Positions 1 to 64,000 of a stretch of 64,000 bases of DNA are shown piece after piece. Each line of letters begins with the position of its first letter. Positions within the stretch are counted from its first letter, which is position 1. Origin of the DNA: Fimbriosthenelais zetlandica (lineage: Eukaryota); NCBI GenBank assembly GCA_977030845.1, contig OZ365116.1, positions 2,294,001 through 2,358,000 of the forward strand, written 5' to 3'. The notes under the pieces were generated by a model. That model worked only from the letters and a program-made list of their open reading frames with translations. It was not told where the DNA came from and did not search any database. Made by a program: the position numbers and the translations under genes.

Positions 1-699
1 CCTGCCCACTCAGGGTCACCAGGTACAGGCTCATCTACATATCTGATTGGTGGCCTTTGATGTAAAGACAGCGGTAGACAATGAGGGGGTGATGAGCCAG
101 GTGATTAGGTTACTATAGCAACCTCCAATGTCACCCGGGGTCGGGGGCGGGGGCGGGGGGTGGGGCAGGAGCCAAGATGGGTACAAGATGAAGGTCTGAG
201 TGACAGTGATTCACATGTAAAGTGTCACGCGATTAGATTCACCCATCATTACAATGTTATATTTTTATATTATAAATGTAGATTTATCAAATATTTTTGT
301 AGCTATATCAGACTCAACACAATTGGATTATATTAAGTCATGAGTTTCCAAGGTGAACAATTACCCGAGAATGTTAGATCTACTGATACTTATCTAGAGT
401 TTAAACACGTTTTACTTAAATACTGTAATGAAAAATTATTTGATCAATTAGGGGAAGGAATTAGGGGGGATTTATCACTGAGGAGTTGAAATTGAAATTG
501 AAATTGATGGAATTGAAATTGTATTTTTCTGATTTTTCTGGTTAGCTATTAAACTACTGAATTACAAATAATAAGGACAGGTTGTGACAGCGAGTTTTAA
601 CTTAAATACTTTTATCTTGATATTGTGTAAAATTGTAAGATGAGACTATTGTATAAATTGTATTAAAAGGAAATATTTAAAGTTAAATTTGTGTTGAAT

Positions 700-785
700 C
701 AGGACCGCCTGAAAAGACGCCGAACGGTGGTAATGGCTTTGTATAAAGAGTCCTTGACTTAATAAAAAAAAAAAAAAAAAAAAAA
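700..785 (+). mobile_element. Probable 3' end of a non-LTR retroposon
   Basis: CAGGAC...GTCCT stem followed by AATAAA running into a 22-nt poly(A) at 764-785. Confidence 0.35.
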
Positions 786-2380
786 CAATGAAAAACCAAG
801 AAAGAGAGAAATGATCAGTGATAGTGATTAAATTCTGATCAAAATCTAATTCTGACATTTTAAGTAACAATGATTGCAACAAACCCTTCCACAGAACACC
901 TGTGGCTTCAAAACCTGAGCCAGTTTCACTAGCAGGTGAGTTTTCACCCGGTTAAAGTGAACTTTTTAGACACCACTCACCTGGATAAAAGTGGCCTTTT
1001 TATGTACTACTCGTGTGAGGAGAGTGGCATGGGTAAAACAAGGCAGCGGCTCAAAGTGGTGTTTGTAGAAGACGGGGGCAAAATGAGGGGCGCAGCTGGT
1101 GACTGGTCCCCCATAAAACACCAGCTTAATGCCTTAAACATGATAACCATGCTCACTCACACAAGACCGGGCTCTAAACCAGATTAAATCACAGTCAAAA
1201 CTCCACCCAATGTTCACTTTATCATGTCATTCATTTAGCTGTGAAAACTCAAATTTGCTCATTACTTTTCAAGGCCCTTAAAATGAAATAAGATATTCAC
1301 TGGGTCTTTTCACTTCCTGGAATCTAAAAGACTCTATGAGAGGTATGCCGAGGTTAGATTGTTATTAACATTAGACGTGTTTACACCTCCAGGTATCCGA
1401 CTATCTTTTTGAGTGTATAATTATTGGCATTTGAAGGCAGGTGTGAAAGTCTGTATGTATGGACTACAGTGGGAGAAACAGAAACCTGTGAATCCATGCA
1501 TAAGATATTTACTGAACAACACTTTAGCCCTCCCACTTGTTAGAATTCACAAGTTCATAAATTCCTTACCATTTCTGGATGATACATTTGCCTAATGGTA
1601 AAAGTACAGAAGCTGGATAGTGTCCCACAAATGCTACACATGCAGCAATATTGATTTTGCCAAAAATCTGTTTCATAATTTTGCTTGATATCAAACAAAG
1701 TTTGATCTGAATCAAAAAGGATTTTGAGTGAAAACATACCACTTCAGGCAGTTGTATTGTAAGTGAACAATGTGGCGTGGACATGCATATATACATGAGA
1801 GCATGTGCTGTATAGAGACAGGTGAGAACCTATTACTGAGTGATTATAAACATTATAGACCACTCAACGTATGACATTACCCTAATATATGCTCCATACA
1901 CTTAGTCCCATCACAGCGCGAATAGAAACCACTGAGAGGTGGAGGCAAATCATAGATATCATTACAACTGCTGCAATGGTTGTTAAAGAGTAAAGAGGTC
2001 CAAATTATTTGAAGCCTGTAGAGAAGTATGATTGGTTTAGTTATAGCAATAGTCATAGAATATGATAGGCAGGGGTTACACTGGATAGGAAAAGCTCAGA
2101 AAAAAACTTTGAAATAAGGTCCGAAACACTAAAGGACTTTTTGGAAAGAGGAGGAAACAACTCTAGAGATTTAGGAAATGATCAGGAAACATAGGGAAAA
2201 ACCTGCATGTCGTTTTTTAGCATAAACATCAGGGCTTGTTTTAAAAAATCTGTTGCTAAATGCTAAATCTATGGCTAACTGTTTGGAGACTGACAGTCCC
2301 CAGAATTGTAGAGGAATTGTACAGTGAGGGAATGATGAGGGAATGTTCAGCCTGTATTAGTGGTACTCCTATATATACAT

Positions 2381-2480
2381 AGAACCGACCGAGGTTTGGA
2401 ATTGACTCGGCTACGCTTCGTCAATACCAAGCCCCTCGGTGGTGTTGATATGACCCCCGTCCCAAACCGAGGTCGGTTCT
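2381..2480. mobile_element. Foldback/hairpin element
   Basis: AGAACCGACCGAGGTTTGG ... CCAAACCGAGGTCGGTTCT near-perfect 19-bp inverted repeat. Confidence 0.5.
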
Positions 2481-2630
2481 TGATTTATTATACCTTTGAC
2501 CACCAAAAAACGATTAAAATTTTGTTAATAAATGGAAGAAATACGGCTTTTAATCGACCATTAAAATGCTGTTACCTAGAAACAATGTCTGTGACGTCAC
2601 AGAGTGCAATACAGGACAAATTATGGCACT

Positions 2631-2920
2631 CTGATGCCAATATCAGACTCCTATTTTAAGGCTATGGGAGATCAGTACCTGATGCCAATATCAGACTCCT
2701 ATTTTAAGGCTATGGGAGATCAGTACCTGATGCCAATATCAGACTCCTATATGTTAAGGCTATGGGAGATCAGTACCTGATGCCAATATCAGACTCCTAT
2801 ATGTTAAGGCTATGGGAGATCAGTACCTGATGCCAATATCAGACTCCTATTTTAAGGCTATGGGAGATCAGTACCTGATGCCAATATCAGACTCCTATGT
2901 TAAGGCTATGGGAGATCAGT
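2631..2920. repeat. Minisatellite, 48-50 bp x6
   Basis: CTGATGCCAATATCAGACTCCTATTTTAAGGCTATGGGAGATCAGTAC units starting at 2631, 2679, 2727, 2777, 2827 and 2875. Confidence 0.95.
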
Positions 2921-2955
2921 GTCAGGGGTATAATATAAACTATAGCTGTACTCAC

Positions 2956-3095
2956 TCTAGTGAAGCCACCTTGATGAGGGCCTTGGTGAGTAACATGGGC
3001 CATAACTCATGTTCTAGACGAGTAGCAGGGAGTAACATGTGACCATCATCATCATACGGTACCGTGTCATCTATGGTGATCTTCCTCCACCGTCC
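2956..3095 (-). CDS. ADGB: Androglobin exon (GRWRKITIDDTVPYDDDGHMLLPATRLEHELWPMLLTKALIKVASL)
   Basis: ttgtttgtAG acceptor, GA|GTGAGT donor, 140 nt. Confidence 0.95.
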
Positions 3096-6000
3096 CTACA
3101 AACAATCCATCATTAATTAATACATATTATTCTAAATAAATAACCTCCACCGTCCCTACAAACAATCCATCATTAATAATACATATTATTCTAAATAAAT
3201 AACCTCCACCGTCCCTACAAACAATCCATCATTAATACATATTATTATAAGTAAATAACATCAAAGAATTGATTTAAAAGTTTCCTGAGAATTCTGAACA
3301 GCATTTTATTGAGAAATGCTGTCTTTAGGCTAAATTATTTAAAATAAGTAACTGTTTTCAGTAGCTCATTACAGTCAGTTAGGGCAGTTGGTTTGAAACT
3401 CGGTTCACTGGGAAGTAATCAGATACAAGTCTAGGGTACTCATATAGAAACCTATCTAAACATGTGTTAAACAAACAATAAACTACTAAAAAAAATATAT
3501 AAAAAAAAATGTTCTTCAATTATCCGACCCCTTTTGCGGTAGTGGATAGAGAAAGAATTCCTACTCAAAATAAACTACTGACCATCCAGTAGAGTTTGAC
3601 GACGTATTTGCCGTGCGGGTTGTAGGCTGGCGTATTGGGGATCTTGACTTTATTAATGGCGTAGATATGCTCCCATGGACGCCACATGTACGCCATGTCT
3701 CCCTCTGTAGGTACGCCAGGATCCACGCCTTCTGCTGGCGTCTTCTCTTTACACATCTGCCACAGGGCGTAGATCTGGCTGGTGATCCAACGTAACAGCT
3801 GAAAATAACAGAAATATTGACCATTAATGTTTACATATCATCTCCCAGAACACGAAGTAAGTAGTAGAGAGAAAGAGCCCACATATCCATGCAGGCATCT
3901 GAAAGACATAGTAGTAGAGGGAAGAAGGCCACATCTCCAGGCAAATATATGAAAGTACATAGTCGTGGAGGGAAGTAGGCTGTATCTCAAGGCCAATATA
4001 AGAAAGTACATAGCAGTAGATGGAAGAAGGCCACATCTCCAGGCAAATATATGAAAGTACATAGTACTTAGTGGAGGGAAGTAGGCTGTATCTCAAGGCA
4101 AATATAAGAAAGTACATAGCAGTATAGGTAAGTAGGCCACTTCTCCAGGAAAATATAGTAGTATAGGGAAGTAGGCCCCATGTCCAGGAAAATATATGAA
4201 AACTTTTACATAGTAGTATATGGAAGTAGGCCCCACCTTCAGGCAAATATAGAAGTTTGTGAGAATGGTATGCACAGAGAAGTTATTGTGGATTTTCAGA
4301 CTATTTTTCAAGAACTCAGAAATCACCTCAATGGCACTCCTTTGTGTTAAGATCAGCCCTGAATGAGGCAGCAATAAGACAGACAGTAATAGACATGACA
4401 CAAGCCATGTGACCACAGGTTAATGACCCATTAAATGACATTTATGTGCCCCCCGCACCGCCCCCCGTCACTGCCCCGTGTGTGATGAACATTTAAATGA
4501 CACGTTGACCACAGGTAACCGCTACCATCACCACCAAGTACTTCACAGGTGACTTTAACGTTTAGTTCTCATCATGCTCCCTCCCCCCGTCACCATGTAG
4601 TGTCATGATGGGCCTTAATGGGCCTAATATCGCCCGCTCACAGTCCTGTCACATAATGGAGGGCCTGTCACATAATGGAGGGCCTGGGTTAAACGTCTGT
4701 CACCGTGACAGGAGCTATAAGGCAGGGTGATGATTCACTGTGAGAAGAACAACTGTCTTTGTCCTCCTTTAAGGCGTGTTACCAATATATAAAGGGGATC
4801 CTCCGCTCTTAAATGTCCAAGGCCTTAAGGCCGTCCTCCACTGTTACATGTTCCATTGCGACACAGCCAGCAATATCACAGCAGTGGATTACCGCTGTAT
4901 TATGTAGAATGATCTTTTTCTTGTTCAAATAAAAATACTCGAAAATTGGGCTTTAGGCAATTGCCCTATAGGTCGTATATAAAGTTTATGGCGAAATTGA
5001 ATTGGGTAAGAGTTCCCATTATTGTTCCCATTTATTTTTATGGAACAATTGAGAGCTAATCATTGAAGGTTCAAAATCATGAACTGGACCTCTATAGGGC
5101 CTGGGGCGGGATACATGTAGGGTGGGGTAGGAGTCGCTATAGGTGGGGCTGGGGTGGGGCTGGGGGTGACATTAATGACCTATCTCATGTAAATCGTGAC
5201 CAGTCCAGCCCGGTCCACCCGGGGCTATGAATGATGTTAATTTGTGTAGAGGTACAGTAACATTAGCTCACCTTTATGTGTGGACATTACCCAGCTAACT
5301 TTACACTGCCCGGCCCAGGCGGGGGCCCAGGCGGGGGCCCAGGCCACCATGTTCACATTGATAGCCACTGATAGCCACACTGATTGCCTGATCTTATATC
5401 AGTACTTCTCTATGACTTTACATTGTAATTATCTCACATGATTCATTACTAATCAGTCATAAGGTTTATCAAACTCTGTTTTCATATTACTGGGATGTTG
5501 AACAATACCTCGCTGGCTTTGTCCCCAGGCATGTTATAGAGGATTGGATTACTCAGAGCCTTGTCATTGTCAATTCAGGTGGTCAGGTCAAATAATATTT
5601 ATTATTGGGAAATTCCCTAAAATCCATTTGTACTGAAATGTCTGTCTTTTACATGCCTCTCACAAGACAGTAGGGGACATGGTTGGCCTTTTACATGCCT
5701 CTCACCACAGACAGTGGGAGACATGGCTGGTTGATGGCACAGTTAGCAACAGTGATGGCGGTATTGTTAAGATAACTGCCCGTTTAATCGGGCACATAGG
5801 GCATTATAATAGGGCATTATGATAGGGCATTATGAGGCAGTGGTTCTATGATAGGGCATTATAATAGGGCATTATGAGGACCATAATGCCCTCACATGAA
5901 GCAGGTAGACGACTCACATCAAAGCCTACCAGTGTCTGATCATGGTCACCTGGATGAAAGGTGCTCCAGGCCCTGCCCCATCTCCTCCCCCCCCCCCCCT

Positions 6001-9000
6001 CCACAGCTTCATCTCCTACTAATGATTCCCCTGAGACCCGCCTGCCTGCCATGGTTGGGGCGTGTCTTATAGTAAACGACGGCACTAAACATAGAAGGTC
6101 CTCAAATCAGCTTATACTGGGAGCATGCCAAAAGGTCCCCAACCTCTCCATTTTGTTCAAAATTATATATTTTGGTAACCCTAGAGATCATGTGCTGAAA
6201 CAAAGGGGTTTGGTTTTGGTGACTCAAATAAATCTACTTTTTAATCTACAAATATCGTTCCCATGTCGTTTCTAAATCTTGGATCCGCCCCTGTAATAAG
6301 ATTCAAGTTTACTATCATGAGTTTTGAGATAATAATAAATGAAAATGATAATCACCCCAAAATAGCCAGTAACATGTTATTCTGGATCTCTGTGAATGTG
6401 AGCTTTGAGGTTTAATTTTTATTAAACAGCCCTGAGCTAGCGGAGATGAGAGCCCCATTAAAGCTCCTGATAAACGGTCTGACTTGGCTGCCGAGCCCGC
6501 CATGTCCCCCCTACCCACCCACCACACCATCCCTCCCACCCATCCCATCCCTCCCACCCCATCCCACCCTAACATGAAACGCCTGCCAAGTTAGAAGCTA
6601 CAGTCAAAGGGCGCAGACAAAAAACATTTATAATGTTTTAAATGATGCTTCACTCACTGATATAATGTATCAAACTTGGCCATGAGAAGAATCTATAAAT
6701 AATGACCTGACCATGACAAGTCTCTATGATGTATCAATACCGGTAATAGTTGTTAAAGTCACTTTTAACAATACTTCTCTTATAATATATAAATAGATCC
6801 CTCAGAGAAGGAATCAAGGCCTACACCTCTGCTCCTCCCAGTTATAACTGGACCCGTGGGAGCTTTACCTCCAGGAAGTATTATCATTTTTTAAACTTTA
6901 ATCTGAATCTAATGTTGGCTTCCACACCTATATTAGTCACTTAATGAGCATGAGGAAACAAATTAAAACAATTAATCCCCGAGATAATTACTCATCTCTC
7001 AAGCAATACATTATTGCTATAGACACATCTTGATGGTATTTTATAAACATTTTTAATCTCTTAACTCGGATATAAGCGATCTAATCCGTGACTTTTTGAT
7101 GACAAAGCGTAGATCGCATGACCTATTGGGACATTATTATGTTAGCAGGCCTGGCCTCATCTCTATGTACCTCATGTCATGTACCTCATGTCAGGTACCT
7201 CAATATACACAAACTGAGGAATAAGATCCGCCGTGGGACAGAAGGTTGCGTGTTTGGGGGTCGGGGGGAGAGACGGGCCCCCCGCCCCTGGGCGATAATC
7301 AAGGTTTTATCCTATACCAAAGTCGAGCTGCTCCTTGTAAAGACAAACCAGCTCTGTCGTCTCACGGCAGATGCTCCTGCCCGGGTTAAACATGCAATGA
7401 CATGCTTTAATGTCATTATACACATTACAGACCAAAGGCAACATTAGCATAGTTTATATATTACAGGCTTTCTATTTCCAGCTCGCATAAATATTATATC
7501 TGAGGAAAATTTTCACGTGAAAGAAATGCTGTTGCTAAAATGCATAATTCTCAAACGTGAAGATTATCTGAAAGAATTGGGAGTGGAACAAGGACATAGG
7601 GTTTGTCGGTATACTGAATGATATGGACAGTAAGGTCGTGTGCTCATTCTTGTTATAATAAGTTAGTTAACAAAGCATTTACAGCATTTATCACTTCCCC
7701 TGTACCGGGAGTAGGCAGGGGGACTTCCTTCACAGGAACAATTAGTCCCGGAATAAAGTTAAACTTGAAACAGACGTTAAAGAATAATAGTTACAAGAGA
7801 CAGAGACAGATGGGGAGACAGGAGTAGAGATAGAGGAGGACACGATGATGGAAGAGGAGGGGACAGGAAAATAAAGGGAGGGGAAGAGCTGCCAAAATGA
7901 GGAGGAAGGCAGGAGTTTGGGAAGAAGGGAAGGATGGGAAGAGAGGTAGATTGAGCTTAGGGATTTCTGATAAAAACTTCTTTGGGTTGAGTTTTCGGTG
8001 TTATAGATATGTCGGCAGTAATCTGTATGTGAAGCCTTACAGTAGCAATCACTCCAGGTCTCAATGAAAACAGCCTGGAAAAGGCACGGAGCAACGAGAA
8101 TAAAAACTACTTGTCATTTTATGAAGCTAACCAGTCCACCCATTCATGCCTCGCCTCTAGTAGGGCTTCCTACTCCAAGAAGCGAGCAGAACCAGTGATA
8201 GCTGAAGCCAGTCATGGTGAGAGGGTAAAGTCTCATGAAATGAGGCGGATTTCTATCAAGTGCTCAACAGTTCAGTGTTAGTGGCAGCTACAAGCCTGGT
8301 TACCCCACATACCACCCCACCACCCCACTATCCCCCACCACCCCACTATCCCCCACCACCCACCTCGTGCCTGTTACAGGCGCCTATTGCTTATACTACT
8401 CCACTAAAGACCGAGCCTTCTGTAATTCAATAGACTGGAGTGTTCAGACCCAACAAAACATCAAAAACATGACAAAGACCACAGAAATGAGTCAAGGCAA
8501 GGACCTACTCTACCCAAAACGCACTCATGTGTTCAGGGCGGGGCTTCTATGTTACAAAGATCTTTAACAGAGATCTCAATATAAGATGTTATGTGTGGGG
8601 CTGGCTTTGTAGATCTCAATATAAGATGTTATGTGTGGGGCTGGCTTTGTAGATCTCAATATAAGATGTTATGTGTGGGGCTAGCTTTGTATACTTGTTA
8701 AAACCTGTCACAGTGGATGTTTTAGTCCACCTATACACCACCACTCCAGGTTTGGGGGATGTGTTCAGGGTGTAACAAAGCAGATTTAGGATCAATCAGA
8801 TACTGGGGTGCGGTATATTGAGCCCCGGTCCTTGTCCGGGCCTCAGCGAGCCGGGCCACTCCTCCTCTCACCACCCCTCTCACCCCCCCCCCCCCCCCCA
8901 CCCCTCCTCTCACCACCAATTAAGCCGTAATGGCTCCGCTATCTGATAGCATCAAACGTCAGCTGGGCTTTGTTGTCCTCTATTTGGACCTTTCTTTGAT

Positions 9001-12000
9001 AGACTCGGTTCAAATTGATGTAATATGTAGCTTACTTGAGATGTATGGAGACATGGAACATCACCAGGGATAGTTCCAAAGATAGGGGACACCATCAAGG
9101 ATAGTTCCCATTAAACATAAATTCATGGCAATATTTCTTGCTTTGTGATGTATCCTTTCTATACATGGTTTGTTCCTACAACTTGCGCTAAGACCCCACC
9201 CAGAAAATACCACAAAAAAACGAGCAGAGTGGAGGGAAGGAGAATAAAGATTGGGAGAATCTGGTATGGGAGATTGATGGCACTAGGCCTGTATATGTAC
9301 TGGTACATGGAGCCTATATGACATATAAAGTGGCAGGTAACAGTATATATGTTACCTGGATGTGACCACGTCCGGTAATCTATAAAGCGTCTTTTCATCT
9401 CTATATCCTCCTATACAGCAATCACTGCGGGAGATGGTCATAATACTGACTCAATATCCACTACATGACATACTCAAATCATACTCCATATTATCTTTAT
9501 TATTTCTTCAATAATTCCTGCATGTAACACTTCAAGAACGTGTGTTACAATGCATGGATATCGTGTGTTTAAATCATGATTTCTGCTGTTAATTTTCTCT
9601 AAAACCCTTTAAGGATGAAATCAGAAACAGGATCAGCTATTATAGCCTGGTTGGACGTCAAGTTCATAATGATAGGTGTCAGGTTACATGGGTATACTCC
9701 CTCTTAACTCTGCTACAGGGAGTACCCCATCATTATACCTCCTCTCCTCCCTCTCCATCATTATACCCCTTCTCCTCTCCTCCCTACTCCTCCCCTCTCC
9801 ATCATTACCTCTTCCCTTCTCCTCCCTACTCCTCCCCTCACCCAGCCTCAGGGCCCATCACAATACCTGGGATAGAGTGACGGGGTTATAATGTCAGGGT
9901 TGATAGTTATTCTGGTTAATTAAAGGTAAAACAATACCACACCTGGGGCGATGTACAGGTAGTGTTCTCACAGTGTCCAACACTGGGGGATCTAAGATCA
10001 GTCCTCAATACACCCTCCCTCACACCTGCCAGGTGGGCAAGCTCCGTACCCCACCCTGGTAGATTTGGCAGGGTATCCGTCATGGAGCACCAGGTGTACT
10101 GGTAAATGCGCGGGTGTGGGGTATCTGGCACTGTGCCTTGTCACCCGTGTCTGACCCTGTCTTTTGATACACATTTGGCAGATTCTGCTCATTTGGTTTT
10201 AGATAAAAACGTTCATAACGTGTTTATTCAGTAATTGTCTGTAATTACAATTACCGTCCTAAAATTAGATATAAGTACATCAGAGACATGACCTTGATAG
10301 CTTTGATATTGATTTGTATGGAAATATAAATGGAAATTCAGGAGCATTGGGAGAAGCTTTCAATATTAAAACGATGAAGTCTCTTTCTTGAAGTATAACC
10401 TAAAGAGAAACTTACAGAATGAATCAAATATAAAGGAGGGAATGTGAGCAGTTTTAAATCGAAAAGGGGGTTTTCATGAGGTGTAGAATGTATTGAGTAA
10501 GCTGGCAGGATTAGCCTTGTACTAGGTGACCTCCACACACCCTCACAGCCCCACCCTCACAACGACACAGACCAGGTAACGCCCAACACCACGACACACA
10601 GGTGTACAGGTAACGTCGTGACGTTAATGACGTCACCACCCAGCGTCACCTCGCCAGCTTAGCTTTCATTTCCGGGTCACACCTCTAGAGGTCATTGGAC
10701 CTGAGGCGGCATATGGTCAAACAACAATCAGTACACATGTAGCCTGAGGTCTGTTAGACTGACCACCCTGACCACCGGTCAACACGTGCTGACCACAACT
10801 AATCTACCTGCCAGGGTCAATATTCACTTACCTGACAACATAAATAGATTAGTGTACAATCAATTATAAATGATTGATTATTTTACATGAATATTAACAA
10901 AGTCAAAAATAAATATTGTGTGGGCATTTACAACTGTTTCCTGTCTAATACCAGAATATATAATATAATCCTAGGAAATTCTATTAAATATCTTAGTAAG
11001 AATATAGGATATTCAATGGGCTTATTGGCAATGGTATACTTGCAACTAAAATACATACATTTATATTGACACTTTAGCCCGGAAGAAGCTGTATACAACA
11101 TATAAGTGATATCATAATGTAGGCCTATACATGGAGGTACTATAATCTCCCCTATCCTCACCTGAAACTCATCTTTTTAAACCCTATACATGTATTTATA
11201 CTCGCCCCTATGTGGTAATTACCCTTCACTTATTACCCTGTATATATCTATAGCTTACCATGCTGTATCAGGGGGGCAGCCCCCCCCCCCCGGGCCCCAC
11301 CTCACACACATTCACCCATTGTGTCTATTTAAATATATATTTTACAGCTCTAGGACAGGGAGAAGTCATGTGACCCCAGACTCTCAGACTTTTAATCTCA
11401 TAGATAAGTTGATGGTTCATTGTGACCGAGTGATACAGACACGGTTCACTGGGCATGGCATTGTAGTGTGGTTTTATTTCTTTTCCTGGACAAAAACACT
11501 AATTTCCAGGTATATTTCAACGCCAACACTTTGTTGCAATGAAAATAATGTCTCAAGAATATTTGAGAATTTTACAGTAAATGAGTTAATAATATGTGTA
11601 CTCACTGGTCAGAGACGGGCGTCCTCTTTGATATCTGACATTGTCCTTCTCCCCCATTGTCCCCTGTTTTACACATTGTCACATTTGGTGGGTCTTTACT
11701 GCTATTTAATCTGCCTTCCTTATTGTCATCTTATTGTAATGACCTCCGGTTTCATTGTGGTTTCACACTATTTGAGATAAAGTTTCCATTAAAGCTGTTT
11801 TTCTGCTGGTAACAGAGGGTTTGAGTGGAGGGCATTGTATGGAGCCCCGTGAGGTCGGCCATACATCTTATCTCTGTACTCTACTCTCAGCTGGTGATAT
11901 ATAACCTATATCAACCCTCTCAGCGGGTTATCTATAACTTATATCAACCTGTATTCAAACTTGTATTCAGTCTGGTAATTGAATACACCTTTCATATTTA

Positions 12001-15000
12001 CAGTAGGATCTTACTAAGGTGTTGCTCACATAGTGAGATGCATGGTGGCTTTAGTGAGTAGGCTATGTCTTATTGATGTTAAAACATTCTGACCATTTAA
12101 TGGTCACAGAGTGAGATGGTCTCTTTAGTGAGATGGTCGCTTAAGTGAGCATGTCCTAGCGGTGAGAGTTACGACCATTTAATGGTTACAGAGCGAGATG
12201 GTCGCTTTAGTGAGGATGTCTTATTGATGTTATGACATTCTGGTCATTTAATGGTCACAGGGCGAGATGGTCGCTTTAGTGAGATGGTCGCTTTAGTGAG
12301 GATGTCTTATTGATGTTATGACATTCTGGTCATTTAATGGTCACAGAGTGAGATGGTCGCTTTAGTGAGATGGTCGCTTTAGTGAGGATGTCTTAGCGGT
12401 GATAGTTCTGACCATTTATTGGTCGCATTATGAGGTGGTCAGTTTAATGAGTTGGTTGTTAAGATGATGTTCACTATATGTCTTTGAAGTCATCAGTGTG
12501 TGATTGAGGTGTGATTGTATAGTGGATGTTACAATGTGGTTGAGTCGCCCACCTGGGGTGTAGGGGAATCACCAGACCATTCCCCCACCCCGGGGGTGTA
12601 TAGAACGCCCGGGTAAAGTCACATGACGGTTTGATTAGTTACCTGTACACCTGGCTTTACCTGCCCGGTGTTGGTGGGTTGTTTATGTCTATACAGGTGT
12701 GACATTAATGTCTGTACAGGTGTGACATTCATGTCTGTACAGGTGTAACATTCATGTCTGTACAGGTGTGACATTCATGTCTGTACAGGTGTGACATTAA
12801 TGTATATACAGGTGTGACATTAATGTCTATACAGGTGTAACATCTTCTCTACCATTAATCTATGACAATATCTCACTCACAGCCTGTCAACCTCAGACTA
12901 CATGTTACCTCTATAAAGAGGACTTTAAAGTACAATAAGATCCATGAAGTAAATGTCTACTTCCCCAATGGATCTTCATATTCCATCATATGATATGATC
13001 AAGTCTGCAATCCATCTTATCAGACTTTAAAGTCCATGGCTCCTGTAGATCAATCAATAGATTGGAATCCAAATTTCTCCAAGAATCAATGTCCAGAATG
13101 TAGCTGTATGAGGTGTTATCTCCAGTGCCTTATCACCCGCCCTCCTCCCACCTGTAGCCTACCTGGCTGCCAGCCGGCTTCCTGCCTCTCCTCCCCCGGC
13201 CGCTCCTCCAGCCGCTCCCCCAGCCGCTCCCCCGGCGGCCCACCTGGCCCACCTGGCCGCTGGTTGTACCTGGATGCCTGCATGCCCCTTTATACCACTC
13301 ACCTGCAGCTCACCTAGCTTATATGAATATTCATGAGTTGTCAGCAGAGCAATCATTTGATGGGTGGAGATGACGGGGCGGGGTTAGGAGGTGGATTTAC
13401 ATACTAAAAAAACATGAATCCTCTAAACTCTAACTTTAATATTCATTGAGCAATTTATTATTAGTGATAAATCAAAAACAAAATATGAAAGGGCACGGTA
13501 GCTACACCCATTTCTTGCACTACTTACAAAATTTCTTTATAAAATTGATATATTTAGTACATTTGTACACTTGGTATTGGAGTGAGAATTTAAGGATTGC
13601 CCTGAGCTGGGAGTAAGTGATGGTATAAGCAGTGGAGCGGTTTAATCCGGCATAAAATTGATGATTGCTGACAAAGTGTTGATACCTGATGCTGCAATGA
13701 GGCATTCAACTGTAGCACGCAACACCTTCCTGCCAGGAGAAGGGGCGGGGGGGGGGGGGGTAGAGAGAGGGGGATATTATTATACAGAGAGGGGATGGGT
13801 AAAAAGGGGGGTAGAGAGAGGAGGATAGATAGGAGGATAGAGGGGATATATTTCTTTATAGAGAGAGAGGAGAGTATAGAGATAGGAGATGCAGATAGAG
13901 AGAGGAGGGATGGACAGAGAGAAGGACTATCTTCCAGATTTAACACCTTTAATATTACAGGTATGACAATCTCATACCTGCAGGTATATAGACAGAAAGA
14001 TAATGAAACTTAAAATGGTAGAAGATATACTTATGAACATATATCTTTAGCAGATATACCTTAATTCTGGAGGTATATAGACAGAAAGATATGGAAACTT
14101 TAAAGTCGTAGAAGCTACCTACTTATACCCAATATACGTACAATCTTTAGCAGATACCTTCTGGTATATAGTCACTGGTATAGATACCTATTCCAGCAAT
14201 GTTATCAATTGACATAGACACTACTATTCAAAGGCGTACAGCCATAATTCACCTCTATAGACAAAACGTCTTTTGTGGAGCACTAAGGCTGGCTATAATG
14301 TTGATCTATATTGCATTTAAAAATAGATGTTAGCAGTAAAGACAGGTAAAATGGTCTACAGATGGCATGATGGGTCGGTGTGTCATATTAAGGTGTAGAA
14401 GGAGGAAGAGGAAGGGTGTGGTTTTATGGCGGCCTTGGATGGAGTCTGTAGCCTTGATCAAGACTTGATTGGTTCCCATCTGGTCAAAACACAGGAACAT
14501 AACACGTTTGGCATGGGTTACTATACAAATAGACCCTTTGTTGGTTAAGCGTGAGACCCGTCTAGTGCGTAAATATATACTCGAGCGCGTGAGCGCGAGA
14601 GTATATACGCACTAGACGGGGCGAACGCGAAACCAACAAAGGGTCTAATTGCTTTAGTCCCCGGCACACATTTAACCCCCTTACCTGTCATCGATACAGA
14701 ACTTTTAATGCCATAAATCATGTTTTATTCACGATTTCCTTCATGTGTCTCTTTACATTGTCATACCTTGTTCAAAAGCCTGTATGTGGCTGTGCGCTCA
14801 CTGGCTATGTTTCCAGTCATGACCCACTTCACCCTACCCACCGCTACACGACCAGTCATCCCCTCCTGCTTATGTAGGTCAAACAGACATACACTCCTCT
14901 AATATGCACACACACAAGCAGCACCCTTCCTGCTTATCTAGGTCAAACAGGGCCGATTTCATTGGTTCACGAGCGGTCATATATACGCTCATAATGACCA

Positions 15001-18000
15001 CCTACTTACTGAAATATTCACCTCCCAGAGCGTCAGAGGGGACTAATGGTAGATAGTGGAGGGTGGGGCCGTCATTGGAGACCCCACCTATAGGCTGGAC
15101 CAGAGTGGGCATAGGACGGTGGTGGGTGGTGGATTTGATAGGTATTCTTTGTGGAAAATTTTGTAAAAATGTTATAACCAATCAAAATAAAAACAATTAA
15201 AAGCAAGAAAAAGACACTGTGAGTGTTGTTAATGGTACTTAGTATTTAAATGACTGATACAACCAGTGGATATTAATTCTTTACAGAATCATTTTTATAC
15301 CAAAAGATATATAAGCCTCCCATACTGTTTGGTGGAGTATGGACCTATTAGATTTAGTGGAGTGTAGGCCTGAGGTTGATTGGTTTGAACTGAGTAACTC
15401 TGAATACAACCTCCATTTAGCACAGGAGTAGAAAACAGGGTGTAGTCAGATAGAAGGGGTGGAGGGGGAGGAGGGGGTGGAGGGGGTGGAGGGGGAGGAG
15501 GGGGATGGGAGAGGAGGAGAGTGGGGAGAGAGATGGTAGAGATGAAGAGAGACAAGGTGAAGCTTAATGCTCTACGCTACGGTGAGTCATAAAAGACGGA
15601 TCGTGGATCCAGCCTTTGGAAGTGAATGGGGGGAAACAATAATCTTCACGGGTGAACAAAAAATAACAAGTCACAAATCACTAACAAAACTCGTCACTGG
15701 GCGTGCGGTTCAGTGATCGTATCACACACCTTAACGACATCTCCAGCTGCCATAAAACGGCCCGAAATTGGCCACAATCCACCATTAAATTAAAATTATT
15801 GAAATGAACAACCTCGAGAAAAATCAATGATAATTAGTGTTTTCAATGAGCGCGTTTTATGGTCTTGGTTTGTTTGATGAAAATTGAAGGCAATCAATTA
15901 GAAAGATCATTAATTTAAACACATTTTTCACGCTAGGGCAACCGTAATAATTCCCCACCCGCATTCTACAGCCTCCAAACATTTGATCCTTATCGATTTA
16001 TTTTATTTTTAAGTTCTCCAGCAGTGATTTGAATAGTGATCATATTTCTAAATGAATCAGTTTTCTGTTGAAGGGGAGATGATTTAGTGAGACATACAAA
16101 GAGTTTGGTGCTGTGAGGTGTAGGCCTAATGCTCATCTGAAGTGAGCTGATACTTGTATTGACTACGTCTGAACTAAAACCTCACCCAGGCACAAAAGGC
16201 AGGCACTATTTCTCAGATGAAAGCAAGGTTTTCACAAAATGCACAAACCGTAGGTCAGTGAGTGCAGACTACCTGGTGTGCTGACTGACCTAGTGTGACC
16301 CAGCCCGCACTGAAACCCTTTATACCGACACACACAATGTGACAATGGTTTAAACCTCTCCATCTTCTACACTACTGAACATATTCACCGTCAAAACGGA
16401 TTATAAGACTGTCCTAATCTTACCCCTACAGTACTGCCAACACCCTAATGTATGCTAATTTATTCATGACATTCATGTTGCTTGGCTGATGACTTATGTC
16501 CCTTTACAAATGCAAATATCAGTAGCTTATATTTGTGTGGTGGCTGGAGATGTTTCCAGACGCCATTCACACACCTTCCTCACCAAGAAGCGGCGTCGGA
16601 AATGAAGGTCGCTACAAGACTAGATCCCCGTCCCCCGCCACCAGCCTGGCCGAGTATCAGCCTAAAGCCAGTATCCGCACAGAGCCCCCTACAGGAAGTC
16701 CTCAACACTAAGGCCCGCCACGTGGTGGCAATGGAAGCATCTCATTGGCTGAGGGCTTTTGTAGGGACTTCCGGTGCCAGATTGGGACTGGTGAACATGA
16801 CAAGTAATTTACATGTAGAAGGGAAAAGGTGGGAACGTAGACAGGGCTGCCTTCATCTATACCAGCTAGTCTAACGCCCTGCTACTCATACATTACATAC
16901 ATGCATGATTCTCACTGCTAGTAACACAGAAACATACCATTCAGGGGAGGGAATTCAAGATGATGCAAGTCAGCGAATGGTGGAATTATTTAGGGACATT
17001 TCGAATTCTGAGAGAAGACAGGAAATGCCTTGGAATTTTGAAATTTTATTCAATACCAACCCTGTCATTGTTTAGCAGGGTTCAGAGATGGGCAAACTAA
17101 CATTATTGGCATGCCATTATTGGCATTATGAGATGGTGATGATTTGATACCTAGCGTCCACCTTGACCACGTCACAATCATTCTCCATGGTCACCACTAA
17201 TTAGTCACATGACCAGCATACTTGAGTGACGTCATCAGTTTGGTACCCCAGGTCATCAATACAGACTCTGTATTGTCCACTGATTCAGATTAGCCAGCTG
17301 ACTGACCATTACCCTTGACCATTGAAGTTAACAAGCCAACTCCAGCCACTCATGCCAACTGACCATTGTTATAACGGCTTTCATGTCTCTCGGGGGCTTA
17401 ATGTTGCCAGCGGGGGGTGGGGTGGGAAGGGATCAGAAGCTACAGTGTTTAACTTGAATGCGCAAGATCCCTAGTTCAATTACCCAAGGCTGAAGCATTC
17501 TTAGTTGTCTTTCTGAGTTCTCCCCCAGTGCTGCTAACTGAGCTATAGCAAGCCAGCCATTCTCATTGGTGAGAGGCATGTAAAAGGCCAGCCATGTTTC
17601 CTACTGCTTACTGTGAGAGGCATGTGAAAGGCCAGCCATGTCTCTTACTGTTTATAATGAGAGTCTTGTAAAAGAACCATTTCTGGTCATCCAAAAGAGC
17701 AGGACATTGTGTTCAGGTTGATTCCTACTTGATGAGTTGAGATAACAAGTTGATCTGCCCTGAGACAGCAAATTACAGTAACTAATCTGGTACTCCACCT
17801 GTTGCTTGGACTTCTCCAGGTGCCTCCAGCTCTCCAGGGTAAGAGATAGGTTACCATGGAGGCATTGTCTGTGACATGACAAAGATAGGTTACCATTGTC
17901 TGAGACATGACAAAGACAGCGTCTTACAGAACCAAGACGACCAGGTAGAGACGACTCTACCGGTGAGCTAATAAAGTGCTGAGTCATGGCTCCTCCAGGC

Positions 18001-21000
18001 CACCCGTGATTCCTGTAGTCACGCAATCATATACTCAGACTGGAGACTGGTATAAAGTGAAACAATGACAGATCTCACTAAGAAAAACCCAGGAGACTGG
18101 TATAAACTTAGACAATGAGAGATTCCAGTCTGTGCACCTGGGTTAAGTCTATAAGTGTGAGGAGAGAGTGGCAGCTTTCATGAAGTATTGTCTGCTGACA
18201 GGGGATGTCACTGTCTTTAGTGTTAACATAAAGTGATAGAAGTTGGTCTTTGACAGAGCGGGCGTCTTACATAAAGAGAGTGGCAGGTGGGGCCTGGACT
18301 CATCACAAAGCCGTGTTTAAGGTAGATGAGAGTGACATCCCTCCACCCTACCTGGCCGGGGAACGCTACCATTGACAAGGATCAAAAGGTGATCAAACAC
18401 CAGATGGCGCCTCGGTGTTCACGGCCTGGGTCACATGACACACATGTGACAGGAAGTAATGAGAGTGAGAGAGACTGTCTTACATGCATGTCCTGGCTGA
18501 CTGTCTGACATGCTGTCTGTGAGTGTATTATTTATTAAGACAGATCTGTCCATGGCGGGTGAGACTAACCCACATTGACATTCACTTCCTTCCCCTGCAT
18601 GTTTAAATGTAAGGACAGTGACTGATGGGGAGGAGCTGGCTACTAACACATGGGTCTCATCACCCAGGCTTTTATTTAACAAAAGGTGGCCAGTCTGACC
18701 TGTCAAGGATTGGAGGGGGATTGGAGTGGGGGCATTTGATGAGGCTTTGTGGGTATTTACATAGTTTTTAGAAAAAAACATTGAGGTAGCCTATACCATT
18801 TGATGAGGCTTTGTGCCCCCAAAATTTTTCATTCATGGATATATATTTACATATATTATAATTTTTAGAAAAAAACATTGAGGTAGCCTATACCATTCCG
18901 GGCATTGCTTTAGCCTAAGCCTACGGTTGTACAATGTCCCGCATGTATCCAGGCACAATGAACTGTTTCCATATACTACTACTTACATACTGAGATCCTA
19001 CATACAAAGATACACTACAAGAAGTACACTCGGGAGCTCCAAAAGTGACCTACATATAGGCGTAATGCATTCATTGTAATACCTGCATGTACCCAGGGAC
19101 AATGGTCTATTTCCATGTACTACTACTTACATACTAACATACCAAATTCTACACTAACTTATGAGTAGGTAAAACTCAGTATGTCCACAAAGGACCGAGT
19201 CAGGAATGCATTAATCGTAACTCACCTCGCTCTCATGTACATCTTCGTTTGGAGTGAGCAGGTCAAACTTGGTCATACCATCAGGATCCACAATCACGGG
19301 GGTCTGGAGACAAAATCACACCAGACATTAATACCTGAGGCTTTCAAAATGTCCTCTATATCCTTTAGATCCCCTCACAAAACATACTTAAAAAGAACGC
19401 CCTGAGTTGAAGGATACATTTTGAAATATAAAGCTGGGCAATGAATTAAAATAATTTTATGATAAGTATGATAATTTGTAAATCAGATGGCTTTATTTCA
19501 GGTAGTAATAGGTATTTTAGCTTTTCTCCTCTACAATATTGAGATACAGGCATGCATTTACTTCTATTCACCGTGTTTCGGGTTGTACATGTATCACGCA
19601 TATAGATTGTGTCAAATGTTCACATGTGAAATGTTTTTTCACTGAAGACAATGAATTTCTGACCCATACCGGCTGAAATCCATCGCTTCTAGCCAAAATT
19701 AAACCCGAATTAAATTATAAAATCTCGAAATGACTGAAACCAAAATACTTTGATAATGTATATGTATGGGAGTGTGGGGGGACTGCCACTATCTAATATA
19801 GTACACAGAAATCACAACATAACCGTTATCTCCTAATTCTTACCGCTTCCTCTGGATCTAAACCCTGTTAGAAAATCACCGAACTTTTTATCAAGAAATA
19901 CAATTTTTAAACCCATATTTAGCCTCGATCACACTTTATATTTGATCAAGTAATAGAAAGTGATGGAATCGTAATAATATTGAAAGGTGCGTTGATTTAA
20001 ATGATTTTATGTTAGCTTAGGTACTTAGTTTATAGATGAGATGAGATTTGACCACCGTACCTTCTCTGTAATGAAGTCTTGAGGTCGCTTCCAGTGGTCC
20101 ACCCTCACTGACGGCGGTAGTTCTACTTTACCCTCAGGATCATCAAAGAAATGCTGCACCTAATAACAGCAGAGAATATTAACATTATAATCAAATTACA
20201 AATATAACTAGTGTATAGGAAGATCCCTAAACCCAGGAATTAATAATAAGTAGATGTGAATAAATAGATGTGATGTGTTGGCACAGAATAAGACATATCT
20301 GAACTTCACGCTACATTATTAATATTATAGTAGGAATCTTTATTATATTTTGTCAGCGCGCTTTTTGGTTGAAAATGGAGATAATTATATTGCAATAGTT
20401 AGTTAATATGAACGATAACTCTTGATCGAGTCAATTGATTTTCTTTTGAAGATTTCCAAATCACCACTAATACTTGTTCCTAGATGTATCTGGAAATTTT
20501 TGATAGTTAGTGGCATTGCATCTAATCTACGTGAAGTGAGAATTTCTAGATCTCTAAAAGTCTTCAAAACTTAACAGTTTCTATCACGCCAAACAGATTC
20601 TGAAATGAACTACCAGACAGTATTTTAGTCGGATATTTAGGGAAGCATTTATTGGGAGAGTTCATGTGAGGTATTCATTGGTGGAGGGTTAAGTACATGT
20701 GGTAGGTAGGTAGGTATATGTATAATAAATGTACTTTTTATTATTATCATAATGCTAAGACAAGCGTCTAATATGCATTATGAATGTGACACTTATCTAA
20801 AGAGGAATAATGAAGATTTGATTCGAGGATCAAGTCAATATCTAATTTAAAATAGAAATTTTAAAAGTGCAGTTGTTTTGCGGAATTGCTTAATTCCATT
20901 TTGTGATAGCTATTAGCAAAGACTTGCAAATTAATGTAAAGAAAATTGTAGTAAGATTTCCTAAATAGAAGCGATAGTATGGCGTAAGTAGATTAAGTAT

Positions 21001-24000
21001 AAAAGCGTTATTTAGTTGTGAATGTGGTGGGATTAGACTTACCAACAGACACAGGATGGGGTTTGTTTAGGGTTGGAAGGTCAACGGGTGCCGAGGGGAA
21101 CAGAGAATAGAGTCAAAAGTGTCAAAAATCAGTTACACGACTTAAATTCTCATCAAATTAGTCCTCAGTTACACTTAACAATATTTAGATCATTATCAAA
21201 ATTAAAAGAAAATTTCCAAAATCCTCAAAAATTGCTACGATAAGAGAGAAGCTAGGGTATTGATAAGTTCATAGTTTATTATTTGAAGTGTTGTACGAGT
21301 TCTCTTGTATTTCTCACTGAAATAAGTTTGTCTTTGCCAATATCAAGTGATGTGGCCATTTATATAAGAGTGATGATATTTTTTTTACTTTTCTATTTGT
21401 TGAATAGAGAAGATCATGCTTTGTCCACAATATATTTCATGACAGTGTAGGCCCTGTATGAACAACAGTGATTATTTCTATATTATTTAAATTATATTTT
21501 CAAACTATTTATAATACAAAATTAAATAATTATACTTTCAATGTCAGGTCACATAAAGGGTAGACATGCACATTCATGAAAACATATATACACACAACTA
21601 GACATGCATTTATAAGGTGATTGTGGAGAATTCGATTCGAAATCCATGTTTAATCTTTAATATAATTGGAATAATGTACATTCACTGAGTGACGTTTGGT
21701 ATTAGTGTACTGATCACTGTAGCGAGGCATATTTGTATGGTACCAGTTTAAGCCTAGTTCTTTAGAAACTCTAGGGTCCTGGGTTCGAATCCCGGTCTGG
21801 ACACCAACACTATTTTTGTCACTCTGGATCATTACAGTTGAGGATTTTGTGTGAATATTGTGTGAATTATACATTCAAACTAAAGGGTTGTTAGGAGGGG
21901 AGGATCTGAGACTGAGGGATTTAGTAGCAAACGAGCACCACTTGCCTTCAATATATATACAACATACTCTAAAAATAACACAAGGATGTTTTAGAACGAG
22001 TCAAAATCATCAAAACATCAGATCTTTACATTCAGGTTCTCTATTAGACATACCATGGCTGTACCTTTTATATAGATATATAGATATATAGTTCCAATTT
22101 GATTTTTCTCATGACAACTATTGAAATGACTTAGTCCACTTACCACCGGGGATTTTCCCTTTTCCTTTTCCTTTCCTTTATGAGCCACATCCTGTAGAGA
22201 AAGATCAAGAAAGAAAGTTAAGAGATGAAGCCTGTGTCTGTACTATCAGTAATGTCTCACATCTAGATCTACTAATGGCTAACTATAATATAAACATGAA
22301 CTTTAGGCCATCATGATGAGCCACATCTCTCTCTCTCCAGGTCTCAATGTCCCTGTGATCATGATCACTCCATGAATAAATCACACTAATTGTTACCTCC
22401 ACTCCCACCTCTCACTCCTCATGGCTAAAAGACCACTTACCGGGACAGTTAGCCAAGGTATCTCCCAGACTCACTGGTGAAAACAGTGTAATACCATTAA
22501 ACCACCATCCCCTAAAGCGACCATCTCACTATGTGACCACTAAATTATCAGAACCAAATGTTTTAACACCACTAAGACATACTCACTAAAGCGACCATCT
22601 CACTATGTGACCACTAAATGACCAGAACCAAATGTTTTAATACCATTGAGACATACTCACTAAAGCGACCATGTCACTATGTGACCACTAATTGGTCAGA
22701 ACCAAATGTTTTAATACCACTAAATAACCAGGGCCACTACTTAGTCTACTAAGACATGCCCACTAAAGTGACCATCTTCAATAGATCTATACGACTACAA
22801 TTAGGTGAGTCTGCATGGATGGTCGCTTTAGAGAGAGCTAACTGTATGCTATATGTAAGGTGAGGTAAGTGAGGGGTTGACATGACTCGTCTGGTCGCTT
22901 TAGAGAGAGCTAACTGTATGCTATATGTAAGGTGAGGTAAGTGAGGGGTTGACATGGCTCGTCTGGTCGCTTTAGAGAAAGCTAACTGTATGCTATATGT
23001 AAGGTGAGGTAAGTGAGGGGTTGACATGGCTCGTCTGGTCGTTTTAGAGAGAGCTAACTGTATGCTATATGTAAGGTGAGTGGAGTGAGGGGTTGACATG
23101 GCTCGTCTGGTCGCTTTAGAGAGTGCTAACTGTATGCTATATGTAAGGTGAGGTAAGTGAGGGGTTGATATGGCTCGTCTGGTCGCTTTAGAGAGAGCTA
23201 ACTGTATGCTATATGTAAGGTGAGGTAAGTGAGAGGTTGACATGGCTCGTCTGGTCGCTTTAGAGAGAGCTAACTGTATGCTATATGTAAGGTGAGTGGA
23301 GTGAGGGGTTGACATGGCTCGTCTGGTCGTATTAATGGTGACCCATCTCATATAAATGACGCCTGTAGTTAGAAGCGTCAGGCTGGCGAGGCGCCTATAA
23401 AACACATCTAATGCTCTCAGGTTCACCTGATCATTCTACAGTCATTCCCCGCTAGTAATGCTCACTAATGTAATGCTTACTTCACACGAATCACCGACAA
23501 TCTCACATATAGTTCTAGCGACCAGAGAGAAAAGAGAAGCGGAGAGAAGTGGAGCGGGGGAAGAGGTAATGAGAGAGAGGAAAGCAAGAGAGAAGTGGGA
23601 TGGAGATAGAAAGAGTGAGATGCGAGAATGAGAGAGAGAATAAGCGAGTCTAGATGAGAGAATGGGAGAGAAAAATTAGAGAATGGGAGACACAAAACTG
23701 AAAAGAATGTGAGATAGAGAAGAAAATGGTAGAGGTCGAGAGAGGAGAAGGGGAAAGAGGAGAGAGAAGAGAATAAAAAAGAAGGCGGTCCCCATTTTCA
23801 GTCAGTGATAATAAGTGGTGGTGATGGAGTGAGGTTGGGATGACCACGGGCTATCTGATAGTCAGTAAATGTGGTGCTTGGTCAATTAGTGGTCAACATA
23901 AAGTCTGATTACCTGGGCCAGGTGTGTTATACCTAATATGTCCATCTCTCCCTCTCTCTCTCTCTCTAACTCCCCCCCCCCCTCTCTCTCTCTCTCTCCC

Positions 24001-26503
24001 TCCCTCCATCTCTCTCTCCCTCTCTCTAACTCTCTCTCTCTCCCTCTAACTCCCCCTCTCTCTCTCTCTCTCCCTCCCTCCATCTCTCTCTCCCTCTCTC
24101 TAACTCTCTCTCTCCCTCTAACTCCCCCCTCTCTCTCTCTCTGTCTCCCACTCTCTCTCTCTCTGTCTCTCTCTCTGACCGTCCCGCTCTACACTATAAT
24201 GTACATATACTAGTGACCACCATCTCTATAGCTTCATACACCGACCACCCACATACATGTACCGTCTGTCCCTATTACAAAAAACGCATGGATTTTGGAC
24301 GCGAATTTACACAGAACGCCAGACAAATTATATAATTAATTAATTCAAAAATGCTAGCCAATACTATATACCGGTATGTATAATACTATAATTATAACAC
24401 ATACTTTACATGCACTCTCACAGACAAATTACTGCAATGGGGCAAAGGCCCCCCTGGTTTTTTCACGAACCCTCGCATTTTTCATGGTAATGAATGGACG
24501 AACAATGATTTAATATATAAATTTATACTGGTTTAAACCATGTGGAAACTATAATATGGAGATTGTAATTTAGTAAATATAAGATATAAAATATTTCTCA
24601 CCCATTTCTCGGCGTTGACGTCCGCGTCGGACCAGTCCGGCCATATTACAAAGCGTGCAGTCTTCCTATCTCCTGTACCCACACTGGCCGCTATAGACGC
24701 CGCCCTGGTGAGTAAATCACGTACTATTAATACATTATACAGGGCCAGGAAGGGGCTTTACAGTAAGACAACAATTTAAGGTCATCTCAAAATGAATGCT
24801 GGACCTTAACAATCGATCACCCCGCCAATACTAGACGGAGAAACACGAGAGGACTTCTATGTAGATCCTTTCCTTAAATTATAGTTTTCTATAGACTTGA
24901 TTGTGCAAGTCTATGATTCTTTGATTTTGTTCAGTAATGAGACCTTTCCCATCTCGACTGAGGAATCAGACCATCCAGGGTAGATGGGAGGAGAAAGAGG
25001 GCTGATGTCACAGGGTCGAGCGCTCGTCTAAGTTGTCTAGTCTTTATAGTTTTCTTTAGAACTACAGTTTTTCTCTCCATCCGCGTCCGGTTTTCTCAAT
25101 TTGAACTATAATTTGCCCTCACACTTCTCAATTCCATATCTCTTTCTTCCCTGTCTACATCCCCCACAACCCAACCTCACCCCTACTCCAATATTAAATA
25201 TAATATTATTAACTTGGTAGACATTTTCTCCACTCTTGTATGATTAATATATGACCGAATTCCAACATCTAAAAACGACTTATTATAACAGTATATTTTA
25301 ATATGGCCATTGAAATAGTTGAAAAGCATGGGAATAATTGTACGCTCACACTTATTGTATAGAGGCCTTAATTAGCTTTAATTACGAGTATGCTCTATAT
25401 ACAGTGAGTGTTAACTTTACTGTAAGGCTCAGGCTTTAGTAAAGGCTTAGTCAGGCTTTACTCGTTGGTTTAAGTCCATTTACTACTAGTAACTAGCTAT
25501 CACAGTCAGCCAGAACTCCAGCAAAGCTAATAGAAACCTGTTACAAACAAATAATTTAATACTGTTAAGTTTATGCACTCACTGCCCTCTAGGCTCTAGA
25601 TCTAAAGACTGGTACGGTGCTTTATGAGATTAATTAGCTTCTAACTAAGCGAACATACATTAAAACAAAATAAAGGATATTATAGCTAAATATATTAATA
25701 CCTTTATGATTATTCTTAAAACATAGAAACCAGAGTCATATATTTTAGGGGACGAACATGGTTCTTATGGCATGATATTGACTTATTATACAATAATAAT
25801 AATTTTGTGGTATAGATACGGAATATTATATGTCCAAAAATATATAACGACAGTCGGACTTATTATATATATAGCCTAGATCCCTCTATTACTAGAGTCT
25901 ATTCACTGGTCAACACTTTTAATATGAATCATGTGAATGATTATGATCGATTATGAGTCACACACAATAATTTGTCCCTTTCAAGATTAAATAGTTAGAC
26001 TTAGAGGCTACACGTGCACATCACTCAGTAGGTCACAGATGGAATAATCTAAACCTATATAATTAGTAATGATACGTTTCTTGTTATAACTTGTATGGGG
26101 TCTACTAGCCGGTATAGGAGTAAGGCATGCCTAGCCTCTGCCACAACCAAAACAAAATAATAACAGATCATGCACCAAGAAGATAGCCACGCCCCCTTTT
26201 CTGGATCTCTCTTCCAGGGGCTCAGGCACCGGCAGCCAGACCTTTTAACGTATTATACTATTAAACGTAGGCAAAAACCTACTTATTTTCTGGGATACAT
26301 TTTCGGTTTAGTCTGATAAGCAAATTGAAGACTTGAGAAGGCTAACAAATAAACATGAGATCTATTATAGAGCGGGAATGGGCGCCATGTTTCTTGTTGC
26401 CATCCAAACGTAAACAAAAAGAGGGGCGTGGCACTTACTCTTTATTTGTGGCTGATCCTGCTCGGTTAGATGACTGGGTTTTCTTTGCCCCTTTAGAAGC
26501 CAT
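2956..26503 (-). CDS. ADGB: Androglobin gene, 5' portion (7 coding exons, N-terminal calpain-like domain); continues beyond window start
   Basis: Manual splicing of 26503-26439, 24704-24602, 22191-22144, 20159-20061, 19303-19226, 3798-3583 and 3095-2956 (all GT-AG, 749 nt in one frame) gives MASKGAKK...FVIWPDWSDADVNAEKW-DVAHKGKEKEKGKSPV-VQHFFDDPEGKVELPP...WKRPQDF...FDLLTPNE...LLRWITSQIYALW...WRPWEHIY...YNPHGKYVVKLYWM-GRWRKITIDD...ELWPMLLTKALIK. This is collinear with the vertebrate ADGB N-terminus as recalled (WPEW, HFFEDPEGKIELPP, WKRPQD, GKYVVKLYWMGCWRKITIDD, ELWPMLLSKAIIK). Confidence 0.95.
3084..3245. repeat. 59-60 bp x~3 tandem repeat including the ADGB splice acceptor
   Basis: CCTCCACCGTCCCTACAAACAATCCATCATTAA repeated three times. 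Confidence 0.95.
3583..3798 (-). CDS. ADGB: Androglobin exon (LLRWITSQIYALW...GKYVVKLYWM)
   Basis: gttattttcAG acceptor, ATG|GTCAGT donor, 216 nt; overlaps supplied ORF 3565..3756. Confidence 0.95.
3860..4255. repeat. Diverged minisatellite of about 50 bp
   Basis: GAAAGTACATAG..GAGGGAAG.AGGC...TCTCCAGGCAAATAT units. Confidence 0.8.
4815..4890 (-). mobile_element. Degenerate inverted remnant of the same MITE
   Basis: GTCCAAGGCCTTAAGGCCGTCCTCCA is the reverse complement of the MITE core; partial TIR (CAGCAGTGGA) follows. Confidence 0.55.
8571..8690. repeat. 40 bp x3 tandem repeat
   Basis: AGATCTCAATATAAGATGTTATGTGTGGGGCTGGCTTTGT. Confidence 0.9.
12001..12450. mobile_element. Same MITE family, internal units in opposite orientation
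   Basis: TA|CAGTAGGATCTTACTAAG left end; repeated GTGAGATGGTCGCTTTAGTGAG units. Confidence 0.55.
12692..12840. repeat. 23 bp x~6-7 minisatellite
   Basis: TACAGGTGTGACATT(A/C)ATGTCTG. Confidence 0.9.
14530..14647. mobile_element. Foldback (palindromic) element
   Basis: TAGACCCTTTGTTGGTT...CCCGTCTAGTGCGTA..TATACTC pairs with GAGTATATACGCACTAGACGGG...AACCAACAAAGGGTCTA around a GCGCGTGAGCGCG centre. Confidence 0.6.
16584..16790 (-). promoter_or_regulatory. Intronic promoter-like element with candidate non-coding exon
   Basis: Two minus-strand CCAAT boxes (16744, 16781), ETS ACTTCCGGT (16767), E-box CACGTG (16719), CpG-rich; TTG|GTGAGG donor at 16583. Confidence 0.4.
19226..19303 (-). CDS. ADGB: Androglobin exon (TPVIVDPDGMTKFDLLTPNEDVHESE)
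   Basis: ttttgtctccAG acceptor, GAG|GTGAGT donor, 78 nt. Confidence 0.93.
20061..20159 (-). CDS. ADGB: Androglobin exon (VQHFFDDPEGKVELPPSVRVDHWKRPQDFITEK)
   Basis: ttattAG acceptor, AAG|GTACGG donor, 99 nt. Confidence 0.95.
21740..21806 (+). pseudogene. Degenerate tRNA-like sequence / SINE head
   Basis: T-arm CTGGG-TTCGAAT-CCCGG (B box), 3' strand TCTGGACA followed by CCA; no recognisable D arm. Confidence 0.45.
22144..22191 (-). CDS. ADGB: Androglobin 48-nt exon (DVAHKGKEKEKGKSPV)
   Basis: ctttctctacAG acceptor, GTG|GTAAGT donor, phase 0-0. Confidence 0.9.
22484..22844. mobile_element. Same mariner-type MITE family
   Basis: Three internal GCGACCATCTCACTATGTGACCAC units; right end GGTCGCTTTAGAGAGAGCTAACTG|TA. 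Confidence 0.6.
22821..23330. repeat. 72 bp x7 minisatellite built from a MITE right end plus flank
   Basis: GGTCGCTTTAGAGAGAGCTAACTGTATGCTATATGTAAGGTGAGGTAAGTGAGGGGTTGACATGGCTCGTCT; explains spurious ORF 22749..23426. Confidence 0.95.
23520..24180. repeat. GA-rich and CT-rich low-complexity tracts
   Basis: (GA)n-like 23520-23790 and (CT)n-like 23945-24180. Confidence 0.85.
24602..24704 (-). CDS. ADGB: Androglobin coding exon (..ARFVIWPDWSDADVNAEKW)
   Basis: ctcaccAG acceptor, TGG|GTGAG donor, 103 nt; enters in phase 2. Confidence 0.92.
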
Positions 26504-26680
26504 ATCGGCGCGTTATCCGTGAGGTTTCTGATTAATGTGTCCCTGTCAGAGTGAGGGGACGGAGTGGTAAGTTGCTAAGTTAAGCAACTTAAGGACGCGG
26601 CTGGTCTCCACATGGGTAACACGCATGCGTCGTGAGTACACGCACCTGTCTCCAGGTGGCGCATGAGGTGCGGGGTAGTT
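26396..26680 (-). promoter_or_regulatory. ADGB proximal promoter/first-intron region with RFX-like, forkhead and NRF1-like motifs
   Basis: CpG-enriched. GTTGCTAAGTTAAGCAAC at 26571, ATGGGTAAC at 26612, CGCATGCG at 26622; GTTGCCATCCAAAC and GTAAACA at 26396-26416. Confidence 0.5.
26439..26503 (-). CDS. ADGB: Androglobin canonical first coding exon (MASKGAKKTQSSNRAGSATNK, phase-2 donor)
   Basis: ATG at 26503; AAAGA|GTAAGT donor at 26438; 65 nt; resembles the recalled vertebrate exon 1 (MASKQTKKK...KSKD). Confidence 0.85.
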
Positions 26681-27031
26681 AGTCTAAAGGCCGTCAGATG
26701 GCAGGGCAGGACGGGGAGGGGAGTTAATAGGAAAGGGATGTAGCCTAATGTTTCATTAATTTTTCAGATCCTAAAATAGCCTAGGGGGCCTTACTAAAAT
26801 AAAAAGATCAGGATAAGCCTATCTATTATAGGATCCTATCTAGGCCTAGGCTTTCTATGCCTAGGCCTTCTAGGCCTATAGGCTAGGCCTAAGCATAGGC
26901 ATAGCCTAATTATTAAAGGCAGAGGCATAGGCTATTGCTTGCGACACATTAAAAACATAGTTTCTGATATTTTAAGGAATTAATAAGTTAACCTCAGTAA
27001 ATATGGAATGATAATAAATTCCAGCCCTCAC

Positions 27032-27582
27032 CCTTTATATAGCTGTGCCTCTGTACAGAGTTTACTTCCATCACTGCCTCCATCCTTGCCCTCTACCCAT
27101 CCTCGTGTCACAGATAATCTCACCCCCTCCCCCGCCCCCACCACTGATGGGTACACCTCTACTGTCCTATAATACACATCGCCTTCTCTAGGCTGGTAGA
27201 GTTCTATAGACGGTTGAGAGTTCCTGGATGACGACCTGCCCCCACCCTGCCCACCCTCCCTCACGACACTCAGTCTCCGGGGTTTGAGTCCCTCATTCTG
27301 CCCACCTGCCGGTTGACCTTGTTTGACCTTGGTTTGACCGCTAGGTGAGGCTGTCGTTGAGTGTCTCCTGCCCCCTCCCCCCTCAGATACAGCCCCTCCT
27401 AAAGTGGCGGTGGAATGTTTCCTCCCCCCTCCCCCCTCAGACACGACCCCTCCTAAAGTGGCGGTGAAATGTTTCCTCCCCCCTCCCCCCTCAGATACAG
27501 CCCCTCCTAAAGTGACGGTGGAATGTCTTCTACCTGCTGATCCCTCTGATGGAGTGACACTCGATTGTCTCCTGGCACTCAT
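27032..27582 (-). CDS. Putative alternative 5' exon of androglobin (about 183 aa, disordered, 18-aa repeats)
   Basis: The ORF 27028..27582 stop lies inside AAAGG|GTGAGG, a phase-2 donor compatible with the 24704 acceptor. It contains 54-bp coding repeats (TxTLGGxVSEGGGGRKHS). Confidence 0.6.
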
Positions 27583-29360
27583 TTTAAAGTGAAAATCAAT
27601 CAGAATATGATTAGGCTACAGCCTTTAATCCTTGAGTACTCGAACTAAAAGTTACAGGATCTCAATTTAAGATATTTTACTTTATCAGTTCATTCTGAGA
27701 TATATTCTACCGTTATATCTATTCCTATGATCCTATGATCCCAACAAACGACTTAGCTCTTTCGCTACTTTCAATTTTTCCTCCAGACGTTATCCAATTA
27801 GTTAGTTACTTAATGTGTCCACACTCCCCTAGAAAATGTGACGTATTAAAATCCACATTACTGAGTCATTTCTAGGTACTGTTCTTCCATGCATGAACTT
27901 ATTTAAAATAATCCAGCTGGCTTAGAGAAACCTTGTGAAGACTTATCTAGAACTAGTATTTTAACTGAACTCTTATTGTTCTACCTTCACCTGAGATGGT
28001 GGGGTAGGCTACTAGTGATACTTCACCTTATTGATGGACTTAAGAAACCACCAGGTGGAACTAAAGGCTCACTCTCACTACACCCCACACCCACCCCTTT
28101 AACAGGCTAACTCCAGGCTAGCTGTGAATGTTAGTATTAAGTGTGTGGGGAGAGGGAGGAGTGTTTGTCCAGGTTGATGGAGTGGAGGGAGACCAGCTCA
28201 CTATCTCTAACTATTGTTGATGTTAGATCTACCATTAATGACTGATTTACATTGTGCCCACCACAAAATACCAGGTGAAGTGGACGGTCAATACTCTACT
28301 CATACACCATACACCACCTCTCTCCTATAAGTCTTCCCTAGGGGCATTCATTATCTTATCTCTCCCCAAGGACATAGGTGTTCCCCAAGGGAATTATTTT
28401 TCATTGAGATTATATGAGGGAAACCTCTTTTTATTTTATCTGATTTGTTTTCAACACTTTTCTTTCTTTCTCCCCACCTTTCTCTTTTAATACATAATTT
28501 ATTATGGGGTGATTTTTCATTCTGATAAGACCTCTCCAGGTAGTTCAATATGCATGTAACCCAACTATGGGACAAAGATAAAAAAATACATGCTGAATCG
28601 TATAGACTATAGAGCCTAATAGCGGCTGTAGATTGAATGGAGAAACAAGTAGGCCTATTGTTATTATTGACAGATATGGGTACATACTAATCGATGAGTT
28701 AGTAGAGTTATGTAATTGGTGTGAGGAGAGATCAGATCAATGTAACCAGGATGTAGATGTATACAGGTGGCTGGTAGAACACGTCACAACAAGTCATTAA
28801 AGCTAGACTAGCCACACACCCAGCTTTAACCACCATCTCCCCAGCTTGTCATCATACATTAATCCCATTTGATATACCAATACCAATATTTAGATATATA
28901 TAGTGACATTAAAATGGCGTACAATTTCATATAGAAAAGTATACTATCAGCATATTCTCTTCGGATATAGTTTTATATTTGGTTTAGCGATATTGAGTGT
29001 AGGGATATTCCCCCTCATGATTCTTTTAGGAATTATAAATGTATAGTGAATTTAAAAAAAGATGATGGTGAATTCTCACAGGGCCTGAGACCATAGGAAT
29101 TGTCCATGGCCTTATAATATCAGTACACACTGAATTCCTCCAGGGCATGGACGTTCCCAGAGGTAGGCCTAATAAAGGGGTTAGGGTTCCATCCTCTCTG
29201 CTGGAGGTTCACAATCTGATTCATGTGAGAAGTGACAGGGGCGCCACAAGCCGGACTAACACTAGCTCCATGTCGCCCTCTAGTAGACAACAGGGGAACT
29301 ATACTCAAAGTGCGATTTAAGTGGAGGTATAGAACTAGAGAGTTCTAGTATTAACGGACA

Positions 29361-29925
29361 TATAATAACTTATGTGTAGCTCCATCTAAAGCCTGTTTTG
29401 TGGAGGTATTAAAGGGACATATGGTAACTTAGTGTAGCCCCCTCTAGCGCATGTTTATGGAGGTATTAAAGGGACATATGGTCACTTACGTGTAGCTCCA
29501 TCTAGCGCCTGTTTTATGGAGGTATTAAAGGGAGATATGGTAACTTACGTGTAGCCCCCTCTAGCGCCTGTTTTGTGGAGGTATTAAAGGGACATATGGT
29601 CACTTACGTGTAGCTCCATCTAGCGCCTGTTTTATGGAGGTATTAAAGGGACATAGGGTAACTTAGTGTAGTCCCCTCTAGCGCCTATTTTATGGAGGTA
29701 TTAAAGGGACATAGGGTAACTTAGTGTAGTCCCCTCTAGCGCCTGTTTTGTGGAGGTATTAAAGGGACATATGGTAACTTACGTGTAACCCCCTCTAGCG
29801 CCTGTTTTGTGGAGGTATTAAAGGGACATATGGTAACTTACGTGTAGCCCCCTCTAGCGCCTGTTTTGTGGAGGTATTAAAGGGACATAGGGTAACTTAC
29901 GTGTAGCCCCCTTTACCGCCTGTTT
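29361..29925. repeat. 58-59 bp x~10 minisatellite containing an exon end and 5' splice site
   Basis: GGTAACTTACGTGTAGCCCCCTCTAGCGCCTGTTTTGTGGAGGTATTAAAGGGACATAT units abut and overlap the 29901 exon end. Confidence 0.95.
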
Positions 29926-30776
29926 TGCCTAGAGATGACTCACGACCCAGTCTACTGGGCCCCGTCCTGGCCGCCGTGACGTCATCACGCTGATGACCCA
30001 GGCGGCTCGTCATCTGACTCGTCATCCGTCCGCTCTCCACCTTACTTCCCTCTACTTCACCTCTACTTCCTCTCCTCACTTTCTCATGTTCCTCGCTTGT
30101 CTCAAAGCTGCCTTTTCTGGACGACGAGTCGCTATCAGTGGATCCCTGTTTCTGTGTCGCTAACTTTCTCCATCTGTCCACTGAACCTCCACCGCCATCT
30201 GAACCATTACTCGCTGCTTTATTGTCGCTCCCATTACTATTTGTTCTTATAATGGCAGGAAGGGGAATCAATGTTGGATCTTTATTGTCGGTGCCATTAC
30301 TATCTGTTCTTGTAATGGCAGGAAGGGGAATCAATGTTGGATCTTTATTGTCGGTGCCATTACTATCTGTTCTTGTAATGGCAGGAAGGGGAATCAATGT
30401 TGGATCTTTATTGTCGGTGCCATTACTACCTGTTCTTGTAATGGCAGGAAGGGGGATCAATGTTGGATCTTGTAATGATCCATCACCTACATTCTGTCCG
30501 TCAGTACCAGTTTTATCATTGAGCACGTTGTGTTGGGTGGGTTGACGCTCTGGTTGTGAATCCTCGCGTCCATCTATTGGTAGTTTGGATGTCTCAGCAG
30601 GCACACTGCCCTCACCTGGCCGCCTTGATTCAGTAATCGCCGGTAGGGAGGGGTGTGTAGGTGTGATCCTGGTCACGTGTACATCAGGTGAAGGTGTTGG
30701 TGATTCCTCCAGTACCTCCAGGCTGGGTAAGAATGGTTTAGCCATCCTCTCCTGAGGCGAGATGACAACTCTCGTC
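29901..30776 (-). CDS. Putative upstream exon of androglobin long isoform (ATG at 30745; disordered, 21-aa repeats)
   Basis: ttttAG acceptor at 30777; TACAC|GTAAGT phase-2 donor at 29900; 876 nt open frame (multiple of 3); four 63-bp repeats (DPTLIPLPAITRTDSNGTDNK). Confidence 0.65.
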
Positions 30777-30780
30777 CTAA

Positions 30781-30930
30781 AATCACCAATATATGTATCC
30801 CCGATATATCTCCGATATATGGCAGGCTTGATGCAAACTTAAATCACCAATATCTCAGATATATGACAGGCTTGATGCAAACTAAAATCTCCAATATCTC
30901 AGATATATGACAGGCTTGATGCAAACTTAA
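30781..30930. repeat. About 43 bp x3 tandem repeat upstream of the 30776 acceptor
   Basis: AATCACCAATATCTCAGATATATGACAGGCTTGATGCAAACTTA. Confidence 0.8.
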
Positions 30931-32887
30931 ATGGCCTCAAAAGCAAGACATGTGTCATTCATTCATTCCCTTATGAGACATATCACGATTTGAAAAAGAA
31001 CTTATAAATGATCCATTTAGCCTACTGAGAAATTCACAGATTTTGAATCCTTCCCATGCAAGACATAACAAAATCATGCGTGTGCAAATAATACATTCAT
31101 GTTTGTGGCCGACCTGGGTCTTATATACATGTGTTGATAAACATACCCATGTAAAGTGAGTTTGATTTGAAATTGTGAGTTCTCAGTTGAGATGCGGAGT
31201 CAGATGTAATCCATTTAATATTCGTTGAAACGTAGCTGAAGATGGAGCCTTTACCACGATGTAAGCTCATGCAAAGTACATTCTATAACCGTATAAGTTG
31301 CTGTATACTTTATGTCAGTTGAAACTTGAAACATGATATAATGAAGACATGCAGTGTATGTGAGAGCAGCCCTAGTCCAATCATCAACTCACATCTCTAT
31401 GGACTTAGTTTCTTGCAATTTCTTGCGTCTGTTGAACTTCCCGTACATTCTTCTACTTCTAAGGCCTGCTGTAGCGTCTAATACTTACTTCTCCATGGGA
31501 TAAAATGATACCAAAAATTATTAAATCATCCAAAATATCCCGATACTGGTGTTATGATATTTGCTTGCGGAGTAATTTCCATGTAGGGTATGTTACAATC
31601 CTATAGTTAAACTTTGGTAATCCAATATGAAGTGAAGTCAGTGTGGGATGCTGGTTTGATTGCTATGTCACGCTTGCCTTATTAGCTGCTACACGTATAG
31701 TTAGTGTACTAGAGTTGGCTGGTAGAACCAGACTGCAGCCTCGGGAGGTTTAGGGAGGCTGGGAGGTGAATGGCATGTAAGTATGTGGTGATGTGTGTGT
31801 TATTGAGTGGTAGGATGAGCTGGGTCCCGGGGGGTCCCGGGGGTCCCGGGGGTCCCGGGGGGTCACTCACACTGGTACATACTAATCATACACATCCACG
31901 CTCCATTCATTATAAAGGGGTTGAATCCATGCAGGTGCATGGGTCCCTATATCAGAAAAGTAGCCCCTATATCAGAAAGGTAGATGGGGCCATTGGGGGC
32001 CCGGCCAGAATCCCCTCTGTGTCCATCCAACGAGAGTAAAATAAAGCTTTATTTCCATCAGAAAGATTGGTGGGAACAGGGCCAGGACTCCATCTATTAG
32101 AGATGGTTGTTATGTCGCTTAAATGTTTAAGCTGAACCGCAGCCCTTACGTCTACTTTCCCCCATCCCACCCCAATTTGGCAACCTTCTTATACAGAAAA
32201 ACATCAGTTAACTTGAAATTCAAAAAAAATACCGGGGTTGCCACCCCCGCCCCGATCACCCCAACTTTACACATCCTAGATCTACCCCTGATTACGTAAT
32301 CCTCCCTCCCACCCTACGCTAATCCACCCACCTCCTAATCCCGCTAAACCCGTCCATCTCATGATAATCCAGGCTGCTCCTGGCCCATACTAAAGCCGCT
32401 ATAGATTCATATAATCCCTCAAATATTTACCAAATAAATTCACCAAACATTTTGAGAGGGAAATACCCTTCCTGATTCAGTAAATATGTATTTAGAGAAC
32501 TTAGAATCTTTACTCCAGCAATAGGACGAAGCAAATAGCAACAGGGGAAGTTCAATTGTCTATATTTCTTACAATTCATGATGCAGGATAAAATCACATT
32601 CTACCTACCTCTTACCTCCCCCACTTTTTATAACTAGTTTAGGCCATGTTTTTCTTCAAATAGCTTTGTAGCTGGAATGTTAGCAGTTGTAGTTTTAAAT
32701 AATTGAACTCCTTTAATGGAGGTTATCTAAAGATATTGATTTTTTCAAAAGCTGTTTCGATTAGTACCGGATTGAATTGATCCCCAGGTGTAGAGAGGGA
32801 CCCCCGGCTTTGTTTAATATCATGATAAGGTTAGTTAGACCATATGGTAGGTGGCGGCTTGGTGGCGTGCTACGACAACAAGTGTTT

Positions 32888-32901
32888 GTTCCCATAGCAA
32901 C
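32888..32901. promoter_or_regulatory. Perfect RFX X-box
   Basis: GTTCCCATAGCAAC matches GTHNYY-AT-RRNAAC; lies 2.1 kb upstream of the 30776 exon. Confidence 0.5.
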
Positions 32902-34046
32902 ATTCAATATGTTGAGAAGTGATGGAAGTGATGAAAAATACACTTATAAATGATATCAGGTGTTTACAGTGGCTGGGAAGTTAAAAACAAAAAAGTACGA
33001 ACACTGATTGCAAGGCATCAAAATGTAGAAATCAATACAAAATATAAATGAACAGAGTCAGAAAAGTCCTGCTGACTGGAGAGTTAAAGATTCCTGAAGA
33101 GGGTATAGAGAGGGGTGAAATGTGGAGATTTAAATCAATAACTTGTTTAAAAAACCAAAAGTTTAAACACAGAGAATCCTTGTAGAAGGCTAGGAAAGTG
33201 AAATAGAGATACCGAGGTCGAAAAGCAAAATATTTTAGATTTAAAAAGGTATGTTTTACTACAGAGGATGTCAGTAGATTGTTCACACTGGCCCCTCACT
33301 TTACATTTAATTTAAATGTTGAATCACGACCACCACGGAATTCTGTTTTCGGACTTTGAAACTTTCATGAACACCCAGTCAGAGAAATGATCGTGAATTA
33401 GATATACAATTAGATATACAAGGTGGGCGCCTATACTGTACATGTGCACGCTCTCTCCATGTTCTACTATAGGAGAAATGCTCTATTCTCGCGTCAATAT
33501 TCAGATTATAGGAGAGTGAAATTCAAGATAACGTGGTCGATAATATTTTAAATTGAAAAGTATATTTTTTATAATAAAAAAAAACCTCTTTTAGGTCACC
33601 TTCTCTACAATCTATTTAGAACTAAGCCCTTCTAACCTTCTGATGAAACCAACACTGGGAAACTGGTTTAAAATTATATAAATAAAACTATAAATGGTAT
33701 TATGAAGTAAGAGTGAACTTTAACAATGATAGGACTACCTACCGGGAAGCCTTTGACAGTCTCCCTGCCTCTTCTATAGAAGGTAGAGAGGATCTAGTGA
33801 GAGAAGTAGACGCTCTCCGTCCCTGACTCCCTCCCACCATGGCTACTGGAGGTGTGAACTACCCACCCTGGATGATCGGGGTGGTGGTAGGTACAGGAAC
33901 GACCAAATAGTGATCACCGATCCAAGTACGACCAAACGGTGAACACAGCTCACTAATATCCACCCTGGAGGAGGGGATGGTGGTAGGTACAGGCACGACC
34001 AAATAGTGATCACCACTCACTAATCTCACTCTCTATATGATTAGTG

Positions 34047-34180
34047 TAACCAGGAACTCACTAAAACGACCATCTCACTATGTGACCACTATACATGGTC
34101 AGAACCAAATGTTTTAACACCACTAAAATACACAGTACTCAGTAAATCGACTATCTCATTATCTGTGACCACTGAATGGT
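34047..34180. mobile_element. Truncated copy of the same MITE family
   Basis: CTCACTAAAACGACCATCTCACTATGTGACCAC...AGAACCAAATGTTTTAACACCACTAA shared with the 22.5 kb and 49.3 kb copies. Confidence 0.6.
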
Positions 34181-36269
34181 AATATCACTAATGGGACGGT
34201 GTAAAATGGTCTATTAAGTAAGGCACAGTGGAATGTAATCTATTACATATCACTCATAGAAAGCTATTGATTCAATGGTTGCTAGAAACATGACAAAAAA
34301 ACTTAGATCTGAGCTACTGGAACCGTGAACCCTGGCCCTGTATTTGTGTGGAAATTAAGATAAGAATTTCGTTTGAAAGTGATTGGATGGAGCTATCAGC
34401 ATTCATATTATATCTCATAGGAAATAAAAATGTAATCATATTATATATATAGGAGCTAAAGAACCCGACAAATACTCACAGTTTCATTCCGCCAGATGGT
34501 TTGAACACTTTCTTTAACTTATCCATAATATAGACGGGTTATATTATATTGTAGCCTAACTCTCCGTGTCATATATCCTGCTCCTTTCTCGTACCTTATA
34601 TGTTTCACACAGTAGTTGTTTCTCTTGTACATGTGAACTAGTCTTAGTAAAGCGCCTGAAAGTACCTCAAATAACAAAGGGCTGGGTTATTACAGGGGGT
34701 TGGGGGTTATAACAGGGGGTTGGGGGAGTTTGGGAGATTGTACATTTAAGCCCCAGATACAGGTATTTTATAATAGTTCTCAGCTAAGCTACTGACATTT
34801 TTGGTTGAGGAGAAATGATCCTCTAGGGTCTATAAGACCGCGTTACTCTCATACCCCACAATAATAACATGCATCTAGAAGTACCCATTACACAGAAGGC
34901 AATGTAGTAATGCATTTAGAAAGAGTCCCAGCTGAAAATCATACGAGAAACTTGAGTAATCAAGAGTGTGAGCTGGTATTCACCCATAACAGGCTCTATA
35001 CAAATTCTAACTAAAAAAAATCAAAAAATCTACAGACCTAAATATAAACTTCAATCTCCAGTCTCTCTCTTTACATGTGTATATAATACATCTCTGTTTC
35101 TGTCTCATATCTCACTGTCTCTCTAACTCTGGCTCTGACTTCTCCGTCTCTGTCGTGAATTCTTTCTCTCCCCATCTCTTTCTTTCCCTCTCTCCTATCT
35201 TTACCCTTCTTTCACTCTGTCTCTGTCTTTCTCGGGCTGTTTTCTGTCCATTCCCCCCCCCCCCCCTCTATCCCTTTCCACACTCTGTTCCTCTCTTCCT
35301 GGGTCTCTAAACTGTCATTATAATCACGGTATAGTAAGATAGAGTAAATGACTTACAGTGATATTTTCCTCACTGACTTCCATGCTGATGATCCAGATCT
35401 CTTCATGATTTCCGTCATTGTGGATACACCTCGTGTAATATTATTTTATTATATTCTGTGTGATCTACTCACACATATTATACACACTATAATAGACTAT
35501 AATATACACACTTCTCTGATCTCTACACTCATTATTACCCTCATTAATCATTCCTGTCTCACTCAGTGACAAATCTACAGACATGGAAATGATAATATTA
35601 TAATATACTTTACTTTGTACTTTAATTATTATTCTCTTATGAATATACACATTAATATGTCCTCATAAAATGGATTAAAATGCACGGTAACTTAAACAAT
35701 TTTTTTTACATTGGTATATACGATTAATATAGATATAAATACGATATATTGTGATATGAATGTAATAGTTGTGGGGACGGGTGTGGTATTATATTTATAT
35801 CTACCGTGTACGGTTGTCTATAATCATTATAGATCTCTATTATAACTCAGCTATAAGTCCGTTTATAATCATTATAGATCTCTATTATAACTCAGCTATA
35901 AGTCCGTTTATATTAAAAGTCATCTCATAAATACCGTTTGATTAATTACCTTCCAGCTAGTCCCCTTTTTTACTCGTATTTAATAGATTATAAGTTACAT
36001 TGCTTTTATCGGAGATATCATTATGTCTTGGAGGTGTTTCTATGGGCTTATTTCAAACCATTCCACAATAACCTATAAAGTTTTCAGTGTCAATATACCG
36101 TACCTTGGTTTGTTTAGGACGTATGTTCTTTGTTCCCATTTAATTCTGTCCTTCCTGCAATAAATCATAACATAGTAATTACATCTATTAATTAAATCAA
36201 ATATATTACATTTACGATTTCAAACATAGCCTAAATAAAATACACAGTTGGCAGGGAATTAATTGCCCT

Positions 36270-36350
36270 CTTGTCGTGCGCCCTGCACACATAGTGGCGT
36301 GTCGCAGTGCCATGTCAGAGTTGAGGGTTCGAACCCTGCTAGCGGTCATC
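36270..36350 (+). mobile_element. tRNA-derived SINE head (degenerate)
   Basis: TAGTGG A-box-like motif at 36292 and AGGGTTCGAACCCT B-box hairpin at 36324-36337. Confidence 0.4.
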
Positions 36351-36699
36351 ATTTTTCACTCAGTTTAATCAAAGCTCATCCCTCCTCTTTCTGCCGGGTG
36401 AGCATATAGATCACAGGTATACGGTGATAAAACTAGTATAGTATGACCCGCCATGACCACCGCAACGACCAAGCGGGGGTGGATGCGGGTGTTTGTCACA
36501 TAATAGCCATAATAATGTTCCCCAACAAGCCTACAGCTTGTTTACCTCCCGCCAAGGCCAAGCACCAAATGACGAACACAATTATTACTTGATTCCACAT
36601 TTTGTGTCTATCCTCGGCTGCTAGGGACTGAAAAAGCTCCCCGCCCTCCCCCATTCCCTGTGGAATGATGTCTACATGCTTCCATTGAACAGTAACCTA

Positions 36700-37075
36700 T
36701 ACTCAATCATTTTGCCGAACGTTGGTTCGCAAAGTAACGTCCGCCATATTGTTTTCACTTCGGACAGTCCGGTTGCTATATTTCCACGTGACCGGAAATC
36801 GCTGACCGACCGCATCAATTATAACCACCGCAACGACCAAGCGGGGGTGGAGAGCGGGGTAGAGAGCGGGGGGGGGGGGGCTTGTCACATGTTCCCCAAC
36901 AATCCTACAGCCTCTCTTAATACAGCAACGACTTATGGAGGTCTTTATGTTTTGAAACAGATCCTGAGGCTGTGATGAGAGATCAGAAGCAGAGTAGGAG
37001 CAGAGCAGGAGCAGAGCTGGCCATTGTTTACATCTTACGTCACAGCCTTCTGACAGACAGGTCATGGTAAGTACT
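36700..37075. promoter_or_regulatory. CpG-rich promoter-like region
   Basis: YY1 CCGCCATATT (36741), CACGTGAC and ACCGGAAAT (36785-36799); plus-strand ATG|GTAAGT at about 37066-37074. Confidence 0.4.
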
Positions 37076-38850
37076 CTTACATAATGATTGTCTTATATTT
37101 TTATATTTACAGGTATTTTTCAGCATCACTGATTTGTATTGATTCTACTGTTTACTGTTATTATTTACATGCATGTTCATGAATGATTACCACCTTTGAT
37201 GTGTGATTTGTTTCTCCTCAATGAACCTCACGCTGTTTTGATGGTTTAATCCGTTTGGATTAGGCCTCATACATGTATGTTTATGTCAATGTTTTCTCAC
37301 GTCCACGGGAATAATGCCCGTGGATATGCCGCATATACTACCAATATTTAACATCTAGATCATAACAATGGTTCACCTATGACCTTATCATTTAGAATGC
37401 TTGTAGCGCCCCCACCCCGCCCACCTTGACACTAACCTTGACACTAACCTTGGCTCAGTCATTTTGTTATTAAATGAATCAGTTATTAAATAAATCACTA
37501 GGGGGCAGTAGCGTACCATTAATATCTATCCCTTGCCCTAATCTGCCCTATAGGTCAGTATTCCCCAGAAACGGCATGAAATCTGTGCATGGTCTATTCC
37601 ATATATAACAAACATAGGCTACGATATAATTATGTTTCATGACAATACTTTAGGCTATGATTATACAACAGGCCCCGTATAAATATGCTATATATTTGAC
37701 AGGATATTTTCTTAAGAAACGGTCCTTGAGGTATAATGTGATAATATATTCTTACGCTTGTCCCTTCTGTACGGCAGCACGGCTAGCTAGATCACGTGAT
37801 CCTTTCATCTTGTGGAGGATAATCCGTTCATCCAGCGTTAATCCTAATCCACACTTTAACACGTTAATCTCTATTGGTGGGTCTTATACTTTAACTAGCG
37901 ACAGAGCTGGTGATTCAAGTAGAGGGTGATAGGTGATGTCCACTACTTGGTCAGCACCTTCATTCATCTCCCCCTCTCAGACTCAGGTCTAGTGGTCAAG
38001 AAATGACCAGTGGTCACGTGATATTACAGGTGTAGACCAATAAGGGATGGTATATAACTATGTGTTGATTAATTTATTTCCCAGTATAATTTTCTTTCAC
38101 CCCCATTCACAATATTATCATAAACCCAGTCCGGTCATTCACTAAGCTAATATTTGTAGTAAATCGTTACTACATGGCTTATTAATAAATCCAACTGATT
38201 CTCTCAATCAAACAAATGTATAACCCTAGACCCTGCTTTGTTTTAAATTGCTTTTATTAAAACTCAGCGTTTCCAAATCTAATTTGAGATAATAATAAAT
38301 ACTAAGATAGATACATAATACCTCATAACTGCTTGTATTTTTGACAAGAGATATCCAAGATTTAAAAAAAGTAGAATAGACATAATCAGTATGAAGTACA
38401 AAGTTAGATACTAGAGCCAAATTAAAATACCATCGCTCAACCATACTTTAAAAAAACTAGCTTAATTAACACTCTGTGCAGAGTACATGTATGTCGATGA
38501 TAAATGCATTTAATCCATGTCAGATACAATGCTTTTACATGAGAGTACATGATGTAAACAAACATCTAGGTTCATCTCATCCTGTCAAGTACTATAGGCC
38601 TATATTATATCAACCAATCCTTATATTAGTAAAATGAAAACGTGCCAGTAGGTTCACAAAGCAAAGATGCACATGGCAATTAAAGTTAAAAAATAATAGA
38701 CACATTTATGAAGAATGTGTATCAGAAAATAATAGTTAACATTTTAAAAACTAGTTTTTCATGCATACTCATGTTTTGACAATTTTACATGAAGCTCCAC
38801 GAGTTTAGCTATATTTGGTGAGTATAAGGTGTATCAGAATATTATGATAT

Positions 38851-39735
38851 TTAGCTATATTTGGTGAGTATAATAGGACCAGTGGAGACTGTCTGACAGC
38901 TAACATCAGCAGTCCTCAACCCCCCACTCCCCGGACCATGTGTTGACTGACCACTACTCCGTAACAACTGATCAAAATCACTCCCCGCATCACAACCATC
39001 ACTATCTAGTCTAGCAAGCTTATAACTGTTCAGTCTTATGTCAGTTCGCGCATGAACATAACTATAAACGTTTGGGCCTTCCATGGGCCACACTACTAAG
39101 GCCCTCCATTTAGGCAAACGGAACCGCTCTATGAAAGAGAGATTATCATTATCAGAGGGAAAGCTGTGAGGTACAGCAATGTAAGTCACTTGACTTCTGA
39201 CTTTTAACTTGTAGTCAAGATGGCATGTGCGACCTGGTTCAACAGGTATATGTACAGCCTCATCTGAGAAATATACGCGTTCACCACTTCCTAAAATATG
39301 ACCAGAATACCTTTCATCTTGTAAAGTGTCAATCTTCGTCACCACACCAACTGACGGAGCAGACTTCAGGCACACAGTCTCTGAGCTCACAGTAAAGATG
39401 TTGTACTTGTTCAGTAACATTCTGAGGTCAGTCTCTGATCGGAGAAACTGGCGACTTTTCGGTTGCTGAAAATGTAATTGTTCTAGAATCATCCGTAGAG
39501 ATGTTTCCTCAATCTGATGTAGGGAGAACGCTACATGTGCCAGAGTAGCATGCTCATCTTCAGGCTCAAATGTAGCAGTATCCACTGAAGGACTTGATGT
39601 ATTGTCATTTTCTGAGATTTCTCTGTTTGGAGTATTGCTTGTATCCAAAGAATCCAGCTCTGTATTAGTGCAGGCTGTAGACAATGACATGAAGGAAGGA
39701 CATCTGTCCTTGTCAGGTTCTACCTGCCCGTCCAT
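38851..39735 (-). CDS. Tandem truncated paralog of the 1561-aa gene (one winged-helix + one OB-like domain + CQT tail), 294 aa; may be a pseudogene
   Basis: aa 46-294 align to aa ~1325-1561 of the large ORF (HATLAHVAFSL...TGPIILTKYS). aa 24-43 align to aa 800-819 (NTELD...EISEN). DNA similarity runs about 25 nt past the stop. Confidence 0.75.
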   Translation of the reverse strand: MDGQVEPDKDRCPSFMSLSTACTNTELDSLDTSNTPNREISENDNTSSPSVDTATFEPEDEHATLAHVAFSLHQIEETSLRMILEQLHFQQPKSRQFLRSETDLRMLLNKYNIFTVSSETVCLKSAPSVGVVTKIDTLQDERYSGHILGSGERVYFSDEAVHIPVEPGRTCHLDYKLKVRSQVTYIAVPHSFPSDNDNLSFIERFRLPKWRALVVWPMEGPNVYSYVHARTDIRLNSYKLARLDSDGCDAGSDFDQLLRSSGQSTHGPGSGGLRTADVSCQTVSTGPIILTKYS

Positions 39736-41449
39736 AACTGCCCCTGCCCCTAAAGGCTCTTATCCAAAATATCAAATGTTAGTTTACCTTCCAGAAAATA
39801 AATCCCCTGGTGTTGGAACAAGGCGAACACACAGGCACTCTGATAATGCAATTCCACAAGTTGCTTCTTATTCTCATAAACCACAATGTCTCAGGTCTCC
39901 AACACGGCTTGTATCTTCCCCTGACAGCTGATTCTGGTCCTCTTTGCTATCCTTTTGGGGGATTAACTGTGTACCTGGGTCTATATAGCAGTATGCGAGT
40001 TGTCTGAATGACATCAACAGAAACTGTGACAGTGTGGGAATCCCCACTCAGTTTCAGCTGCGGATTTTGAAATTTCTAGCCGTCTGTATCTTGACCATCT
40101 AGAATGTCGATCTCTCTCGTATATAACATAATATAGCCACCAAATTTTAACAGAGTTAAGTTCTCATACCAGGCTACAGATAAGGCCGCACCTAAAGCAA
40201 ACACAACACTTACATATCCTTATTATCTAATTGTTGTGATCTTTTTAAACGAGTGTCTGCTATACATGTATATAGAATTGCTGATTCACATATATAAAAC
40301 ATGTATCGTGAAACAAGACCTGGGAGACCTAGAAATGCAATGATCAAACAAGAGCTTAATCTCAACAACATTTATTTTCATGTGGGCAAAGTTCAGTTGT
40401 TTGTTTTGATTTAAGGTCCGAGTTAATAGGCCTGACTATGTTTATAATAGCGTGTGAAGCAGTGAGATGATCGCTGGATCTGGTATAACCTACTTGCATT
40501 GATTTTGATATGGAGGAGACGATACACCTTGATATCATATAGTCAACATACCAAAGGATCCGATATACTTGGTATTTTTTATACCGAGTTTTATACAAAA
40601 AATCATATAACAGAACATAGCAGGAATGTACGTGTGGGTTTTTTTTTGTATTTAGGATATTTATACAGCGAACAAAGGGGTCGTAGGCTCACGGGGCACA
40701 ATGAATGTGGCTATAGTCCATGGTATTCTGCCTATTGCTGTTTTCTAGGTGCAGACTAGAGAGGGAGGTGCTTTGAGTGGGTTAGGAGAAAGGTTGATGT
40801 TAGAATTAAAGCTTAAAGTTTTGAGTAGTGATGGATTATGGGTTAATGGTAATGGTTTGTGGGTGATTATGAGTGTATGTGAGATGGGGATGGGAATATG
40901 ATTGAGGGTTGAAGATGAATAGAGGGGTGCATAAACAGCACAGACATTGACCATGGATTGGTGAGGCTTGCCAACACTAGGGGGCCTCAGTGTCCTGTGG
41001 GGGTGCAGCTGCTGTAGACTACATCAGTCTTTATACATCTATTTAATATTAGAATATAAATAGTCATTATCACTATAAAATGTAGGCCTACATATAAATA
41101 TCACTATAGAATAAATAGCACTATAGAATATACATATAAATAGTAATTTTCAAGATAGATAAAATAGTTCAACAAGAGAGTTCGATCCCGATGTGGAAGT
41201 GTTCACAGAAAACTCATCTGGATAAGCACCTGACGTCAGCTGGTATAGGACTTCATCTTATCCTAGTTATATATCGACCAGTCTCTAGTTAAATGATGTC
41301 ACCTTACGTTATCTTAAGAAATAACGTTCAATCAATGCAGTGATGTGTGCAATCTCCGTGTCAGTATAGGTCCATATAGGCAAAATACAAATGACCATTA
41401 CACATAAAAGAACAATTTCTGAAGAAGGTGTATAAGAAAATAATGAATT

Positions 41450-44400
41450 TTAGCTATATTTGGTGAGTATAATAGGACCAGTGGAGACTGTCTGACAGCT
41501 AACATCAGCAGTCCTCGACCCCCCACTCCCCGGACCATGTGTTGACTGACCACTACTCCGTAACAACCGATCAAAATCACTCCCCCCATCACAACCACCA
41601 CCTACTGGTCTAGCAAGCTTTGAACTGTACAGTCTTAGACTTTTCCTAAAGACATGTGGACCTTCCATAGGCCACACAAGTAAGGCACATAAGTAAGGCA
41701 CATATCTCCAATTATCAACAAGAAACCAATGAGGTACGGCGATGTAACTCACTTGACTTTTGACTTTTAACTTGTAGTCAAGATGGCAGGTACGACCTGG
41801 TTCAACAGGTATATAGACAGACATATCAGTGAAATAGACCAACCCACCATGTCCTCTGATATATCCATGATACCTATCATCTGGTAGTGGGTTGATCCTT
41901 GTCACCTCCCCGACCAGCGGATCAGACTTCAGGCACACAGTCTCTGAGCTCACAGTAAAGATGTTGTACTTGTTCAGTAAGATTTTGAGCTCAGACTCAG
42001 TTCGGAGAAACTGGCGACTTTTCGGTTGCTGTACATGTAATTGTTCCAGAATCATCCGTAGAGATGTTTCCTCATTCTGATGTAGGGAGAACGCTACATG
42101 TGCCAGAGTAGCATGCTCATCTTCAGGCTCAAATGTACCAGTATCCACTGAAGGACTTGATGTAGTGACCTGAGATTGCTCAACTTGATGAACTTGATGA
42201 GGTCCTACTCCCTCCCGTTCAGTGCCTGTAGACATTTCCCCTGTAAGCACTGAAGGGCTTGATGTATTGATCTGAGGTTGCTGAACTTGATCAGGATCTA
42301 TTCCCTCCTGTTCAGTTTGCGTAGATAGTTCCCCTGTAAGCACTGAATTACGTGATGTAGATACCTGAGGTTGTTCTACTTGATGACTTTGATCAGGAAC
42401 TACTCCCTCCTGTTCAGTTTGCGTAGACATTTCCGCTGTAAGCTCTGAAGGGCTTGATGAAGTGACCTGAGATTGCTCAACTTGCTGAACTTGATGAGGT
42501 CCTACTCCCTCCCGTTCAGTTTGTGTAGACATTTCCCCTGTAAGCACTGAAGGGTTTGATGTATTGATCTGAGAGAGTTCTTGTAGCTTGGCTTGCTGAG
42601 CTAGATCAGGTCCTTCCTGTTCAGTTTGTGTAGACATTTCCTCTGTAAGCACTGAAGGATTTGATGTAGAGACCTGAGTTTTCTCTTGTAGCTTGGCTTG
42701 TTCAGCTTGATCAGGTCCCTCCTGTTCAGTTTGTGTAGACATTTCCCCTGTAAACACTGAAGGACTTGATGTAGTGACCTGAGTTTTCTCTTGTAGCTTG
42801 GCTTGCTGATCTTGATCAGGCTCAGTTTGTGTAGAACCTGTCCTTGTATCTCTCTGTGTATCATGAGTACACTGTAATGAGTAGGTGAGTAGCTGATGAT
42901 CGTACTCACTCATCCACGCTAACAGAGGGCGCCACTGGTCCTCCTCACTTCCTGTCACATGACGCTTCACCAACAAACACGTGACATGATCCCCCACATT
43001 GAGCACATTGATCATCTGACCCTTGGCTATATCCCTGCTGACCCTCACTCTGTCAGCTTTATCATAATAATACATCATCTTCCTACACAACATCAGACGT
43101 CCATAGCTGACACTGTCAATAGTGGCTGAATTCTTTGTCACAAACATGATCCGACCACTTGTACTCGTCCATTCAGAACAAATCGCTCTGTTCCCGGTCG
43201 TTTCCAGGCTATTGCCATCGTCAGTGAGTTGAAGCAGTAAGGGGTGTAAGCCTATATAGGCTTTACACATTGAAAGATTCGCTAAAGTCTGATTCAACAC
43301 TCGGGGAATGGCAGGGCTATTGGCCAGTGAATGTCTACTAACTGACAGCTGAGTGACAAGCTTTATCATTATCTTTGTGAGTAGGTAGAGGTCTGCTACT
43401 TCATTCAGAGTACATGTATTTGCCACTAGCGTTTCGGTTTTATATGATACAGGTTCTGTAGTGATCATATCATGTTCTAGAGCGCTATAAAAAGTGAGAG
43501 TGCTTGATGGACTGGATCCTCTGCTTGTTGAACCGCACATTTCATCTGAACATAATCCTTCTGATGCTATCATTGCTAGTTCCACCAAAGATGGTACTTT
43601 CTGATCAGTGTCAACTTCAATGTCATCATTGGTATCCAATCTCTGATCGCTGTGGGAAGTTGCCAAGCCAATAACGGCATTCTCTGATATTTCAGAGTTT
43701 GGAATACTGCTTACTTTAGGAGCATCCAACTCTGTATTTCCAGAAGGTGTTTTTTCATCCTTCACTGACCTTTCAATTAGAACTACCACAGCTCTACTCT
43801 TACTGGAGGTACAGTTGCCCACTTTTGGTAAACTGGAGATGGGCAAGTCGATATATTCAACTGAAGTGCCTACAGTCAGGACTGAAGGGTCCAGATCTTC
43901 CAACCCAAAGAAAACCTCAGTAGAAATATCTGACTTGATGAACCCATGATGTTTAAAAAGCATGGAGACAGTACCTCTCTTTTTTGTCGCAGCAAGGTAT
44001 ACTTTGTCATTTTGCACAGTAAATATATCCTTGTATAGTGTGACGAATGCTTGTACATCTGATGAAGACTCTATGAGGCCTCCTGAGATACTGGAGGGAC
44101 TCTCAATGAATCGCTGGTATATGTCCTTCACTGACATTGACTTGGTTTCCAGAAGGAGGAGTGAGAAGTACTTGAGAATGTTGACGTGAGCTAGTGTAAG
44201 GTCTGTCTCTAGTATGGTCTCCTTCCAGGGGTAGGTAGATATACGTATGTCTGGAGGACATATACCCTCCTCATATTTACCAGGAATTGAACCCTCCTCA
44301 TATTTACCAGGTTCCTGATGTACATTTGTATGTGTAAAAGTCCTTGATGACGAAGGTTTACAAACCAACAAACCTGTCTGCTTTTTTAGCTTGATTCCTA

Positions 44401-46135
44401 GAACTGTTTTCATCTGTGTTCTAGAAGTTGCTTTAATCTGCAGATTTTGTTGCGTGACCTTCTTGTCATAAATGATTTGGAATTTATCTCTTTTGTTTAA
44501 GAGGACCTTTATGATGCCTTCAGTACCAATGGCTTTAGCCAAGAGTTTCACCATTCCTGGTGAGTGCTGTATGTAACTGTGGATGTTTTGAACTTTAATA
44601 ATTGTTCTTTTGGCATCAAATTTCCCAGCGAAGAATTCACATGCCTCCTCTTTTGCCATAGCCACTGAACATACTAGGTTATCATCCAAACCAAATATTT
44701 CAGGATAGGCTTTTAAGAATTTAACTAAATTCCGTTTTCCAAGAAATTCTCTTATTGGTGTTGGTGCAGTGATTAATTTTCCTGTCAGGATTGGCAGGGA
44801 AATGATTTTGTCCGCTTCGATGTGTTTAATTAGAAACTCAATGGACAGATTCTCAATGGGAGGAGTGTCATTGCTAGTGACTTGATGCGTGGGATTGTTT
44901 TCCTTCTCCTCTACATCTCTCTCATGAATGTCACCAGGTTTGTCTGTGAGAGTTCTGTTACATGCCGCAGCTTCTGTTGTAACTGAGCTAATATCATCCT
45001 CAGTGTTGGCCGTTTCTGTCGTTTCCTGAAGACATTTTTTTTCTTCCTGTAGTTGTGAAGTAACCAAACCTTCTCTTGTAATTGCAAAGAGGCGAGGATG
45101 GTCACTAACAAACTGTACAGTACCCTTTGACTTGATGTATTTCTGAACGGGTGAAGGAGCATTGTTTAGCTCTTCATAAATCATATCAGTAGTTGTAGCG
45201 TCTTGGAGAATGTCCAGGACAAAGCAGACAGAATCTAGGATAACATTCCCACTGTTCCCAACCAAGCCTGAAGTTTGGTGAAGGCCATTACATAGAGTCA
45301 AAACTGATGAATACATCTCTTCAGAAACCAACCTGTATGGTTGTATCAAGCTGAAGAGTTCCTCCGTCAAAACATAGTCCGTCCCCTCTAATGTGGCTCT
45401 CACAAAGAGTTTAAATAGAAGGTCTCTTCTTATTGAGGTTAAAGACAACGAAATCTGGTCATCTGAATATTCATTAAAGAATTCTTGGATAATTATATTT
45501 ATTACGTCCCGAACGACTTGAGAGTCAGTCAGAGTAATCAAGGCTAGTTTATCAAGTACATACTCAGTGTGTAGGATAATTGTGTCAGTTTCTGACTCAA
45601 TTCCGTCATCTGCCATCGCTTCAAGAATGACTCTGTACATATGAAGGAGGATGGTACACGGTTGGTCAGCCAAGCCTGATGGTTGCGGTAACTTCTCCAC
45701 AAAGTGCCTCACCGTGAGATCCACTGCACCATTTGTATCAATGTAAAATATTTGTGGCCATTTTTTGAGGAATGTTGTAATCCTTCCAATGTTCTTGCTT
45801 GGTGGGCCCAGGACTTCATTGTCAGTTTCTGTGAGGTACTCTGTGAACTTGTCCACCTGGATAGTTCCATGTTTAGCGAGGACTCTGACAAAAACTCCAA
45901 TGGCGGAGTCATGAAATTCCTCATCTTGATTGACTAATGAGATCTGCCCAGCTCTAGTCACATGGAAGACACTGGGGTGTCTCTGTAGGAATCGTAGTAA
46001 CCCTGACTCATTCCTGCCCGCTTTACACCGTGATTCCTGGTCTAACTGAGACAAGTACCCAGCTAGATTCCTCACCAACACCGGCCCACGATCCACCAGC
46101 TTTTCCCGGAGGAAGGAAATGATTTTCTCCTCCAT
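41450..46135 (-). CDS. 1561-aa multidomain protein: Egalitarian-like winged-helix repeats + cold-shock/OB-like domains + TQT repeat region; single coding exon
   Basis: 4686-nt uninterrupted ORF; acceptor ctttttaatcttcAG 10 nt before the ATG. A repeated approx. 65-aa motif ends in FLxxHPxxFxV (aa ~1-68, 75-142, 298-360, 428-490, 495-560, 648-715, 912-978, 1340-1402). Beta-rich G-x-V/I...GF/YI...VFF/VYF segments occur at aa ~716-788, 988-1075 and 1405-1490. STQTE repeats span aa 1100-1305. Confidence 0.9.
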   Translation of the reverse strand: MEEKIISFLREKLVDRGPVLVRNLAGYLSQLDQESRCKAGRNESGLLRFLQRHPSVFHVTRAGQISLVNQDEEFHDSAIGVFVRVLAKHGTIQVDKFTEYLTETDNEVLGPPSKNIGRITTFLKKWPQIFYIDTNGAVDLTVRHFVEKLPQPSGLADQPCTILLHMYRVILEAMADDGIESETDTIILHTEYVLDKLALITLTDSQVVRDVINIIIQEFFNEYSDDQISLSLTSIRRDLLFKLFVRATLEGTDYVLTEELFSLIQPYRLVSEEMYSSVLTLCNGLHQTSGLVGNSGNVILDSVCFVLDILQDATTTDMIYEELNNAPSPVQKYIKSKGTVQFVSDHPRLFAITREGLVTSQLQEEKKCLQETTETANTEDDISSVTTEAAACNRTLTDKPGDIHERDVEEKENNPTHQVTSNDTPPIENLSIEFLIKHIEADKIISLPILTGKLITAPTPIREFLGKRNLVKFLKAYPEIFGLDDNLVCSVAMAKEEACEFFAGKFDAKRTIIKVQNIHSYIQHSPGMVKLLAKAIGTEGIIKVLLNKRDKFQIIYDKKVTQQNLQIKATSRTQMKTVLGIKLKKQTGLLVCKPSSSRTFTHTNVHQEPGKYEEGSIPGKYEEGICPPDIRISTYPWKETILETDLTLAHVNILKYFSLLLLETKSMSVKDIYQRFIESPSSISGGLIESSSDVQAFVTLYKDIFTVQNDKVYLAATKKRGTVSMLFKHHGFIKSDISTEVFFGLEDLDPSVLTVGTSVEYIDLPISSLPKVGNCTSSKSRAVVVLIERSVKDEKTPSGNTELDAPKVSSIPNSEISENAVIGLATSHSDQRLDTNDDIEVDTDQKVPSLVELAMIASEGLCSDEMCGSTSRGSSPSSTLTFYSALEHDMITTEPVSYKTETLVANTCTLNEVADLYLLTKIMIKLVTQLSVSRHSLANSPAIPRVLNQTLANLSMCKAYIGLHPLLLQLTDDGNSLETTGNRAICSEWTSTSGRIMFVTKNSATIDSVSYGRLMLCRKMMYYYDKADRVRVSRDIAKGQMINVLNVGDHVTCLLVKRHVTGSEEDQWRPLLAWMSEYDHQLLTYSLQCTHDTQRDTRTGSTQTEPDQDQQAKLQEKTQVTTSSPSVFTGEMSTQTEQEGPDQAEQAKLQEKTQVSTSNPSVLTEEMSTQTEQEGPDLAQQAKLQELSQINTSNPSVLTGEMSTQTEREGVGPHQVQQVEQSQVTSSSPSELTAEMSTQTEQEGVVPDQSHQVEQPQVSTSRNSVLTGELSTQTEQEGIDPDQVQQPQINTSSPSVLTGEMSTGTEREGVGPHQVHQVEQSQVTTSSPSVDTGTFEPEDEHATLAHVAFSLHQNEETSLRMILEQLHVQQPKSRQFLRTESELKILLNKYNIFTVSSETVCLKSDPLVGEVTRINPLPDDRYHGYIRGHGGLVYFTDMSVYIPVEPGRTCHLDYKLKVKSQVSYIAVPHWFLVDNWRYVPYLCALLVWPMEGPHVFRKSLRLYSSKLARPVGGGCDGGSDFDRLLRSSGQSTHGPGSGGSRTADVSCQTVSTGPIILTKYS

Positions 46136-47744
46136 TCTCTTGATTCTGAAGATTAAAAAGAGAATATTATGGACATTATATAGTGGTGTCTTTCTTAATG
46201 ATATTCTTCAATACATCAACACACCCACCTGCTTTAACAGCTATAGACCTACTTGAAGGAGATCCGTCCGTTTAACTAGATCCGAAACCACCAGACATAT
46301 GTACTGTGGTTTCGGATCAACTTAGAGTGAACAGACTAGCTAATATATGAGAGCTGATTCAGGTGTTTTAGTCTTATCAAACAATAGAACTGATATACCT
46401 AATCTATAATATTGACCCTGCATGTGGCTGACTCAACATATGACCTATCAATTAGTGATAGTTAGATAATACAAAGTCACAGTGCGCGTCAGTGCTTTTT
46501 TTCCTCCAATTCAAATTTAGGTCATTTAGGCCAAAATCTGGGCCATTGGTTAAACGAAAATGTTAATAGTCACCGCTTTTGGCCAGGTCACTGATTTAAA
46601 ACATCCTTTTAACCAATAGGCTTTAGGTATAATATTAATTGATAGGCGCTGTGTTTCAGCAAGGGAACCAGTTGTGGTGTCAGGAGGTTTCTTTGACCCT
46701 GGTACATCCCCCCGCCACTAGGTGGAGGCCGGGAGGCGGCGCCACACTCGATGTTTCACTTGTTTTTTCAGCTGATATGAAAAGTAATCCATAACAGGTC
46801 TATATAGTTCCGTGGTGGCTATAATATAATATAAGATATAGCAGTGGAGGGCGCTGATTTTGGAAAATGGGTGGGAGGGTCAGAGTGGGGCGTCCTGACT
46901 TTATGACACAAGAGAATAGTCTCGTTACCTCCTCTCTGGATCCCCCTATGGTTGACGTATAGCTTCCTTTTCCCCAGTAGGCCGCATTATGACGGTATCA
47001 GTATGTAGGCTCGTACACACCTTATCTCTCTACACTATCTCAGGTGTTTATACTATGTCCACTAATCTATTAGTCAGGTAACAGCAATGTATGACAAGCT
47101 TCTCATATCACTCAGATTGACATGAGGATCTATGATGAAGAATTTCTTCATAATTACACAATGATATCTTGTTTATAGATTGTTTTCATGGTTTATAAAA
47201 TGTTTACCACTTAATGAATGGGTCTGAGGGACCTGAAGTCCAGAGAATCCTACTTTACGGACAGAAACAACGTGACCACTTCTGACCAATCCCCTATAGC
47301 TGGTGGTCAATAATAGGGATGTTTGGATTATAATTTTTTTTTTTAGATATTCCTAAGTGAATGAACTGATAAGTAGCACTAGTAAGGACTAAAGCACTAA
47401 ATCTATAATAGCTAAGTTTATTTGGAATTGACAGAAATAAGTGTGTTGATTACCGGTGCATTTATTGGTGATTAATTTCCGGGTCTCATTATATCTTCTC
47501 CTAATCTGGCCATCTTGATGAGCTGGCGGTCCTTGATAAGACCGTGTATGTAAACATTGACCAAGTATCCGTGTGTCTATCTTATCATAACATGATCCTT
47601 GTATACAGTCAACACTTATAGACACTTGTACATAATGCATTCTCAACAATCTTACAGAGAATTAATTTAACTTAAGTTGTTTTTGGAAGGGAAGCAGGAT
47701 GAGATATGGAATAAAGAGAGAAAGATGGGGTGGGAGGGAGATAT

Positions 47745-48025
47745 GAGGAGGGGCGGGGGAGGGAGATGGGAGGAGGGGCGGGGGAGGGAGAGGGGGGAGG
47801 GGGGAGCGGCCGGGGAGAGCATATATAAAGCTAGGGGATTGTGAGAGAGTTAGCTGACCTCACACTCACCCATGGTTCACCGAGGTTCCAGACTCCTCCC
47901 TATAACCAACCACAGCCACCATCAGATCCTACTGTATCAAATTTAACTCACATTCACTGAGTCACTCACTCACACGAGGTGCTCTCTACCTCCCACTCCA
48001 CTACCACACTCTAACATTACACAAG
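47745..48025 (+). promoter_or_regulatory. TATA promoter with GC boxes and non-coding first exon, probably of the GPCR
   Basis: GGGGCGGGG boxes at about 47750 and 47775; TATATAAAG at 47822-47830; CAAG|GTAAGA donor at 48025/48026. The link to the 52727 acceptor is inferred. Confidence 0.55.
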
Positions 48026-48083
48026 GTAAGACAACTAATATAGAGTTTTGAATTGTTCATAGTTCTATTTGACTCTTCTTCTA

Positions 48084-48205
48084 GATGTTTTGAACTTTAA
48101 TAACTGTTCTTTTGGCATCAAATTTCCCAACGAAGAATTCACATACCTCCTCTTTTGCCATAGCCATTGAAAATACTATGTTACCATCCGAACCAAATAT
48201 TTCAG
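48084..48205 (-). pseudogene. 122-bp duplicated fragment of the winged-helix gene (copy of 44582-44703)
   Basis: Ungapped alignment with 8 mismatches in 122 nt, same orientation; translates EIFGSDGNIVFSMAMAKEEVCEFFVGKFDAKRTVIKVQNI. Confidence 0.9.
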
Positions 48206-48734
48206 TTTTATTTTATGAAATGAGGTGCATTTAAGTGGTGGGTGGGGAAGGGAGGAGGGGGTAAAGGCACTATAGGTATTACCAGAGAGGTTGTTACCTA
48301 AGGGGTCCATAGTCTCTTTGGTATTACCATGTAGAGAATCTGCTTCAGTCTATAGTATATTACCAATATAACGTAAGCTTCCCCATACAGTAGAAACCAG
48401 CTGATATATAGGTCTGAACTGCATAGATGTGTATGCACAGAAACTGGAATTGCTTACTTATAAGATATTAACTTAAATATAAAGTTATTTAAAGGCATGT
48501 CTGAGGACATGGACAATACTGAACGGTTTGATGAATACTATCATAATATGTCACTCAGCATGAACCACTTCCTGCTTACTGAGACATATTTATTACAAAT
48601 ATATTGCGTAATCTATTTGTTGTTTAATATCTGAAATTAGTTGGACATGAGCATCAGAGAATGAAGAAATTTAGTGCATCAGAGAATGAACAGATTTGGT
48701 GGATTAGATAATGAACAGATTTGGCAAGTTTGAA

Positions 48735-48955
48735 GGCGATTTTTGATGGTGTATTATGATTGGTTTGTTGAGTAATATTTAGCTGTGTGAGGTGATTTTT
48801 GATGGTCTATAATGACTGGTTTGTAATATTTAGCTGTGTGAGGTGATTTTTGATGGTGGATAATGTTTTTTATTGAGTAATATTTAGCTGTGTGAGGTGA
48901 TTTTTGATGGTCTATAATGACTGGTTTGTAATATTTCGCTGAGTGAGGTGAGGCG
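48735..48955. repeat. Diverged tandem repeat
   Basis: TAATATTTAGCTGTGTGAGGTGATTTTTGATGG units. Confidence 0.75.
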
Positions 48956-49077
48956 TATAATGAGCATGTCTCTATCAGTATGTCACTATGAGCAGCAGTC
49001 ATGATAAGGTCAGCCTCGTGTTCTCTCATCTTCATCATGTATCTATATGTGGATCATGTGGTTTACATGGACAAATA

Positions 49078-49614
49078 CAGTCAGGTCTCACTTAAACACC
49101 ATCCCCTTATTATAGAACCACTATCTTCACTGACTACTAAACATTTGATTATGTCCATTTAGTGCAGTCAGAATGATGTGTTCAAATACATACAAATTTA
49201 AGACATACTCGCTAAAGTGACCATCTCACAATGTGACCACTAAAATCAAATGTTTTGACACCACTCGATGAAGCGACCATCTCACTATTGACCACTAAAT
49301 GGTCAAATGTAAATGTGCAAACACCACTAAGACATGATTGCTGAAGCGACCATCTCACTATGTGACCACTAAATGTTCAGAACCAAATGTTTTAACACCA
49401 CTAAGACATACTCACTAAAGCGACCATCTCATTATGTGACCACTAAATGGTCAAATGTAAATGTGCAAACACCACTAAGACATACTCACTAATGTGACCA
49501 TCTCACTATGTGACCACTAAATGATCAGAGAAAGGTCCTATTCAGTCTAAAACGACCATCTCACTACACAACCAGCTTCATCCAAATGACGGTCGCATTA
49601 GTGAGTCCCCACTG
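49078..49614. mobile_element. Tc1/mariner-type (TA TSD) MITE with internal approx. 70-75-bp tandem units
   Basis: TA|CAGTCAGGTCTCACTT...GGTCGCATTAGTGAGTCCCCACTG|TA; internal repeats CTAAAGCGACCATCTCACTATGTGACCACTAAAT. Confidence 0.7.
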
Positions 49615-51292
49615 TATATATCAGACCACCGTATGACGGGTCAGAGCAAAATCATGCTCAGTGAAATGGTGTCATGGAATAAGGTCATAATAAGTTTTTA
49701 TAGGCCTGTCTTTATTTCCTATTCTACTATAGTCTTTAACGGGAGGGTTTATAGATGAGGAAGTTTGGGTGAGGCTTTTATTGTGAGTTGGTTTGATGTG
49801 AGTAGCTCCCTGACATACATAGCTGGCCTCCATCAGTGTAAAAGCTCACCATGTTACTGCTATCTCTACTCCTTACCTCCAGTAAACACCATTACATTCC
49901 TTAACAGCTTCTTTAGATGAGGGATGAGTGCTTTATCACAATAAACATAAACAACTGAGCAAGGAAAAGCTTTCTGTATGATCGTTAATATCATTAGTAT
50001 AGTTAATATTAATATCTTAAGTTAAGTATTAATAGTATATCTTACTAAGAAATATTTAAGGGCAGGCCCACACTAAGTGAACAAACAATGAAAAAACAAA
50101 CGATTTTGTTTGTTTTAATAGTAATCATTAATTTTGTCAATCTGTGCCCTTAAATAAATACAAGGAACTGGTAAATTATAACGTATTAAAATAGAAAAAT
50201 TGTTTGGAATTCTTCTTGTTTTTGGTCGTCTTAAGCTGAGTGCCTGACGTCCGAGAAAAAAATGGTCCATGGCCTGAGGGGCGTAACCTACATGATAGAG
50301 GAATATTATACTCCCTCCTACTTACCTCACTGCCCCTCTCATGTAAACCCTGGTCATGTTCTCCTAAAAATATAAGACAGAATTCCAGCAGCTTCTAATT
50401 TAGCTTTTCTTGTATTGTGTACTATTGCTCACCTATGTAAGACCCCTCGATGTTGAGTCTCTTTATCCAGACCAGCAATTCTTACAACTTGATGTAGCGC
50501 TAAACTCACTTTAAGCTTCCTGGGAAATAAGGATGTGGCAATTCCTACTATTAACTATTTAAAGAAATACTATTAACCTAGAGGAAGAATATTAATTTTA
50601 AAGAAAGACGCCCCACGCCTCGCTATTATTAGCCATATATTTATATAGTTGCTGGCATGGCATGAAGACACTATCCATTCATTCTAGTATGAAAGAAGTA
50701 CACTGGTTAAATGTTTTAGCTCATCCATTACATGCATCGTTGCTGAAATTTTCTTTGAGTTGGTTTGGATCTATTCCAGTGCTCTGTGGTGCTAAAAAAA
50801 TAAGTCCAAGCCCTGGGGATTATCATTAATATTAAACATGTTTGTATATTAATATTTTGTATTAAATCATGTTTAGTTATTTTAGAAGTCCGTTAAAGCA
50901 AACAATTAGCTATAAGTAACAATGCCAGAGCTATAGCTTTCATACTGGGTAACAATCCCCGAGTCAAACCAAGGCAAGCTTAGCAATGCTAAAGGTCAGA
51001 TCACATACATGGCGGCTTGCTGGGCTAAGTGTGCCTCCTGAGGTGACAGATTAGTTTAAAACTAATGGGTATAACATTAAACATGTGTAGGTGAATGTTG
51101 AGAGGGTGGTGGGTGGGGGGTGGGGGTGGGTAGTGGTTACCCCATTGACCACAGCTCAGAGGTCACATATACACAGAGTAAGACACACACCTACTCAGCC
51201 CCCAGACATGGACGTCTGTACACACTGACATATAAAGTGAGCTCTGTGGATTAAAATACAGACAAGTCAAGGCAAAATACTATTGTTACTTA

Positions 51293-51503
51293 AGCCGGGA
51301 CTCCACTGCTGCGATTTTGTTTGCGACACGTCTGCGACAAAGCTGATGCTTGTGTTTCAATGATAAATTTACCATTGGAGGACGGCCTTAAGGCCTTGGA
51401 CACTTGAACCACAATTTATCAATGTTATTCTTACACAATTTCACAAGCATCACCTTTGTCGCAGTAGTGTCGCAAGCAAAATCGCAGTAGTGGAGTCCCG
51501 GCT
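51293..51503. mobile_element. PIF/Harbinger (Tourist-like) MITE, copy 1
   Basis: About 60-bp TIRs (AGCCGGGACTCCACTGCTGCGATTTTG...); TTA target-site duplication (TSD) on both sides; 211 bp. Confidence 0.85.
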
Positions 51504-52745
51504 TTACTTACAGTATAATAGGGAGATAGAGGGACAGGGACAGGGGATAGAGAGTGGGACAGGGAATGACAGTGACAGAGGAATAGAAAGAGAGATAGAG
51601 AATGACAGAGAAGGACAGACGCACAGTGTTATAGAGGGACAGGGATAGGGACTATCCGACAGGGATAACAATCGTTTAATAAAAGTTGAGCATTCAGAAT
51701 AGAAAGTGGGACTTGGTCATGGATCAAGTCTGACATCAGGGTATAGTGTCGTGATTACTGATCTCTCAACATAGCTGCAGGGCGCTCTGTTTCACAAAGA
51801 TGCGCTACATTCACTTATAGACCTATTATTGCCTAAAAGTCGTTATGAAACGCTCCCTAATGCATAAAAATAACGAGATAATCATGTGAAATATAAATCA
51901 TTTAAAACAGTCAGTAGAAATGATGACTGTTGAGCTGTGACTTTGTGTCAGACTACTCCAGTATCTATATATCATACGTCGGCGTATGTATCATTGTTTC
52001 TAGTCAGCTTATCAAAGTTTACTTTAGGATGAGAAAAAATGGATAAACTTGGAAATAAGAGGTCAGGCAGTGTAGACATACGCACATGCTGACCACTGAG
52101 TGTGTGTGTGTGTGTGTGTGTGAGGGGGGGTGGGTGGGGGGGGGGGGGTGATTGTGAACCAGGATCTAGTCCGAGCTTTCACCATCAAGATGGATAATCT
52201 TTCTAGAACATTCTTTAATACTTCTGTTGAATGAAGAATGCATGTTTCCCATATTCCATTACCAACTACTAAGCAATTACTGCGATTATATTATAGAAAG
52301 ATATTGGAAATTAGACGACTATTTTTATGCTGCATGTATTTGCGTGGGGGCATGTAAGGTTCTGGACTTCTTGGAATCATTTTAGAAATTGAATGTACTT
52401 TTAGTTTCATGGTAAAGTGTGGTTAAGCCATGTTTGTGAGCCGTGCCTCCTTCTATGTCAGGGTCAGACCTATAATTCATTATATTCCCTCATACAGCTG
52501 ATGGTTTACATATGTGAGGGCAGGCATGCATTATATCGTAGTTTGTAGGCCACTTTTACAAGGAATAGCCCCCCTCTGAGGAATAATTTCAATAATTGAC
52601 ATTTTAAGTTCAACTATATTATCTAGGCTACACATATCGGCCTTTGTAAGTAGGATCACATTTCAATCTAAGATTAGACACGACTGATAAACATTTTTTG
52701 ATAATTTTTGTTGTAAATTCTTTCAGATTTAAAGTGACAATCAAC

Positions 52746-53963
52746 ATGGATTCTTCAATCCAACAGGTGACCTTTAGTGTTGATTATTTCACCACGGGGG
52801 CGCCACCTGTCATGAACCAACCACGTGCTAACATTGACTATGTGGGCTACGTCTTCATACCTCTCTTCCTCTTTTTTGGAGTAACTGGAAACGTTTTGAC
52901 CATCATTGTCATGCGGTCCAAGATTTTCAAACATTTCCCCTCGAGTTATGTTCTTATATGTCTCGCCTTCTCAGACACGGTGCTTAATGTGCTCCTACCC
53001 CTCAACAAGAAGTGGGTGAGAGACTTGTTGACCACCGACATTAGGAGTTATACGCTGGCTGGTTGCCAGGCCTTCTTCTGGGCGTTCAGGACAGCCAAGA
53101 TGACGTCATCATGGCTGGTGGTGCTCATCTGTATTGAGCGTTTTGTAGCTGTCTGTTTCCCTATGAGAGCCGCCTACCTTAACACCAAGAGGAACGCTGT
53201 GATCGGGATATTCCTGGTGTACTCCGTCATAGGCACGTATAACGGAGTCTGGGTGACATTCGCTGATCGTTTAGTTAACGGGACATGCTTCCCTAACACT
53301 AAACCGGAAGGACTAGCCCACGTGACCGGGAACTTCCTGATCGTGGGTCTCAGTATCTACTCCTTCATCCCGTGTGTTATTCTCATCGTATGTACGGCGT
53401 GTATCATATATAATTTATATAAATCACGCCGTGCTAGGCGTAGTATGATTGTTAACAGCCAGGCGTATGACGACCCAACCTCTAAAACCACAGCCATGTT
53501 ACTGTGTATCATCGTGGCATTCATCCTCCTCGTCCTCCCCATCACATTTGCCCACCTTATCAGCTTCATTATGAGCCAGCCCCTGTTTGAATCTAAGGAG
53601 CCAGGTATCGTGCTATACAGGGAGGTGTCACAGGTACTGGAGCACATGAATTACTCTATTAACTTTGTCCTCTATGTGCTGGCCTGCCCCAGCTTCAGGA
53701 ACCAACTCCCGGTCGTTCTCTGCTGCTTTAAAAAGAAGGAAAAGCAGGAGAAGCAAGCGATGCAGAACAGTAATGAGTCAGACCGGAGTAATCAGACGAA
53801 CAGAACTGATGTTAGTTCACGGAGAAGTTCAGCGTCTAGTCTACAGATCCATCATGTACAACCGATAGGTTCTCCTCTCAAAGTACACGCCACAAACATG
53901 CACAGTCTGAACGACTCACAGTACAGTAAAACCCCCACAAACATGCACAGTCAGAACGACTGA
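52746..53963 (+). CDS. Rhodopsin-like (class A) GPCR, invertebrate peptide-receptor-like (FMRFamide-receptor-like expansion type), single coding exon
   Basis: Seven hydrophobic segments: TM1 GVTGN, TM2 LAFSD, TM3 CIERFVAVCFP (ERF for DRY), TM6 AFILLVLP, TM7 NYSINFVLY. Acceptor ttctttcAG at 52725-52726 precedes the ATG at 52746, so the supplied 52698 start is intronic. Confidence 0.93.
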   Translation: MDSSIQQVTFSVDYFTTGAPPVMNQPRANIDYVGYVFIPLFLFFGVTGNVLTIIVMRSKIFKHFPSSYVLICLAFSDTVLNVLLPLNKKWVRDLLTTDIRSYTLAGCQAFFWAFRTAKMTSSWLVVLICIERFVAVCFPMRAAYLNTKRNAVIGIFLVYSVIGTYNGVWVTFADRLVNGTCFPNTKPEGLAHVTGNFLIVGLSIYSFIPCVILIVCTACIIYNLYKSRRARRSMIVNSQAYDDPTSKTTAMLLCIIVAFILLVLPITFAHLISFIMSQPLFESKEPGIVLYREVSQVLEHMNYSINFVLYVLACPSFRNQLPVVLCCFKKKEKQEKQAMQNSNESDRSNQTNRTDVSSRRSSASSLQIHHVQPIGSPLKVHATNMHSLNDSQYSKTPTNMHSQND

Positions 53964-54023
53964 CAGTACAGTAAATCCCCAACAAACATGCATAGTGTGC
54001 CTGTATAGCTTCATGATACAGAG

Positions 54024-54244
54024 CAGGGGTCCAGATTCCCGGTCGCCCGACGGCCCGTGGCGACCTGAAAAGCCTAAGGGCGACCATCTATATAGAGATA
54101 CTCGCCCTGCTGGCGACCATAATTTTGGAGTTTAACATTAGAAAACAATATTAAAGGCGACCAAGTGTTGGTAAGGGCGACCATGGATTTATAGTAGGTC
54201 GCCCTGCTGGCGAACAAAGGTATTTTAGGGAGTCTGGACCCCTG
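54024..54244. mobile_element. hAT-like MITE in GPCR 3' region
   Basis: 17-bp TIR CAGGGGTCCAGATTCCC / GGGAGTCTGGACCCCTG; multiple GGCGACC/GGTCGCC subterminal repeats; TSD not clean. Confidence 0.6.
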
Positions 54245-54526
54245 ACGGAGTACAGTAACATTATCTCTACATTTAGAATAATGGGGACTGTAAAAAGGTG
54301 CTATTTATATATGGAGATGTTCCCTAGGAAGAGACAAATTTGCCCGTCTCACAGTAGAGTAAAAACCTCAAAAACATACACAGTATGAACGTGTAGCTTC
54401 GTACAGTGTAAAGTAACATTCTCTCTACATTTAGAACAATGGGGACTGTGAAAAGGTGCTATATAATATGGAGATGTTCCCTTATCACAGAGAACTGTGA
54501 AAAATGTTGATCAAAACTAGAACTTG

Positions 54527-54741
54527 TGACTATGAGAAAGTGTTCACTATATGGAGGTGTTCCCTAATCAGAGGGAGCTGTATACGACACCTCAAGAACC
54601 TGGCACTGTGAGAAAGTGTTCACTATATGGAGGTGTTCCCTAATCAGAGGGAGCTGTATACGACACCTCAAGAACCTGGCACTGTGAGAAAGTGTTCACT
54701 ATATGGAGGTGTTCCCTAATCAGAGGGAGCTGTATACGACA
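54527..54741. repeat. 76 bp x~3 tandem repeat
   Basis: TGAGAAAGTGTTCACTATATGGAGGTGTTCCCTAATCAGAGGGAGCTGTATACGACAC... at 54533, 54609 and 54685. Confidence 0.9.
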
Positions 54742-55659
54742 TGTACACACAGCTAAGAGAACTTGCAACTGTCAAAAGATGTTACTGTTTGACTATTATT
54801 TGACTATTATGTGTTAGAACTGATCATAATGGATACTATTAACTAGTCACGTATTAATTTTTCAGTATTTTCTCATTTTTACAAATGAGTATTTTGGATA
54901 GTTTTCATTATGCATTACTTTTCGAAATCATGGTGCTTTTCTCAACAAGGAGTAATATAATTTACATTCATGATATACATTATGCATGTATTTATTCTCA
55001 GGGCTCCAGCTACCGTTCGCATTTGTCGCCAATTAAGAATAAAATAATTGGTTTGGCGACTATCGCCTTGCAGTTGTCTATAAAGTTGACTACCGTACTT
55101 GTTTACTTTATTTGGGTATTGACATAAATAATCAAAATATTGAACGTGTATCATTTGAAAATGATATGAAATCTGCCTTTGAGATTATATACGGTACTGG
55201 TTGAAAGATTCGACTATTTTATACGATAGTAGACTTACGATATGAAAATAACTTAAAGCCCTTCCTTCAGCAGTAATAATTGCTATAGATTTAAAGCTTT
55301 CTGTTTCCAGGAAGATTATTGACCAGAATATATAAGAGGGAAGGGCAGGGATCGATATAGGATGTTTTTATATTACAGTTTAGAGTTAATGGGCCTGCTG
55401 TCGGTGCATTATATTCTGTTTCCGCCCCTTGCCATCTTACTTTATGGGTGGTTTGGGACCCCCTCCCCCTCCTCCTGGGTGGGACTCCCCTATATGCGGG
55501 TCCTCTGTCATTAAGTTGGTCATTTAGACTGTCATCATGTGAGCTGTTAATGAGATGTGATTAGCTTAATTAAGGCCCGTGTTTGATAATACTGTCACAG
55601 TGACGTGGTGTGCGTCTGTCATTTCCTGTTGGCGTATCTTCGCTCAATCTGAACATTAA

Positions 55660-55862
55660 AGGCTGGACTCCACTGCTGCGATTTTGCTTGCGACAATACC
55701 GCGACAAAGGTGATACTTGTGTCACAGTAAGAAATCTAGCACCGGAAAACGGCCTTAAAGCCTTGCACATTACAAACACAATTCATGAATTTTACTGCGA
55801 CACAAGCATCACCTTTGTCGCAGGAGTATCGCAAGCGAAATCGCAGCAGTGGAGTCCAGGCT
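55660..55862. mobile_element. PIF/Harbinger MITE, diverged copy 2
   Basis: Same TIRs, TAA TSD, different core; 203 bp. Confidence 0.8.
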
Positions 55863-56611
55863 TAATACACACAGTGGTCTGTAATCTTAACATATCTATA
55901 TTTATAATAGCCTCCATTAAACTCACAACTCATTCTGTACTCCCTGTATATCACCTCGCTATATCAACTATGTCAATAGTTGATTTACATGTACCACATC
56001 AAACATTACACATTTCAATACTTCCAGTTTTATTTGTTGTGAGGAAATACTGATTATTTTCATTGCAATATATTGTGCACAGAATGTTTTGAAGATATTT
56101 TTCATACTTTTACTTCCCCCGACCCCTGTGCATATCATGCTAGTGAATATTTCCTATTTGTACAAATCACGAATGAAAACTACAAAACTGTCTATGTATT
56201 CCTTTGGCTATTGTTGACATCAAAAAGGCATACTCCATACAAATATAGGAAATCTTAACTGCCTCCTGATGACGATATAGTAATATACATCCCGGGTTAG
56301 AATCAATAAGTGTCCTCGGTGTTTTTTTATTCACGTTGCCATAGTAATGGCGGCGTGGCCGTGAGAGGATGTGTGTAGGGTGCCGCCGCCTGGTGTTACA
56401 ATCATTCACCACATGTTCACCGTGTATAATCCCATATCTTCACGCGTGCTTTATCACTCTAATACTGCCTCCTGGGAGAAGCTCATTGTCATGGAATCCC
56501 GGCAATATAATATATATGTAACAATGGTCGTGCATTGTCCGTGCATTCTTTCTCCAATCTGTAACAATCCCAAACCGAGTCTAGGATTTCTCCAATTAAT
56601 TGCCTAATAAG

Positions 56612-56992
56612 TCAGACCTTCTCATTTCCCACCCCTCTGGAGGTTTTTTTCATGGCCTCCATCTCCACTATTCTGACTTCTGCTTCACGTTTTATGTCTG
56701 TGGGTGGACTACAGCTGAAGACGTAGCTACAGCCGCAGTATGCAGCCACTATGATACAGCCGATCAGTCCTATACCCGCCACCACACCAGCCCCGATCAG
56801 TAATGACGCTGTCTGTTCAGGATTGACGTCACGGTGCTGTATGACGTCATGAGGACGCTGAGTGTCATAGAGACACGTATAACGCGTCCCTGGTTTACTG
56901 ATGATTCGCCGGAATTCCTCCAGATGGCGCGACGCGGCGTATTGATGATTCCCACATGGAGGGTGGTATGTGCAGCGCGGAATGCGCAGATC
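56612..56992 (-). CDS. Terminal exon of a KCNMB (BK beta)/TipE-like two-TM auxiliary subunit (126 aa)
   Basis: gctctgtttttcAG acceptor, open frame to TGA at 56612: DLRIPRCTYHPPCGNHQ...PGTRYTCLYDTQRPHDVIQHR...LLIGAGVVAGIGLIGCIIVAAYCGC. The Cys spacing and TM2 resemble KCNMB loops (CSYIPKCG...FSCY...SVIL...TM2) as recalled. Upstream exons were not found. Confidence 0.65.
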   Translation of the reverse strand, partial: DLRIPRCTYHPPCGNHQYAASRHLEEFRRIISKPGTRYTCLYDTQRPHDVIQHRDVNPEQTASLLIGAGVVAGIGLIGCIIVAAYCGCSYVFSCSPPTDIKREAEVRIVEMEAMKKTSRGVGNEKV

Positions 56993-57171
56993 CTGAAAAA
57001 CAGAGCAAATATTATTATCATGATAAAACAGAGCAAATATAGGTTATTTATAGAACATGTAATAATTATACCATATGATCCTGTTAAAACACAACAAATA
57101 TAGGTTATTTATAAAACATGTAATATAACATATGATCAAGTTAAAACAGAGCAATATAGGTTATTTATAGG

Positions 57172-57809
57172 GAGCACCAGCTCATTCAGGGAGTGAGCTC
57201 AGTAGGTGAGAGCACCAGCTCATTCAGGGAGTGAGCTCAGTAGGCGAGAGCACCAGCTCATTCAGGGAGTTAGCTCAGTAGGTGAGAGCACCAGCTCATT
57301 CAGGGAGTTAGCTCAGTAGGTGAGAGCACCAGCTCATTCAGGGAGTTAGCTCAGTAGGTGAGAGCACCAGCTCATTCAGGGTATGAGCTCAGTAGGTGAG
57401 AGCACCAGCTCATTCAGGGAGTTAGCTCAGTAGGTGAGAGCACCAGCTCATTCAGGGTATGAGCTCAGTAGGTGAGAGCACCAGCTCACTCAGGGAGTGA
57501 GCTCAGTAGGTGAGAGCACCAGCTCATTCAGGGAGTGAGCTCAGTAGGTGAGAGCACCAGCTCATTCAGGGAGTGAGCTCAGTAGGTGAGAGCACCAGCT
57601 CATTCAGGGAGTTAGCTCAGTAGGTGAGAGCACCAGCTCACTCAGGGAGTGAGCTCAGTAGGTGAGAGCACCAGCTCATTCAGGGAGTTAGCTCAGTAGG
57701 TGAGAGCACCAGCTCAATCAGGGAGTAGCTCAGTAGCTCAGAGCACCAGCTCGTTCAGGGAGTTAGCTCAGTAGCTCAGAGCACTAGCTCATTCAGGGAG
57801 TGAGCTCAG
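57172..57809. repeat. 38 bp x~17 satellite resembling a tRNA 5' half
   Basis: GAGAGCACCAGCTCATTCAGGGAGT(T/G)AGCTCAGTAGGT; no spacers. Confidence 0.95.
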
Positions 57810-58039
57810 CATCATGATTGTCTAAAATTCTAAGATATGAAAAGCAAACTCGGCGAGTGCACTCTGGTATGAATATGTAGGTAGAAGATAAGACTATGAG
57901 ATTGGATACAGTCATAAAGGCTCTGGTATCATCCTCTATGTTTTATGGGTAATAACTGTATTTGATAGTAGATGGTATGGTGGACACAGCGCCCCCGTGT
58001 CTGGAGGCAAAACTACAGACACGATCTCTACAGGGGGGG

Positions 58040-58640
58040 GGGGAGGGTTTGGGACGTAGAGAAAGGGAGATGGAGAGGAGGGATTGGGAGGTAGAGAAGG
58101 GGAGATGGAGAGGAGGGATTGGGAGGTAGAGAAGGGGAGATGGAGAGGAGGGATTGGGAGGTAGAGAAGGGGAGATGGAGAGGAGGGATTGGGAGGTAGA
58201 GAAAGGGAGATGGAGAGGAGGGATTGGGAGGTAGAGAAGGGGAGATGGAGAGGAGGGATTGGGACGTTGAGAAGGGGGGTGGAGGAGATTAAGGATGGGA
58301 AAGGGAGGTAGAGAGAGGGAGATGGGGAGGAAGGGTTTGGGAGGTAGAGAAAGGGAGATGGGGAGACGAGGATTGGGAGGTAGAGAAGGGGGATGGGGAG
58401 GAGGGGATTGGGAAAGAGAAAGAGAAGAGGAGAGATGGGGAGGAAGGGGACGTAGAGAAGGGGAGATGGAGAGGAGGGGATTGGGAGGTAGAGAAGGGGG
58501 ATGGAGGTTAAGGATGCGAAAAAGAAAGAGAAGAGGAGAGATGGGAGGAAGGGTCTGGGAAGGAGTGAGACTCGGAGATGAGGAATTACAGGAGGAAGGA
58601 AGGGGACAGAGGAAGAGAAAGGATGGAAGAGGCGGAATGG
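58040..58640. repeat. Purine-rich 35-bp minisatellite decaying into GA-rich low complexity
   Basis: GAGAAGGGGAGATGGAGAGGAGGGATTGGGAGGTA units; source of spurious ORFs 57943..58755 and 58295..58708. Confidence 0.9.
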
Positions 58641-59379
58641 GAAGGAGAAGTGAGGGGTGGCACCCTGTCAATATATCATCTTTGAGTGGAGTAGAGCGGT
58701 ATGTATAAATGTATGCCTTTGTAACGTATTGAAACGCGTTCCAATAATGCTCCACATTGACGGCCTTTTAGTGCTGGCCATAAAGCAGTGACATGGGGGG
58801 GGGGGGGTAGTATTATATAGAATGGTCAATGTTAGCCTCCTGACACATGTATTGATTTAAACCATTCTGACTGCCAAACACTCAAGATGAATAGAGACGT
58901 TCATCCTGAACTATACATATAGTTCCCCATCCCCGACCCCCTACCCCCAACACCATCCCCCCCCCACCATCCCCCACCCCCTACCCCCAACACCATCCCC
59001 GACCCCCTACCCCCAACACCATCCCACCCACCTTCTCCCTCTTTCTTCCATCCCATCCTTGATCCAGCCGGGAAACTTGCCCAGAAAAAAATATTTGGTG
59101 AAGGCTATACAACCCAATATAGTTGTTATAATAAAGGGCCTTCATGTATAATATAGAAGGATTTCTTCCTGTATTTCTATCTTAACGAGACACACAGACA
59201 ATCCATCAAACCTATCTGAGCATGTGATAAGTTTCCGCCAGATTATAGGTGGTCAGACAGCGAAGGCGCGATGGTGGCTCGGGTACCCTGGGTTTAGGGT
59301 ACCCGGTGGTGCGGGTACCCGCGCTGGGTCCCATTCATACAGTGAGAGCAATGTTAAAGCCATATAAAAGCTCCAGTGA

Positions 59380-59734
59380 ACTCTATGGTAACGGACATAG
59401 AAACTATGGAAATGTGTGAATTTCTATGGTAACATTTAGACCTCACTATTTTTCTATAGTACCGTATAGAATAAACCTTTATTACATCTTTATAGTCACA
59501 TTTAACTTTCATTATATAGGTTTCTATGGTATCGGTTATTGCTAGAGTAAAACGAATCCTTATGTTTCCATAGTAACTGTTATATCTCTATAGGTTTCTA
59601 TGGTGAGAAACTGTTTGATTTCTGTAGGTTTCTATGGTACGTAATTGTTTGATTTCTGTAGGTTTCTATGTTAATTATTGATCTCTATAAGTTTCTATGG
59701 CAACTGTTCTATCTCTATATGTGTCCATGGAAAC
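59380..59734. promoter_or_regulatory. Cluster of X-box-like motifs in a degenerate repeat
   Basis: GTTTCCATAGTAAC (59564), GTTTCTATGGCAAC (59691), GTGTCCATGGAAAC (59721), plus about five GTTTCTATGG half-matches. Confidence 0.4.
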
Positions 59735-60943
59735 TTTTAGAGGTTACTTTGGTATCTGGTTAGGATGATAAGTGATGTTAAATGGATGATACTTGCCCTC
59801 ACTAGAGGGCAGTCAGCAGTAAGTCATCCTCATTATTGTATTACACTCATCTAAATGGACGACGCGGGACTATTTCCACCTCATTTTACTCCTTTGGGTA
59901 AGGCTGGTATATTTGTTTTAAAATATGACCATATTTGGTTAATTTATGGCTGTGAGGGTCACATTTACTCTGCTTATTTAGGGAGCTTCACAATGTTTAT
60001 TCCAAATCCCAAGTAGAAACAATACCATAAAGTCTAAGGTATTACTGAATAATCTTATAAATCACATATTGAAGCAAGCTTGGCTTTGTCGCAGTAGTGT
60101 GGCTAAGAGACTGTCGTGGATGCAGTATTGCTGTTAAATGTAAGCTTTCACATGAAGCTGTTATCATTGGATCCTGCATGAACAATTTCAACATGACTCT
60201 CGTGCTCTGACGACTCTATCTGCTCGCCTCTCATGTTCTGGCTTCACTTTGATTTCTACATTAAGAGCCATTTAAAGTAATCCTAAACTTGAATTGCTGG
60301 AGAAGCACGTAATGCGGAGAGAGCACTTATACTGAAACACAGCCCCATGTGAACTTTAACAATGAAAGACATAGTCGGGAATTGCTTGCCCTTTGAAAAA
60401 GAAGTCTCCTCCTTTTCAAAATGTTCTTTTAGAAACAATTTTATATTGCAGTAGTTGTAGTTATGCGCATGTATTTGATTCTTTTATTTCCAAATTTGAT
60501 AGAACAAATCAATATCAATGAACTAGCAATGAGAGAGCCTTTCCAACTCACCTGAAGGAGAATGGGCTATATTTATAATGCCATAGGGACGATTAGTCGT
60601 CTACGTTAGGGGAGTTAGGGTTCCAAATATCCCAGAAATCATTATGTTTAATAGTCAAATCTCACTTGGAAATGCAATGAAGAATTGAGGGTAATTTTTA
60701 GTTGTCTGTATGATAAACAAAGCATGATAAACAAAGTATCCCAGCTATAAACAATACTTTATGATATAAATTAGAAGTGACCGTGTCCATTCTGGTGGTA
60801 ACATGTGTACCACATGTGATACACCTACACTTGGGATCAAAGGTAGGAATTTTAGACACGATGTATCCCACAATCCCCGCGTCAGATAACCCGACATTCA
60901 TCCACGCCTCTCACCCATTACTCCCAGGCTTGTTTTACTCCAA

Positions 60944-61154
60944 AGCCGGGACTCCACTGCTGAGATTTTGCTTGCGACACGTCTGCGACAAAGGTGATGC
61001 TTGTGTTTCAATGATAAATTTACCATTGGAGGACGGCCTTAAGGCCTTGGACACTTGAACTACAATTTATAAATTGTATTCTTACACAACTTCACAAGCA
61101 TTACCTCTGTCGCAGTAGTGTCGCAAGCAAAATCGCAGCAGTGGAGTCCCGGCT
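60944..61154. mobile_element. PIF/Harbinger MITE, copy 3
   Basis: Near-identical to 51293-51503; CAA TSD on both sides. Confidence 0.85.
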
Positions 61155-62687
61155 CAAGTTTCCATAGTATAATTTAAACATTTAGATGATTGCAGCAGGG
61201 CATGTAAAAGAAGGATTGCTGCCTTTTGAAAAGAGCAGTTCATTGGATGCTGATAGCGTGTTTCCTTTTTGTCCTGGGATAGTTGAGTAACGGCTGAATG
61301 AATGTTAAACAATTATCTATTTGGTAATTGTGTGAATGTTTGAAATGTTGAACACTTCCGTGAACATGTTGAACACTTGCTTAAACATGCTTTCGTCGTG
61401 TGTTTAAGTTTAGACAGAACGTTTAGACAGCCCGTTTCAAAACAAATATTAGCCATAAGCTTAGCATTGTTAATATTCCTTTTGAAACGGGCTCCAGTAC
61501 ATGCATTGAATACATAACCCCAATGTACATACCCCGAATGTATTGGGATATAAAATGTCTGCTTAAAAGGCCAGCGTGCACTTAGAACACAAGCCAATGA
61601 TCCATTTGGGGGTAAAGAGGGCTTATCTTTTTATTGGCGGGCAGGAAAAGTCTTGATTCCCGTGTATTGGTGTGGTGATATGAAGCAGCATCTAGCTTAT
61701 AGCTATAGCCAATGCCCAGCAGACAGACTTCACATGGGCTAACACAGCTAAGTGCACTGCCCCATAACGTCAATATCCCCCTACCTCACCCCCACCCACC
61801 ATTATAAAATAGCTAAAAGTGCTGGCTAACCTTCCTATAGAAAAAAGGCCAAGTAATCGATGATAATTCTCAGGCGTAGCTGGTGGAGGCACGCACAACC
61901 AAACTGGGCACTTATACTTGTTTCCAGCCATCCCCGGATCCCCCAAAATCAGGCCCATTTCAGAGATTTCCCCATGTATAACGAGTGCCATATTTCTTGA
62001 AAAGTTTGGTAAAGAAAGGCATACAGTTAAATGAATGAGTGAATGGGTTTTCAACTGTTTAGGTCCGTATTTCTCCATACATGTAAATTGTGTCAGTTCT
62101 ATAACAAAAGTTACCTTTGCATGCATCCTTTTGCATTTCCAAGGAGTTTGATTAGAAATAGATACATTTTTTCTTGCTTTTGGCACTTCTTCTAATTGGG
62201 AAGAGCGTATATATAGGCACCCATTTTGGATAAATATTGTAGTGACGTTGCCAAGCTTTCATATCTGTACCAGCACAGCATATTGCCCGAGCAGTGAGGA
62301 GAGTGAATTCTATATAATTAATTGATGTGCTGTAATAGCTTGTGTGTGTATAAATGTGCCCCCATATGAACACTTCTCTACAAGTAATTGTTAGTGTATT
62401 AAGCAGATAAAAAACCTAAATGTCTCTTGATTTGAATGGGGGAGGGTTAGGCTAGAAATGATGTGACAGAGAATTGAGGCCACATAGAGATAGATTCATG
62501 AATGGATGGGCAAAGAGGCAGAGTGACTGTGGCATTACAGACAGACGCATGGTTTTTATGGCACTGTAAGAGAAACACTATTCAAATCATGATAATGGCC
62601 GTCCTTATTACAGGCGCAGTAAATGTCAGATAGGATGAAGTACACATTCATGCTCCCTGAAAACTCCAATACTGACTCTAGGCCTCA

Positions 62688-63090
62688 TCCCCAGTCCTCT
62701 CCCCACCCCTTCCCCAGTCCTCTCCCCACCCCTTCCCCAGTCCTCTCCCCACCGCTTCCCCAGTCCTCCCCACCCCTTCCCCAGTCCTCTCCCCATCCCT
62801 TCCCCAGTCCTCTCCCCACCCCTTCCCTAGTCCTCCCATCCCTCGACCCTCATTTTTCCCTCACCCAGTCTTCATCCCTCTTCCCATCCTCATTCCTCAT
62901 CCTCATCCCTCTTCCCAGCGCTCCCCCATTCTCATCCTCATCCCTCATCCCCAACTTCTCCCCTTCTCCCATCCTCGAAAAACTCACCCCTTCCCCTTTT
63001 CTGCCCCCTTCATCCCCAAACCCCCTAGCTACCTCTCCACCCCTCATCCTATGGAGCCCATCCCCTCCCCCCCCCCCCCCCCCCCCCCAC
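62688..63090. repeat. Pyrimidine-rich 24-bp repeat and low complexity
   Basis: CCCCAGTCCTCTCCCCACCCCTTC units, C-run at 63067-63087. Confidence 0.85.
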
Positions 63091-64000
63091 ACACCCTGCA
63101 TTCTCCATGTAGGCAGTTTTAACCGTACAAATCATCTCTATCCCGTCCTCCCCTCAAGTCACCAAAAAACCACCGAGGCAATTTCACGCTCTGAAATCTT
63201 GAAAATAGTGGAATACACTAATCCGATTCTCTATCCGGCGCCATCCGATAGCTGTCCGAAACTCTATTTCTATTCACACGAAATGCTTGTAATTTGAACA
63301 GACTTTTACACATAGGTAAGGATAGCCACTGACAAAATTTCAATCATTCGATGCCATTGGAAATCGGGGTTTGGATGGCGAATGATTGGGGAATCGGATT
63401 AGTGCATGTGTTCCAGACTTAAGGTAGGTTTGGGAGGTGTTTGTACATGAGTGAGGAGGTAATATTTAGCGAGGCTTTGTGGGGCGGGTTAAGTCCCCTA
63501 ATAGATCTATTATATAATCAGACCATGGGATTTTCATCAAATCTTCCCTCCCTCTCCAATCCGCTCGGCTCAGAGGTACAAGTCCCCCGTCCCCTCAAGC
63601 CTGGCAGTCTCCTCCCGGACCCATATTTCTTCCCCTCCTCCCGACTTTATCTTAATTGAGTTGGAAAGAAAGCACCAAGGCCTTTTGCCATTATTTATAG
63701 CCCAACAGGAAAAGGGAATTTGCTGGCCATGGAAGAAACCTATCAGTATGCTGTTTTGCGATCGTATCGAAAAAGCAAGTCAGAGCGAATTCCACCCCTT
63801 ATCCCGGCCACCCTGACAACGCCGACAAAACTATTTGCATATTAAACCACCGCTAGATAGACATCAACCCTTGTAACTTGATTTTTCCCTTCCCATTCTG
63901 TCACAAAATTGAATTTAATGAGGTATTGGACAGACAAATTGGCCTGGAAAACAGTGGGCAATGCTTTAGAGTTATCACATAAAAGGCTTGGGGGATCCCG

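What the first reader, a model, noticed from the sequence alone, without database searches (positions are those of the whole stretch)
27032..30776. Androglobin with two giant upstream phase-2 exons: unrecognised long N-terminal isoforms
Seen: besides the canonical MASK exon (26503-26439), two long open exons upstream end in strong phase-2 donors (29900 GTAAGT; 27031 GTGAGG), exactly the phase needed for the 24704 acceptor. Exon A (876 nt) has a ttttAG acceptor. Exon B either starts at its own ATG or uses a rare GAG acceptor (27577; 546 nt, also a multiple of 3). Both encode Ser/Gly/Arg-rich disordered sequence with internal repeats. Established: ADGB is a calpain-globin-IQ chimera of ciliated and sperm cells, usually modelled with a short first exon. 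Inference: alternative promoters add about 180, 280 or up to about 470 aa of disordered N-terminus.
Basis: partly seen in the sequence, partly recalled or inferred. Interest (0 to 1): 0.7.

Follow-up and report, generated by a model that had tools for sequence, protein, structure and literature searches.

The report
Conserved disordered-protein exons upstream of androglobin
Just upstream of the androglobin gene lies a real protein-coding unit shared with a related species, which could either add a long floppy front end to androglobin or be a separate small gene; no RNA data were available to decide.

Summary
Both ORFs and their splice-like sites are at the stated coordinates on the minus strand. 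Exon A (30776-29901) is a genuine coding exon. One related species (Logan contigs L001/L002) has an ortholog with conserved N- and C-terminal blocks, saturated synonymous change against low non-synonymous change, and the same G|GTAAGT donor in the same phase.

Exon A is not a first exon. A conserved 56-nt mini-exon E0 (ATG 31448 to 31393, donor GTGAGT) joins the AG 31 nt upstream of the "MAK" ATG, in frame, in both species.

Exon B (27577/27571-27032) has no detectable homolog. Its frame is open beyond chance even with the 54-nt repeat collapsed (p about 0.002-0.006). Its stop sits inside an 8.8-bit donor-like site, which holds for only 1.3% of stop triplets in the window.

Every combination E0/A/B to ADGB exon 2 (24704) is in frame. 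No transcript evidence could be obtained. No protein in 1.84 billion representatives carries exon A fused to a longer protein.

My odds: about 50% that this unit is an upstream-promoter 5' module of ADGB, and about 35% that it is a separate upstream gene ending at B's TGA.

The parts
31393..31448 (-). E0: conserved coding mini-exon. ATG at 31448-31446, 56 coding nt, donor GTGAGT at 31392. It is the probable first exon of the unit.
   Evidence: A collinear tblastx hit to L001 5996-6061, the alignment and the sequences. In both species there are 56 nt from ATG to GTGAGT. Identity is 41/62 against 13-20/60 in the flanks. pS is 0.87 and pN 0.15 over the first 12 codons.
29901..30776 (-). Exon A: 876 nt, phase 2 at both ends. 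Acceptor ttttAG at 30778-30777, internal 'MAK' ATG at 30745, donor GTAAGT at 29900.
   Evidence: Ortholog P0001 on L001/L002. pS/pN is 0.73/0.02 for the N-terminal block and 0.69/0.22 for the C-terminal block. An AG lies exactly 31 nt upstream of the ATG in both species. The G|GTAAGT hexamer is conserved.
30217..30471 (-). 63-nt (21-aa) in-frame tandem repeat, 4 copies, inside exon A (DPTLIPLPAITRT...). It is absent from the ortholog.
   Evidence: TRF and alignment A1.
29348..29927 (-). 59-nt x 9.9 minisatellite. Its first unit is the last 27 nt of exon A plus the donor. Later copies carry further GTAAGT sites, which are unusable because an in-frame TAA comes first.
   Evidence: TRF and the sequence. 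No array follows the donor in L001.
27032..27577 (-). Exon B (candidate). Acceptor at 27577 (GAG|T) or 27571 (CAG|G), own ATG at 27582, donor-like AGG|GTGAGG at 27031, which overlaps the stop TGA at 27030-27028.
   Evidence: No homolog was found.
27362..27526 (-). 54-nt (18-aa) in-frame tandem repeat inside exon B carrying R-R/K-H-S-T motifs.
   Evidence: TRF and the motif count.
26439..26503 (-). Canonical ADGB exon 1 coding part (MASKGAKKTQSSNRAGSATNKE). There is an in-frame TAA 4 codons upstream of the ATG.
   Evidence: Sequence, donor score, translation.
24602..24704 (-). ADGB exon 2 (AASIAASVGTGDRKTARFVIWPDWSDADVNAEKW). It is the shared phase-2 acceptor for all the proposed joins.
   Evidence: Sequence and in-frame models.
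2955..3095 (-). Downstream calpain-domain exon of the same gene (GRWRKITIDD...ELWPMLLTKALIK).
   Evidence: Pfam PF00648 Peptidase_C2, 24.7 bits against a cut-off of 23.8.

Best explanation
A lineage-restricted, fast-evolving coding unit for a disordered protein lies head-to-tail upstream of androglobin.

**Anatomy**
- It starts at a conserved mini-exon, E0 (31448-31393, peptide MYGKFNRRKKLQETKSIE).
- It continues into exon A (30776-29901).
- It probably continues into exon B (27577 or 27571 to 27032).
- Every junction leaves a 2-nt overhang, the same phase as ADGB intron 1.

**Proposed mechanism**
- Transcripts that start near 31.5 kb skip the canonical MASK exon and its promoter, which then lie inside the last intron.
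- They join ADGB exon 2 at 24704.
- This replaces the 22-aa canonical N-terminus with about 311 aa (E0-A) or about 491-493 aa (E0-A-B) of disordered, Ser/Thr/Gly/Arg-rich sequence.
- The B part carries five R-R/K-x-S/T motifs that resemble basophilic-kinase (PKA-type) sites.

**Shown:** E0 and A are real coding exons under purifying selection, with conserved splice sites, and all joins are in frame.

**Inferred:** that B is an exon, and that the unit is spliced to ADGB.
For: **Exon A is a real coding exon with a real donor**
- Its ortholog is P0001 (218 aa) on Logan contigs L001/L002. Residues 1-39 are 67% identical, and a 49-column C-terminal block is 57% identical.
- Synonymous sites are saturated (pS about 0.7). 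pN is 0.02 over the first 20 codons and 0.22 over the C-terminal 44 codons.
- Both ORFs end in G|GTAAGT at the same codon phase, although the flanking sequence is unrelated.

**E0 is a conserved coding mini-exon that joins A**
- It lies in a collinear position in both species, 56 nt from ATG to GTGAGT in each.
- It joins the AG 31 nt upstream of the MAK ATG in frame in both species.

**Exon B looks like an exon with a donor**
- Its frame is open with p about 0.003. With the repeat collapsed, p is 0.002 for that frame and 0.006 for any frame.
- Its stop lies in an 8.8-bit donor-like site. Only 99 of 7822 stop triplets in the window (1.3%) reach 8 bits in that register.
- Two AG acceptors at its 5' end are in phase with A's donor.

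**Consistent with a link to ADGB**
- There is no AATAAA or ATTAAA between B's stop and ADGB exon 1.
- All of E0-A-ex2, E0-A-B-ex2, E0-ex2 and B-ex2 translate without a stop into ...FVIWPDWSDADVNAEKW.
- The downstream gene is calpain-family. From my memory of the human protein, its exon peptides match ADGB.
Against: **No transcript or protein evidence**
- A profile of exon A against 1.84 billion representatives found no longer protein that contains it. It found only the stand-alone ORF P0001 and an unrelated repeat protein.

**Exon B is weakly supported**
- No homolog of B was found.
- Nothing B-like lies in the 1.39 kb that L001 holds downstream of exon A.
- The codon-usage score for B (+0.09 to +0.16 per codon) is no better than that of an antisense frame in the same place (+0.12).

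**The coincidences are weaker than they look**
- A stop preceded by G always gives a phase-2 GT.
- The match to ADGB's intron-1 phase has a 1-in-3 chance.

**Other points**
- The androglobin papers I read do not mention N-terminal isoforms. Sea urchin has two isoforms, of 1765 and 1841 aa, but the paper does not say where they differ.
Confidence: 0.5

Rival explanations
1. E0-A-B is a separate upstream gene. It is an independent three-exon gene for a roughly 493-aa disordered protein that ends at the TGA at 27030-27028 and is polyadenylated in the 0.5 kb before the ADGB promoter. The donor-like context of the stop and the shared phase with ADGB are coincidences.
For: - The unit has its own conserved start exon and an in-frame stop.
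- No database protein fuses exon A to anything longer.
- The canonical MASK exon has its own ATG, with an in-frame TAA upstream of it.
- Weak poly(A) variants such as AATGAA and AATAAT occur between 27030 and 26600.
- Tandem genes on the same strand are common.
Against: - Only 1.3% of stop triplets in the window sit in a donor-like site of 8 bits or more.
- The phase match with ADGB has a 1-in-3 chance.
- There is no canonical poly(A) hexamer in the 525 nt after the stop.
Confidence: 0.33
2. Exon B is not an exon. It is a G-rich minisatellite-bearing stretch upstream of the ADGB promoter that is open by chance. Exon A's donor joins something else: ADGB exon 2 directly, or an unrecognised small terminal exon, for example near the poly(A) hexamer cluster at 28435-28503.
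For: - B has no homolog.
- One third of B is a 54-nt repeat.
- T is only 17% of its bases, so stops are rare.
- A 225-aa pure-repeat ORF exists in an ADGB intron.
- The codon score does not discriminate sense from antisense.
- AATAAA and ATTAAA cluster at 28503, 28491 and 28435.
Against: - With the repeat collapsed, the frame still has 0 stops against 9 and 9 in the other frames, p = 0.002-0.006.
- In-phase acceptors and a strong donor-like site bracket the ORF exactly.
- A fourth, diverged repeat copy keeps R-R-H-S-T through three third-position changes.
Confidence: 0.2
3. The unit makes non-productive read-through transcripts. Upstream transcripts splice into the pyrimidine-rich acceptor-like site at 26542, just 5' of the MASK ATG, so that the E0-A(-B) ORF runs out of frame through exon 1 and stops in exon 2. 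That would make a conjoined or regulatory transcript, not a fusion protein.
For: The site ctccgtcccctcactctgacAG|G at 26542 has 16 of 20 pyrimidines and is open for 58 codons in the incoming phase. The 104-nt exon it creates shifts the frame, giving a TAG early in exon 2 (read).
Against: The site may simply be promoter sequence. Nothing shows that it is used, and it would waste a conserved coding unit.
Confidence: 0.07

Closest known systems
Canonical androglobin (ADGB) gene model, as in human and mouse: a short first coding exon followed by the calpain-like, permuted-globin and IQ regions
   Same: The window has the short MASK first exon, the conserved W-P-D/E-W-S motif exon, and a calpain-domain exon on the same strand.
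   Different: Here up to three extra phase-2 coding exons lie 0.5-5 kb upstream and could replace the first 22 aa. The androglobin papers I read mention nothing like this.
Alternative-promoter N-terminal isoforms in general, where an upstream first exon is spliced to a common exon 2 and skips the proximal promoter and exon 1
   Same: The geometry and reading frames fit exactly.
   Different: Use of the joins is unproven. The added part is unusually long (311-493 aa) and is taxonomically restricted.
Taxonomically restricted ('orphan') genes for intrinsically disordered proteins, and conjoined or read-through gene pairs
   Same: Only one ortholog was found in 1.84 billion representatives. The termini are conserved and the middle is free to diverge and to expand by repeats.
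   Different: The last coding exon's stop sits inside a strong donor-like site, in the phase of the next gene's exon 2.

Membership tests
5' coding exons / N-terminal isoform of ADGB | The downstream gene on the same strand is androglobin. | tested here: met
   A calpain-family exon at 2955-3095 scores above the Pfam cut-off. The exon peptides MASK......WPDWSDADVNAEKW, FFDDPEGKVELPPS...WKRPQDF and GKYVVKLYWM/GRWRKITIDD match human ADGB as I remember it, which is memory and not a tool result. The globin and IQ part lies outside the window.
5' coding exons / N-terminal isoform of ADGB | mRNA molecules join the exon to ADGB exon 2. | not testable with these tools
This genome is absent from the contig collection.
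5' coding exons / N-terminal isoform of ADGB | The reading frame is continuous across the proposed joins. | tested here: met
   All six ADGB-joined models, including the canonical exon 1-exon 2 join, translate without a stop into exon 2.
5' coding exons / N-terminal isoform of ADGB | A homologous extension is present on a longer (ADGB-length) protein somewhere in the databases. | tested here: not met
   The profile search of 1.84 billion representatives returned only the 218-aa stand-alone ORF and an unrelated 194-aa repeat protein. Caveat: isoforms can be hidden inside 50% identity clusters.
Real protein-coding exon (A and E0) | Purifying selection acts on the frame and the splice sites are conserved in another species. 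| tested here: met
   pS is about 0.7-0.87 against pN of 0.02-0.22. The acceptor at -31, the donor GTAAGT and E0's donor GTGAGT are all conserved.
Real protein-coding exon (B) | Conservation, or coding statistics beyond chance. | tested here: inconclusive
   No homolog was found. Openness has p = 0.002-0.006. The codon score is not discriminating.
Independent upstream gene | It has its own start exon, its own stop, and its own poly(A) signal before the next promoter. | tested here: inconclusive
   The start exon E0 and the stop TGA at 27030 are present. There is no AATAAA or ATTAAA between 27028 and 26503, only weak variants.
Chance ORF held open by an in-frame tandem repeat | The ORF is explained by the repeat unit alone, with no conservation. 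| tested here: not met
   Not met for A, whose conserved ends lie outside the repeat. Not met for B either, though less firmly: with the repeat collapsed it is still open, p = 0.002-0.006, but B has no conservation to back this up. The true example of this class is 22749-23426.

The most novel reading that the evidence does not exclude
In this animal lineage, androglobin is also made from a promoter about 5 kb upstream. The resulting isoform has the 22-aa N-terminus replaced by a disordered module of about 310-490 aa (E0-A-B). That module evolves by in-frame minisatellite expansion and carries a cluster of PKA-type R-R/K-x-S/T sites. This would give the cilia and sperm protein a lineage-specific, phospho-regulated front end.
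Probability: 0.4. Interest if true: 0.55.

Novelty: new variant of a known kind. Interest (0 to 1): 0.4.

Why it matters
Androglobin is a conserved, single-copy protein of cilia and sperm flagella whose regulation is poorly understood.

**If the upstream unit is spliced to it:** this lineage would provide a natural long N-terminal isoform with clustered kinase-site motifs. It would also be a clear case of new coding exons, built partly by in-frame minisatellites, being recruited to an ancient gene through phase-compatible splicing.

**If it is a separate gene:** it is an ordinary, taxonomically restricted gene for a disordered protein. The lesson is then methodological, because an ORF whose stop follows a G mimics a phase-2 donor.

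Either way, gene models here should include the E0 mini-exon, and they should not treat exon A as a first exon.

Tried and rejected
**RNA and reads**

**Homolog and contig searches**
- Exon B against the 5.8-billion-protein set: nothing.
- The 294-aa neighbouring ORF, tried to find annotated relatives and synteny: nothing.
- Exact look-ups of ORF A, ORF B, the 294-aa ORF and the 1561-aa ORF: not on record, so this genome is not in the collection.
- Metagenome scan with the exon A profile: 227 pattern matches, none confirmed.
- Profile hit P0002: a horseshoe-crab-assembly (the organism is my recollection of the accession GCA_000517525.1) protein with 21-aa repeats (IPYPRVGRTS...). I rejected it as a repeat-driven chance match, because it has no shared termini and comes from a different phylum.
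- tblastx and tblastn of B and of 24500-29900 against the 1.39 kb downstream of exon A in L001: only noise.
- Dispersed copies of the 26.5-31 kb region within the window: none.

**Family, RNA-family and motif searches**
- Pfam on A and B: nothing, apart from a meaningless 10-bit Ebola_NP match.
- Rfam on the window: nothing.
- ESM Atlas with B: best score 0.61, uninformative.
- X-box (RFX) motifs upstream of E0, of ADGB exon 1 and of E0 in L001: none.

**Alternative model and literature**
- A conserved CCTCAG|G 6 nt before the MAK ATG was considered as the acceptor. I rejected it because it breaks the frame from E0, and because its conservation is explained by the codons P-Q.
- Literature: the androglobin papers I read do not mention N-terminal isoforms. 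Hoogewijs 2012 is not held. A peptide-string search found nothing.
Full report
**1. What is in the sequence**

The gene reads on the minus strand. Searches confirm two long ORFs upstream of the short first coding exon:
- ORF A: 30745-29897, 282 aa from the ATG, open from 30838.
- ORF B: 27582-27028, 184 aa.

The canonical exons are:
- Exon 1: MASKGAKKTQSSNRAGSATNKE, 26503-26439.
- Exon 2: 24704-24602, ...FVIWPDWSDADVNAEKW.

- A ends CAC|GTAAGT, with its last base at 29901.
- B ends AGG|GTGAGG, with its last base at 27032.
- Exon 1 ends AGA|GTAAGT.
- All three leave two bases of a codon, and exon 2 supplies the third.

Tandem Repeats Finder shows:
- a 63-nt x 4 repeat inside A;
- a 54-nt x 3.1 repeat inside B;
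- a 59-nt x 9.9 minisatellite (29348-29927) whose first unit is the last 27 nt of exon A plus its donor.

A downstream exon on the same strand (2955-3095) passes the Pfam calpain threshold. Other exon peptides match human androglobin as I remember it. That part of the ADGB call rests on memory, not on a tool result.

**2. Is it more than chance?**

For A, yes, clearly. Its frame has 0 stops against 34 and 14 in the other two frames, and no composition-matched simulation was fully open.

For B, the frame has 0 stops against 11 and 11 (p about 0.003). With two of the three repeat copies removed it still has 0 against 9 and 9, giving p = 0.002 for that frame and 0.006 for any frame.

Three cautions apply:
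- A 225-aa ORF made purely of an 87-nt repeat lies in an ADGB intron (22749-23426).
- My codon-usage score, trained on the window's two large ORFs, scores B's frame (+0.09 to +0.16 per codon) no better than an antisense frame in the same place (+0.12).
- Any ORF whose stop follows a G yields a 'phase-2' GT automatically.

Even so, only 99 of 7822 stop triplets in the window (1.3%) sit in a donor-like site of 8 bits or more in that register. B's site scores 8.8 and A's scores 7.8.

**3. Exon A is a real, conserved coding exon**

The 5.8-billion-protein search gave one hit, P0001 (218 aa). It is encoded on Logan contigs L001 (8.7 kb) and L002, from the runs ERR14368248 and ERR14368245.

Conservation at the protein level:
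- It starts MAKQFLPSLEVLEESPTPSP, against MAKPFLPSLEVLEESPTPSP here.
- It ends ...SRLGQARDRDFMTSRMGPSRLGGRESTMSKHGGRGGLA, against ...SRLGHQRDDVTAARTGPSRLGRESSLGKTGGKGGYT here.
- The middle is unalignable and lacks the 63-nt repeat.

Selection on the frame:
- Synonymous sites are saturated, with pS about 0.7.
- pN is 0.02 over the first 20 codons and 0.22 over the C-terminal 44 codons.
- This is selection on this reading frame.

The ORF of the relative also ends ...GCG|TAAGT, that is G|GTAAGT in the same phase, although the sequence on both sides is unrelated. At this divergence, conservation of the whole hexamer argues for a functional donor and not merely a stop codon.

**4. New: exon A is not the first exon**

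A whole-window tblastx against L001 gave one further collinear match about 700 nt upstream of exon A in both species. It resolves as follows:
- Window: ATG 31448 ... last base 31393, then GTGAGT.
- L001: ATG 5999 ... 6054, then GTGAGT.
- Both are exactly 56 nt, 41/62 identical, with flanks at random level.
- The peptides are MYGKFNRRKKLQETKSIE and MYSKYNRRKILRGMMGIE.
- pS is 0.87 and pN 0.15 over the first 12 codons.

This donor leaves two bases. Both species have an AG exactly 31 nt upstream of the MAK ATG (ttttAG|G here, ttacAG|G in L001). Joining E0 to that acceptor is in frame in both species.

This explains two things. The ten codons before 'MAK' share R, P-Q and R with synonymous differences. 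The unit therefore begins near 31.45-31.5 kb, and the 'MAK' ATG is internal.

**5. Exon B**

- No homolog was found. Nothing similar lies in the 1.39 kb that L001 extends beyond exon A. In the window, B lies 2.3 kb beyond A, so this is not informative.
- B carries five R-R/K-x-S/T motifs, namely RRQS, RRHS, RKHS, RRHS and RRLS.
- A diverged fourth repeat copy keeps R-R-H-S-T through three third-position changes.

I rate B as probably coding, about 0.75-0.8, but unproven.

**6. Does the unit belong to ADGB?**

All of E0-A-ex2, E0-A-B-ex2, E0-ex2 and B(ATG)-ex2 translate cleanly into exon 2. They would replace 22 aa by about 311, 491-493, 19 or 184 aa respectively.

Points for a link:
- A's donor is functional and needs a partner.
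- B's stop lies in a strong donor-like site (1.3% class).
- The phases match ADGB intron 1.
- No AATAAA or ATTAAA lies between B's stop and exon 1.

Points against:
- A profile of exon A found no longer protein carrying it among 1.84 billion representatives.
- The phase match is a 1-in-3 event, and the locus was picked because of these coincidences.
- The androglobin papers I read do not mention N-terminal isoforms. Sea urchin has two isoforms of 1765 and 1841 aa, but the paper does not say where they differ.

A separate three-exon gene that ends at TGA 27030 is a serious rival. A further possibility is non-productive splicing into the pyrimidine-rich site at 26542, which would shift the frame and stop in exon 2.

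**7. Verdict**

- My odds are about 0.5 for an ADGB 5' module, about 0.33 for a separate gene, and the remainder for the other models.
- It would be a new variant of a known kind (alternative-promoter N-terminal isoform) or an ordinary orphan gene.
- Interest is moderate.

Noticed in passing
window 29348-29927 (-): The 59-nt minisatellite copies the last 27 nt of exon A, its GTAAGT donor and 26 nt of intron about ten times. The related species has no array after the homologous donor (L001 7342 onward), so the expansion is lineage-specific. Using any later donor copy would read through the in-frame TAA.
   Followed up: partly
window 30806-30932 (-): A 44-nt x 2.9 tandem repeat lies immediately upstream of exon A and duplicates the acceptor context (gattttag). 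Both splice sites of exon A therefore abut minisatellites that copy them.
   Followed up: no
window 22749-23426 (-): A 225-aa ORF inside an ADGB intron consists entirely of an 87-nt (29-aa) tandem repeat (...ATRRAMSTPHLPHLTYSIQLALSK...). It is a local example of a long ORF kept open only by an in-frame repeat.
   Followed up: partly
window about 31490-31482 (-); L001 about 5957-5965: A 9-mer, AAGTAAGTA, is conserved about 35-45 nt upstream of the E0 ATG in both species, in otherwise unalignable sequence. It could be a start-site or promoter element, or a donor of a further upstream leader.
   Followed up: no
window 26542 (-): A strong acceptor-like site, ctccgtcccctcactctgacAG|G, lies 39 nt upstream of the canonical MASK ATG. 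If upstream transcripts used it, the frame would shift and stop in exon 2.
   Followed up: partly
L003 (NCBI GCA_000517525.1, KI895029.1 244310-270415): P0002 is a 194-aa protein with 21-aa repeats (EDKRQDVIPYPRVGRTSWNLT). It looks like a multi-copy amidated-peptide precursor. It matched exon A's 21-aa repeats (LIPLPAITRT) at E = 5.5e-9, which I judge to be a repeat-amplified chance match.
   Followed up: partly
window 24009-24176: A long (TC)n / (GA)n tract lies in ADGB intron 2 and gives spurious ORFs rich in Ser/Leu/Pro on one strand and Arg/Glu on the other.
   Followed up: no
window 52698-53963 (+), 57943-58755 (-), 62623-63297 (+), 11190-11780 (+): Further ORFs of 196-421 aa elsewhere in the window were not examined. 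The one at 57.9-58.8 kb lies in the G-rich, strongly skewed kilobase seen in the composition profile.
   Followed up: no

Follow-up and report, generated by a model that had tools for sequence, protein, structure and literature searches.

A giant Egalitarian-like protein predicted to combine winged-helix and cold-shock domains with an LC8-docking tail

What kind of protein is encoded by an open reading frame of 1561 codons in a single uninterrupted coding exon, and does its resemblance to a known mRNA adaptor extend beyond its repeats? The frame lies within the 64,000-nucleotide stretch of the Fimbriosthenelais zetlandica genome that was analysed (the window). Among adaptors that tie particular mRNAs to dynein, Egalitarian (Egl) is the best understood; most work on it comes from flies, and an exonuclease-like domain usually serves as its defining feature. 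A sequence-only reading of the locus had proposed a combination of Egl-type winged helices, RNA-binding OB folds and an LC8 array that was neither an Egl ortholog nor a recognised architecture. We estimate a probability of about 0.6 that the gene belongs, as a giant and divergent form, to the Egalitarian superfamily and that its product acts as an LC8-dimerised, multivalent RNA-binding scaffold. As judged from its sequence, it is a real gene for an uncharacterised Egl relative that keeps the winged-helix (WH) domains and the counterpart of the LC8 docking peptide of Egl but has cold-shock domains in place of the exonuclease-like domain.

The coding sequence is complete (Table 1). Its nearest upstream in-frame stop lies 24 codons before the ATG, and in the alignment the position of the start codon is common to P0001, P0002 and P0003; coding exons upstream of the ATG were ruled out, since all three homologs have their start methionine at the same aligned position. 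The homologous loci L001 and L002 likewise carry an acceptor-like site, 9 nt 5' of the ATG. Because such a site lies near the ATG of the main gene and the same layout recurs in both homologous loci, a 5'UTR intron is likely. The single-exon frame of 1561 aa described at the outset (41450-46135, minus strand, beginning with ATG) is correct, but the term intronless holds for the coding sequence alone, given the acceptor-like site 10 nt 5' of the ATG. A transposon or viral origin of the locus was ruled out, as Pfam searches with the whole protein and with segments returned no such domains.

Table 1. Features of the main gene and its surroundings, in window positions.
Feature	Residues (aa)	Position	Strand	Basis or remark
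Tandem mini-paralog, 294 aa		38851..39735	-	One WH-CSD module and the same tail, without TQT array
Complete coding sequence, single coding exon	1561 + stop	41450..46135	-	ATG start
Conserved C-terminal peptide, core C1547-Q-T-V-S-T-G1553	1541-1561	41453..41515	-	Alignment A2
CSD3, five-stranded barrel, GYI and VYF motifs	1405-1491	41663..41923	-	AF2; VIA-align; Foldseek
WH8	1337-1404	41924..42127	-	AF2 pLDDT ~90
Disordered linker with 6 TQT and one degenerate TGT	T at 1102, 1134, 1169, 1204, 1238, 1272	42194..42841	-	
CSD2	986-1079	42899..43180	-	hhalign; VIA-align of low-confidence model
WH7, WH half of variant module B	912-985	43181..43402	-	hhalign against module A, probability 95.5%, E 1.5e-8
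CSD1, GFI and VFF motifs	721-790	43766..43975	-	Member of module alignment A1
WH6, WH half of WH-CSD module 1	650-720	43976..44188	-	WH_Egal E 2.4e-5; module alignment A1
WH5, divergent	499-565	44441..44641	-	Profile match E 1.6e-11; orthologous to P0001 367-432 and P0003 365-431
WH4	431-496	44648..44845	-	Pfam WH_Egal E 4.5e-9
WH3, divergent	~300-365	45041..45238	-	Profile cross-matches to WH1, WH4, WH5; weak self-HMM match
Conserved helical region that may comprise degenerate WH copies	142-299	45239..45712	-	Collinear with P0002 141-370 and P0003 149-369
WH2	75-141	45713..45913	-	WH_Egal E 2e-4, below gathering score when scanned alone; self-HMM
WH1, Egl-type	4-72	45920..46126	-	Pfam WH_Egal E 1e-12; phmmer against Egl in PDB E 3.3e-5
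Polypyrimidine-AG acceptor-like site, 10 nt 5' of ATG		46136..46160	-	Sequence
122-bp relic, 93% identical to 44582-44703 (main-gene aa 479-518)		48084..48205	-	

Pfam matched the whole protein to WH_Egal (PF23713, E 9.8e-35) over four stretches, which by segment fall at aa 4-69 (1e-12), 78-135 (2e-4), 432-491 (4.5e-9) and 653-715 (2.4e-5). The regions aa ~300-365 and 499-577 cross-match other copies in iterative profiles (E 1e-7 to 1e-12), and aa 912-985 and 1337-1404 are winged helices by module homology and structure. The total is eight, four of them Pfam-significant and four more divergent copies recovered by profile methods, in agreement with the approximately eight repeats first counted; aa 142-299 may contain one or two more in degenerate form, and the equivalent region of P0001 gives a faint match to wHTH_TTC3. 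The proposed Egl type of these repeats was confirmed both by the Pfam family and by structure, WH8 superposing on Egl ED1 (9rvy_C) in VIA-align with Z 10.6, an rmsd of 1.9 A and 24% identity. WH7 has a WH-like topology in its AF2 model, but at pLDDT below 50. The helix-2 motif of WH1, VRNLAGYLSQ, is similar to VRSLLGHRSQ of Egl ED2, and when WH1-2 were matched to Egl in the PDB (E 3.3e-5) the ED2-like helix-2 residues G26/S29 aligned to Egl G124/S127. The Egl repeat pattern given in the sequence-only reading agrees with Egl residues 116-159 as aligned. Searched against the PDB with phmmer, the whole protein returned a chance match alone (E 0.94); matches came only with sub-regions or profiles.

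WH6, WH7 and WH8 are each followed directly by a cold-shock-like OB barrel (CSD), forming a repeated WH-CSD module of ~160 aa. The AF2 model of the C-terminal module (aa 1335-1505; pLDDT 81, pTM 0.74) places strands at E73-83, 87-94, 97-102, 127-134 and 148-155. Foldseek matches to CSD3 in the PDB and Swiss-Prot models were OB folds only, at E >=3e-3, which is enough for the fold and not for the family. The family was settled by VIA-align, in which nearly all of the best 50 matches were CSDs (Bc-Csp, Z 9.4; CspA, 9.1; CspB, 9.0; Unr CSD1, 9.0; YB-1, 8.5). When a profile of module alignment A1 was compared with PDB sequences, Unr was the best match (E 0.0017), with YB-1, CSDE1 and YBX2 ranking after it (E 0.002-0.1 overall); all of these align on GFI...VFF, and the GFI/GYI and VFF/VYF motifs are conserved. 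By hhalign, modules A and B are homologous (probability 95.5%, E 1.5e-8). The AF2 model of module B has a pLDDT of 55 and serves as supporting evidence only; in VIA-align its barrel, CSD2, matched Unr CSD1 (Z 8.4), Lin28B (Z 7.9) and CspB (Z 7.7). The input alignments for AF2 were shallow, at 9 and 6 sequences. No barrel of the main protein reaches the Pfam threshold for CSD (PF00313), and the isolated barrels of homologs gave no OB family in Pfam except a sub-threshold CSD match on one P0001 copy (16.5-20.4 bits, cut-off 27). With the module-B barrel alone, jackhmmer found P0001 as its sole match, and whole-module hhalign was needed. The predicted models and the profiles identify the beta segments after the last three WH copies as OB barrels of the cold-shock type (AF2; VIA-align, Z 9.0-9.4 to Csp proteins for CSD3 and 7.7-8.4 for module B; hhalign), in support of the earlier reading of them as cold-shock OB folds.

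These modules occupy positions equivalent to the exonuclease homology domain and XAD (ExoHD-XAD) of Egl. Pfam searches with the whole protein and nine segments returned no DEDD or 3'-5' exonuclease family at E<=1, as had been claimed. On that ground the protein had been set apart from Egl/EXD1 orthologs; the tie to Egl is nevertheless closer than was claimed, given the homology of its tail to the Egl LC8 site. The C-terminal motif CQTVSTG..I..T.Y is kept in about ten WH_Egal proteins, and its Q, T, T and G are invariant in 10/10 proteins of alignment A2. Compared with the PDB, the profile of this alignment has one meaningful match, Egl 960-977, with one other row at E 6.9; the match is short (18 residues), with a whole-sequence E of 0.0043 and a domain i-Evalue of 0.11. 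Egl S965/S969 fall on the aligned C/S-Q-T-x-S of the tail. In Egl this stretch is the DLC site (PMC13186709), and mutation of S965/S969 (Egl_2pt) abolishes binding of the dynein light chain (Dlc/LC8). At the level of sequence, then, the tail is homologous to the Dlc/LC8-binding site of Egl, and we therefore regard the protein as a true member of the Egl superfamily, beyond carrying Egl-like repeats. The conserved tail and its alignment to the Egl LC8 site are new here.

The TQT motifs to which LC8 docking had originally been ascribed have a different character. Together with the TGT they span aa 1099-1314, the six TQT lying within aa 1099-1280, and their units form a tandem repeat of 102-105 bp with 79-89% nucleotide identity between units. 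The pN/pS of the units is about 1 (0.93 in the core, 1.16 in the linker), in one unit the motif has become TGT, and the array is absent from P0001 and P0003 in the alignment. The array is a young minisatellite by its sequence features and carries no sign of constraint. Known multivalent LC8 clients (ASCIZ, Chica/SPAG5, Nup159, Bassoon, KANK1) likewise carry series of 8-mers anchored on TQT within disordered sequence, and the unit GEMSTQTE is similar to the validated Bassoon motif AEFSTQTP; compared with these clients, the putative sites here are spaced ~34-35 aa apart, are young and are missing in homologs. Of the 12 STQT peptides listed in PMC6607443 (Table 1), five are non-binders. LC8 binding at the array is plausible from the motif and draws no evolutionary support. 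Thus the proposed LC8 array stands as several TQT motifs in a disordered region, but not as a conserved one.

The suggestion that the protein could be lineage-specific proved wrong. The giant architecture recurs in P0001 (2386 aa) and P0003 (1459 aa), which come from two other species (ENA and Logan assemblies), at 27-31% identity. It is rare all the same: a search of 1.84 billion cluster representatives yielded only three giant-type proteins. Both share the order of the main protein, namely WH1-WH2, the helical region, WH3-5, WH-CSD modules, module B, a repeat-rich linker, the last WH-CSD module and the tail, and like the main gene each is encoded by one coding exon, with an acceptor directly 5' of the ATG. 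P0003 has two type-A modules, as in the main protein, and P0001 has four; both carry an extra OB after WH5 that the main protein lacks, and P0001 has an unrelated 18-aa repeat in place of the TQT array. A shorter, uncharacterised family of three WH, one CSD and the tail is widespread, with many invertebrate entries. These 'Egal-1 winged helix domain-containing proteins' of ~450-650 aa (P0008, P0010, P0013, P0015, P0016; AFDB clusters such as A0A267FTJ6 and A0A7I8VGF4) resemble the main protein in their WH_Egal domains, in the CSD-like barrel that follows the final WH and in the tail CQT.STG.I..T..Y. They have three WH and a single barrel, whereas the main protein has multiplied both its WH and its WH-CSD modules, and their ED1-ED2 region is much nearer Egl (E 5e-22) than that of the far more divergent main protein. 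Word-indexed searches of a 5.8-billion-protein collection gave no matches for the whole protein, for region 1340-1561 or for a 3-sequence alignment; low-complexity words probably swamped them, and they are uninformative on distribution. A characterised protein with the architecture of the main protein was found neither in the PDB nor in Pfam nor in a literature search, which upholds the view that the architecture is an unrecognised one.

Set against Drosophila Egl (PDB 9RVY and related) and C. elegans EGAL-1, the main protein shares N-terminal WH_Egal domains (Z 10.6 to ED1), the ED2-like helix-2 motif in WH1, folded domains strung on disordered linkers, and a C-terminal S/C-Q-T-x-S-T-G peptide at the Dlc/LC8 site (S965, S969). 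It differs from Egl in lacking ExoHD-XAD, in having eight WH instead of three, in its three added cold-shock barrels and in being ~1.5x longer. In the Egl family, ED1 binds the C-terminal coiled coil of BicD. The base-contact residues H31/C35 of ED1 are replaced by R22/G26 in WH1, and because they are not conserved, BicD- or ED1-type binding cannot be assumed.

Under our preferred reading as an LC8-dimerised scaffold, the protein would be a multivalent RNA binder. Its WH domains could act on dsRNA in the manner of Egl, in which WH helix 2 inserts into the minor grooves of double-stranded RNA, while the CSDs would contact single-stranded RNA through their GFI/VFF-type strands. LC8 would dimerise the protein at its C-terminal site, as in Egl. 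From multivalent binding and dimerisation together would follow a scaffold that gathers structured mRNAs into one RNP. Such an RNP might be coupled to BicD/dynein for transport, as the RNA-cargo-adaptor role first proposed would have it, and the young TQT repeats might add further LC8 sites. The comparison suggests that the core of the superfamily consists of N-terminal Egl-type winged helices and a C-terminal LC8-docking peptide, and that the RNA-binding middle appears exchangeable, being ExoHD-XAD in Egl, one CSD in the short form and a WH-CSD array in the main protein. A bolder extension, which we consider distinctly unlikely, is that the proteins with CSDs in place of ExoHD-XAD, in their short and giant forms, constitute a widespread unrecognised branch of BicD/dynein-linked mRNA-localisation adaptors in animals that lack canonical Egl, the giant form reading combined dsRNA and ssRNA signals by its WH-CSD modules. 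Confirmation of the exchangeable middle would point to specific candidates for Egl-type mRNA adaptors elsewhere among animals, and would provide a natural system in which to study the interplay of WH domains that read dsRNA with CSDs that read ssRNA.

Alternatively, the protein could regulate translation in the cytoplasm in the way of Unr/CSDE1 or LIN-66, its CSDs holding mRNAs and recruiting translation or miRISC factors, with accessory winged helices, no motor link, and LC8 serving only as a dimerisation clamp. The barrels are indeed nearest to the CSDs of Unr, YB-1 and Lin28. Unr/CSDE1 likewise has several barrels per chain (profile E 0.0017, VIA-align Z 8.3-9.0); it has five canonical and four non-canonical CSDs and no WH, whereas the main protein pairs each CSD with a WH. 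C. elegans LIN-66, a cytoplasmic post-transcriptional regulator that works with eIF3g and miRISC, shares the combination of CSD, winged helix and low-complexity regions, its winged helix being of a family of its own (WHD_lin-66, PF26288), and a Lin-66-like WH cluster ranked second in the ESM Atlas (score 0.77, a lead only). LC8 itself is mostly dynein-independent (PMC6607443). One LIN-66 paper searched for the terms dynein, DLC-1 and Egalitarian does not mention them, and in another no homolog outside nematodes turned up. However, LIN-66 has one CSD, and Pfam gave no WHD_lin-66 match at E<=1 in the whole main protein; the WH domains and tail of the main protein are specifically Egl-like, and WH outnumber CSDs by 8:3. 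We hold this alternative to be rather doubtful.

It is also conceivable that the protein is a germ-granule or nuage scaffold, in which LOTUS-like winged helices mainly bind DEAD-box helicases such as Vasa and not RNA, as in Oskar, TDRD5/7 and MARF1. MARF1 also has about eight LOTUS copies. The best shape match in the ESM Atlas is an NYN/OST-HTH/LOTUS protein (TM 0.52), and the long disordered repeat linkers would suit such a scaffold. The Egl domains themselves closely resemble LOTUS domains (PMC13186709). Against this, Pfam OST-HTH (PF12872) gave no match at E<=1 with the whole protein or segments, which leaves the LOTUS likeness at the level of the fold, and the best structural match is Egl ED1, a dsRNA binder. 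We assign this possibility little weight.

The main gene is flanked by a partial tandem duplicate and a relic (Table 1). A GPCR open reading frame adjoins it, and the ESM Atlas neighbours of that frame are mostly molluscan, which is a lead only. Between main gene and mini-paralog omega is 0.55 overall, and in the CSD3 region it is 0.35 at a dS of 0.71, indicating purifying selection. That the locus is a fast-evolving duplicate cluster, possibly unexpressed or decaying, with an intact but functionally unimportant frame, is very improbable: the flanking copies, the TQT units with pN/pS near 1, the missing OB after WH5, the overall omega and the failure of the 5.8-billion-protein search to return the main protein are in its favour, but a 4.7-kb frame is not kept open by chance at 41% GC, the domain order, start codon and tail are kept in two other species at 27-31% identity, and the CSD3 region is constrained. 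Synonymous divergence between main gene and mini-paralog is uneven, dS reaching 0.71 in the OB/CSD3 region as against 0.05 for the WH region and 0 for the tail. Positive selection for a divergence focused on the OB was rejected, as dS is also high there, and the pattern fits mosaic gene conversion.

The main gene of the window encodes a 1561-aa protein that is a divergent member of the Egalitarian (Egl) superfamily and not an unrelated protein that happens to bear Egl-like repeats. It is read in one ORF starting with ATG, and since the window has a GC content of about 41%, a 4.7-kb open frame is not a chance occurrence. The closest upstream in-frame stop lies 24 codons before the ATG, a polypyrimidine-AG acceptor-like site lies 10 nt upstream of it, and the start methionine lines up with those of three homologs; the CDS is therefore a single exon, with a 5'UTR intron likely. 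The large repeat-bearing frame described by the sequence-only reading is thus confirmed, while its term 'intronless' fits the uninterrupted CDS but probably not the gene, making 'single coding exon' more accurate. In the loci of two giant homologs from other species, P0001 and P0003, the protein is likewise read in one ORF, and an acceptor-like site precedes its ATG by 9 nt. This gene structure, an uninterrupted CDS with a polypyrimidine-AG 9-10 nt ahead of its start codon, thus appears conserved in three species.

Coordinates of features in the window, its main protein and homologous sequences
Feature	Sequence	Position	Strand
Main gene	window	41450-46135	(-)
Acceptor-like site, main gene	window	46136-46160	(-)
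Acceptor-like sites, homologous loci	L001; L002	2975-3000; 455-475	
WH_Egal matches (segment-wise Pfam scan)	window protein	aa 4-69, 78-135, 432-491, 653-715	
Last two WH copies (module B and module A evidence)	window protein	aa 912-985, 1337-1404	
WH+beta module copies (jackhmmer, alignment A1)	window protein; mini-paralog; P0001 (four copies); P0003 (two copies)	aa 652-786, 1340-1500 (window protein)	
OB-like segment directly after WH5	P0001; P0003	aa 532-590; aa 460-517	
Mini-paralog, 294-aa ORF	window	38851-39735	(-)
Relic of WH4/WH5 coding sequence, 122 bp	window	48084-48205	
Rhodopsin-type GPCR, uninterrupted 421-aa ORF	window	52698-53963	(+)

Pfam-A assigned four stretches of the protein to WH_Egal (PF23713, 'Egalitarian winged helix domain'; E 9.8e-35). 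Two further copies (aa ~300-365 and 499-577) cross-match other winged-helix (WH) copies at E 1e-7 to 1e-12 with iterated profiles from the window protein and its relatives; with the last two copies, the earlier count of about eight repeats is reached. Searched with phmmer against all PDB sequences, WH1-2 matched Drosophila Egl (9RVY series, E 3.3e-5). Helix 2 of WH1 (VRNLAGYLSQ) aligns to that of Egl ED2 (VRSLLGHRSQ), including Egl G124 and S127, which a 2026 cryo-EM study places where ED2 helix 2 enters the RNA minor groove (PMC13186709). H31/C35 of Egl ED1 are absent from WH1, which is more ED2-like.

A jackhmmer search seeded with aa 1340-1500 defined a WH+beta module of ~160 aa (module A). 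Matches of its A1 profile among PDB sequences were nearly all cold-shock domains (CSDs), with Unr best (E 0.0017) and YB-1, YBX2, CSDE1 and a bacterial Csp next; the GFI...VFF strands anchor every one of these alignments. The AlphaFold2 model built from A1 (pLDDT 81, pTM 0.74) comprises three helices and a wing, then five strands. VIA-align told the two halves apart cleanly: the WH half (residues 1-70) matched Egl ED1 with a Z of 10.6 (24% identity, rmsd 1.9 A); the barrel half (residues 70-157) matched Bc-Csp (Z 9.4), CspA (9.1), CspB (9.0), Unr CSD1 (9.0), YB-1 (8.5) and Lin28B (7.8), with CSDs filling almost the entire top 50. Foldseek returned OB folds alone, with weak E-values. Module B (aa 895-1095) is a more divergent homolog of module A, as judged by profile alignment (hhalign probability 95.5%, E 1.5e-8, 149 columns covering both halves); its model is poor overall (pLDDT 55), with the barrel matching Unr, Lin28B, CspB and YB-1 at Z 7.6-8.4. 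The Pfam CSD model fell below threshold on every barrel copy, and the barrels are highly divergent CSDs. Both fold assignments of the sequence-only reading, Egl-type winged helices and OB folds, are upheld, the latter being of cold-shock type. The OB-like segments that follow WH5 in P0001 and P0003 match each other (BLASTP E 8e-8); no counterpart was detectable at aa 556-650 of the window protein.

The last ~15 residues, not remarked before, contain a core C-Q-T-V-S-T-G followed by I-I-x-T-x-Y. The mini-paralog, P0001 and P0003 end in the same peptide, and a search of cluster representatives found it in seven further WH_Egal proteins; across the ten tail sequences of alignment A2, Q, T, T and G do not vary. 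Against all PDB sequences, the single meaningful match of the A2 profile was Egl residues 960-977 (E 0.0043; the other row, E 6.9), aligning Egl SQTLSTG to the CQTVSTG core. Both substitutions of Egl_2pt (S965K, S969R) fall inside this stretch; with this allele, Dlc binding and dimerisation of Egl are lost (bioRxiv 10.1101/550277). The C-terminus of Egl is also where the cryo-EM study locates the DLC-binding site (PMC13186709). Although the match is short, homology to the Egl Dlc/LC8-site peptide is the simplest reading because of the chain-end position, the conservation and the co-occurrence with Egl-type WH domains. No 3'-5' exonuclease family matched at E<=1 in Pfam scans of the whole protein and nine segments. 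The earlier view that the protein is no Egl ortholog therefore stands as to the missing exonuclease domain, but tail and WH domains tie the protein to Egl.

The C-terminal site is also a better-supported candidate LC8 contact than the internal array (aa 1099-1314) of six TQT and one TGT. Five of the six TQT and the TGT lie in 34-35-aa units coded by a 102-105-bp tandem repeat (79-89% identity). One 8-mer, GEMSTQTE, resembles the validated Bassoon LC8 binder AEFSTQTP, and the upstream RTGSTQTE resembles the optimal motif VSRGTQTE; 5 of 12 STQT peptides tested elsewhere did not bind (PMC6607443). Since the copies form a tandem repeat, are absent from P0001 and P0003, and have pN/pS of 0.93 (core) and 1.16 (flank), they are not independent evidence and carry no sign of constraint. 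The motifs of the proposed LC8 array are thus present but lack evolutionary support, and the odds that at least some units bind LC8 are roughly even. In P0001, the equivalent linker (aa ~1700-1800, locus L001) carries about six copies of an unrelated ~18-aa tandem repeat (GPVGPGSGQSSH-D/N-KQQTA). Repeats thus seem to expand readily at this linker position in more than one lineage.

An exhaustive phmmer search of 1.84 billion cluster representatives, with aa 1-1080 as the query, produced only 16 matches at E<=1e-3, which fall into three groups. The first comprises P0001 (2386 aa), P0003 (1459 aa) and the fragment P0002, with 27-31% identity to the window protein and the same part order. Proteins of the second (450-650 aa) combine three WH_Egal domains with a single CSD-like barrel and share the tail; one of them, P0008, matched Egl ED1-ED2 (E 5e-22), and its C-terminal tail aligned to Egl 962-981. 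In the third, from amphioxus, up to nine WH_Egal domains are fused to an AAA ATPase and the tail is absent. Among the AFDB clusters matched by the complete WH-CSD module, some entries bear the automatic name 'Egal-1 winged helix domain-containing protein'. Orthologs with matching architecture therefore exist elsewhere, contrary to the suggested lineage specificity; a literature search found no mention of Egalitarian together with a cold-shock domain, and the architecture, unrecognised at first reading, is still uncharacterised. Four Branchiostoma proteins (P0004, P0005, P0006, P0014) have 5-9 WH_Egal domains, a C-terminal AAA ATPase (Pfam Spore_III_AA/AAA_22 matches) and another shared tail without an LC8-type peptide, which is another uncharacterised Egl-domain architecture. 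P0007 (1142 aa), a WH_Egal protein, has C-terminal barrel-like segments and two CQT motifs close to its end, of which the last lies within the conserved tail context.

What is established are the domains and their order, the Egl homology of both termini, and the conservation of the protein in other species. On this basis, the WH domains may recognise structured RNA in the manner of Egl ED1/ED2, the CSDs may bind single-stranded RNA via the GFI/VFF strands, and LC8 docking on the C-terminal peptide would dimerise the chain by analogy with Egl, yielding a multivalent RNP scaffold. In vivo, Egl has to dimerise before it can bind RNA efficiently (bioRxiv 10.1101/550277). Egl binds BicD through ED1 (PMC13186709); with the ED2-like WH1 of the window protein, the evidence speaks neither for nor against coupling to BicD/dynein. 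A translational regulator resembling Unr or LIN-66 is a less likely rival reading, in which the cold-shock barrels would be the working parts. The LIN-66 papers do not report homologs outside nematodes. A LOTUS-type germ-granule scaffold is another rival, of lower probability.

The mini-paralog repeats the last WH-CSD module and tail, with 73% aa identity to the main gene and, across 798 bp, 82% identity at the nucleotide level. The two copies diverge as a mosaic, with dS at 0.05 for the WH region, 0.71 for the CSD (omega 0.35) and 0 for the tail. An older duplication whose flanks later underwent gene conversion fits this pattern, which suggests conversion and not adaptive evolution of the OB face. 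A decaying duplicate is the weakest alternative, as the omega between the two copies shows purifying selection on the CSD sequence. The WH4/WH5 relic, 93% identical to 44582-44703 (codons 479-518), lies isolated ~2 kb upstream of the main gene with no ORF around it. In the ESM Atlas, the GPCR ORF lies nearest to clusters labelled 'FMRFamide receptor-like' and 'CX3C chemokine receptor 1-like', which are largely molluscan.

What the first reader, a model, noticed from the sequence alone, without database searches (positions are those of the whole stretch)
42131..42844. Multivalent LC8 (dynein light chain) TQT array inside the winged-helix protein
Seen: a disordered approx. 33-35-aa tandem repeat carrying STQT six times (aa 1101, 1133, 1168, 1203, 1237, 1271), one decayed STGT (1302), interleaved TQV/SQV/SQI variants, and a C-terminal DVSCQT (aa 1544-1549, nt about 41489-41506). 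Established: TQT in disordered regions is the LC8/DYNLL anchor, and multivalent arrays (ASCIZ-type) form LC8 ladders that dimerise clients; Egl itself requires LC8 binding. Inference: repeat expansion tunes LC8 stoichiometry, supporting a dynein-linked or dimerised RNP role.
Basis: partly seen in the sequence, partly recalled or inferred. Interest (0 to 1): 0.75.

Follow-up and report, generated by a model that had tools for sequence, protein, structure and literature searches.

The report
Tandem STQTE repeat, candidate LC8 array
A young in-frame tandem repeat in a disordered linker of a large, fast-evolving Egalitarian-type RNA-binding protein carries six copies of a peptide that fits the docking motif of the dynein light chain LC8, so it may bind several LC8 dimers, but this is predicted and not shown.

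Summary
The minus-strand ORF 41450-46135 (1561 aa, four WH_Egal domains) holds seven in-frame units of 31-35 aa at aa 1098-1335. STQT occurs six times and STGT once, and DVSCQT sits at aa 1544-1549.

The LC8 reading is partly supported.
- For: five units read [GEA]E[ML]STQTE, which meets every published flank preference for LC8. The stretch is predicted disordered. This core is the only part of the unit with few amino-acid changes relative to silent ones (about 0.24, against about 1.4 elsewhere). The genome's LC8 is 84/89 identical to DYNLL2. A complex test gave weak support: 0.60 against a best control of 0.02.
- Against: no ortholog is available. The nearest paralog's single unit lacks TQT. 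Other family members carry unrelated tandem repeats in their linkers. E at -4 is commoner in tested non-binders. The interleaved TQV/SQV/PQV sites are poor LC8 candidates.

New here: the C-terminal CQT motif is the truly conserved one. All four paralogs in this genome have it, and so do all 120 listed 'egalitarian protein homolog' orthologs, of which 119 have no TQT. The array is therefore a lineage-specific addition to a family with one probable ancestral LC8 site.

It would be a new member of a known kind. Interest is moderate.

The parts
41450..46135 (-). Single open reading frame of 1561 aa. It has four WH_Egal winged-helix domains, OB/cold-shock-like domains, the repeat array and a C-terminal CQT motif.
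   Evidence: WH_Egal at aa 4-69, ~432-491 and ~653-715, plus a fourth stretch; fold of aa 990-1561
42824..42847 (-). Unit 0 motif RTGSTQTE (aa 1097-1104), directly after the upstream OB-like domain. It differs at one position (-4) from the validated binder RDGSTQTE of AMOTL2.
42728..42823 (-). Unit 1 (aa 1105-1136), ending in GEMSTQT(E). It holds the sub-motif KTQVTT.
   Evidence: used in the complex test (aa 1112-1146)
42623..42727 (-). Unit 2 (aa 1137-1171), with core EEMSTQTE.
42518..42622 (-). Unit 3 (aa 1172-1206), with core GEMSTQTE.
42416..42517 (-). Unit 4 (aa 1207-1240), with core AEMSTQTE. The nearest validated binder is AEFSTQTP of Bassoon.
42314..42415 (-). Unit 5 (aa 1241-1274), with core GELSTQTE. 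Its sub-motif has proline at -1 (PQV).
42221..42313 (-). Unit 6 (aa 1275-1305), with a decayed core GEMSTGTE (codon CAA replaced by GGC). Its sub-motif is PQI.
42134..42220 (-). Partial last unit (aa 1306-1334). It is close to unit 4 and ends in DTGT, with no TQT. The homology with the downstream mini-paralog starts inside it, at about nt 42181.
41654..42136 (-). Confidently folded winged-helix domain (aa ~1334-1400) plus OB/cold-shock-like barrel (aa ~1405-1494), downstream of the array.
   Evidence: pLDDT 80-93; CspD, RecO and uS12 OB-fold matches
41453..41506 (-). C-terminal motif DVSCQTVSTGPIILTKYS (aa 1544-1561). This is the family-wide conserved CQT/SQT motif and the probable ancestral Egl-type LC8 site.
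38851..39735 (-). Tandem mini-paralog of 294 aa. It is 82% identical in DNA to 41425-42181, keeps the WH-OB module and the CQT tail, and has no array.

Best explanation
A 93-105-nt unit in the disordered linker between an OB-like domain and the last winged-helix/OB module of a large, intronless, fast-evolving WH_Egal protein has been duplicated in tandem, in frame. The result is six copies of an LC8-compatible 8-mer ([GEA]E[ML]STQTE, plus RTGSTQTE) spaced 32-35 residues apart.

The most likely working model has three steps. LC8 (DYNLL) dimers dock on these strands. Each dimer holds two chains in parallel. Several dimers therefore zip two copies of the protein together along about 200 residues. 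This would add avidity to the single C-terminal CQT site that the whole Egalitarian-like family shares, and so stabilise the dimer that Egl-type adaptors need to bind RNA.

Shown here: the repeat, its reading frame, the predicted disorder, the fit to the motif rules, the constraint on the core, the presence of a canonical LC8 in the genome, and the conservation of the C-terminal motif.

Inferred: that LC8 binds at all, that a ladder forms, and that this serves dimerisation or dynein-linked RNA transport.
For: 1. Motif fit. With Q as position 0, the cores have T at -1 and +1, E at +2 (preferred: P/D/E), S at -2, M or L at -3 (a large side chain is preferred) and E at -4 (a polar residue is required) (rules: PMC6607443; 8-mers). 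My hand counts in that paper's Table S4 give E at +2 in 17/79 binders against 3/32 non-binders, and M at -3 in 3/79 against 0/32. Near-identical validated binders exist: AEFSTQTP, LDMETQTE and RDGSTQTE.
2. Disorder. pLDDT is 28-37 across the array.
3. Constraint. Between units, the -4..+2 core has pN 0.080 and pS 0.277 (ratio about 0.24). The rest of the unit has pN 0.202 and pS 0.148 (ratio about 1.4). The five 7-codon windows with the lowest pN all overlap STQTE-QEG. The core is therefore not kept merely because the repeat is young.
4. The partner exists. There are four full LC8 genes, one of them 84/89 identical to DYNLL2.
5. Complex test with two LC8 chains and aa 1112-1146: weak support, score 0.60 (runs 0.55-0.67) against a best control of 0.02. 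The runs agree in at least 90% of contacts, and the partner's pLDDT is at least 47.
6. Family context. Every relative keeps a C-terminal [CS]QT motif. Egl has a single C-terminal Dlc motif that is needed for its dimerisation.
7. Spacing. The 32-35 residues between sites lie within the 20-36 seen in the C-terminal ATMIN cluster (Q positions in Table S4).
8. A distant relative, P0002, has KDSSTQTF in the same linker. This is one residue away from the AMOTL1 binder KDSSTQTD.
Against: - No binding data exist, and no RNA or DNA runs were listed.
- No ortholog was found among 1.8 billion cluster representatives; the best hit is 29% identical. Conservation of TQT across species is therefore untested.
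- The nearest paralog (contig C13, 52-60% identical) has one unit, reading TGILETSEG where this gene has TGEMSTQTEQEG. It has no Q-T.
- Other family members carry unrelated tandem repeats with no TQT: P0001 (KQQTAG units) at the same OB-WH linker, and P0007 (about 12 units of another sequence) after its WH-OB module. Repeat growth in disordered linkers seems generic in this family.
- 119 of 120 canonical EGAL1-like orthologs have no TQT.
- E at -4 occurs in 4/79 binders but 4/32 non-binders, and the cores carry several acidic residues, which the rules call unfavourable.
- Many TQT peptides do not bind LC8 (PMC6607443 abstract).
- The complex score is in the weak band, and it may reflect the model's memory of the many solved LC8-TQT structures.
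- The constraint signal is marginal on event counts: Fisher p 0.05-0.12.
Confidence: 0.45

Rival explanations
1. The array is a generic low-complexity spacer. It would be a tandem expansion in a permissive disordered linker, tolerated or selected only for length, flexibility or charge, and its TQT would be incidental and not used by LC8.
For: Relatives carry quite different tandem repeats in their linkers: P0001 has five units with KQQTAG at the same OB-WH linker, and P0007 has about 12 units of another sequence after its WH-OB module. The family evolves very fast: it is 29% identical in a species whose canonical EGAL1 gene is 79% identical. Most of the unit evolves at a ratio of about 1.4. 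The C13 paralog's unit has no TQT. Many TQT peptides do not bind LC8.
Against: The STQTE-QEG core is the one block with few amino-acid changes despite the highest silent divergence. All flank positions fit the LC8 rules at once. The complex test passed far above its controls.
Confidence: 0.35
2. The array is an SQ/TQ cluster or other phospho-regulated region. The dense S/T-Q sites, and T-E-x-E next to the anchor, would serve as substrates for ATM/ATR-type or acidophilic kinases, alone or as a switch that blocks LC8.
For: There are 11 S/T-Q dipeptides in 238 residues, out of 19 in the whole protein. TQT motifs are also potential ATM-family kinase sites (PMC5619840). The conserved block extends beyond the LC8 8-mer into EQEG.
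Against: Nothing links this cytoplasmic-type RNA-binding architecture to DNA-damage signalling. The second S/T-Q per unit is not conserved (T, S or P precede the Q).
Confidence: 0.12
3. The array is not part of a functional protein. The gene would be a decaying duplicate, or the array would be removed by splicing, so the peptide would never be made.
For: No RNA run was listed. The neighbourhood holds a truncated mini-paralog and a pseudogene fragment with a stop. The protein is absent from the public protein collections.
Against: The frame stays open for 4.7 kb in DNA of about 41% G+C. All unit length differences are in frame. The core shows purifying selection. The folded domains are predicted with high confidence.
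Confidence: 0.06

Closest known systems
ASCIZ/ATMIN LC8-binding domain (7 sites in Drosophila, 11 in human)
   Same: Both have several TQT-anchored 8-mers in one disordered region. Site spacing is similar: 20-36 residues in the C-terminal ATMIN cluster and 32-35 here. Both regions are acidic and Q/T/S-rich and also qualify as SQ/TQ clusters. LC8 dimers bind two chains in parallel as beads on a string (PMC5963919; Table S4).
   Different: ASCIZ is a zinc-finger transcription factor, and its sites differ from each other in sequence. Here the host is a WH_Egal/OB RNA-binding-type protein, and the sites are near-identical copies made by a recent tandem duplication. Binding is measured for ASCIZ and only predicted here.
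Drosophila Egalitarian (Egl) and its Dlc/LC8 site
   Same: Both have WH_Egal domains. Egl has a single Dlc-interaction motif at the C-terminal end, and Dlc's main role there is to dimerise Egl so that it binds RNA and BicD. The C-terminal [CS]QTxS spacing here matches the four-residue spacing of the egl2pt mutations S965K and S969R. That match is my inference, because I could not retrieve the fly sequence.
   Different: No exonuclease-like domain was detected here by Pfam. The protein is much larger, with repeated WH-OB modules. Egl has one site and no TQT array. This gene is not the Egl ortholog of its genome; that gene lies on contig C19.
Lophotrochozoan 'egalitarian protein homolog' / EGAL1-like proteins (contig C19 gene, 640 aa)
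   Same: Both combine WH_Egal domains with a cold-shock-like domain and the C-terminal CQT[IV]xT...ATQL[YF] motif. That motif is present in all 120 listed orthologs.
   Different: The canonical proteins are about 600 aa and well conserved (43-94% identity), and 119 of 120 have no TQT. The gene studied here belongs to a divergent, rapidly evolving offshoot and has gained the array.
Other multivalent LC8 clients (Chlamydomonas RSP3, Bassoon, KANK1 linker)
   Same: They have three or more LC8 sites about 20-30 residues apart in a disordered segment. LC8 stacking is proposed to stiffen or dimerise the segment (Table S4; abstracts).
   Different: The host proteins are unrelated, and their sites were not produced by a recent perfect tandem repeat.

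Membership tests
LC8/DYNLL-binding linear motif | TQT (or a close variant) anchor with Q at position 0 | tested here: met
   Six TQT anchors at aa 1102-1272; the seventh unit has TGT.
LC8/DYNLL-binding linear motif | The motif lies in an intrinsically disordered region | tested here: met
   The AlphaFold2 model gives pLDDT 28-37 and no secondary structure over aa ~1089-1332. This is a prediction only.
LC8/DYNLL-binding linear motif | Flank preferences: +2 P/D/E, -2 not a bulky aromatic, -3 a large side chain, -4 polar and not hydrophobic | tested here: met
   Five cores read xE[ML]STQTE and meet all four preferences. Unit 0 (RTGSTQTE) has a small residue at -3. Caveat: E at -4 occurs in 4/79 binders against 4/32 non-binders (my hand count).
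LC8/DYNLL-binding linear motif | Direct binding to the LC8 dimer groove | tested here: inconclusive
   The complex prediction gave weak support: 0.60 against a best control of 0.02. In the tool's calibration the pass mark was reached by 51 of 78 solved complexes and 2 of 108 mismatched pairs. A score of 0.60 or under was seen in only 5 of those 78 solved complexes and in all 4 mismatches that passed (of 180). No experiment was possible.
LC8/DYNLL-binding linear motif | Conservation of the anchor in orthologs | tested here: inconclusive
   No ortholog was found. Within the array the core is constrained. The nearest paralog's unit lacks TQT.
Multivalent LC8 array (ASCIZ type) | Three or more LC8 motifs in one disordered segment, separated by short linkers | tested here: met
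   Six candidate motifs spaced 32, 35, 35, 34 and 34 residues apart.
Multivalent LC8 array (ASCIZ type) | Formation of stacked LC8 dimers bridging two client chains | not testable with these tools
   This needs ITC stoichiometry, SEC-MALS or negative-stain EM.
Egalitarian / EGAL-1 family | WH_Egal winged-helix domains | tested here: met
   PF23713 matches at E 9.8e-35 with four stretches.
Egalitarian / EGAL-1 family | 3'-5' exonuclease-like domain (a feature of fly Egl, from my own knowledge) | tested here: not met
   No Pfam exonuclease match in the whole protein or in nine pieces of it.
Egalitarian / EGAL-1 family | Single C-terminal Dlc/LC8-interaction motif | tested here: met
   ADVSCQTV followed by STGPIILTKYS lies at the C-terminus. 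The same motif is found in all paralogs and in 120 of 120 EGAL1-like orthologs. Its identity with the fly Dlc site is inferred and was not aligned.
SQ/TQ cluster domain | At least three S/T-Q sites within 100 residues (the Traven and Heierhorst definition, from my own knowledge; the paper is cited) | tested here: met
   11 S/T-Q sites in 238 residues. Kinase targeting was not testable.

The most novel reading that the evidence does not exclude
A rapidly evolving, intronless family of giant WH_Egal/OB proteins uses tandem duplication of a short linear motif to change its LC8 valency on a short evolutionary time scale. This gene went from one C-terminal CQT site to about seven sites. The C13 paralog duplicated the CQT tail instead. 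The array would then be a natural, recent example of how a multivalent LC8 ladder is born, one that zips an RNA adaptor into a rigid parallel dimer.
Probability: 0.3. Interest if true: 0.6.

Novelty: new member of a known kind. Interest (0 to 1): 0.4.

Why it matters
If LC8 does bind, this would be a multivalent LC8 client whose sites are visibly young copies of one unit. It would show repeat expansion as the route by which LC8 ladders arise. It would also give a matched set for testing how LC8 valency affects dimerisation and RNA binding of Egalitarian-type adaptors: the array gene, a paralog with one TQT-less unit, and a mini-paralog with none.

Independent of the array, the invariant C-terminal CQT motif across lophotrochozoan 'egalitarian homologs' is a concrete, testable candidate for the conserved LC8 site of this family.

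If LC8 does not bind, the array is an ordinary low-complexity expansion.

Tried and rejected
- A word-indexed homolog search with the whole protein found nothing.
- An exhaustive search with aa 362-1561 found four distant relatives only, so ortholog conservation could not be tested.
- A tail-restricted search with P0002, meant to reach named Egl proteins and align the fly Dlc site, returned only the query itself.
- Full-text and supplement searches did not yield the fly Egl motif sequence.
- Two searches for sequencing runs listed none, and four other attempts failed because the machine was busy. Expression and copy-number variation are therefore untested, and read laying was not used.
- Pfam found nothing in the array.
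- The ESM Atlas had no usable hit for the array.
- The repeat is not a dispersed satellite, because it occurs only at this locus.
- The interleaved [TSP]Q[VI] sub-motifs are rejected as LC8 sites. Position -1 is T, S or P across units. V at +1 occurs in validated binders only with V or I at -1. The single TQV peptide in Table S4 is a non-binder.
- 'Conserved only because the repeat is young' is rejected for the core, because its silent divergence is the highest in the unit.
I took only hand counts from Table S4, so as not to type more than 100 peptides into a script.
- The Swiss-Prot fold search gave only generic OB-fold matches.
Full report
WHAT IS THERE

Window 41450-46135 on the minus strand is one open reading frame of 1561 aa. 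Pfam finds only the Egalitarian winged-helix domain (PF23713, E 9.8e-35, four stretches). Scanning the protein in pieces places three of them at aa 4-69, about 432-491 and about 653-715.

An AlphaFold2 model of aa 990-1561, built on an eight-row family alignment, shows three zones:
- a weakly predicted beta-rich domain up to about aa 1088;
- about 240 residues with pLDDT 28-37 and no secondary structure;
- a confident winged helix plus beta-barrel at aa ~1334-1489 (pLDDT 80-93).

The barrel matches OB/cold-shock folds such as CspD, RecO and uS12. The finding's coordinates (42131-42844, aa 1098-1335) coincide with the unstructured stretch.

THE OBSERVATION

- STQT at aa 1101, 1133, 1168, 1203, 1237 and 1271;
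- STGT at aa 1302;
- TQV, SQV and SQI between them;
- DVSCQT at aa 1544-1549.

Tandem Repeats Finder reports periods of 102 and 105 nt with 79-89% matches. The units are 31-35 aa and all length differences are in frame. The repeat DNA occurs nowhere else in the 447-Mb genome, so it is a local expansion and not a satellite. About 0.73 TQT would be expected by composition, but the six copies are one event multiplied.

DOES IT LOOK LIKE AN LC8 SITE?

The published rules (PMC6607443) ask for four things: a T-Q-T anchor, P/D/E at +2, no bulky aromatic at -2, a large side chain at -3 and a polar residue at -4.

Five units read GEMSTQTE, EEMSTQTE, GEMSTQTE, AEMSTQTE and GELSTQTE, and they meet all of these. 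Unit 0, RTGSTQTE, has a small residue at -3 but differs from the validated AMOTL2 binder RDGSTQTE only at -4.

My hand counts in that paper's Table S4 (79 binders, 32 TQT-type non-binders):

| Residue and position | Binders | Non-binders |
|---|---|---|
| E at +2 | 17/79 | 3/32 |
| M at -3 | 3/79 | 0/32 |
| S at -2 | 20/79 | 10/32 |
| E at -4 | 4/79 | 4/32 |

E at -4 is the weakest feature. All four binders with E at -4 have a large residue at -3, as the cores here do.

The second sub-motif of each unit ([TSP]Q[VI]) is not a credible LC8 site. Two units have proline at -1, and the only TQV peptide in the table is a non-binder.

IS THE CORE KEPT BY SELECTION OR BY YOUTH?

I made a codon alignment of the six full units and computed Nei-Gojobori proportions.

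| Part of the unit | pN | pS | Ratio |
|---|---|---|---|
| -4..+2 core | 0.080 | 0.277 | about 0.24 |
| Rest of the unit | 0.202 | 0.148 | about 1.4 |

Among all 37 circular 7-codon windows, the five with the lowest pN all overlap STQTE-QEG. The core has therefore accumulated silent changes but few amino-acid changes, which argues against mere recency or gene conversion.

The sample is small. On counts of events, Fisher p is 0.05-0.12. The conserved block also runs past the LC8 8-mer into EQEG, so the constraint need not be for LC8.

THE PARTNER AND THE COMPLEX TEST

The genome has four full-length LC8 genes. One 89-aa product is 84/89 identical to DYNLL2.

I used the one-client set-up, which PMC12057147 found to give fewer false positives.

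The verdict was weak support:
- Score 0.60 (runs 0.60, 0.67 and 0.55) against a best control of 0.02 among three controls.
- The runs agree in at least 90% of contacts.
- The partner's pLDDT is at least 47.

By the tool's own calibration, the pass mark was reached by 51 of 78 solved complexes and 2 of 108 mismatched pairs. A score of 0.60 or under was seen in only 5 of those 78 solved complexes and in all 4 mismatches that passed (of 180). Many LC8-TQT complexes are solved, so the pass may be from the model's memory. It shows likeness, not binding.

FAMILY CONTEXT

This is where the evidence moved beyond the finding.

The protein has no close relative in public collections. A word-indexed search found nothing. 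An exhaustive search of 1.8 billion cluster representatives found four hits, the best 29% identical.

Within its own genome there are several relatives:
- a tandem mini-paralog at window 38851-39735 (72% protein identity to aa 1301-1561, no array);
- a paralog on contig C13 (52-60% identical);
- a paralog on contig C10 (23-33% identical);
- a pseudogene fragment at window 48084-48205.

The C13 copy has one unit only, reading TGILETSEG where this gene has TGEMSTQTEQEG. The Q-T positions are therefore not shared with the nearest relative.

Distant relatives carry other tandem repeats. P0001 has five units containing KQQTAG at the same OB-WH linker. P0007 has about twelve units of an unrelated sequence after its WH-OB module. 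P0002, however, has KDSSTQTF in the same OB-WH linker, one residue from the AMOTL1 binder KDSSTQTD.

A search of the genome with PF23713 also found the canonical gene on contig C19. It encodes 640 aa with three WH_Egal domains and a cold-shock-like segment. Its orthologs are named 'egalitarian protein homolog', 'EGAL1-like' or 'Egal-1 winged helix domain-containing'. They come from annelids, nemerteans, molluscs and Lingula. The closest named ones are annelids, so the genome is probably an annelid's.

All 120 listed orthologs end in CQT[IV]xT[GSN][DE][IV][IL]ATQL[YF], 16-20 residues from the C-terminus in nearly all of them. Q and T are invariant and C is present in 119. 119 of the 120 have no TQT anywhere.

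The same motif ends this gene (ADVSCQTV-STGPIILTKYS), the mini-paralog, C10, P0001 and P0002. It occurs twice in tandem in C13. It has a polar residue at -4 and V or I at -3, like an LC8 8-mer. It is atypical in having C at -1 and a hydrophobic residue at +2.

[quoted passage not shown] The four-residue spacing of those serines fits [SC]-Q-T-x-S. I could not retrieve the fly sequence, so this equation is an inference.

The big-protein family also evolves very fast. P0001 comes from the same assembly as an EGAL1 ortholog that is 79% identical. P0002 comes from the same runs as one that is 94% identical.

INTERPRETATION

The array is a lineage-specific, in-frame expansion inside a family that very probably already uses LC8 through one C-terminal site.

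The best-supported mechanism, at about 0.45, is this. The STQTE cores bind LC8 dimers. Each dimer holds two chains in parallel, as in ASCIZ (PMC5963919). The array then adds avidity and stiffens the linker between RNA-binding modules.

The main rival, at about 0.35, is that this is one more neutral linker repeat of a repeat-prone family and the TQT is incidental. A phospho-regulatory SQ/TQ cluster, with 11 S/T-Q sites in 238 residues, and a non-expressed gene are minor rivals.

These are the tuning of stoichiometry by copy number and a dynein-linked RNP role.

VERDICT

- Observation: confirmed.
- Interpretation: partly supported.
- Novelty: if true, a new member of the known class of multivalent LC8 clients, notable for its visibly recent origin.
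- Interest: moderate (0.4).

Noticed in passing
window 41453-41506; also L021:6100-6202, L008, L011: The C-terminal motif [CS]QT[IV]xTG..II...Y is shared by every WH_Egal/OB protein examined. It is present in 120 of 120 lophotrochozoan 'egalitarian homolog' orthologs, with Q and T invariant. It is probably the family's real LC8 site, but it extends about 12 conserved residues beyond an LC8 8-mer, which LC8 binding alone does not explain.
   Followed up: partly
L008 (G000:C13:28965705-28969487), last 60 residues of the 722-aa frame: The C13 paralog carries the C-terminal CQT motif twice in tandem (the stretch SRGLSRPTVDVGCQT[VI]STGGII is duplicated). This is a second, independent way of raising the number of candidate LC8 sites. 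The frame lacks large parts of the main gene and may be a decayed copy.
   Followed up: no
window 48084-48205: A 122-nt fragment is 93% identical to 44582-44703 of the main gene (aa 478-521) and has an in-frame TAG. It is a pseudogene remnant upstream of the gene.
   Followed up: partly
window 38826-39735: The tandem mini-paralog (294-aa ORF) is 82% identical in DNA to 41425-42181. Homology starts inside the last partial repeat unit, so one duplication breakpoint lies in the array.
   Followed up: partly
L021:4280-6202 (G000:C19:38248279-38250201): The canonical EGAL1-like gene of this genome is a single 640-aa open frame with three strong WH_Egal domains. Its closest named orthologs are annelid (Paralvinella at 59%, then Ridgeia and Owenia), which suggests the genome is an annelid's.
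   Followed up: partly
G000:C11:14648563-14651346, C11:47064207-47064458, C38:5391531-5391782 (L001-L004): There are four full-length LC8 (Dynein_light) coding sequences, each in one uninterrupted frame. Two lie 2.5 kb apart in tandem, and a fifth match is partial. LC8 is therefore multi-copy here.
   Followed up: no
P0001 (L017), P0007: Relatives from other species carry their own long tandem peptide repeats. P0001 has four units containing SPEKLKSPT and five containing KQQTAG, and P0007 has about twelve units of some 25 aa. Repeat growth in linkers is a family trait.
   Followed up: no
window 42134-42517: Unit 4 and the partial last unit are nearly identical at their starts (EREGVGPHQV.QVEQSQVT), 99 residues apart. 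Tandem Repeats Finder also reports a 210-nt period. The array therefore grew at least partly by multi-unit duplications.
   Followed up: no
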